Positions 1-48,905 of a stretch of 48,905 bases of DNA are shown here, piece after piece. The stretch lies in assembly GCA_032718475.1 (NCBI GenBank), contig JAUCBJ010008012.1, positions 1-48,905 of the forward strand, in the 5' to 3' direction. The translations under genes were made by a program, and so were the position numbers. Source of the stretch: Nemertoderma westbladi. Its lineage: Eukaryota; Animalia; Xenacoelomorpha. Position 1 is the first letter of the stretch; the number at the start of each line of letters is the position of its first letter. A model generated the notes under the pieces. That model was not told the DNA's origin. It made no database searches and was given only the letters and a program-made list of their open reading frames with translations.

Positions 1-121
1 GTAAACAAATTTAAAAGTATTACTGTATCCATCTGTTACATATGTTACTATTACGTAAACATAAACACTAAAAACTCGGTTGACACACGAATTATGAATG
101 AAGTATTGGGATTAATACAAA

Positions 122-2335
122 TTAATTATCAGTTCTACCTATCGGTAAAATTACATTCTTATGAATTTCTTCGGTTTTTAGTTTCATATGGTGCAAATCA
201 CTGGACACATTTCCAACCTTAAAAATGCTAATTTTACTAGATTGTAACGGGTAAACAAAAAAATCAGAAACAGAAACAAACTTTTGATAAATCACAACAG
301 TGTCTGAGCCAACTTTCAAAATATTACGAACCAACATTGGAGAATTATTAACACTATTACAATTATTAGCACAACCTTCCCTCGACAAAGTAATATTATT
401 ATTAATAAGTACACTTTTGTACTGTCGTATGTTTAGAGCATGGGTGAAAGTGCTTGTTAAAGGCCCATCATTGTGTTCGATTTTGTGTATAATTTCTGAG
501 TCATTTGATTTCTTATTAATCTTTCCAGTATTTTTTCTGATCTCGAGCTCTCGCAACACTAGCTGCTGCAATGGGAGGTTTGGAGAACGAAGTCGTTTTT
601 TCAAACTGCCCAAAAAGTTCTCAAAAGGAAAGGCAGAAACTCTATCTAAATTTCCAAATCGTTTAACATCTTCAGCCAAATGTATTAAACAATGAACATT
701 ATATACTACCATATTTGAACCATATAACTTTGAATAATGTTCAACAAATAAACGAAACAATTTATTTGAATAATCGACATAGAGACTGCAGTACAATGGA
801 CTAAGACAGAGATAGGTTGCTACAAAAAATAACATAAAGTTATCATACAATGACTTAGGTAAGATAGGCTTCAACGCAACTGGACCGGTGTACAGTAGAA
901 ATAATCGGAACTCTGTGGCTTTCCAACGTTTAACCTCGGCAATAGAACGCGGTTTCCTAGCAAATTCAGACGGTATGTAACTCTTATAAGAAAGTAGAAT
1001 ATTTGACAATTGATTAGTAAGTACACTACCGAGACGACACTGAGGTGGACCTTTAACCCAAAGAAATATTAAACGTCGCATTACCCCTAAGCAAATAAGG
1101 TGCATGTAATCTAAGGGAAACTGGTGAACCATATCTATTTTTAGATCAGATAAAGGGGATGTTCCACGATGATGGTCTTCATCTGTTTGTGAAGCAAAAT
1201 CCTCAGCAGTTCTAGAACTGGATCGCGCAGGAGCATCGCAAACTACGGCAGTTATTGTAATAGTACAATTGCACTGTAACCCATTAATTGAAATTCCACA
1301 CGTTTGAAGTCTCTTATACTCAGTACAAAAATCATGCAAAAACTCTAGATCTGTTGGTTTTGAATTACCGTAATACAAAGCTATTATAAATGGTTCAGTT
1401 TTACAAGGAAAGACTATTCTACTTAGAAGTGGCCATAACTGTGAATTACAACTCTTGTATACCGAGAGACCATCCACGTTTATTTGTATAGATAAATTAT
1501 TCGCAGAATCTATTGAAAGTCATACAAATTTCTTCCATTCATTAATACTGTTGAGAATATAATCTATGCTATTTTCAATTCCAAAATAATAGTACAAACC
1601 CCCCGATTTATTTAAGCACAAGTTTAAACACAATGATTCACTCCTAGGAGTCCGTAGAAGAGTCCTGGGATCTTTTGGCAAACTTTCATTAGTAACCTGA
1701 GGGCAAGACCGCAAGCCATCTAGTAGGACTCTAAGTGCAGTTTGAGGAATAGAGTAAGAAATCGCTCACTCTGATAAAAAATCACGCAGAGAATTACCAT
1801 CAACATCAACAAAGCTATTATAAATGGTTCAGTTTTACAAGGAAAGACTATTCTACTTAGAAGTGGCCATAACTGTGAATTACAACTCTTGTATACCGAG
1901 AGACCATCCACGTTTATTTGTATAGATAAATTATTCGCAGAATCTATTGAAAGTCATACAAATTTCTTCCATTCATTAATACTGTTGAGAATATAATCTA
2001 TGCTATTTTCAATTCCAAAATAATAGTACAAACCCCCCGATTTATTTAAGCACAAGTTTAAACACAATGATTCACTCCTAGGAGTCCGTAGAAGAGTCCT
2101 GGGATCTTTTGGCAAACTTTCATTAGTAACCTGAGGGCAAGACCGCAAGCCATCTAGTAGGACTCTAAGTGCAGTTTGAGGAATAGAGTAAGAAATCGCT
2201 CACTCTGATAAAAAATCACGCAGAGAATTACCATCATTAAAGCCGTCTGAATCATTGGTAACTTCAGATTCATCTATTATAGCATCGGAATCATAATCTG
2301 AATCATCGAATTTACCTAAATCAACTTCAAAGTTA
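122..2335 (-). pseudogene. Decayed EnSpm/CACTA (CMC superfamily, animal-type) transposase
   Basis: Family motifs: LPKDPRTLLRTP, QINVDGL..YK.S..QLWP, VCDAPAR, FPLDYMHL.CLGV, PSEFARKPR..EVKRWKATEFR.FLLYTG, YNVH.L.HL, SAFPFENFLG. In-frame TGA at 1520-1522 and a TGA where W is expected in 'LSE*AIS'. Contains an internal 428-bp tandem duplication. Acidic N-terminal remnant extends to about 2335. Confidence 0.85.
1375..2236. repeat. Tandem duplication of 428 bp (1375-1802 and 1809-2236) with 6-bp filler ACATCA
   Basis: Copies look identical at offset 434; the duplicated ORFs 1520-1714 and 1954-2148 translate identically. Confidence 0.95.
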
Positions 2336-3478
2336 CAATAATAATGTATACAACAATAATGCTGGCCTTTTTAGAGTAGTTCGCTAATTGCACAAAAACA
2401 ACTCATTTTTGCCGCAAATGCTTTAAAACCGCTAGAGGGCGACTGTAAATTTGAAAATTTTTCGAAAAAACAAATGTTTAGCCATATTTTAACAGCCCAT
2501 ACTGTATAAAATCAAAATAGTTTAATTTCAGTAGAAATTGTAGACATTTAAATAAAGTGTTCAGGGGCGAGGGGGGGGGGGGGGGGGGGGTTAGAGTTGA
2601 ATTTAAACTTAAAAGTTGAATTAAAAAAGTGTTAAATTTCAACTCAGTTGCAATTTGAACTTCTCCCCGACTGTTCGGTAACTGTTTAAATTACTATAAA
2701 ACATAACAGCATACAGTAGTAGCCTACTATATTGCATTAAACACGCGCCACTCAGAAATCTACCGACGTAATAATCAGTAATCAGTAAATCTACCGACGT
2801 ATTCAATTAATATGAAAACGAACTACGTCATTCGAATTCCCACTTGAACACCCATTCTTGAACTAAGTTGAATAATTATCCAACAAAACTTCCGATATTC
2901 TGTTACACTTATGGGGAATGGGGATCACTTCCCTAAATAGAAAGTAAAGTCAGTGCAAACTGCAAAATACAGTTAACTGTAATTTGCTAATGACGTCTCT
3001 AAAGTCTGTACTGCCAATGAGAGTGCAGTGTTTTGGAATGGAATTACCTGTGATTGGTTGGTTTGTACATCAAGGTAGACAAGAATTTGAGGGAGTGCAA
3101 TAATACAAGATAGTTTATTTAGGTGAAGTAAACGAGCTAAAATCGAGGCAGACATAAATTTTTTCCTTGGTAGGCCCAACAGCAAATTTGCCTTACAATT
3201 ACCGGTACCGATAATAAACTTTCAGTTTACCATTTTGTAAATGTTAACGGTCTGCTACCGGCAGTGCTCAACAGAACAATTAGAACTAGAACAGTACAAT
3301 AGTCTGACAGTAGGCAGGTACCGGTAGCGCAGTGGGCAGGTAGGCTACATTAAAAGAGAACACTACTAACTACCGCACTAAGCTACTAAGCATCCGGCCA
3401 TGAAAGGCTGATAGGCCTACATCTGTACATGATACAAGTACAACTGACTGACTGAAGTACAGAAGTACTTAGCGCTAG

Positions 3479-3576
3479 CATGGCCTACTCTATTATATTA
3501 TATTATATTATACTATACTAATTACAATACTAATACAATACTAATTATACTATATTATATAATATAGTAGGCCATG
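3479..3576. mobile_element. 98-bp P-superfamily-like remnant or excision scar
   Basis: Inverted termini CATGGCCTACT(C/A)TATTATAT match 19/20; 7-bp direct repeat GCGCTAG at 3472-3478 and 3577-3583; interior is AT-rich micro-repeats. Confidence 0.7.
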
Positions 3577-4279
3577 GCGCTAGATGCTGAGCTGTTAGGC
3601 CTACCGCCTCCTACCAGGACCAGCTATCAGGCTGTCAGGTTAGGTTACCTTACCACTGTGCACTGTACCAGCTTACAGCCTTAGTGCCTACCCTACCAGC
3701 CAGCCAGCCTACTGCAGTACTGCTGTACTCAGGTACTGCATGCATTTGCTCCCAGGTTGGAATTTATGTAGAGTTTGCTCAACATGTGACATGTGTGGCG
3801 CGGATTAAGGATCCTGGCGCGTAGTGACAGGGGCGTGTGGCGCGCATTGAGGATCCTGGCGGCAGGCGGTCCTGGCGCGAATATGGATGTAGGGTTAGGG
3901 TACGCGTACGGTCTGACAGTCTGACGGTAGGATGAAGCAGCCGTCTGGCCGTGCGAGTGCACTGCTGCACTGGCAACACACTGACACATCCCACTCTACA
4001 GCTCTATTTGAAATTATTCCATAGGTTTAAAAAGATTGAAAAATGTCCGCTTGCTTCGCTCGCGCGTTTATACTATAGGCCTAGCCCTGTAAGCCTACTC
4101 TTAGCACTGTCTGGCTGTGGTCCTGTCAGCCTGTTGCCTGTCCTGTCTGCCTGTGGACAAATGGAAACGGACAGATTGAGCATGACCATTACTGCATTAT
4201 GCATTAAAAACATGACTTGTTTCAAAAGTTTTTCAATTGTCAGACTCTTCAACCAAGACAGCCTGCATGATTCAGCAGA

Positions 4280-4505
4280 ATTTCCGTGCTCACTACGCTC
4301 ACCAGCTCACAATTTAATGACATCTGTATTTGAAAACAGTCGGTTTAGGCCTACCTACTTTAAATGCTGAAATGTTAACGTTTTCGTGCTCGCTACGTTC
4401 GCCAGCTCACAATTTAATGACATCTGTAGGGCCTATTTGAAAACAGTCGGTTTGCCTACTTTAAATGCTGAAATGTTAAAATTTTCGTGCTCGCTACGCT
4501 TGCAT
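4280..4505. repeat. Imperfect tandem repeat of about 105 bp carrying a TTTCGTGCTCGCTACGCTCGC motif
   Basis: Two copies of CCAGCTCACAATTTAATGACATCTGTA...TTTAAATGCTGAAATGTTAA; the motif recurs near 4050 and 4670. Probably a TE interior. Confidence 0.7.
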
Positions 4506-5122
4506 CTTGATCACATCAACATTTAAAAACAGTCAGTTGACGTTGACCTACTACTACTACTAGTAATATGTACTTAGTAATATGTACTACAGCAGTACAG
4601 TACTATCTGACTATTACTGTCAGACTGTATTTCAGTATTTATCAGTTTATGTTAACATAATTGGAAAATTTCCTTGCTCGCTACGCTCGCATTTTAATGT
4701 TAAAATACTGTCAGTCGGTGATAAAGGCGATTTTGGACTTGATCCAATTTTGGAACTTGCTAAGTCAAAATTGGACTTCCATTCCAATATCGGAATTAAT
4801 TTTGATATGAATTACAGTGAATTTTCCACGGCCTACAATTTTTTCAGACGGCATCTGAAATTTAACCTACATGTTCTTCACTACAAAATAAGAGTTTTAA
4901 CCGTGCACGAGAAAATTTCACGGTGCACCACAAAGACAACCGACATTTAAAGTTTTGCGCATAGTACAGTACACTGTACGTACTTCGTACAGTACTGCAG
5001 TACACTGCAGTAAAATGGCAGGATGGATAGCGTATAGCTGTATTGTTTCTATTGAACAGCACATAGCAGCACTTAACACTTTAAGCCCACAGTTGTCTTT
5101 CAGAATGAAATTGATCTTATAT

Positions 5123-5328
5123 ACTCTATTTTGTTTCACTTGGTCAATGTACATAAAGTAAATAGATTTTAAAAACTAGAATGTCAATAAATATATCAGA
5201 ATGTGAAATGAAGTCTGAAGATATTATCTTATTTACTCTATTCTGTTTCACTTTGTCAATGTACATACGTAAATAGATTTTAAAAACTAGAATGTCAATA
5301 AATATTATCAGAGGGTGAAATGAAGTCT
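5123..5328. repeat. Tandem duplication with about 111-bp period
   Basis: TACTCTATT...GTCAATGTACATA...AAAAACTAGAATGTCAATAAAT...GAAATGAAGTCT occurs twice. Confidence 0.9.
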
Positions 5329-5976
5329 ACACTGCAAACCAACTCAACCCACCAGAGAAACGTGAATAAAACGACTGAAACAATCTGATCAAACGTTTAA
5401 GAGACCTTTCGGGCAGTGGTGCAGCAGCAGCACATGGGGGGTACTGTAACAATCTGTTGAAATGATTAAGATACCTCCCATGTCCTTCCTGCCTTCACAA
5501 TCCATTGAAACGTTTAAGAGACCTTCGTGCAGCATGTGGGTGGGGCACTGTAACAATCTGTTGAAACGTTTAAGAGACCTTCGTTCAGCACATGGGATAC
5601 TGTAACATTGTGATTTTGAACAATCTTGATGAAATGAAATCTGATGATCGCGCAGTATGTGAGATACTGAAACAATATGTTAAAACGTTTGAGACCTTCG
5701 CACAGCATGTGACGAACTGTAACATTGTGTAACAAGCTGTTGAAACGTAAGGTTCGAATACGTAAGGGAAAGGCATGGGCAGCCTTGAATAGGCTTTCCA
5801 GGATTTGGAAGTCACCGAGAATTAATCGGAAACTTAAGGTCCAATTATTTAGAGCAGCAGTAGTTCCAGTACTCCTCTACGGGAGTCCATGCTGGGCTCT
5901 AACTGCTGAGGACACCAAATCTCTGGATGGCACATTCACAAGAATGCTACGCCGGGTTCATTGTGTCAAGTACAAT

Positions 5977-6074
5977 TAAATCTTGAAACAAAGCGACATG
6001 CTGCTGTTAGGGGGTCCATCATAAGTTAAATAAATACAAATAGATAAGGGTCTTCCCCAACGGTAAAGTAAACG
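5977..6074. mobile_element. 98-bp insertion inside the RTE copy
   Basis: 12-bp TSD GTCAAGTACAAT at 5965-5976 and 6075-6086; the related RTE copy near 32950 lacks the insertion. Confidence 0.85.
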
Positions 6075-6290
6075 GTCAAGTACAATGCACACATCTCCAA
6101 CCAGACACTATATAACATTGGAGGTGTCTCATTGGTTCCCCCAAGCTTGACACTAGAACAAAATCGCCTCCGCTTTGCAGGACTTTGCTTTCGCCGTGAG
6201 GACCAGCCAGTGCATAATCTTGTACTTTGGCAGCCTCATGGAGTGAATAAGCATGGTGGACAGCCCATGACTTTCTTGAGACGCATCTTA

Positions 6291-6550
6291 CTACTACTAC
6301 TAGGATCGGCATGCTGCATTGCAGCTGCATTTTTAAGAATGCTGTGCCGGCTTGTCAACAAAATTGCACCGCCACAACTCCCTATCACCCATGACATTTG
6401 CTAGATCATCCACATCTTTAAGGCCAGTGTCCTTTAAGATGCGTCTCAAGAAAGTCATGGGCTGTCCACCATGCTTATTCACTCCATGAGGCTGCCAAAG
6501 TACAAGATTATGCACTGGCTGGTCCTCACGGCGAAAGCAATGTCCTGCAA
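6291..6550 (-). mobile_element. 260-bp 5'-truncated copy of the same RTE family inserted antisense into the host copy
   Basis: Reverse complement of host 6172-6290 plus 6563-6703; has its own (TAG)4 tail; 12-bp TSD AGACGCATCTTA at 6279-6290 and 6551-6562. Confidence 0.9.
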
Positions 6551-7544
6551 AGACGCATCTTAAAGGACACTGGCCTTGAAGATGCGGATGATCTAGCAAA
6601 TGTCATGGGTGATAGGGAGTTGTGGCGGTGCAATTGTGTTGACAAGCCGGCACAGCATTCTTAAAAATGCAGCTGCAATGCAGCATGCCGATCCTAGTAG
6701 TAGTGTTGAAACGTTTAAGAGACCTTCGCGCAGCACGTGGCGTACTCCAACATTGTGTAACAAACTGTTGAAACGTTTAGGAGACCTTCATGGAGCACGT
6801 GGCTTGCTGTAACATTGTAACATGCTGTTGGAACGTTTAAGAGACCTTCGCTCAGCATGTGGCGTACTGTAACATTGTTAACAAGCTGTTGAAACGTTTA
6901 ATAGACCTTCGTGCAGCACATGGGGGTACTGAAACAATCTCTTGAAACGTTTAAGAGACCTTCGCGCAGCACGTGGCGTACTCCAACATTGTGTAACAAA
7001 CTGTTGAAACGTTTAGGAGACCTTCATGGAGCACGTGGCTTGCTGTAACATTGTAACATGCTGTTGGAACGTTTAAGAGACCTTCGCTCAGCATGTGGCG
7101 CACTGTAACATTGTGTAACAAGCTGTTGAAACGTTTAAGAAACCTTCGCGCAGCATGTGGCGTACTGTAGTCGCATTGTTAACAAGCTGTTGAAACGTTT
7201 ACTAGACCTTCGTGCAGCGCGTGGGGTACTGAAACAATCTGTTGAAACGATTAAGATACCTTCATGCCTTCACGCAGTATGTGAGATACTGAAACAATCT
7301 GTTGAAATGTTTAAGAGACCTTCGCGCAGCATGTGGCGTACTCCACTCCAACATTGTGTAACAAACTGTTGAAACGTTTAAGATACCTTCGTGTTCGCGC
7401 AGTATGTGAGATACTGAAACAATCTGTTGAAACGGTTCAAAGGCCTTCACGCAGCACATGAGACACTAAAACAATATATTGAAACGATTAAGAGGTCTAT
7501 TTATTTTTCATCATAGCTAACAGCTAACACCCCAATTCATGATA

Positions 7545-7870
7545 TTGACTGATTGAATGGGATCATTCAGTTCCCATTCATTTATTTTTAGGCTCATTAA
7601 GCCAAGGAATGCCTGTTCACCACCACGGATGATACTATAGTAAACCTCTTCCATTATGTTTTCCAAAGATGCCTTGGTTCCCATTTATCGACCACTCACA
7701 AGGATGAAAGCTATGGTTGGTCTAGGCTGAAGCATTTAAAGCACTGCGCAGCTGTGCTCAAACAGTGCTGCCCCCGTGCCCTGTGCCCAGGCTGGTGTGC
7801 CCCATCTAGGGATCGAAACAGGGCTTCCTAATTGGAAGCCCAGGAATGTCACCAATAGACCAAGCTGCTG
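7545..7870 (-). mobile_element. tRNA-derived SINE with a CORE-like central domain
   Basis: Minus strand shows A-box-like TGGTCTATTGG, anticodon-loop-like CTTCCAA (Gly-like), B-box-like GTTTCGATCCC, then GCTTTCATCCTTGTGAGTGGTCGATAAATGGGAACC, which resembles conserved SINE central domains. 3' boundary approximate. Confidence 0.6.
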
Positions 7871-7934
7871 CTTGGTCTAGGGTCTAGCTGCAGCTAATGA
7901 GAGTGAAGAAAAAAAATTTAATTATTTTGGGGTA

Positions 7935-9132
7935 CCGTAATTCGGGGTGACTTGATACATTGATGATTGAGGTGACTTGATACAGCAAGTTATACTTTTT
8001 TTCTTTAACGGATTGTGGGTGATTGCGTGATGTTATGATAAAAATTGAAATATTAGAAGATGTCTGAATAAATTGTCTATCAAATAGTAAAATAAATTTT
8101 GTCATTGCTTCGCATTTGTGATAACTAGAGCCAAAAATGAATTTTTCAAAATTCACTTTTTTTTAATGTCAAAATATAGGTTGAATTTTTGACACTTTGG
8201 GTTAATGTTGTTCAAAAATTATTTTTACAGATGCTAATAGATGAGTTTGAATATTATGATCCTAAAAAAAATTTACAAATTTTCATATGAATTGGGGGTG
8301 GAGTGCCCATTTTTTTTAAAGTGTATCTTAAAATGGGGTGACTTGATACATATATACGGTATATTGTAGGCGAAAATGTTCTGATACCTGTGACTTAAAC
8401 GTTGATTTGGCAAAATTTGTGCTTAAATTCATTGATTTAGTTTGCAGTTTTTTCTAAAATGTTTTGTCTTATTTACTGGTGTCAGGATGTCACAATACAA
8501 TGAAAGTCTTTTTCGTTTTTAAACTTCAATTTAACTTGTTAAATATTGTTATATGTTAAATTTTCTAAAATATTTTATCTTTACTTAAACCTTAAATTTG
8601 CAAAATTTGTGCTTAAATTCATTGTTTTAGTTTCCATTTTTTTCTATAATGTATTGTCTTACTTACTGGTGTCAGGATGTCACTATGCAATGAAGGTCTT
8701 TTTCGTTTTTAAAGTGCAATTTAACTTGTTAAATATGAAATATTTTGCCATAAAAAATGGAGTTATTTTTAATTTTAGCCATAATTTTATATCCCCGTTA
8801 GGTGGGGACTTCGTTCTTTTTTTAAAATTTCCAAGATGTATCAAGTCACCCCCACAGCCTACAACATGATCCAAACTCATTCACAGAGTGGTATTATTGC
8901 GGAAAATTTGCTTGTGTATCAAGTCACCCCGTTATGTGGGGTGACTTGATACAGCTGGTTTTTAAGAAAAAAACACCACTAGACTAAGCACCTGAAATAG
9001 TGCTTTAGTCTAGAGGTGTAGTACTCATCCCGACTATAAAATTTTCTTTTTATTCCATCTGTGTAGGATAAAAACTTCAGAAGATATTCACAGTTAAAGG
9101 CAAAAACTGTATCAAGTCACCCCGAATTACGG
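7935..9132. mobile_element. Non-autonomous Tc1/mariner (pogo/Tigger-like) element
   Basis: Perfect 25-bp TIRs CCGTAATTCGGGGTGACTTGATACA flanked by TA on both sides; internal copies of GGTGACTTGATACA near 7971, 8337, 8838, 8916 and 8939; internal tandem duplication of about 190 bp (8392-8735). Confidence 0.9.
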
Positions 9133-9148
9133 TACCGTAATTCGTCAT

Positions 9149-9340
9149 TGTTTTGGGGTAATTCGTCATTTTGCCACATTTTTGGGTAAATTAAATTTCC
9201 AAAACAAAGGCTCAAAAAAAAGTATTTTGGGGTAATTCTAAACTATTTTGGGGTATTTTGGGGTAATTATAAGCTATTTTGGGGTAGTTTTATACTATTT
9301 TGGGGTCATTTGGGGTGTTTTGGGGTATTTTGGGGTAATT
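9149..9340. repeat. (TATTTTGGGG)n-type degenerate repeat
   Basis: About ten TTTTGGGGT units separated by short spacers. Confidence 0.85.
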
Positions 9341-9351
9341 AGTAGGACCGT

Positions 9352-9767
9352 TTGGGAACAAGTGAAAACGTACCCTGGCTGCCTGGCACCTGGTTAAAAG
9401 CAAAACATACCCAAACAAAAACGTACCGTACCCGAATACTGGACAGCTGGATACGTTTTAACTTTAGGCCTAAGGGCCTAACGCTAACATAGTAGGCCTA
9501 ACAATGATGCATTGGGTACGTTTTTGTAGTACAAAAATAAATAGCAAAAATAAGCTGTAAACTGTGCTATTGACTCTTGTTTATTGTTTTGGTTAGATTA
9601 ATTTGTCACGCAACCTGCTCCTTCCCCTTTAAAAATTTGTTAGGATGACAATAATGTGTTGTGGGTCCCTAAGTTAAAACGTACCTGAAATATGGGTACG
9701 GTATTCCAGTATTCGTATTGATCGGTACGGTACGTTTTAACCGAGATACATTTTGACCTGTAACCCA
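9352..9767. mobile_element. Degenerate MITE with AAACGTACC subterminal repeats
   Basis: Imperfect TIRs TGGGAACAAGTGAAAACGTACCC and revcomp TGGGTTACAGGTCAAAATGTATCTC; AAACGTACC occurs in both orientations. Confidence 0.5.
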
Positions 9768-10197
9768 ACCTGGCATACCAGTAGCAAGGTCTACCTAGGG
9801 GCCCTAGGTAGACCTTGCTAGAGACTACTAGACAGACTACAGAGGTAGGCCCTAGCCCTAGTAGGGCTAGGGCCTACCTCTGTAGTCCAGTAGTCTGTCT
9901 GTACATACACCGGTCTGTTTGTGTTAGGCTTTATTTTTTCATTTCTGCGATTGTTTATAATTATAATTATACCTATTCTATTTTTTTTTGTATTAACAAT
10001 AGGACGATAGGATTGTATTTGTATATAACTTAAAAACTAACTACCGGTATTATTTTATACAACAATTGTTTTCTAACAACTTATTGACTACCCATTGGAC
10101 TATTATTGCTGTAGAGACAAACTTAACGCAAGACAATTAACCGAAACACACCATCATATCTATCGAACAGAACAACTAGTACCGGTAGGCCTACATA

Positions 10198-11151
10198 ATG
10201 CCACAGGATCGCTTTATATCGTCGCCCCGCTGCATCAAACCACAGAGTATTGGTCCGGCTTCCCCCTCCGCTGGCTACCCCAGCTCCTACTCCTACCCTG
10301 CTGTCCCCCCAACCCCTTACGGACTTCCCCAAAGCCCTAAATACATGGCCCTGCTGCCCTGCCCGCCAGACTTCAGCTGCTATTCACCCACCACTCCTCC
10401 AGCTAACCTCGGTTTCCCATTGAGCTCCTACAGCCGTAGCTACCCGGCCACCGCTGGCTTCCCTCTCCGCAACAACGGCTGGATCAACAGCGCTGCTAGA
10501 GAGATCGGCAAAGTCGAGAAACTCCTCGATACTTACGGCTTCATCCAGTGTAGCGAACGGGACTCACGACTTTTCTTCCATTTCTCCCAGTTCCTCGGTG
10601 GATCCATTCAGGAGTTGCGAATCGGCGATGATGTTGAGTTCCAAGAGGCTCCGGATCGCCGCAACGGTAAACCGATCGCAACGCAAATTATTAAACTCAA
10701 CATGAACGATTACGCTGTGCCGATGTCCCCGGCGGCCTACGACCCCAACTCGCTGACCTTTAACGCTCGCGGACAAGTTACCGTCGTCCCGCAGAAAAAA
10801 ACTCGCAGCAACTCAGTCTCAGATCAACAAGGTCGAGTTTCTTTCGAGCAGAATGGCGAGTGCTTCTTCCTTTCGTTTGCCAACGAGGATTTATTGGCGT
10901 CCACGGAGGTGAAGTCGGGGGATATGGTGAACTACGTGATCGTGACAGATCCGCGAACCGGGGCGTTGCGTGCGCGTGACGTGCGGCTGGACGGGGCAGC
11001 TGAGTTGGCCAGCTTGCCGCGGCATCAGGGCATCATATGTTCCCTCAAGGATAGTTTTGGGTTCATTGAGAGGGCCGACGTGGTTCGTGAGATTTTCTTT
11101 CATTTTTCTGAGTTGCGGTGCGACGCGCGGATCCTGCAGCTGGCAACCGAG
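10198..11151 (+). CDS. CSDE1: CSDE1 coding exon 1
   Basis: ATG at 10198; about 100-aa P/S/Y-rich N-terminus followed by CSDs; donor GTATGG at 11152. Confidence 0.9.
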
Positions 11152-14100
11152 GTATGGCCCAACCGAGTCTGATTTCCTTACAACATTATTTCCTTACATA
11201 ATTATTTCCTTACAGCATTATTTCCTTACAACATTATTTCCTCACATCATTATTCCTTTACAGCATTTTTTCCTAATATTATTATTTCCTAACAGCATTA
11301 TTTCCTTACATACAACAAACTTTTCCTACGTAGATTAGCTTCTGAAGTCTCGCCTCTTTTCTTCTATCGTATGAAACCCTTTCATGTTTAGATTATAATT
11401 GTGGTTGGGAGTAGTGCGGTAGGTGAGGCCTCAACTTCGCATAAATTTCTGTCAAGTAGCGGTATCACTAACATAGCATTGGCCTACCTAACCTAGGCCT
11501 AAGTCATAATCAATTTTAGGTACCGGTACCGGGAATATTACGGGTACGTGGGAATATTTTACCCCTCCTTGGGTAAAATTTTCACATTTTGATTTTTTGA
11601 TGTAGAATTTAATAGGTATTTCAAATCTTAAAACGGCTTGGCGAGTAAACATTCTGAGTGGGCAAACCCCCCCCCCCCCCCCCCCCCCCCCCTCCTTTAG
11701 GGCTAAGGCAACCACTACATACCTAAAAACACGCCGGGTAAAGACGACTAAATTATTGGCTCTAATAAGTACCAAACAGGATAATCCATTTGAACTGAAT
11801 GTTACAAAAACTCTATAAAAGTAAATAATTATTATTATTAGGCCTAGTCCTTAAATTTATTTATTAACGACCCCTTGCAGCGTGCACTCTATGTCCCAAG
11901 TGATCCATTACACTGGGATCCAATTTTTCTCGCTGCTAAATTAAATATCCCTCCGCTTGCTTCCATTGGACACAATCTAACGGCTTTAGCTCGTAAATGA
12001 TGATAACATTCTCTAGATTGGTTCGTGTTATTAACTATAAGTCACTCGGTTTAATTAGTGTATCATTTATAATTATGATTACTTATGTGCTGGTTGCAAA
12101 AGTCAAGTAATATTCTACTTATCTTTATGTTTTCACAGTTTAGATATAAAATTATCAATAATTGTATTTTCTTTCTTCCTATTATTTTATTCACTTTACT
12201 TTACATTTACGTGACATGTTTCTATTAGACTTTTTACATTTTAATACTTTTTATTTTGTCTTACTAATTCCGGCGCAAATTAATTCCAGGTTGATTTCGC
12301 CATTGTTGAGCGGCAAAGTAAAGAAGTTGCCGCGGATATCTACACATTGCCGCGAGGCAGTGTTATATTGGAGGACGTCCACGCGGGTACCTACCTGGGT
12401 TGCGTCGACGTGGCCCTACCCCGGGCCGGTACGCGGCATCAGAGTGACCCGTTGCCGGGACGCATCTCCTACTCGGATGTGTCCCCCTCCCAGATCGTCT
12501 CACCCCTACTCACCGTGGCCTTCGGGGACCGAGACCAGGTCGGGGAGTACTCCATGCAGGCCGGGGATCTGGTCACCTTCGAGTTGGCCACCGATAGGCG
12601 GGACTCCCAGAAACGGGCCACCAATATCCGGATGAGGAAGGAATCCTTCGAGAAACAGGGGGAAAAGCGGGAGCAGGGGTGTGTCGTTACACTGAAAGAT
12701 GGTGAGTATGGATAACGGGAGCAAGGGAGTGTCGTTAGGGGGAGAAGCGGGAGCAAGGGAGTGTCGTTAGGGGGAGAAGCGGGAGCAAGGGAGTGTCGTT
12801 AGGGGGGGGACGGGAGCGAGGGAGTGTCGTTAGGGGGGGAAGCGGGAGCAAGGGAGTGTCGTTAGGGGGAGAAGCGGGAGCAAGGGAGTGTCGTTAGGGG
12901 GGGGGGGGAAACGGGAGCGAGGGAGTGTCGTTAGGGGGAGAAGCGGGAGCAAGGGAGTACCGTTAGGGGGAGAAGCGGGAGCCATTGAGTGTCGTTAGGG
13001 GGGCAAGTGGGTGTCGTTAGGGGGAGAAGTGGGGCGAGGGAGTGTCGTTAGGGGGAGAAGCGGGAGCGAGGGAGTGTCGTTCGGGGGGAGAAGCGCTGGC
13101 AAGGGAGTGTCGTTAGGGGGGAGAAATGGGAGCAAGGGAGTGTCGTTAGGGGGGAGAAGCGGGAGCAAGGGAGTGTCGTTAGGGGGGAGAAGCGGGAGCA
13201 AGGGAGTACCGTTAGGGGGGGAAGCGGGAGCGAGGGAGAGTCGTTAGGGGGAGAAGCGGGAGCAAGGGAGTGTCGTTAGGGGGAGAAGCGGGAGCAAGGG
13301 AGTGTCGTTAGGGGGAGAAGCGGGAGCAAGGGAGTGTCGTTAGGGGGGGGGAAACGGGAGCAAGGGAGTGTCGTTAGGGGGGAGAAGCGGGAGCAAGGGA
13401 GTACCGTTAGGGGGGGAAGCGGGAGCGAGGGAGAGTCGTTAGGGGGAGAAGCGGGAGCAAGGGAGTGTCGTTAGGGGGAGAAGCGGGAGCAAGGGAGTGT
13501 CGTTAGGGGGAGAAGCGGGAGCAAGGGAGTACCGTTAGGGGGAGAAGCGGGAGCCATGGAGTGTCGTTAGGGGGGCAAGTGGGTGTCGTTAGGGGGAGAA
13601 GTGGGGCGAGGGAGTGTCGTTAGGGGGGAGAAGCGCTGGCAAGGGAGTGTCGTTAGGGGGAGAAGCGGGAGCAAGGGAGTGTCGTTAGGGGGGAGAAGCG
13701 GGAGCAAGGGAGTACCGTTAGGGGGAGAAGCGGGAGCAAGGGAGTGTCGTTATGGGGGGGGGGCAAGGGAGTGTCGTTAGGGGGGAGAGGCGGGAGCAAG
13801 GGAGTGTCGTTAGGGGGGAGAGGCGGGAGCAAGGGAGTGTCGTTAGGGGGGAGAGGCGGGAGCAAGGGAGTGTCGTTAGGGGGAGAAGAGGGAGCGAGGG
13901 AGTGTCGTTAGGGGGGGAGCGGGAGCGAGGGAGTGTCGTTTCAGGATATAGGAAAAAGTTTTTATTTTTCAACGTTTTTCAGCGTTGAACATTTAATTAC
14001 TCTTTACTTAAGTTTGGGTTGTTTTGTCTCCGAGATTTTGTCTCAGAAAGACAACAACCGACACAATTGCCATGACTTGGTTTTGTGTGGTGTGGGTTGT

Positions 14101-16198
14101 CGGCGATTTTACAACTTTAATGTTGTCTGGGTTGTTCTGATTCCCATTTTATCTCCACATCTTCTAAATGGACCTACAGTATACCCGGTACGCATACTGT
14201 GGATTTAAACATATGATGCATAGCGCCATCTTGTGCCATTTTGGTGATAATATTTTGTTAGTTGTGGTATATCGTATATATCTGTTATGGTCACGCACGA
14301 TATCCTCAGAGGTCGACAGCATTAACAAAACTGATATTAACAGAAAGATTTTTCATAAAACTGTATTCCGTTTGAGGAATCTTGCTGCGAGATTCGCTCT
14401 TTTGAACGGAGGAAACAATGTGAATTATAACAGTGGATAATTCCGATTCAAAACGTCAATAGAGTTGTTAATTTATTTTCTCATTATTAACAACGAAACT
14501 GCCTTTTTATAGAGGTAGGAGGGGCCCTTAAAAGTCTTGTTCTGCGACGATTAACTCACACGGTAAATCGCCGGACTTAGGATGTGAAGGTACGGGGTTC
14601 GAACCCGGGGATGAGGTCTTTTTGTTTAATCCGATTTAAAGTTTAGGCAGTTTCGTTTACAGCCAGTTTGCTAGATTTTCTAGTTACTGAATTTATTATT
14701 GATACTTATTTTGTAGCCTATTATTTATCCACTTTTAGGTTTCGGTTTCGTTCGTTGTGCCGACAGGGAGGCTCGAATATTCTTCCACTTCACCGAGTTG
14801 ATGGATTTGGGCCACAAACTGCAACTCAACGAGGAGATCGAGTTCACCGTGATCAACGACCCCACGGACCAGCAGCGGCTCATAGCGGTGCGACTGCAGA
14901 TGCTGCCGCGGGGGACGGTGAAGTTCGACGACGTGGTCAGGGAGAAGACGGAAGGGGCGGTGCGACGCGCCTCGAAACAGAGCTCGATTACAAACGAAGC
15001 GGGGGACCCGTTGACCGATGATTTGGGATCCATCGAGAGTCTCATAGACGATGAATTCGTTCAGGTTTTCTACCAGCACAAAGACATCACAATGAAAGAG
15101 GCATTGAAGCCTGGGGACGACGTTGAATTCACTCTGGTTAAGTGTCGGCGTTCCAAGAAGTTCTTCGCTAAGGATATGAAGCGAGTTTGCGACGTTTCGG
15201 CGACTTCCGCTGCGGTTACGGCGTTGCTTATTGATATGGGCGGCGGCGACCGTGCGAACCGGCAGCTGGGCGTTGTCGCGAGTACCCGGGACGCCCAGGG
15301 GTTCATCGAGGGGCTGAGCAACCCGGAGGAGGCCTACCCCTTCCAGTACTCGGAGGTGTTCGAGCCGGGGACCGTGAGGGTGGGGGATTCCTACGAGTTC
15401 ACTCTGGCGAGGAAGTCCGGGAGACTGGTCGCGGAGAACCTGGTTCGCGTCGAGCGCTCCACCGAGGTTCCCGAGGCCTCGGGCGTGCTGCGCGAAGGGC
15501 GGGTGGTCCGCGAGATTCGCCCCGGGACCAGTCAGTACGTCGGGTTGATTCGCGTCACCGATTCCGAGCTGCCGGGATCCGGGGAGGGGGTCGCCCGATC
15601 GATCACCGATCTTCAGTTTAGCATCGCGAGTCTCCAAGATAAACACGAACTTCCGGTGGTTAACGACGTCGTTGTTTTCAATGTGATGGCGTCGGTTAGC
15701 AACGGGAAGGTTGCGCAGCGCGCGGCCAACGTTAAAGTTGCGCGGGAGAGAGTTCGAGCGAGAGTAAACTCGATCAAAGGCGAGTTCGGTTTCATCGATT
15801 ATAGAACTTCTTCGTCGGATAAGTTGTTCTTCCATACAAGCGAAGTTCGGGAATCAGGTTCCGCGTTGAAACCCGGGGACGAAGTCGAGTTTATTGTCGT
15901 TCACAATCCTAAGAGCGGCAAGTATTTCGCGAGTCGCGTTGAGTTGGCGACCTCCGAACGGCCGGAGCGACTGGTCAACCGCATGCGAACCTACTCGTTG
16001 GGGGGAGTGTCCCCGACCTCGGGGATTACGCCGCGTCTCATCGTCGTCCGACAACCCCGCGGCCCGGACGGGAGCCCCGGTTTCGCCACGCGCCGTCGAC
16101 GTGGCCACACCGTCGCATCATCCGTCGGTCTCTCCCTCCCCATCGATATTATCGATGATTCTCACGGAGTCGTTATGTACCAAACCGCGACCGAATAA
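10198..16198 (+). CDS. CSDE1: Cold shock domain-containing protein E1 (Unr); join(10198..11151,12290..12701,14739..16198), 941 aa
   Basis: Repeated CSD motifs (YGFIQC..R..RLFFHFS; FGFIERADVVREIFFHFSE; FGFVRCADREARIFFHFTE; FGFIDY...KLFFHTSEV) and C-terminal SUZ-C motif VRQPRGPDGSPGF. Splice sites GAG|GTATGG, TTCCAG|GTT (branch-like TACTAAT), ATG|GTGAGT and CTTTTAG|GT join in frame (phases 0 and 1). Confidence 0.96.
11172..11311. repeat. 16-bp minisatellite (CATTATTTCCTTACA[A/G/T]), about 9 copies, at the start of CSDE1 intron 1
   Basis: Unit read directly; begins about 20 bp after the donor. Confidence 0.9.
12290..12701 (+). CDS. CSDE1: CSDE1 coding exon 2
   Basis: VDFAIVERQSKEVAADIYTLPRGSVILED...GDLVTFELATDRRD..KRATNI; AG at 12288-12289 and GT at 12702. 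Confidence 0.93.
12716..13940. repeat. G-rich minisatellite of about 32 bp (GGGGGAGAAGCGGGAGCAAGGGAGTGTCGTTA), roughly 38 copies, in CSDE1 intron 2
   Basis: Unit read directly; G-run length varies between copies. Confidence 0.95.
14739..16198 (+). CDS. CSDE1: CSDE1 coding exon 3 (terminal)
   Basis: AG at 14737-14738; FGFVRCADREARIFFHF...; stop TAA ends at 16198. Confidence 0.93.
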
Positions 16199-18647
16199 TC
16201 CGACAAAACCTCTTCTAATAATAATATAATCCTTTAAATTTAATTCTTTTTGATTATTTTTTTATTTAAACATTTTTGATTAATTAATTTAATAATTTCA
16301 ATCAATTGTTGATATTTAACATTCCGTTGGAGGCAAATAACAGTTAGGAAATGATAATTAGTGCAGTTTAAATAGTACTATTCTATCGTCTTGTAACCCC
16401 AACTGTAACAACTCACCCACCGCCATCAACCTAACTCACACATATATGTCTCTCTCTCAAGAGTTCAGTAAATGTATCTCCAATATTTTTTATATTATCC
16501 CTATTAGGGGATCCAAATAAGTTTTTTTATGGATCTTTATATTTCACATCGAAGTCATAGAATATATAATTAGAACGTAATATTATTTGTAAATCCGTCG
16601 TTTTGACGTAACGCGATGCCCTTCTGTTTAAGGCCGGCCGTTGGTTAAACTCCTTCTGTTAAACTATTCTTTGAAGGTACACATACATACACTATCGTCC
16701 ATTGCTATTGCAATGGCCCTATTCTAGAATCTTTAATTAACCGAGAAGTTAAGTATTTCTATTCTTAACCACGCTCTAATGGATTGCATACATACAACGC
16801 ATTAGTCCACATTAGTTAATTTGTTTGCTTTTGATTTTGGACCTACGAGTCGATATGTAATAGAGCAGTGATTGATCGTACAGTCTTCCTTTGTGTCAAA
16901 CCTATTCCCATAACTCAGTCTATTTATATGCAGTTGTCGTTATAGCCTATAATATTCTGCTGTAACATAAAGGGGATGGTTGCTGCCACTAAAATTTAAT
17001 TTCAATTTGTAATATTAATTTAACTTTTATTTATTTTTTTATTCAGTATATATATATACTTTTCCTACTAGCCCTAGCCTTACTTTTATCGTTGCTGCCA
17101 TTTGGATGTAGCTGATTCGATGATGCAGCACGACCTGCAGCGCTGTAGGAGCGAAAAAACGATATTCCATATTCGAAACAGCCGTAAGACCTCCATGTAA
17201 GCTAATCCGAAAACCGCCATCAATGCGCCGTGGTTGGTAACATTGGTAACAACAGCTGACCATTACATTACAATTTCTACAATCAGCTGATTGATATGTT
17301 TTGCCGCGCTAGAATACATTTTATCGGGACTCTCAGGAGATTGAAATAAATACGAATTGAACAAATTTACATGAAACAATTAAATAATTACTGATTAGTT
17401 TTAACTATATTTCCTACTAACCAGTAAATTATAATGTTTGTTAATCATTATACAAGTTGATTACAATGATCCCCTTTGCGCTACAACATAAACTTCTTTT
17501 GGCTTTAAACACGATTTCTTTGGGCTACGTAATTAATTTATATTAATTTTTCTCTATTTGGAATAATTTTCGGTTTTTGTAGCGGTAGCGTTTTTGTGGT
17601 TCCGTCTTTAGTAATATAGTTACAGTCGAATTAGACCCGGTTATAAGAGTTATTGTACTTCCATTGGTCTTTGTTTATAATCTTATCTACTTAATATGGT
17701 GTAATTTGTATCAAAATTAGCCGTTTCGTCTGTCAAGAGTTACACAGAATTTGTTGGGTCCCACGTTTTTTACTCTTTAAAAAATTCGACAAACAGACGA
17801 ACTTTTCTAAACATCTATTATTATAAATGTAACATTTATATTTTTAGTTCTTTATAAAACCGGTTAAATAAAATGAAAAAAAATTTTTTCAATTCAATCA
17901 ATTCAATTTTTTTTATAAAAAAAAAGGGAATTCCAACAAATAAAAATTCTGTAAGTCGGGGCAAAAACTTCTTTTTTTCCACCAATGACATATTATTTAT
18001 TCCGTGAATGTGCAATGCGGATTGTTGGATGCCATTTACTTTCACTTTCTTGCAACTCATCCATATGTATGTGCCTTATTGTTCGCTAAAACCAAAAAGT
18101 ATTTCCTCATTTAATATTTTCGAATTCTTAGACAAGTATTTTACATTGTAATCACCATAACAACTATATAGCATTATTAATTATTTCTTCTCAGGCTGGA
18201 GTGAGTGCTAGTAATTAGAATTTCTGGTTTATATCTCCGCACATTAATTTAATTACAGTAGATACCTTTATTAGTAAGCTGTATTTATGATTTTAAATTT
18301 GTGCTCTATTTTTGGTCCATTAAACATAACATAATATATTATTGCCATTAGTATGCCCAGTTTCGTTTGTATAATTAATTAATTAATATATTGCAGTAAA
18401 TATTTTTATGATTTTTTAATTCGGCTATTTTTTTTGTTTGTTCGCTTCCCATCGCTTCAATAGAATCCCTATTTTTTCTCAACTGCTACTTTGAAGGTTT
18501 TTTTTAGATAATAAACGCAATCGATTGTAGATTTTTTAATTTAATTTGTTCTCGTTTTATTTTCAAACGGAGATTCTTTATATTGTAAATTGTTCGTGTT
18601 TGTTTATGTTTATACTTAGTGTCTAGTGTGGGAACATAATATACTCC

Positions 18648-19348
18648 CAAGGTCTAATAAATAACAGGTCAGGCAGCGAGCGGATTGCTAATTAGCGTGG
18701 GCCGATATGTTCCCTATTTATGGCTCCATTTCCTTAGAAACTTATTTTATGCTACTTTTGTTAGGTGGATATGATGACTAGGATTCATAGAAATGTAATA
18801 AAATGTCTTTCTGGAATTTTTATCTTATAGTTGCCAAGGTAACCGGGTGCAATGTTCAAACTTTGCGCGCCTGTATTTCAAGGCGATAATGGATTCTTCC
18901 CTTGAGATTTGGTTGGTGATTAAAGGAAATAAAAGTCTATCAAAATATTTTACATTTTCATTTGTTTACATTCCCGTTGCCATGGAAATAAGTATAATGA
19001 AAAATTTGAAAAATTGTCTACCAATTGAAAAAAAATTTAAATGTAAAATATTTTGATAGACTTTTATTCCCTTTACTTATATACCAAATCTCAAGAACAG
19101 AATCCCTTGTCGCCTTGAGTTACAGGCGCTCGAAATTTGAACTTTACACCCGGTTACCTTGGTAACTACAAGATAAAAATTCCAGAAAGACATTTTATTA
19201 CATTTCTATGAATCCTAATCATCATATCCACCTAACAAAAGTAGCATAAAATAAGTTTCTAAGGAAATGGAGCCATAAATAGGGAACATATCGGCCCACG
19301 CTAATTAGCAATCCGCTCGCTGCCTGACCTGTTATTTATTAGACCTTG
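18648..19348. mobile_element. 701-bp foldback MITE with arms of about 300 bp and a 9-bp TSD
   Basis: Termini CAAGGTCTAATAAATAACAGG...CCTGTTATTTATTAGACCTTG; outer 180 bp or so nearly perfect; TSD ATATACTCC at 18639-18647 and 19349-19357. Confidence 0.92.
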
Positions 19349-19974
19349 ATATACTCCCAGTCGTGGGTCGCATTATATCACAATTGGTACTTTAGGTATC
19401 ACTATCATTGCCCTTTGTATCACAAATTGTACTAGTTTATTCGTGTTTAATTGCACTTGCATTATTGTAAACGCGAGTAAATAAGGTACATCTTAGTATC
19501 GGATTTGTAGGTCCTGGGACCTCTTGTCCTGGCATCTTTTGTCCTGGTATGTTTTGTCCTGGTATGTTTTGGCCGAGCTACAATATGATACAAGGATATG
19601 CAATATGATACATAAAGTAAGTGAAGTTGTATAATGTGACCTTTAACAGTAGAAAAGTTATGTGAATTTATAAGCATTTTATAAGTATGAATTAATTATT
19701 CTAATCTAATTGCAGTTGAACTGTTTGTGTGTGTGCAGCTTCATTTTGTGCTCATGTGTCTGTTCTTGAGATGTTCAGTCCATCTGTTTTGTACTCATCC
19801 CTGCCTACTGTAAAGCCTTTTTGCGTGTTGTGTTGGTGTATAATTTCTCATTGAAAGCTGTTGCCTTGAAATAAACTCTAATTGTCTAACTTTAAAATAA
19901 TATTTTTTATTGTAATTATTAAACTTTGCAATTTGCAATAACTAACACCTTTTGCAATTTGATTAATCTAATTT

Positions 19975-22033
19975 GGGTGGGTCAGTTAGATAGCATCTAA
20001 CTACATTATACAGGGGGGCAGTCAGATAGCAGCTCACTACGTTATACAGTGGGTCAGTTAGATAGCAGCTCACTACGTTATACTGTGGGTCAGTTAGATA
20101 GCAGCTCACTACGTTATACAGTGGGTCAGTTAGATAGCAGCTCACTACGTTATACTGTGGGTCAGTTAGATAGCAGCTCACTACGTTATACTGTGGGTCA
20201 GTTAGATAGCAGCTCACTACGTTATACAGTGGGTCAGTCAGATAGCAGCTCACTACGTTATACAGTGGGTCAGTTAGATAGCAGCTCACTACGTTATACA
20301 GTGGGTCAGTTAGATAGCAGCTCACTACGTTATACAGTGGGTCAGTCAGATAGCAGCTCACTACGTTATACAGTGGGTCAGTTAGATAGCAGCTCACTAC
20401 GTTATACTGTGGGTCAGTTAGATAGCAGCTCACTACGTTATACTGTGGGTCAGTTAGATAGCAGCTCACTACGTTATACAGTGGGTCAGTCAGATTGCAG
20501 CTCACTACTTTATACAGTGGGTCAGTTAGATAGCAGCTCACTACGTTATACTGTGGGTCAGTTAGATAGCAGCTCACTACGTTATACTGTGGGTCAGTTA
20601 GATAGCAGCTCACTACGTTATACAGTGGGTCAGTCAGATAGCAGCTCACTACGTTATAGAGTGGGTCAGTTAGATAGCAGCTCACTACGTTATACAGTGG
20701 GTCAGTCAGATTGCAGCTCACTACGTTATACAGTGGGTCAGTTAGATGGCAGCTCACTACGTTATACAGTGGGTCAGTCAGATAGCAGCTCACTACGTTA
20801 TACAGTGGGTCAGTCAGATTGCAGCCCACTACGTTATACTGTACAGTGGGTCAGTCAGATTGCAGCTCACTACGTTATACAGTGGGTCAGTCAGATTGCA
20901 GCTCACTACGTTATACAGTGGGTCAGTTAGATAGCAGCTGACTACGTTATACAGTGGGTCAGTTAGATAGCAGCTCACTACGTTATACAGTGGGTCAGTT
21001 AGATAGCAGCTCACTACGTTATACAGTGGGTCAGTTAGATAGCAGCTCACTACGTTATACAGTGGGTCAGTTAGATAGCAGCTCACTACGTTATACAGTG
21101 GGTCAGTCAGATAGCAGCTCACTACGTTATACAGTGGGTCAGTTAGATAGCAGCTCACTACGTTATACAGTGGGTCAGTCAGATTGCAGCTCACTACGTT
21201 ATAGAGTGGGTCAGTTAGATAGCAGCTCACTACGTTATACAGTGGGTCAGTCAGATAGCAGCTCACTACGTTATACAGTGGGTCAGTCAGATTGCAGCCC
21301 ACTACGTTATACAGTGGGTCAGTCAGATAGCAGCTCACTACGTTATACAGGGGGGCAGTCAGATAGCAGCTCACTACGTTATACAGTGGGTCAGTTAGAT
21401 AGCAGCTCACTACGTTATACAGTGGGTCAGTCAGATTGCAGCCCACTACGTTATACAGTGGGTCAGTCAGATTGCAGCTCACTACGTTATACAGTGGGTC
21501 AGTTAGATGGCAGCTCACTACGTTATACAGTGGGTCAGTCAGATTGCAGCTCACTACGTTATACAGTGGGTCAGTTAGATAGCAGCTCACTACGTTATAC
21601 AGTGGGTCAGTCAGATTGCAGCTCACTACGTTATACAGTGGGTCAGTTAGATGGCAGCTCACTACGTTATACAGTGGGTCAGTCAGATAGCAGCTCACTA
21701 CGTTATACAGTGGGTCAGTCAGATTGCAGCCCACTACGTTATACAGTGGGTCAGTCAGATTGCAGCTCACTACGTTATACAGTGGGTCAGTTAGATAGCA
21801 GCTCACTACGTTATACAGTGGGTCAGTCAGATTGCAGCTCACTACGTTATACAGTGGGTCAGTTAGATGGCAGCTCACTACGTTATACAGTGGGTCAGTC
21901 AGATAGCAGCTCACTACGTTATACAGTGGGTCAGTCAGATTGCAGCCCACTACGTTATACAGTGGGTCAGTCAGATTGCAGCTCACTACGTTATACAGTG
22001 GGTCAGTCAGATTGCAGCTCACTACGTTATACA
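19975..22033. repeat. 36-bp tandem minisatellite (CAGTGGGTCAGTYAGATAGCAGCTCACTACGTTATA), about 57 copies
   Basis: Head-to-tail units with no spacers; one short insertion near 20838 shifts the phase. Confidence 0.97.
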
Positions 22034-22188
22034 GTTATACGTTATACGTTATTTATGCAAATATAACAGCTGTTCTATTTACACTTACAGTACGTTTATT
22101 GTTTTGGTGAGAATAACAGGCCAATCTTCCCCTTAATTAATAATTTAACATTGAGGCGATATATTTTAATTCGCCGAGATGTATACTG

Positions 22189-22725
22189 TAGGGCATTATT
22201 GAAAAAAATCGTCACATTTTCCTAAAAATTTCAACTTAAAATTTTTGGGTAGACCTATATTTCTTTTGGAGGTTGTTCTATCATTATCGAAGTTATCTTA
22301 ACCGAACCCAAATCAATACAAAACCCAGTTGTATCGATTTGGGTTTACCTCATTTCAACTCAAATTTTCGATTTTTAAAAACAGGCAAAAACTACTGAGC
22401 ATTTACTGTTTTGTTTATTGGATATACATGTCTCATATAAATTTTATTTAGCTATTTTAATGCGAAAAGCCGAAAGTTATGCAGTTCGAATTTTCATGTC
22501 AAAAAAATGTGATATCTTCGTCCGCGCGTTACCATGATGATTTTTTATTAAAATATCTTATTTAGATATGTTGAAGAAGTATTTTTTGGTTTTTACCAAC
22601 GGCCTCATTATACCCCCATGCATCTTTGGTGACCACTTTCATATGCGAAAAGTATAATTATGTGCCGAAAATTTGAATGGTTTGTAAGAAAGATTTCCCT
22701 GCGTGACCTTTTCAATAATGCCCTG
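22189..22725. mobile_element. Tc1/mariner-type MITE
   Basis: TIRs AGGGCATTATTGAAAA and TTTTCAATAATGCCCT; right end reads CCCTG-TA; left terminus slightly decayed. Confidence 0.65.
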
Positions 22726-22750
22726 TACTACACAATCAATCTCCAATACT

Positions 22751-23954
22751 TGTACGCGCTTTTGAAGACCTTTAGCAGTTTAACCTGCCAAAATTTATGT
22801 CTTTTGGTTTATAAATAGACTTTAGAAGTTGACAAATATTTAATACCAATAAACACAACATTAGCAGAAGCCAGCCTAGTGCGCGTCCATTCACCCGCTG
22901 GATATACCCGGGAGACTGGATTCTGAGGGCTTAGATTATTATTGCAGTGTAAGCTTACTGTATTATTCGATTGATCGTTAATAAATAATTTCTGACTAAT
23001 ATTATTCACTTTCGGGAAATATTAACAGTTCCTTTAGGACGTGGCGCTCTATCTAGGTAAACAGAGATATGACTTATACTAATCACAACGGTAAGTCGGT
23101 AAGGCTTATGATTCACGTATGAGGCGCATTCTTTAGGAAATGCTTAGTTATCAGTCACAATCATGCACACTACCGGTAACACACAATACTGCTCACTAAT
23201 TTGCCGACCGTCAATGAATTTTATCATATATAAAGAGAACAGCAACGGACTCATGTAGTGCTTATCAAATAGCATTAAACTCACTACAAACCACGATAAT
23301 ATAAGTCGCAATCGCTATATGTAGCCTGTCTCTCTAACCTGTAGTGTATCAAGAAAATTGGGAAATTTGGGTTCTTTATAGATGTTCTCCAAATAATAAT
23401 ATTCAACCAAAACACAACAGTAAATAGCATTAAGACGGTAGGTTAAGATGGTAACAAGTAAGACTGGACCGATAACAGTTATACGCTCTATAATCTTAAG
23501 CCTACTAATGTTTCTTCTAAAGTCTGAAACGAATTGACTCTAGAGCCGGTGTTCCTGGCCTAGATAGAAACAACACAACAGTAACAAAAACACTCTCTGA
23601 CTCTAACACCGTTGCAGGTATCTTTTTACACAGAGAGGAATAGCTCTCATTGGCAGAACACCAGATTCCACAGGTTCCACGAATATCTAAATGCCGAACT
23701 ATCAGGATTTTTGCAGCCCTTGGCCAACACACAAAATGAGTCACTCCGCTCGGTTGCCCTGGTTGCATACTCTGCTGCTATAGCTCTGGTTGGCCGATAG
23801 AACATAGTAAAGAGCCCCTCGTATATCAAATCAGCCAATCAGCCGGTCGCTTTGCATCATTCGAGTTAGAGAGCTTTTTAGAGTATTCCAGCGCCTGGGG
23901 GGGAACTGGATTGCAAAGCAAAAGGGCCAGTTATATCCCACAGAAGCTTTTACA
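22751..23954 (+). mobile_element. 1.2-kb TGT...ACA element (solo-LTR-like), same family as the insertion at 36342-36700
   Basis: Starts TGTACGCGCTTTT and ends CACAGAAGCTTTTACA. First 200 bp and last 80 bp or so align with the reverse complement of 36342-36700. Flanks ATACT/ACAGT match only 3/5. Confidence 0.7.
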
Positions 23955-24091
23955 ACAGTACAGTATTCAGTAGTACCAAGGACAGCTCTACTACCGGTAG
24001 TCGAGCTGTCCTTGAGTAGTTGTAGTAGTAGTAACTATTCTATTGTTACAGGTATGTACAGTCAGACAGTATCGCCTATAATACCGATATA

Positions 24092-25011
24092 CACCATGAC
24101 CCGTAATATAGTGTCATTTTCTGATGACACGGACCCCCCCCCCCCCCCCCCCCCCCCCAATTTTTCTACAAATCTTTATCATATTGTTTGAAATTTGAAA
24201 CACCACTAGTTCAACTCACCGTGGTTGTTACCGTGAAGCCGGAATTTTCGATTTCGTCTTTAAATTTTATTTATAAGCGTTTTAAAAAAAGTGTCTTTTG
24301 CGAAATCGCACCCTCTGTATCATTGTCATTCTTCACATTAGTCTTATTTTTTCATATCAATAGAAAGCTTGCGTTGCAAGGATTCTAAATATGTAACAAT
24401 GTCTGAATTTCGTTGAGAATCAGCTGAGATATAGGCGATCAAAGATTGCAAGAATTATTGTTCGCTGAAGGCCATTTATTCTATTTAATAAATACACAAT
24501 ATTCTGGAACAATTTGTTTATGTATGATTAGCTACGCAATATAGATATTATATAGGCATACCGCTGTTGCCTACCAACTCATAAAATAAATAACACATTC
24601 TTCGAATTTCGTGTATTTAATAAATAGAATAAATGGCTTGCAGCGAACAATAATTCTTGCAATCTTTGAACGCCCATTTCTCAACTGTTTCTCAATGAAA
24701 TTCAGATATTGCTACATATTTGGAATCCTTGCAACGCAAGCTTTCTATTGATGTGAAAAAATTACGACTAAAGTGAAGAATGGCAATGATACAGAGGGTG
24801 CGATTTCGCAAAAGACACTTTTTTAAAACGCTTATAAATAAAATTTAAAGGCGAAATCTAAAATTCCGGCTTCATGGTAACAACCACGGTGAGTTGAACT
24901 AGTTGTGTTTCAAATTTCAAGCAATATGATAAAGATTTGAAGAAAAAAATTTTTTTGGGGGGGGGGGGGTCCGTGTCATCAGAAAATGACACTATATTAC
25001 GGGTCATGGTG
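24092..25011. mobile_element. 920-bp foldback MITE with arms of about 420 bp, CAC...GTG termini, in a TATA context
   Basis: CACCATGACCCGTAATATAGTGTCATTTTCTGATGACACGGAC(C)n is mirrored at the right end; TATA on both flanks (TA or TATA TSD; Tc1/mariner or Chapaev-like). Confidence 0.9.
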
Positions 25012-25550
25012 TATAGTAGTAATAATACCTCAGTATTCCTACTGTCCTACCGTATACGGGACAACTAGGGCTAGTCTACACTTTGACTTGGAATTACAGT
25101 ACATGTTTATTTTTTGGTTAGGGTTGGTTGGACGGGCCCAATCCCAATAAAAACTGCCATGTTGAGTTGACCAATGCTCTATAAATACCAGATAAGGGGG
25201 GATTTTCGACGCTATAAAAATAAATCACTCTCAAGGGGAAATTCGATGCAAAAAACAGCTGATTACTCCCAAAACTGTCCACTGTCTTTAGTTTATTGTT
25301 TGGGTTACAATAAGGTGCCACTGTCTAAAATACAGTGCCATAAGGCTAAAAACTGCATGGCCTCATGTAGTTTTAGGCCTCTTGGTTGTTACCGGTATGT
25401 TGTAGGCCTAGCCTAGTGTGTATCATTTTATTTCTAGTAGAATACATACCGGTAAACATCAAATTACTACAGTTGTACTGCTGAGTACCGTAATAGTTAC
25501 TTCCTGCATCCACGTTCATAAAGATTGCATCGATTTAGCGCAATGCTGCA

Positions 25551-25925
25551 ATGGGCCGGTATTACCACAGATGGCCGCGCGTACCATACATGGTGTCTGT
25601 CGGACTGGCTATGGGTGCATTAACCGCGTGTCATTTGGCACCAGAATCAACCATTTCATTCCTACAGATTCTCGGACCGGTAACCGGATTCGCTCAACAA
25701 ATTGTCGAAAATCGTGCGCTAATAGGCCTCACATTCCGTGCAATGTGGTTGGTCCACGCTGCTGAGTGTCTGCCTACATTTTATTTATCTCGTAAGAAGG
25801 GTTTGTCCATAGCAGCGACCGCCCATTGGTTGCTTAGTGTATCGATATTCGGTGTATTCTCTTTGTATTGGTTGATTCAATATCAACCTCCTTTGGCCCC
25901 GGGCCTTCGAAAGAAACAGTCGTAA
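25551..25925 (+). CDS. TMEM254: TMEM254-like small membrane protein (DUF4499 family), 124 aa, intronless
   Basis: Three hydrophobic segments. LGP..G, WLVHAAE (compare WLIHVGE), KKGL and W...V.IFG..SL..LI.Y match the recalled family pattern and length. Ends in KKQS. Confidence 0.8.
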   Translation: MGRYYHRWPRVPYMVSVGLAMGALTACHLAPESTISFLQILGPVTGFAQQIVENRALIGLTFRAMWLVHAAECLPTFYLSRKKGLSIAATAHWLLSVSIFGVFSLYWLIQYQPPLAPGLRKKQS

Positions 25926-26111
25926 TTGGCCTGGCCTACTGTTTTAATTAATATCTCTCCAGTGGGGATTCGACTCCAATAACAACTGATTACCGTCAAT
26001 AATGAAATTAATATGTACTATAGACTGGTTTATTGTTTTGGTTAGAATAGCGTACCAAAGTAACGTTCACCTTTACCTTTGGGCCTGATGCTGTAACCGA
26101 ATAGATTAATA

Positions 26112-26400
26112 CTCTGGGAGTCCCGAATAGACGGGGCGACACGGCTGTTAATTTTTGAAATATAATCCACCCACAATTCTCTTATTCCAGACACCCCATT
26201 TTTCTAAAAAAATTAGTACATTTTTTATTATGAGTAAATAACGTTTCTTCTCATAATAATTGAGAGTTGAAAGTGAAAGAATACAAAAACCGTGTACCGA
26301 GTATACCACCGGTAGCCATAGGTACTCATGTACGCCTATACTGTATGTTAAGTAAGTATATTAAATTTTCCACCCACCCCGTTTATTCGGGACTCCAGAG
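26112..26400. mobile_element. pogo/Tigger-like MITE
   Basis: TIRs CTCTGG(G)AGTCCCGAATA(G/A)ACGGGG flanked by TA on both sides. Confidence 0.8.
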
Positions 26401-27787
26401 TAAATATGATAGATCTATGCATAATTAATTTATATTTTTACAGTAATAATTATAAATTAATTATAATAGTACCCGTAATGATTTATTAATTCAATTATAT
26501 TTATTTTCTTCCCCTTTGCCATTTTCTTATTCTATTGGTGCAATCAATATCAATATAATCCAAAATTATTGTACTTGGCCCTCTTTAACCACTCGCTGCA
26601 ATGAAAGGGTAGCGTATATTAACCATGAACCATCACGGCCACAATGATTAATCATACAGCCTAGCTACTAATTTAGGTAGGACAATTACACCCATAGAGA
26701 AATGCGACCGGTATATTTATAATTTATTATAGGAGTTATATTGGTGGTTTCATATTATTATAACTTTTTGTCAACTTTTTGCTGGGCACAGCTTTGCAAA
26801 TTCGGCAATGATATCCAGGTGGGATCGATCTGGATTTTGAGATGATTTTCAGGTCTATCTTTTACCTGAGCCTCTAGCGGAATGGTTAGAGCGTCAGTTC
26901 GATCCCACCTGGATAATTTTGTTGACAACACTAGGGGTTGAACCAGCATTGTAGAGAAAAGTTGAAGGCTATTACCTATTGGCCATCGTGAGAAGCGTTA
27001 TAACAGGACAGCTTCAATCACAAGACAGGGGGGGAAACTCGACGCAAATTCCAATCGACCCGTTTTTGGCGACTAATAGTTGCACCCAGTCGGCAGGTCG
27101 CGGCCTATCACAAGCCTTCTTGTCTAATAATTAACTATAACTCATCACGTTTTAGGCAATATGGTTGGTGTAATGCATATTGTACGGCTAGATAATAATT
27201 TATTAATAAAGTACTAAATGTACTTTATCACTGTTCAGTAATACTATTTATATGATAATAATTAATTATATTATTCTTATATATGTTATACAGGTATAAA
27301 GGAGACTATTCGACAGTCGCCTTTATACACGACCCAAGAGGTGGTTGGAATAGTCGAATTGGTCGACAAAGTCGGCTCAACCTATAGTCTACATATAAAG
27401 TTTTGCGACTTTCTGCGACTCTCCATACCATATGCCGTATTGAATATTGTAGGCTATATGTAGGCCTGCTGTCTATGATATATGTAATCCGACCACCGCA
27501 CCACTTGCTAGTTACTCTCAGTAGGAAAAGTGACGTGAGGTCAGACTTTTTTTTATACAGTATATATAGAGAAAGTATAGACCTGAATGACATGTGGGAG
27601 TTAGATGTTATTTGAAATAGGTTATGTGTAATTGTGTACTGTTGTACATTATTGCCAATTATACTGCTCTTTCAACTATTTACGATATCAATATAAATTA
27701 AAGAGACATGTGTTTCTAACCACACAATTGTCTTAAGAATTATTGGAAAAGACTTAAATGTTTCGGATAAATAAAAGACTGAAACGA

Positions 27788-27979
27788 TTTAACAAATTAA
27801 GGGAAAGGGGCAGGTTACAGTGGCTCGTTTTTCTAACCAAAACAATAAACGAAACTCAATGTAATAGCTTAAAGTTAAATGTTTAGGTTAAATGAAAGAC
27901 TGGAGCATTTTAACAAATTAAGGGAAAGGAGCAGGTTACACCGGCTCATTTTTCTAATCAAAACAATAAACGAAACTCA
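27788..27979. repeat. Two tandem copies (120-bp period) of a dispersed repeat TTAAGGGAAAGGAGCAGGTTACA...AACCAAAACAATAAACG
   Basis: Same motif at about 33617, 44100 and 47144, and inverted at about 9579, 22093, 25290 and 26028. Confidence 0.8.
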
Positions 27980-28039
27980 GGGGGAGATGTTACCCCAGAA
28001 CTTTTCAAAAATTGAAAAATTTTTGAAATTTTTTTTTAT

Positions 28040-28380
28040 TAATTCTAAATCAGAATTTAACGCAGATTTCAGAAATCGAAATCCTAACATCACATCAGAA
28101 GCTTAAGTTTTCTGTTTGTCTGTCTATTGGTCTGTTTTTCTGTTTGTCAACAAATTATGGATATAAAAATGTACACCACCTAACTAAAATTATTGCTACA
28201 TGGGTTTTTGTGGTGACGGATTTCATTTCCGGGGTCAGTTTTAAAATTTGACAATCTATTTTTTCTGTCCGTTTGTCCGTCTGTGGGTCTGTCTGTCAAA
28301 AACATAACGAAGCACGCTACGTAACTAAATTTTTCACTCTGGGGGTTTTTAAGGTCGGTGATTTCATTTCTGGTGTTATC
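28040..28380. mobile_element. Possible Helentron-associated (DINE-1/HINE-like) element fragment
   Basis: (CTGT/CCGT)n microsatellite blocks each followed by ACTAAA...GGGTTTTT..GGT..GATTTCATTTC, present twice. Confidence 0.45.
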
Positions 28381-28764
28381 TCAAATATAATATAATAATA
28401 AAATATATAATAAAATAATAAATAATATAATAAAGGCGATATAATAAAATAATATTGTAAAGATTTACAGCAATCGAGATCGAGGACATTCCACGAACAG
28501 ATCCGAAGAGGATCCGAGTGTTAGGTTTCCCTTATTTGGGACCAACTTATTCGTTCTCATTTTGTGTGGGGCAGCCTGTTCTATGTCAATGAGGATGGGA
28601 TGAATCCTATGCATTTTAAAGAAACCATGGTCTATTCCACTTACGTGATTCTTGGTCTTAAGTCTCATTGCATCGGTAAAATATAATACAGCATCTTAGA
28701 ACATATCAATAATTTAAATTACATTATAAAGTAGGACCTACAATACCTACTGCGTATAGGGTAA

Positions 28765-30194
28765 TTATTCAATAACATCAGCAGGATCTACAGTGCATGG
28801 AATAACCGGTGATCCTTTAACTTCATCAGAAGCACCATTAGCTACATCTACATCACTGAAATGTTTCATTTCAACAGCACCTTGAGAGCCATCAACTACT
28901 GGAATGACTTCCTTCCTGTTAGTTTTACTTCTTTTTATATAGATTACCAGAAAGATAATACAAGCTACAGCAATAACCGCAGACAAAACTATTGAAGAAA
29001 TTTCCGATGCATATGTAAGATGGTTGTATTTTACGAGGGCCATGGTGGAGCTATCTTCATTTATAGTGGTATGTTCTGTAAGAATATCATTTGGAGGTTT
29101 TCTAACATTATTGTGTCTTAATCTAACCGTTATTCTCTCACTTGTAGACACGACACCATGGTTACTCAAACTGCTGCTAACTTCATACCAATATGTTTCA
29201 CTTCTACCGCCTTCAACAACGACAGTTAGTTTCGATTGGCGACCAACTTCAAGGGATTCTCCATTAACAGTTGTGTTGCTCAACCAGGTGATGTTATTGT
29301 CAGGCCAACCCGCATTGAATTTGGCTTCTAACACAATAGTATCGAGATCAACTTCTAGAAGACCCTTAATTTCTTCTCCTGTGTCTTCTGTAATTATTCT
29401 AAGATTGGTTGCTAGGTAACGTATTTCCAAGGTAACATCACATGTTTTAATTCCATTAGACGCAATATTCCTAGCCTTGCATGTAAAAGTTTGATGATCG
29501 AATGAATGTGCTCACTAATTAATTTTGGCAAATTAAATGAAATTATTTTTACTGAATTGTGGGATTCATGCTGTATATCCTGTGTAATTTGCTTTGTTCC
29601 ATTGAACCAATTAAACATTCCGTTGTTAGGGTAACCAGTTTCGGTTGGAAAGGGAACCCAATAATTTGCTCTGCATTGAATTACGTCACTAAAGTTCCGG
29701 TTAACAACGATATTGCATTGTGAATGGAAGGTGTGTGTGTTACCATTGCATCCGCATTCTAGAACAGAAGACCTCGTCTCGCACTGGGGAATACGAATTT
29801 CTGAAACTTCAGTCCACCATTCCCAATAACAGCTGTAAGAAAAGTCACCGCTGTATTCGTATTGGTTTATTAGTTTGTTAACAGTAAATATAGCTGTGTG
29901 CTCCGCTCTGTTTATTACAACAGACCCTCTATCTAACTTATTCACATTTGCATTAAACTTTAAATCCACGGCATCCCTAAATCTCAGGATTGTTTTCCAT
30001 CCGTTGCTATCCATAAGTAAGGCAACATCAACATCATTATTAAATTTTATTTCCCTATAAAAACAACTTAATTTTATTTTATCCCCTTTTACTAAACAAT
30101 CTCGATCAACTGGCTCAATAACATTCAACCCAAATCCTGGTAGGCCCATTCCTACAATCATACTAATAATTATATCGTATAAGTGTGGTAGCAT
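28765..30194 (-). pseudogene. Ig-superfamily type I membrane protein, copy A; intronless; 1-bp frameshift near 29510 (476 aa if repaired)
   Basis: Signal-like N-terminus; Ig-type motifs GDKIKLSC, YSGDFSYSC, IQCRA..FNWF..FTCKARN; TM IVLSAVIAVACIIFLVIYI followed by KRSK. GTGCTCAC here vs GTGGCTCAC in copy B breaks the frame. Confidence 0.8.
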
Positions 30195-31424
30195 GTTAAT
30201 CGTGTAAATTATACTGCAGCAGTTGAACAACAACTCATTTTTTATTCTTTAATTAGAATTTGTGCATCTCCAGAGTTGAACTTTAATTTACTGATGTCAA
30301 CGTTTTGACCTCGCTGTTTAAAAGTATAAATAAGCTGTTTGTTTATTTTATGAATCCTGCAGTCCATTCAATGCGTTATCCATGGTCTGTAGTTGAGAGT
30401 TGCTTCCTATTGTAAAAAAGAAGTAAGTACCGGCTCAAAGTTACATCGATTCCAAAATGTACAAGTAGTACATCATTATTAGTGTATTGGTTCTCCACGA
30501 TCAACGCTGTGGAAATTTAAATAATAATAAATTGTATCGGTAATGGAGTTTATTAAAATGTGCAAAATTAAATAGCAGTAAATAAGTATGTGTCCATTAA
30601 TAACTGTAATTATGTACAGTGACCTTTATATTGATCCCTCACAGATAAATTATCAGTTTTACCTGTTATATTACAGATCTACAGACTTATTTAATTTAGT
30701 CAATATAACGGTAACATGATAAGTTTATTTTTAAAGTTTATTTAAGTTTACTTTTATAAGTATAGTCAATTACTGTGTATGCCAAAAGGCAAATTTCCAA
30801 GACTTGTTAATAATAATAGCGTACATTTAAACCGTACTTTGGCAACTTGGTGTTAGGAGTAAACCAACCCTACCCGCACCGTACTAGCTAGCACCAAACA
30901 TAGACTAAACTCTAAACTAAACTCTTCATCGCTTAGTACCTTACCGCAGCATACTACAACAATCGCCTTCCTGTCTGCGCGCGAGCTAGGGGAAGATCTC
31001 CTCTTTGCTGGGGGTTAGAGCGCGTAAGAAAAGGGTGAAGAGGGGGAAGTAAAAGGGGTATGGATCGATAAATAGCATCCAATACGACGCCTCCATTTAC
31101 GACCATTTAATACACATACAGCTGTCTATAACTTGACAAGTGGTAATACTACTGAATAGTTGCTTAACTTACACACACACACCCACATACATACCCACCC
31201 CACACCTAACACACACACTATCACCCCCACCCTCTTACCAGCATGCTTACTTATACGTACCCTCCCACCCACCCCAGCACACCTAATTAACCGCACCCCC
31301 CCCCCCCCCCCCCACCCCTACACACCTATTTAACCGGAAACACCCACCTAAGCAAACAAGTACACCTTACCCGTACCCACCCACCCCTATTTCAGTCAAG
31401 TTACCGCTGCAAACTGGGAGTACA

Positions 31425-32400
31425 CGTAAGTAGAGTTTCATTTGCAATAATGGGATATGCTGACGACTTGACTTGATCCAACATATAACAAGACCTGCAA
31501 GACCTCTTAGTGCTCTGCCAAGATTACTTCGTTAAACACAACTCAACGATCAATATGAAGAAATCTCATTTTATATCTATAGACACCAATGGTAAACCTG
31601 TAACTGGCGAAGTACTCCTGCTCGCAGGTAAAACTCTGGAATCAACGTTTAAATGTACGTAGATGGGCTTACCAATCCCTCAAACTACATACAATATGAG
31701 AAAGCACTTTGAACAAAGAATCTGGTCTGCAATAAATAAGATTAACATGAGAGGACTTGCGGTAGACAATATACCTCTCCATATAACATCCAAGAAGTGG
31801 AGGACTATTTGCCTACCACAGATACTATAGGGCTCACCAAATCTAATGCCAAAGGATATAAAACAACTTGTAACAAACTGTAGGAAGGGAATGCGGAATC
31901 TAATACGATGTGGCAACTATATATCCAGTTCTACACTACACAGATTATTCAAAACGATTGACCTTGAAACTGAGATTAGTCTGCGACTCATGCAACTAAT
32001 ATACCGGCTGTTTAACAATCCGAATCAAAGAGCATCATTCTTTTTTATACGGCTACTTACTATGTTCCAAAGTGGAATACGCAGCCCAACTATTTTCGAT
32101 ACAATACAATCAACTGGCATGGAAAACTGGTATCCCTAGCCTAAACGCTTTGGTGACTAGCGAATATAGTACGAAACACATTGCAAAACACCATCGCAAG
32201 ACCAACCTCTCTCAAACTCAAACACCAAAGGAAGCCTTTGAACTGTTATATGTCCAGTCGATACTGGAGAACTTTGTAGCGCCGACCCACGAGCGAATAT
32301 GTGTCATGAAAGATTATTTTGGGCTTGAACAGCGCCCACGAAACCGCCATAAAGGAGGTAGCCGATTTCGCCGCTCTATAGCAACTCATCGCCCACTACG
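31425..32400 (+). mobile_element. Degenerate non-LTR retrotransposon reverse transcriptase fragment
   Basis: IMGYADDLT (YADD at 31456-31467), then LQDLLVLCQDYF...INMKKSH and a decayed F.Y.G.P motif; several stops and frameshifts. Confidence 0.7.
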
Positions 32401-32639
32401 TGGCTCGCCCCCAAACAATAGGGTGGGGAATACATTGGCACTGGGACTATGCTTGTTGTACATACTACATAACCCGCCAGCCACCGTTTGGTTAATTAAT
32501 AACATGATTAACTTGTTTATATTTAATTTTGTACACAATTGATTTTATGTCAGTCATTGGTGCGGAGTACTAGTAGGCCTTATGCCGGATTGAATATATA
32601 TATTACATTTTGACCGTTAACTTTGAAAGTCCTCAGCAA

Positions 32640-33392
32640 GTCTCTGACCAGATGAGCATAAGCTCAAAGGATGGAATGCCTGAGTATGTGAACGACGTCT
32701 GTTACCTGGGGGATCATGGATCCGGAAGTCAGGAGAGAACCTTCGAATACGTAATGGAAAGGCATGAGCAGCCTTGAATAGGCTTTCCAGGATTAGGAAG
32801 TCACATAGAATTCATCGGAAACTAAATGTCCGATTATTTAGAGCAGCAGCAGTTCCAGTACTCTCTATGGGAGTACATGCTGGGCTCTAACTGCTGGGGA
32901 CACCAAATCTCTGGATGGCACATTCACAAGAATGCTACGCCGAGTTCATTGTGTCAAGTACAATGTACACATATCCAACCAGACACTATACAACATTGGA
33001 GATGTCTTGTTGGTTCCCCCAAGCTTGACACTAGAACATAGCCGCCTCCGCTTTGTATGTCATTGTTTTCCCCTTGAGGACCAGCCTTTGCACAATCTTT
33101 TGCTTTGCAGCCCCATGGAGAAAATAGGCATGGTGGACAGGCCATGACTTTCGTGAGACACCTCCTAAAGGAAAATATGACCTTGAAGATGCGGATAATC
33201 TCGCGAAAGTTATGGGGGATAGGGAGTTGTGGCAGTGCAACTTTGTTGATAAGTCGACATAGCATTCCTAATGCACGCTGCATTGGGCTTGCCAATTGTG
33301 GATTGCATGGTGGTGACAAAATGTTTTTGTTAAGCCGGCATAGCATCACAATGTGCAGTTTCAATGCAGCAGACCGATTATACTGTAGTAGT
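32640..33392 (+). mobile_element. Older RTE-clade LINE 3' fragment, same family as 5749-6703
   Basis: Collinear with 5752-6703 once that copy's two insertions are removed; YVNDVCYLG (compare F.YLG); ends GTAGTAGTA. Confidence 0.85.
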
Positions 33393-33527
33393 ACCTTTAA
33401 GATTCCACAGCAAACATCCTCGAGGCAATCAAGCCGTACCAGGAATTTGCAAAAGCGGAAAGTAGGCACTCTGGGTGAGTACAAAGCAAAATCCAAAGAC
33501 CCACTGTTCAAAACAAAGACGTAAAGC

Positions 33528-33602
33528 CGCGTTAAGTCCCAAAGAGCGTTAAGTCCCAAAGAGCGTTAGGTCCCAAAGAGCGTTAGGTCCCAAAGAGCGT
33601 TA
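33528..33602. repeat. 17-bp tandem repeat GCGTTARGTCCCAAAGA, about 4.4 copies
   Basis: Read directly. Confidence 0.9.
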
Positions 33603-34137
33603 GATCGCATTGCCAATTAAAGGAGCAGGTTAGTAAAGGAGCAGGTTACAAAGGCGTGTTGGGGGAACCAAAACAATAAACGAAAGTTAACACATGTTAC
33701 AAGATTATGTAGGTTACTTAATTGGGTCTTTGTTTTTTACTCACCCGGCAGTTTTCGCCAAAACGTTATCTAAGTCTAGTTTTATTTTACACCATAAAGT
33801 TTTTTTGATAATTGTTTCCTATAAAGTAATGCAAAGTATTTACATTCTAGAACATTCGAGAATTATTGTAAATATTGCAATTAATTGCGTTTTTATGGGA
33901 TAAATATTGAGATAATTAGGGCAGAACTCTTTTTTGTAATATCTTAAACATTATCACCGCACAAAAACGCCCTTTAACGACCACACCAGATCTTTAAAAC
34001 ATTACCTATATTCGAATGCGAGAATAAAGGTTATTATCCCAGCCTAGAGGCCAAGCTAGGTAACAAGGCAAAAAGGACTAGGAATCATTAGAAGTGTCCT
34101 ATTGGGTGTTATTTTTAGATCCTTCCCTCTTTTCTTA

Positions 34138-35889
34138 AGGCCCATTTTATACTCGGCCGTACGAGAAGGTCGTGAGGCGGACCCGTGAGGTTAACGTACG
34201 GCCTCATCCATGGTCGTACGGTGCCAACCGGAAACTGCCTGCACAGTTGTTTTGCGACCGTATACGGCCACCGTATGCCGCTTACCGTACCGGTGAACGT
34301 ACGACGGAGATGCCATAAAATTTAACGCCATACTGGATCGAATATAATAGTTGCCGTACGGCACTGTGTGTGTAAACCATTTTGCATTGTGAAGGCCTTC
34401 TGTATAAATATAAATCCTTATGTAAAACAACAGTCCGAAATACTAGTGTATGGTGGATGGCCCATGAGTATCACACAAAAATACAAATTAAATTAAAAAA
34501 CAAATTAAAATAAAATAAAAAAACAAATAAAATTAAATTAAAAAACAAATAAAATTAAATTAAAAAACAAATAAAATTAAATTAAAAACAAATAAAATTA
34601 AATTAAAAAACAAATAAAATTAAATTAAAAAAACATATTAAATTAAATTAAAAAACAAATTAAATTAAATTAAAAAACAAATTAAATTAAATTAAAAAAC
34701 AAATAAAATTAAATTAAAAAACAAATAAAGTTAAATTAAAAAACAAATAAAATTAAATTAAAAAACAATTAAATTAAAAAACAAATAAAATTAAATTAAA
34801 AAACAAATAAAATTAAATTAAAAAACAAATATAACTAAATTAAAAAACAAATATAACTAAATTAAAAAACAAATAAAATTAAATTAAAAAACAAATAAAA
34901 TTAAATTTAAAAACAAATAAAATTAAATTAAAAAACAAATAAAATTAAATTAAAAATCTAATAAAATTAAATTAAAAAATGTAAAAAATTTATTTTAAGA
35001 AATTTCATAAAAAAAAAAAAATTAATAAATAAATAAATTTATTAATTATAAAAAAAATAATGAAGAAAAAATAAGAAAAAAATAATAAAAACAAAAGAAT
35101 ATAATTTCATAAAAAAAAAATTTTTTTGCTAAAAATTCACTTATAAAAAATACTGTTTGTTGCACATCAGTGTCAATCCGTGGAAATGTATATCATTTTA
35201 CCAGCCTATCAGTATCACTTCCAATATCCGAAATTGGAAGTGAAACTGATGGGCTGGTAAAATGATACCGGTATACACTTGAGCTAGTAAATAAATAATG
35301 ATCAGTATCACTTCAGCAAATAAATCATGTATTGGGTATTTTGGCTTAGCTGGGTGATATAAAGCGAGAATAATAATAAATAAACACAATAAATATTTCT
35401 ATGGATTGATGTGCCACCAACAAACAGTATTTTTTTATTTATTATTTTTTCTTCATTTTTTATATTATTTAATTAATTAATGAATTATTTATTATTATGA
35501 ATTTTTAAAATAAATTTTTTAAAATTTGTTTATTTAATTTTTTTTTGATTTTTTAATTTAATTTGTATTTTTGTGTGATACTCGTGGGCCACCATACACT
35601 AGTATTTCCGACAGTTGTTTTACATAAAGAATATGCCTTCACAATGCAAAAAGGTGTGCACAGTGACGTACGGCAACCGGATCGAATATAATTTTTTTTC
35701 TATTCGATTCGGCCGTCGTATGGCGTTAAATTTTATAGCATCCCCGTCGTACGTTCGCCGGTACGGTAAGCATCCGATGCCTTACGGTGGCCGTATACGC
35801 GGCCGTAAAACAACTGCAGATTCTGTACTGCACTCACGGCCACCTTACGCCGTTATGCGGCTGTCGTACGGCCGAGTACAAATGGGCCT
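34138..35889. mobile_element. 1.75-kb foldback element (PIF/Harbinger-like termini) ending 56 bp downstream of the Ig copy B stop
   Basis: Termini AGGCCCATTT..TACTCGGCCGTACGA and TCGTACGGCCGAGTAC..AAATGGGCCT with TA flanks; arms stay homologous inward to about 35190 and 35395; CGTACG-rich subterminal repeats. Confidence 0.8.
34478..34980. repeat. 22-bp A-rich minisatellite (AAAAAACAAATAAAATTAAATT), about 23 copies
   Basis: Read directly; lies in the left arm of the foldback element. Confidence 0.93.
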
Positions 35890-35945
35890 TACTAGCATTA
35901 CTGCAATTCCTACAGTATAGTCACCGAAATTCGTTGTGAAATTAC

Positions 35946-37737
35946 TTATATAGTAACAACATCAGCAGGATCTACAGTGCATGGAATAACCGGTGATCCT
36001 TTAACTTCATCAGAAGCACCATTAGCTACATCTACATCACTGAAATGTTTCATTTCAACAGCACCTTGAGAGCCATCAACTACTGCAATGACTTCCTTCC
36101 TGTGAGTTTTCCTTCTTTTTATATAGATTACCAGAAAGATAATACAAGCTACAGCAATAACCGCAGACAAAACTATTGAAGAAATTTCCGATGCATATGT
36201 AAGATGGTTGTATTTTACGAGGGCCATGGTGGAGCTATCTTCATTTATAGTGGTATGTTCTGTAAGAATATCATTTGGAGGTTTTCTAACATTATTGTCT
36301 CTTAATCTAACCGCTATTCTCTTACTTGTAGACACGACACCTGTAAAAGCTTCTGTGTGATGTAACTGGCCCTTCGCCCCGCAACCCAGTTTTTCCCCCA
36401 TACGCTAAAATACTCTGAAACCTACTGTAAAGGTTTTTCTGGGATATGACTGATTTGTTTTCTTTGCTAACCAGTTCCCCCCTCCAAGGCACAGTAGGCT
36501 TGACCGCAAATAAATTTAAGCCCACGAATCCAGTCTCCCGGTGTTATAAACGGGTCATTTGGACGCGCATGGACTGGCTTCGGCTAATGTTTTTGGTTTG
36601 TTTTGTATTAAATCTTATCATCTTACAAAAGGCAGATTATCAATAAAGACATATAAATTTCGGCAGGTTAAACTGCTGAAGGTCTATAAAAGCGCGTACA
36701 ACACCATGGTTACTCAAACTGCTGCTAACTTCATACCAATATGTTTCACTTCTACCGCTTTCAACAATGACAGTTAGTTTCGATTGGCGACCAACTTCAA
36801 GGGATTCTCCATTAACAGTTGTGTTGCTCAACCAGGTGATGTTATTGTCAGGCCAACCCGCATTGAATTTGGCTTCTAACACAATAGTATCGAGATCAAC
36901 TTCTAGAAGACCCTTAATTTCTTCTCCTGTGTCTTCTGTAATTATTCTAAGTTTGTTTGCTGGGTAACTTATTTCCAAGGTAACATCACATGTTTTAATT
37001 CCATTAGACGCAATATTCCTAGCCTTGCATGTAAAAGTTTGATGATCGAATGAATGTGGCTCACTAATTAATTTTGGCAAATTAAATGATATTATTTGAA
37101 CTGAATTGTGGGATTCATGCTGTATATCCTGTGTAATTTGATTTGTTCGATTGAACCAATTAAACATTCCGTTGTTAGGGTAACCAGTTTCGGTTGGAAA
37201 GGGAACCCAATATTTTGCTCTGCATTGAATTACGTCACTAAAGTTCCGGTTGACAACGATATTGCATTGTGAATGGAAGGTGTGTGTGTTACCATTGCAT
37301 CCGCATTCTAGAACAGAAGACCTCGTATCGCACTGGGGAATACGAATTTCTGAAACTTCAGTCCACCATTCCCAATAACAACTGTAAGAAAAGTCACCGC
37401 TGTATTCGTATTGGTTTATTAGTTGGTTAACAGTAAATGTAGCTGTGTGCTCTGCTCTGTTTATTACAACAGACCCTCTATCATACACGTTGTTATTGGT
37501 AGTAAAGTCTAAACTTACAACATCAAAGTGCCTTAGTATTGTTTTCCAACCGTTAGCATATATAAGGAGGGCTATATCTACATCATTATTCAACTTTATT
37601 TCACTGTACGAACAAGATAACTGAAGTTTATCTCCTCTAAGTAAACAGTTTCTATCATCTGGTTGCACCATCTTCAAGCATAAAACTGTTGAGCTAATAT
37701 GAATAAGTCCCAAAGCTATGTATAATAATATTGGCAT
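35946..37737 (-). CDS. Ig-superfamily type I membrane protein, copy B: join(37737..36705,36340..35946) = 475 aa if the insertion is spliced; unspliced ORF 36640-37737 = 365 aa with no TM
   Basis: Signal peptide MPILLYIALGLIHISSTVLC; about three Ig-like domains; TM followed by KRRK; tail of about 57 aa. No lesion other than the insertion. Confidence 0.75.
36342..36700 (-). mobile_element. 359-bp TGT...ACA solo-LTR-like insertion with 5-bp TSD
   Basis: TSD ACACC at 36337-36341 and 36701-36705; copy A has the empty site; homologous to both ends of 22751-23954. Confidence 0.88.
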
Positions 37738-38261
37738 AATTAATTATTGAATTAACAATCAATTTGGATTTACATTCGTTTGTTATTGAGAAAACATATC
37801 CATGATTATTAATAATTCAGCAAAAATTAAAGAATTTAAATTAAAGAGAAATCGTATACCGATATAACGTATACCGATACTTCACATATATATCGGAATA
37901 GAAAGGCAACTTTGTGATGAACAAAACATTTCAAGGCCTAAAATACGCACTAAATTAATTAGTCTATGTACATTATGCAGTTCTTCTGAGTGACATAAAG
38001 CATATACAGTATATTTTTTAATAATTACTGATAGGCTATTACCAATTTTAGGAGCAGTCAATCACACTTATCGTACTTTTAATATTGGTCAAATAATTAA
38101 ACAATCCTTTATGAAAACCCTTTTCTTTATATAATATCGTTTCATTGCGTGCCAAAGGGCAAACTCCCAAAGTAGGTGATTTACAAGAGTTGATTGTTTT
38201 CTGAAATTGGCAATAGGTTGTAGGGGACGACTAAATTATTTAAGTAGGCCTACTGTAATAT

Positions 38262-38535
38262 GCCATCAAAAAGTGTCTCAAAAACACAATTGGGTGCTCA
38301 CTGTGCCTGTTCTCTCCATGAGGCCGCCAAATCAGAAGATTGTGCACTGGATTGTCCTCACCGTAATGTCCTGCAAAGGCACAGGCGGCTGTGTTCAAAT
38401 TTCAACCTTGGGGAGACCACTGAGACTCCTCCAGAGATGCTGATTTGGGTCTGCTTGGAGTAGTGTCGTGCATTGTACAGTCCCAATAAACCCGGTGTAG
38501 CGTTCTTGTCAATGTGCTATCAAGGGATTTGGTGA
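38262..38535 (-). mobile_element. Highly diverged RTE-family fragment
   Basis: Reverse complement aligns with 5915-6290 (e.g. GTGAGGACAATCCAGTGCACAATCTT, GCCTCATGGAG). Confidence 0.7.
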
Positions 38536-38859
38536 AATTATTATAAGCCTTCGCTGATGGTTCGCAGTTTTGACTCGCCCCCCAGCCAAAATTTAGCTAT
38601 TTATTAGGGTGTAGTTAGTTGTTAGTTATTAGTGCTACCTAATTTTAAACTGTATGAAAGTAGGCCTATGAAAGTCAGTTGCATATTTCTTATTATTTTT
38701 GTTTCAGTATTCTTATACAATTATTTTGCTGTAATGGATGATGGCCATCTCTTATGCGTTTGCTCTTTGACGTGAGAAGGCCTACCGCGCATCTGCTGCT
38801 GGAAAACATGGTTGGCTTCCCTAATTTGTTTAAACAAAACTCAAAATTCAACACTAATT

Positions 38860-39375
38860 TTGTGCGCAATGTTTCTAACATAATTCTTCAAAGGAGCATC
38901 GTAACTACTGTAGTAACCAACACGCTCTATTAATGGCTTCTATAGTTCGGCCACTTGTAGAATATTGTACGCCTGTCTGGTCTCCACATACAAAACGTAG
39001 CATAGACACGATTGAGAGTGTTCAACGTTATTTAACTCGTTGTCTATTTATGCGTTTTAAGTTAACCTACTCATATGCTATATGGACCGCCTCGAACAGC
39101 TTTCCCTACAACCTTTAGAAGTGCGTCGAATAATATTTGACCTAAAAATGGTTTACAAAATCACTCACGGTTTAGTCGATCTCCCCGAGCTGGTCTTCGT
39201 GGCAACAGTAGGAAACTTTACGTACATAGGTGTCGTTTAGATATCAGTAAACATTCTTCCTCATCTCGTGCAGTCAAATTATGGAACGATCTCGTTTCTT
39301 CTGTAGTTGATTCTTGTAACCTGAATAAATTTTCACGCAAGTTACTGGCGATCGACTTTTTGAAGCACTGTAATT
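38860..39375 (+). mobile_element. CR1-clade LINE 3' end, degenerate
   Basis: SIVRPLVEYCTPVWSPHTKRSIDTIESVQR; DRLEQLSLQPLEVRRIIFDLKMVYKI.HG; SRAVKLWNDL..SVV. Confidence 0.85.
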
Positions 39376-40441
39376 TTAAACGCTCCCCCGGCAATCCATT
39401 ATTTTTAGCACAAAAGTGACAAAAACATTTTATTTTTGTCCTTTTATTTAGTTTTTCTTATCCTTTCCCATTTTTTTAAGTATAAACCGTGTACCATATG
39501 TGTTTTTATTAGAAATAGTAATATTATCGCAATATGTAAAGTGTTCTTATACTGTATGTTCTTCGTGTCCAATGTTATCGTATTCAAACTTCCGTAAGTG
39601 CCTTAAGCCTGGGCAGTTTCTCTCCATCGACCTTTTAGTTTTTAGATTTTAGTTTATTCATAAAGCAAACATCTGATGTTCTGTAGAAGTTTCAAATCCC
39701 TACTGCAAGCTGCTCCAGCTGCATGCTCTGCTCATAATTGATTGCATATTAAGACAAATTTATCATACAGACTAACCCACATACTAAACTAAATCTAAAT
39801 AACATATATGGGTCAATGCCAACCATATTGACCAAGTTACGTATGGGACAAAAAATATACTAATATGTCATTCAGGAATGAATGGTCGGTCTTTGATACT
39901 TTGATTGCCAGATACACTATAATCGGTCCCCCCCCCCACCCCCCCCCCCCCCCCCCCCTGCTGTGATACACTGAAAGCACAGTTTGTTATAGAAAAAGCT
40001 ACAAATTTTCAATTTTTATGATTGTGATTACGGGCTCATTTTGGCCATTAAAATTACAATTCAGGTGCCAAACGATTAATATCCCTGCTGAGTATACTTT
40101 CTGTGAACAAATAAACGTAGCTTCGTAGTAAATTTGAGATATTAGAAATACAAAAAAAAATAACGTGGTCCGATTTTTTTGTCACATACGTGACACTCGG
40201 TAAACGATTAATTTAATAGCATATAATTTGTAAAATGTAAGCCTTTAACCCGATGTGTTAGCACTCCCACTTATATTCTTCCATGTGTTTTCCACGTTTG
40301 AGATACAATGATTAGTTAGTTATTAATTACTCTATAAACAAATTATTTAATTCACTACTGTAAAAATCAATAACAAAATAAGAAAGTTAGTCTGTTTCAT
40401 TGTGGAGGGGGGGGGGGGGGGGGGGGGGTGGTGGGGGGGTA

Positions 40442-40785
40442 TTAGGGACCATGGACCACCTCGTAGAGTCCCTCGTTGTTAGTGAGTGAGCGGTCCACGG
40501 TCTCCATAATGGACGCCGCATTGCCGACCAGGATGGCGATTGCCAGCCTTTGCAGGAGGAAGCGGTGAGATCGGGGCGCCTGGGTAACGGAGTGGAGTCT
40601 TGCCCCAATCTCCTTCAGGAACTCGGATGTTTTTGGGCCGGGGTGGCCCAAGGTCTCGTAGGCTACCTGGTGGAAGAGGTAGCCCCGGTCCATGAGTTCC
40701 TGGTACTTGCGGATCTTTAGAGTTTCCGCTTCCTCTGCAGTGCGGCCTCCGGCGGATAGCGTCTGGGCGAGGTGGGTGGTCCGGT
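40442..40785 (-). mobile_element. CRE-clade non-LTR retrotransposon C-terminus (restriction-like endonuclease region), 5'-truncated
   Basis: AEEAETLKIRKY.EL...YLF..VAYETLG..GP....FL.EIG.RL......R...FL.QRLAIAI..GNAASI; GC-rich relative to its flanks. Confidence 0.8.
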
Positions 40786-41287
40786 CAAGTATTCTAGGTC
40801 ATTGATCAAGAAAATTTGCCACCTCCATGCAGCATAAAGGAGGTGCCACCTGTAGCTGCATAGACCCTCTTACTAGGGCAAATCTGGTCCTGTAACTAGG
40901 ACCCCCTTCGTTCTGGGATAAGGACGCCCTTGGTCCTGGATTAAGGACCCATATACTTGGCTGCAGGGGTATATGGTATTGTCAGATTGTATTTCATTAT
41001 TTATTAAGTACTTGGTTGAGATTTATATCCTACTACCTAAATGATTTTCTGCGATACAATAATATAATACTGTATAAAGAATGCATCTGTACTGTAGACT
41101 GTAGAGTGAGAGGTGTACTCGTACAGTCAGTGCTGTTCAACTGTAGTTGAAAGTTCAACTAGTTAAGTTGTTATTTGATGTTATTTAGTTAAAGTTGACT
41201 AAAAGTTTTAAATTTTAAAACATTTAACATTTAACAATAAAACAATAATTACCAAATTATACAATTATAATTAAAACAATAAAACAT

Positions 41288-41470
41288 TTACTATTTCTTG
41301 TTTTCATTTACGATCTACTAGACTACCATCTGTTAAATACCATAACAGTGAAACTTTTTGGTGACGATGTGAAACTGCATTCCAGTACAACCGCGGATAG
41401 TGATCCTCGCCCAAGCACTCAGCAAGCTGGAGGCATGGCAGCATGGGCGAGCGAATGGCAGCTCTCTAAC
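41288..41470 (+). mobile_element. CR1-type RT remnant
   Basis: LLFLVFIYDL...VKLFGDDVKLH (decayed FADD motif), LAQALSKLEAW..., ASEWQL. Confidence 0.6.
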
Positions 41471-42501
41471 TACCTACCTACCTAACTATCTACCTTCCCT
41501 AACTGCATGGCTCACAATACTGCTATACACAATACAGGTCAGCCCCCAGCCGGTACCAATACCTGAATACTGCAATACAGCAATACCAGAATACAGCAAT
41601 ATTTATCTGATTTCAGGCTTGTTCTGCTAGTTACCAGAGTACCGGTAGTCTGGTAGTCTGCTGCTCTGTCAGTCCACAGCCTGTTTTTAATTGTTTGAAA
41701 TTTTAATATGCATATGTCTGGCTGTACTGTCTGACTGTACTAAAACTACTGAACTACAGTCTGACAGTACTAACAGACTAAGGCCTACTATCGGACTGTC
41801 TGACTATTAAATTTTACAAATTTTTATTCAATGTTATTCAGTTATTGGCCTAATAATAATAATATATTTATATCGCGCCTATAGGGCCTACGCATTGTTC
41901 TAGACGTTCTAGGCCTAGCGGTACTCTGGTACTGCAGTACTGGTCTGCTGGCAGCTGGCTGGCTGGTACAACTTTACTACATACCGGTCAGCCGGTACTA
42001 GCTCTGAAACGCTTAGGCCTATAAAATTTTTTAAGAAAATTCGAAAATTCTTCTGGCTTCCCTCGCTCCATGTAGACACTGGACATCGACTGATCGACGG
42101 TGAGTTGAACTAGCCTAATACAGTAATAGGCTGATAGGCCTACTGTAATATTATTCAGTTATTGATAAAGATTTGTAGAAAACTGCATTCAGTTTCAGGC
42201 ATAGATTAGGCTGTTCGGATGTTCAGCTGTTAGCAGGTTAGGTAGTGAAATTACCGTCAGACTATACCCAGACTGCCAGCTGGCCAGAACCCAGACAGCC
42301 AGATACCTGCATACTGGCATACTCAGATACTGGCTGACTGGCATACACCTGTACACTGCTGCACTGACAGACTGCTGGACTGATAGACCAGTCAGCCAGT
42401 ATGACTACAACCCAATCTGCCAACAGGCTGACAGGCAGCCGTACCAAGTGCCAAGCTGTCCACTGTCTGACTGTCAAGGCCAAGGGTTCTGGACTGGGAC
42501 G

Positions 42502-43290
42502 GGTGCTTAGATCGTGGTTTTTCCAGTTAACATTATTCCATTTTGCTGTTTTGTCTGTTTGTATAAAACACGTGATGTGGTCTGGTGGTTGGAGATGGAG
42601 AAACCTGCTAGGGGAAGCAACTAAGCAGCAACCAATCTGCAATCACGTTAATCCTGTTTAACACACTGACACAGAGTTAATCAGTTAATGAGTCAATGGA
42701 ATATTGCTAACTTCAAAAAGTTCAGGTTACCATTATTCCAAAGTAATCGTACAGTAATTAAGCTGCTAGTGTTTGTCAGTTTACAGTTAGTACTGTAGTA
42801 ATCGAGTAAGAGTAAGCCATATAATATTATATAGTACAATACCAGGCTGCCAGGCATAACAAATGCAAGAAAAATAAAAAATACTGTATTATAAGTGGAT
42901 TATAGGATTAGTTTAATCACAATGACAGAATGATGTACTGTAAATGAAATATTTATAGTTAAGTCTGGTTCAGTGGTTTGTCTGGTAAGTCTGACGCCTG
43001 ACTGCTTTCCTTTCGGTATAACTTGTATAATGAAACAGACAAGGCTGCAAACTGGCAAAGGGTGAAGGGAGTGTGATAATAATGAATACAGATCGAGATC
43101 CTGAGATGTGGAATAATGGTAACCTGAACTTTTTTATGTTAGCAATATTCCATTCCCATTGACTCTGTCAGTCTGTGTTAAACAGGATTAACGTGATTGG
43201 TTGCTGTTTAGCAGTAGTTTTCTCCAACCACATTACTTGTTTTATACAAAATGGAATAATGTTAACTGGAAAAGCCACGATCTAAGCACC
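42502..43290. mobile_element. Old foldback MITE with GG...CC termini
   Basis: GGTGCTTAGATCGTGG.TTTTCCAGTTAACATTATTCCATTTTG mirrored at 43247-43290; arms 42502-42740 and 43108-43290; TSD decayed. Confidence 0.8.
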
Positions 43291-43978
43291 AGTGGGTACT
43301 GGGGTAGGTACCGTTACTTGGTTACCGGTACTGTTCTCAATGCTGTTCAAGTCAACTATTGCTGTATTGGTATCTGGTCAACTATCAGGTTAAGCAAGCC
43401 ACCCATTTGGGTAATATATTTCATGTCTTTATTTCGTGCCTTTGTGTAGAGAATTAGTTGATTATTTATAACAATGGATTTCTAAATATTCCCGGTTTCA
43501 GTTCGGTTGAACTTAATGATATTTTGGTAAATATTTGTTCGCGTTAGACATTCGTGTTAATTAACTTAACTGTTTATCATTAACTATCTGTTGTAAATTT
43601 ATTTTGTTCTTATAGGTCCTTATTACGATTTGTGCTGTAATTATTCTTATGTATTGTGTACTATGCTGTTTAGTTGATTTATTTTTCTTTTTGTTCTGTT
43701 ATCACATATGTAGTCTGTACCCGGCTTGCCGGTGTATGATAATAACAATAATAATAATTTGAGAGTGGTTAAACTTGAGGGAAACTATTTCAGTTGTTAA
43801 AGTTGTCATTTCTGCATTTGATGTTATTTAGTTTAGACCTAGTTAAAGTCTGAAAGTGGTTATATTTAACTTGTCACAGTGATTTTAGTTAGTTGACAGA
43901 GTTTTTTTAAACAAAAATAGTTGACTTTCAACATAAATCTAACTAAATTCCGCAAGCTGAAAGCAGGATCCCTCTGAG

Positions 43979-44250
43979 GGCACTTGTGTCAAATAGGGGA
44001 CCCTCCTACTGTCCGAACAGCCGACAGCCTAATCTGCTAATCCTGAAATCACCTAAACTGAAGTCACTAGTGCCTGGCAGCCTCGTTAAGTCGTTAGTAA
44101 AGGCTGAAAGGAGCATGTTGCAGAGGCGCGTTGAGAGGAACCAAAACAATAAACGAGAGTTAGGAATATTGTTATCACCTGCTAAATTTCAGGATTAGCA
44201 GGTGAATCAGTATTAGCAGATTAGGAGGGTCCTCATTTGACACAAGTGCC
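43979..44250. mobile_element. Merlin-like MITE, 272 bp
   Basis: TIRs of about 28 bp GGCACTTGTGTCAAAT..GGACCCTCCT; perfect 8-bp TSD CCTCTGAG at 43971-43978 and 44251-44258; GG...CC ends. Confidence 0.85.
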
Positions 44251-47200
44251 CCTCTGAGCTAGTGGACGTGACATAACAAGCTTCAAATTTAGTAATTCAA
44301 TTCCATTCACAGTACAAGTATATAATACCGGTAACACCCACCCATTGTTAAACAAAAAGCCATACTCAATAGGCCTATAGTTTGTGAAGTGTTGCGAAAC
44401 GGCAATATCAACCGTTGTTATGATACCGGTACCTGAAGTATTCAAAATGTTGGTGTTTAGCTAAGTTTTAGTTGATTTTAAATTATTACTTAACTAAAAC
44501 ACCTCAAAATTAGTTGAAATAATTAGGTAATTTGTCATTTATATTTATTTATTTGGGTTTAGTTCTACGGTTTCCTTTTGTATAGGCCAATATATTGCGG
44601 ATTCTAAATAGTTACCGATAACTTAATTGTTGACTACAGTTATGTTCCACCTCGCCGGTGGCGGTGGGACTTTACCGACAGATGATGCGTATAACATAGG
44701 GAGCCGCAGCTATTTAGTTGATGAATTGTCAGGTTAGTGGAAAATCAAGTTATAGCCTAGGTAAGTTGTAATGGTGTGGGTCACGTGTAATAGTGTGAAG
44801 CATTACCATACCGTTACCATTACATGTAGTGATCGCGTGAAACACTAAACACATTAGGCAAACAGACGGTTCCTTTCTCTTGGCTGTTACCTGTAAGGGA
44901 GGAGTGAAAGTGAGCTGCTAAACTAGGTTTGTTTACTCTCACTGTACAACCAAAAGCAATATCCTATGAGCGGGTAATCATGGGGGGGGCGGGGTCGTTT
45001 ATATTATATTATTCAGAATTGAAATTAATAACAACACACTTAAATTGATTAATCAAATACAATGTCTTATATATTTGAAGTCAATAAAGTGTTAATAAAA
45101 TGTGTCTTAATGGACCATTACCAACAGCTCTTTCCAAAATTAGGAATTTTTGACATTTTGGCTATTTTCAATATTTTCATCTAAAATATGAAAAATTAAA
45201 AAAATTATACCAGGGAATGGCAGAGTCCGAAAATGCACTAAATATTATGTAATATTATTATATAATATTTATGCTAACAAGAACCCTCAGTATTTATACC
45301 ACATGAATATCACGCTGATATTCGCATGCAACTCTGAATTAAAACAACCTTTTAGTTTGTCTATTTTGACTTTTTCATCACTAAATTCCCTACTACTTAT
45401 TTTATTTTTTACTCAATTTTCCCAGACATATACCAAAATGTTGAGCAGCTTTAGGGCTACAATCGTGATTATTGGTTTTGTAAAACATGGCCATTTGGAT
45501 CTTCTAGACCCGATTTTGTAACTGCTACCCTTTGTCTATCACAAAATGTTTGATTCCCAACATATAGCCCGAACATACTAAAACCCCCATCCATACACAT
45601 TAATATATTGTTCAAAAACAATAATTTTATACCGAATTTTTTTTATAGAAAATAGCCTACACGCCGGTATGCCATTGTGTCAAACTCTTAGAAGGAGAAC
45701 TTTAACCCAGGTGGTATTACTGATCCTTAAATATTTTACATATAAAAACCTGAAAATGTATATCCGGTACAAATGTCGAAAACAACCGACCTGCACAAAT
45801 AAAGTGCCATATTTTTCGAACAAACGGGTTTACGAATCAAACGATACGATGCATCTTGCATCTCTAGTGTGCGGCGGGCCTTAGGGGTGGGCGTATTGAT
45901 AGGGCCGGCATTTGTTAGGTTTATCGTAAAATAATATTTTCAGGTGCTTCCATTAAACATGTCATAAAAGACAAAATTGAATTATCAGCCATAAATGCAT
46001 TTTAGAGTTGTTTAGAAACTCTTAAATTGTTCTAGAATATAGATAATTTTATACTGCTGAATTGAAGTGTTACATTATAGCGAATCATAAGTTACAACGG
46101 CCACTCATACAATAGGCCCATCATGGCTTGGTAGGCCTAATATTAAATGCTTCACCACATTTTAACTGCCTGTTAACGTTGTAGGCCTACTGCTAAATAT
46201 CCCTTATTACCCGTGCACACACCTTAAATCCACTTGATAGTGTGTGGTGTGCAGAAAGGATATTAATTCAAATAGGATTCATAATATTATAGTGGAGGGG
46301 CCTAGTGGATTTTTTACATAATACATTTTCTTGTCCTTTTAAATCACTTATTATGTCCGTTTATTTTAACTTTTTGTCAGTTTTTTTTAGTAATTTTCTC
46401 GATTTAGGTTCTCCGGCACTACTGCTTTTCTTCTTACCTACCAGTATCAGTACCGGTATGAATAAAGAGCGGTATAATATATAAGAGTAAATGTAAAGTT
46501 TAAACCCAAGAAAGAAGCTATCCAATATATCCATACTTAGTTTTCATAGTAATCCAAGTTTCAGAATATTATAGCTTTATAATAGATTTGGGGTAATGGT
46601 CCCGTTAAATTTGTCTCCCATTCCATTTAGATCGTGAAAATAATTTGTACCCCCCCCCCCCCCCCCCCCGCTCCACTTCGAAATATAGTTTATACAATAA
46701 AAATATACATACCAGTACTAATCTATAAATTGCACGATATTTCGACCTTTGTTAATAGCGCGAAGCCATCTCATACATGTTATTCTTCATATCCACACAA
46801 CATATTGCATAATCTTCTATTGATTGTTTGTTCATCTCCCCCCCTGTCCCCATGGTAACCCACTCCCATCCCATTTCATCGCTCTTGTTTTAATCCTGAA
46901 TTATTGCTTTTTATCTGGCTAATAACTTAGATGATATATTAGTAACCTAACAGAACAAAATATCACGGCGTATCTGGCCGAAATATTACAAATCTCAAGC
47001 CAGATAAATGACGAAAATGTCTCGTACTGGGACTGGGCAAAATATTGGTATTCTTTCATTTTGAGTCGGGGGGGGGGGGGGGGGGATTAGACCCACATCC
47101 CATCTCGGCGAATTAATATTTCGTCTCAATATTAAATAGGGAATTAAGGGAAAGGAGCAGGTTACAGTGGCACGTTATTCAAACAAAAATAATAAACAAA

Positions 47201-48312
47201 CGCAAAAAATACAATTACTCTAGAGGAGAAGCGAACTTTAGACCCTATTTATTTTAGATTTAATTATCGACGCCATTATTGCTAATAATCAACGTAGCGT
47301 CACGTACTGGGCACTTTTTCACTCAACTTAAACTGTATTTTTTTTTTGTTGAAGTTGCTTATTTTAATAACACTGAACTTCAAGCTTAAATATCTATGCC
47401 TATATACCTATTAGCACCTCATGAAACCCAGTTATCTCTCATAAAGATTAATATCGTTGTGAAAATTTTTCATTTATGTCCTGTAAGTGACAATTGTATT
47501 TTATTTTCCTAATATTCGCGGTGTTGATAAACATCTCCATTGACGAGAATGAGTCAAAAAAATGGGGCAAAGGATAACTCTTGAATTGTAAAGTTGAATA
47601 AAACAGCATGGCACGAACTTTTAGAGATAGAGTGATTTTCGTGGAGACAACCGTCAGTCACGTATTGGATTGAGTAAAGATATGGCATTCATTCATATTA
47701 TAATAATCTATGTAGATCCAGTTGTAGCAGATTATGATTCTAGTATTATCAGGTAGAAAAGTAGAACAATTCTAGTAGAACAGAATTTATATATTTTAGT
47801 GGCTACGATTCGTTTCACGAGTAGGCCTACACCTACTCGAGTTTTCTATAAAGCGCTACTTTATTAAACGTGATATAATACTTTCTTAATATTATTTTTT
47901 TCTGCGAGCCACTCCACAGAAAATGTTTCATTCTACAATACAAACTGAACATAATAATGTAGCAAATAAAATTGACATTTCCAACTCAATCCCTAGTATT
48001 ATTGTTTTCTAATTTTAATTTATATTTTTATTCTGAATATTATTTTATTGTACATTAAAGTCTGTGTTACTTCTTGGCTCGGCCCACAATATATTTAATT
48101 TAGGATGTCATCTGGACAGCTCAATCAATAACTTCAACTAGGTTTAGTTTTAGTCTATCTCATACGCTCTTCTGATTGGACGAGATGAACATTATTTAGA
48201 CCCAGACTCCCCAGCTACAGAGTATCTCTATCAAGACTCCCTACGCCTACATTAGGCTTGCACTAAACCTTATTTTATATCTTATCCAATATTCCCCACA
48301 CCAACCACTTAC

Positions 48313-48546
48313 TTGTCCATTTGGGTTTCTTCAGGGAAGGATTGGTTGCAGGTTATTTTGCTATGATATCTGGGTATAGGCTTTTTATTTAGGCCTATTA
48401 TTGTTCTCATGGTGCATATTTTCGGCATTTCCTTGCTAAATCTGAATTGCACATTTCTATTTAAATTGGTATGAATTTTCCATAACCAGCAGTAATTGGT
48501 AAATCTTATTATTACCATGTGTAGTGCGACCGAATAGTCAAGGAAG
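48313..48546 (-). other. Candidate exon of an unidentified minus-strand gene
   Basis: Acceptor TTTCTAAG with upstream ACTAAC; donor GTAAGT at 48312; ATG at 48518 opens a basic 68-codon frame. No homology recognised. Confidence 0.3.
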
Positions 48547-48905
48547 CTTAGAAATAATTTAATCACAAAATCAAATTTAGTATTTCATAAAATTGTTAGT
48601 CGAGACATTTTACCTATCTTTCTACAAAGCAAAACACCTTATTTATTTACTTAAGATACAGCATGTTGATTTCATGTGCAAAACATACTCCTTCAGTCCG
48701 TCAGTCAGGGAAAATGAAGGGCTATTTCTATATTTTTTAAATCTAATAGAAAATTTAAATATATAATATTTATAATCCCGATGGTAGAACAGTTTAGGTA
48801 TAAACTTAGCTTCACAGTGTATCCCACCAGTACTCCTGCTTCCTGTAATACTGTAATCAGGTAATAGGTTGTAATAGTGATGTACCGGTAACAGGTAATG
48901 CCTAC

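Follow-up and report, generated by a model that had tools for sequence, protein, structure and literature searches.

An LTR-like insertion with GT…AG borders in an immunoglobulin-family receptor gene of Nemertoderma westbladi: probably a young disruption, unlikely to be an intron

The window analysed here, the whole 48,905-nucleotide stretch of Nemertoderma westbladi contig JAUCBJ010008012.1 (assembly GCA_032718475.1), carries two tandem paralogues of an immunoglobulin (Ig) receptor gene, called paralog A and gene B below, together with a CSDE1/Unr gene, a TMEM254-family open reading frame and a variety of repeats; the features on which the argument turns are collected in Table 1. Gene B, which starts at an ATG at 37737 on the minus strand, is broken after codon 344 by a 359-nt insert with TG…CA termini, and its strand reads AACCAT GGTGT TGTACG…TTTTACA GGTGT CGTG across the two junctions. 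Paralog A has a single GGTGT at the corresponding place, the empty site that a first-pass annotation of this DNA had reported. A 4-bp reading, in which GGTG is duplicated and the element begins with TTGT, suits the letters of gene B equally well and has no consequence. The insertion itself far exceeds anything expected by chance; the fit of its borders to GT…AG does not.

Table 1. Positions in the window of the receptor genes, the element family and the splice signals compared.
Feature	Positions	Strand	Basis
CSDE1 intron 1, donor GAG/GTATGG	11152-12289	+	inferred from open frame
CSDE1 intron 2, donor ATG/GTGAGT	12702-14738	+	inferred from open frame
Second family member (copy 2), 1204 nt, TG…CA, longest open frame 86 codons	22751-23954	-	sequence comparison
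12 bases complementary to X1 contig letters just outside the element end; candidate self-primer and transcript start	23472-23483	-	by eye, inferred
Paralog A, empty site (GGTGT at 29157-29153), one 1-bp gap near 29510	28765-30194	-	sequence comparison
Gene B 3' coding part, from the end of Ig domain 3 through stalk and transmembrane helix to the tail	35946-36340	-	ORF, excision translation, Pfam
Target-site duplication copy 2, GGTGT; first G finishes candidate acceptor CAG	36337-36341	-	sequence
Three tandem AGs ending at 36353, 36350 and 36341, in frame with candidate donor (479, 478 and 475 aa)	36341-36355	-	sequence
Insert, 359 nt, TG…CA, internally deleted LTR-like family member	36342-36700	likely + (antisense to gene B)	orientation inferred
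Terminal piece of 149 nt with two diverged copies of family end motif; U3 likely starts here	36342-36490	+	80% and 77% to 23876-23954
Terminal piece, 210 nt, likely R/U5 end, ATTAAA at 36607-36612	36491-36700	+	77% to 22750-22961
Competing //GURAG donor TTT/GTAAGA, first intron base 36626, 13 nt past the stop	36621-36629	-	sequence scan
Premature stop met if insert is retained	36640-36642	-	ORF
Target-site duplication copy 1, GGTGT; gives candidate donor G/GT at 36705/36704	36701-36705	-	sequence
Gene B 5' coding part, 344 codons + 1 nt, with signal-like N-terminus and three Ig-like domains	36705-37737	-	ORF

Two coding outcomes can be written for gene B. Excision of 36704-36341 (364 nt, phase 1) leaves 475 codons with no internal stop, as the first-pass annotation had proposed, and retention gives a 365-aa open frame (37737-36640) whose final 21 residues come from the duplication and the element. 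The earlier statement that gene B has no other lesion is literally true, with no further frameshift or stop, and is to be expected of a young insertion. By sequence the product is assigned to the Ig-superfamily type I membrane proteins: the Pfam models ig, Ig_3 and I-set give weak matches under cut-off, and the nearest ESM Atlas clusters are nearly all of the Ig family, with scores of 0.90-0.92. No relative at E ≤ 0.001 was found among 801 candidates, and comparison with 1.84 billion representatives returned a single weak match of 37 residues. Single-sequence AlphaFold models of the receptor forms reach mean pLDDT values of 35.8 and 32.6, too low for use, and the insert is placed instead by the pattern GWP…ITW, YWYEV, STSKRIAVRL, according to which it would sit between the F and G strands of Ig domain 3. 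The retained product would then lack both the membrane anchor and the last beta-strand of that domain, such that the length of 365 aa given earlier for an ectodomain holds and the product would probably not be a clean soluble one. An internal CCTTTACAG (36425), earlier named as a possible alternative acceptor, is in frame, but its product would be 350 aa.

The tandem receptor paralogues (28765-30194 and 35946-37737) differ strongly in the first domain and are 98% identical over the remainder. Codons 25-90 have a dS of about 1.1 and a dN/dS of 0.26, as befits old paralogues at the 5' end, whereas codons 91-470 are 2% apart, with 19 nonsynonymous and 5 synonymous differences and a dN/dS of 1.04, a ratio obtained with no outgroup and hence attributable to the pair and not to one copy. 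Codons 91-470 have been homogenised recently and constraint is not visible in them, a pattern pointing to recent gene conversion that would have spared the N-terminal domain. The sole lesion of paralog A is a 1-bp gap near 29510 within a CC run, and the TAG found there belongs to the shifted frame. This gap may be an assembly error; if it is real, the receptor could perhaps be made here from gene B alone.

The insert belongs to a family with a second, longer member in the window (copy 2), whose flanks, ATACT and ACAGT, agree at 3 of 5 bases and form no perfect duplication. Resemblance between the two is confined to the ends of copy 2, with 77% identity over 217 nt and 80% over 80 nt. Further members were seen among contigs from a sequencing run, X1, which is of guessed kind and matches 0.14 of words. 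One of these contigs is identical to the insert over 36491-36701 (211 nt) and then continues into other letters; another has a single difference in the 149-nt terminal piece and continues for 219 other letters. The contigs depart from the insert on either side of 36490/36491, and none of the eight bridges the joint. Together with the ends-only similarity to copy 2, this indicates that the insert is an internally deleted copy and not a whole solo LTR, its 359 nt comparing with 1204 nt in copy 2, so that a full U3-R-U5 length has not been kept. The description of the insertion as solo-LTR-like in the first-pass annotation thus holds for the duplication, the LTR-like ends and the multi-copy family, and fails for the wholeness of the LTR. 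On copy 2 lie 51 X1 contigs, 17 of them at 99% identity or above, and one stops precisely at 23954; the terminus is thereby confirmed, and the family is seen to be multi-copy with subfamilies. Joints of X1 contigs on copy 2 were considered as splices and set aside, as unidentified letters lie between them and they look like diverged subfamily segments. The interval 23008-23073 has by far the highest summed contig depth of copy 2 (378 per bin), and may be common to many family variants or to another repeat.

Several observations bear on the class and direction of the element. Gene B carries the TG…CA termini and the 4-6 bp duplication expected of a solo LTR, in the form of GGTGT on both sides. 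Directly outside the 36342 end, the 10 letters that one X1 contig (depth 8) has there include a purine-rich stretch, as read by eye; past the 36701 end, three X1 contigs of different variants have common letters with an agreement of 0.83; and in both window copies an ATTAAA lies 94 nt from the 36701-side end, on the strand opposite gene B. The outside letters suggest that an internal region would follow the 36701 end, with a sequence like a primer-binding site (PBS) there and one like a polypurine tract (PPT) at the 36342 end. Taken together, the purine-rich stretch, the common outside letters and the placement of ATTAAA make the LTR most likely antisense to gene B, contrary to the sense insertion supposed earlier.

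We are fairly confident that the element is of the LTR class. Neither a reverse transcriptase nor an integrase was seen in the window, Pfam searches of 20 further window frames gave no transposon protein above cut-off, Rfam over 22000-38500 had nothing on the element, and a two-LTR parent was found neither in the window nor in metagenome and viral contigs (0 pattern matches). Internal deletion that keeps both ends is typical of non-autonomous DNA elements, and the insert is deleted in just this manner; the pair of end-like units at one of its termini recalls subterminal repeats, and TGTACG is preceded by a T both in the two window copies and in the three X1 contigs extending to that end, which would allow a TTGT terminus and a duplication of 4 bp. 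Identity as a non-autonomous DNA transposon whose terminal repeats are very short, its outside letters coming from nesting in another repeat, is nevertheless unlikely: the terminal inverted repeat is short and imperfect (TGTA plus a broken extension), the PPT-like and PBS-like letters stand on the expected sides, the 12-base complement described below falls inside the long copy, and the T of the contigs would be explained if it were the first base of a shared internal stretch. An end-joining hairpin was also considered and rejected, since shuffled sequences fold as well as the strand that surrounds the insert (z +1.19).

The common letters past the 36701 end do not begin with TGG, and the first 12 of them, read by eye, would pair with 23483-23472 of copy 2 on the element strand, a match for which 3e-4 would be expected by chance per strand, in a comparison prompted by Tf1 and made after viewing the data. 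In this the family may resemble the Tf1/sushi elements, whose PBS is complementary to the first ~11 nt of the element RNA and whose reverse transcriptase and integrase fall in the chromovirus clade, and the 5-bp duplication in gene B recalls Tj1. The Tf1/sushi self-priming elements are described, in the available parts of four papers, from fungi, plants and vertebrates (PMC4600332, PMC6317226, PMC7175516, PMC5443660); the host here is, by contrast, a divergent non-vertebrate animal, the R-U5 region would by implication measure ~730 nt, and no pol gene was seen. A limited literature search, over partial texts, found no invertebrate self-priming element. Whether the family primes itself in the manner of Tf1 in a non-vertebrate animal we judge to be evenly balanced; were it true, this priming mode would extend past fungi, plants and vertebrates. 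In the X1 contigs the ~20 letters that follow the 12-base complement resemble window plus-strand 22933-22957, a possible U5-leader stem. X1 cover is absent from 23470-23865 of copy 2, starting near the proposed transcript start, an absence that we do not count as evidence.

The GT…AG borders are readily accounted for by the ends of the element and its target. A TG…CA element with a 5-bp duplication yields GT…AG in four registers, and the five-base sites at which any such element would do so amount to 43 of 1441 (2.98%) in the coding stretch of paralog A, 99 of 2812 (3.5%) in the CSDE1 exons and 1439 of 48901 (2.9%) across the window, with equal frequency for both element orientations. The register in gene B, with a target beginning GGT, makes up 22 of the 43 working sites in paralog A; a target that starts with GGT and an element that ends in CA give these borders by chance. 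The first-pass annotation had called the intron frame-perfect, yet removal of an element with one duplication copy always restores the frame, and the contingent part is the GT…AG alone, at about 3% per site. Insertions bordered in this way must occur in repeat-rich genomes. Whatever the TG…CA element, a duplication of 4-6 bp leaves it with GT…AG borders at some 3% of sites, and the pattern by itself is no evidence of an intron.

Host splice signals were taken from the CSDE1/Unr gene (10198-16198, plus strand), which has GC-rich exons and only two inferred introns, the second with a 32-bp tandem array at 12716-13940. The two introns represent the sole donor and acceptor combination, within the ranges tried, that gives an open frame aligning to a homologue, and the resulting spliced frame has 942 codons and 40% identity over 887 columns; the best matches of the product, to amphioxus and a chiton, are at 36%, with fishes at 30-34%. 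The comparison therefore comprises n=2 host introns, both inferred and both of CSDE1. Two major donor classes, AG//GU and //GURAG, are described in the portion of PMC11732430 at hand, and both CSDE1 donors suit them, whereas the candidate donor of gene B, ATG/GTGTTG, suits neither: G is present at -1, with T at -2 and TTG at +4 to +6. Against the U1 motif it scores 3.5 of 11, compared with 6 and 8.5 for the CSDE1 donors. Among the 114 GT sites of the gene B pre-mRNA it ranks 87th by U1 letter match, which together with its standing outside both classes bears out the earlier caveat that this donor is weak, and 14th by duplex energy (-4.7 kcal/mol). In the gene B register the +5 position is the first base of the element, which is always T, so that a G at +5 can never come from this family and its capacity as the intron generator proposed earlier is limited.

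Competing signals are present on the gene strand. The GT 5 nt within the insert that had been noted as a rival donor does exist, at 36699, and donors fitting the major classes stand at 37518, 37321, 37064, 36626 and 36421. From 36626, joined to any of the six acceptors tested, the 365-aa product is unchanged, the premature stop being kept, and from 37064 to the candidate acceptor an in-frame membrane protein of 355 aa would result, 120 residues short. The candidate acceptor, TTTTACAG, has 9 pyrimidines in 17, the same as one CSDE1 acceptor, and is preceded by AGs 9 and 12 nt to its 5' side, whereas neither CSDE1 acceptor has an AG within 20 nt; the accessible text of PMC9284458 reports that AGs shortly before an acceptor are depleted in humans. 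The end letters of the element are the same in copy 2, and are thus a family trait with no adaptation in gene B. Neither AATAAA nor ATTAAA occurs on the gene strand of the insert. Overall the candidate acceptor appears fair and the candidate donor weak.

The insertion is very young, as the near-identity of the insert to X1 family contigs shows (1 of 360 bases different). Over 35700-38300 there are eight X1 contigs, all within 36342-36701, and they have no bearing on the expression or splicing of gene B. In a rough model that assumes 1 indel per 10 substitutions, a dead frame of 1428 nt would stay free of lesions with P of about 0.6 at 0.3% divergence, and because the insertion is so young the intactness of gene B is uninformative.

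We consider it probable that the insert is what a likely LTR retrotransposon left behind after a recent insertion and an internal deletion, and that it lies antisense to gene B and disrupts it. An integrase would have put the element at a GGTGT target in an exon of gene B, recombination between the LTRs would have left one LTR, and some 850 nt of the middle, including the putative promoter and start site, would have been lost before or after insertion. Transcripts of gene B, if made, would read through the remnant, whose gene strand is free of poly(A) hexamers, and are predicted to retain the insert for the most part or to splice from 36626, translation ending at 36640 either way; exact splicing of 36705^36340 would be a minor product at most. 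Against disruption stand the -1G and the 14th rank of the candidate donor by duplex energy, and an element that has shrunk while diverging so little would also be consistent with selection for an intron that is tolerated. A true intron gain, in which the spliceosome efficiently removes 36704-36341 at sites that the duplicated target supplies in whole or in part and the 475-aa receptor is made, has in its favour the exact GT…AG geometry and open 475-codon frame, a donor with -1G, an acceptor reading TTTTACAG, two upstream AGs in frame, slippage to which would still yield a full receptor (478 or 479 aa), and an insert with no poly(A) hexamer on its gene strand; the route is moreover documented for LTR elements in the consulted part of PMC12130899. 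Its best argument is that gene B is otherwise intact and paralog A frameshifted, if the gap is real, but intactness says little at the age of this insertion. With a donor outside both major classes and a +5 fixed as T, a stronger donor at 36626 closer to the acceptor, a geometry that chance provides at about 3% of sites, and a copy 2 that lacks that geometry and is not found in a coding frame, we regard such a gain as improbable.

Leaky splicing, with a membrane form and a secreted 365-aa form both at useful levels, seems to us just as improbable. Both products can be written from the sequence, a weak donor facing a competing internal donor would yield a mixture, and exonic transposons are partly spliced in maize Ds and Drosophila 412 (PMC4256211, as far as its sampled text goes); however, the insert would fall between the last two strands of Ig domain 3 and leave the short form incomplete, and so recent an insertion has had too little time to evolve a role in regulation. 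The fullest version of intron birth, an antisense self-priming LTR that inserted at a GGT target, shed the middle carrying its promoter and is spliced exactly or at the +9 and +12 acceptors so as to rescue the sole intact receptor copy, is no less doubtful. What probability remains beyond disruption, exact splicing and a mixture of two forms goes to other outcomes, such as the use of upstream donors.

Introners provide the closest published comparison. In the portions of Gozashti et al. 2025 (PMC12130899) available to us, LTR elements account for ~12% of confidently classified introners; solo LTRs are functional introns in Panicum virgatum (switchgrass); the Copia family Papaver fam1 is listed with gt:6 ag:6, 'co-opt both' and a TSD of 4; Polarella fam5 comprises 1622 copies that are solo LTRs with a 5-bp TSD; and Styela fam3, an LTR family of a tunicate, has mostly non-canonical sites. 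The first-pass annotation had implied novelty in that introners are mostly DNA transposons, and these published LTR and solo-LTR introners with 5-bp duplications remove it, such that even a spliced gene B would bring no new mechanism. The insert shares with them an LTR-derived sequence in an exon and splice sites co-opted from the target duplication: GT comes from the duplication, AG from the A of the element and the G of the duplication, 475 codons are open, and paralog A supplies the empty site. It differs in number and kind of evidence, as introners in that study are families of at least four intron copies in different paralogy groups with consistent splice sites, drawn from annotated introns, whereas gene B offers one exonic copy of an internally deleted element whose splicing is predicted, and of the two family copies in the window one is exonic with GT…AG and the other is neither.

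Single exonic insertions offer a second comparison. Those spliced in maize Ds (Wessler 1987; Giroux 1994) and in Drosophila 412 at vermilion (Fridell 1990), as cited in the part of PMC4256211 seen, resemble gene B in that the ends of the element and the target duplication offer splice sites, exact removal being possible and rare; they were shown at the RNA level, in contrast to gene B, where splicing is a prediction and the donor weak. The insert would act as an introner if spliced, and cannot at present be filed as one; the insertion is real and of an ordinary kind, and its status as an intron unlikely. Were the junction used, an animal would offer an intron gained in one event that can be dated, its empty site lying 7 kb away, and with it a way to ask how a new intron copes with a weak donor and how that donor is improved.

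The remainder of the window holds one further gene candidate and several kinds of repeat. A TMEM254-family frame of 124 aa lies at 25551-25925 (plus strand) and is apparently intronless. At 19977-22035 a 36-bp unit is repeated 57 times with 94% match and is open in two frames of about 300-400 codons each. Long inverted arms, foldback or MITE-like, occur at 24079-25024, 6173-6704, 18648-19348, 34280-35771 and 42499-43293, and between the arms at 34280-35771, which finish near the stop codon of gene B, there is a 22-bp AT-rich array. A 465-codon frame at 122-1519 (minus strand) has a weak match to DUF4218, a domain which we take to be typical of CACTA/EnSpm-like transposase fragments, and is adjoined by an exact 434-bp tandem duplication at 1375-2236. 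A 38-bp inverted repeat with a 1-nt spacer lies at 35190-35267, to which Rfam gives sub-threshold matches to miRNA families only.
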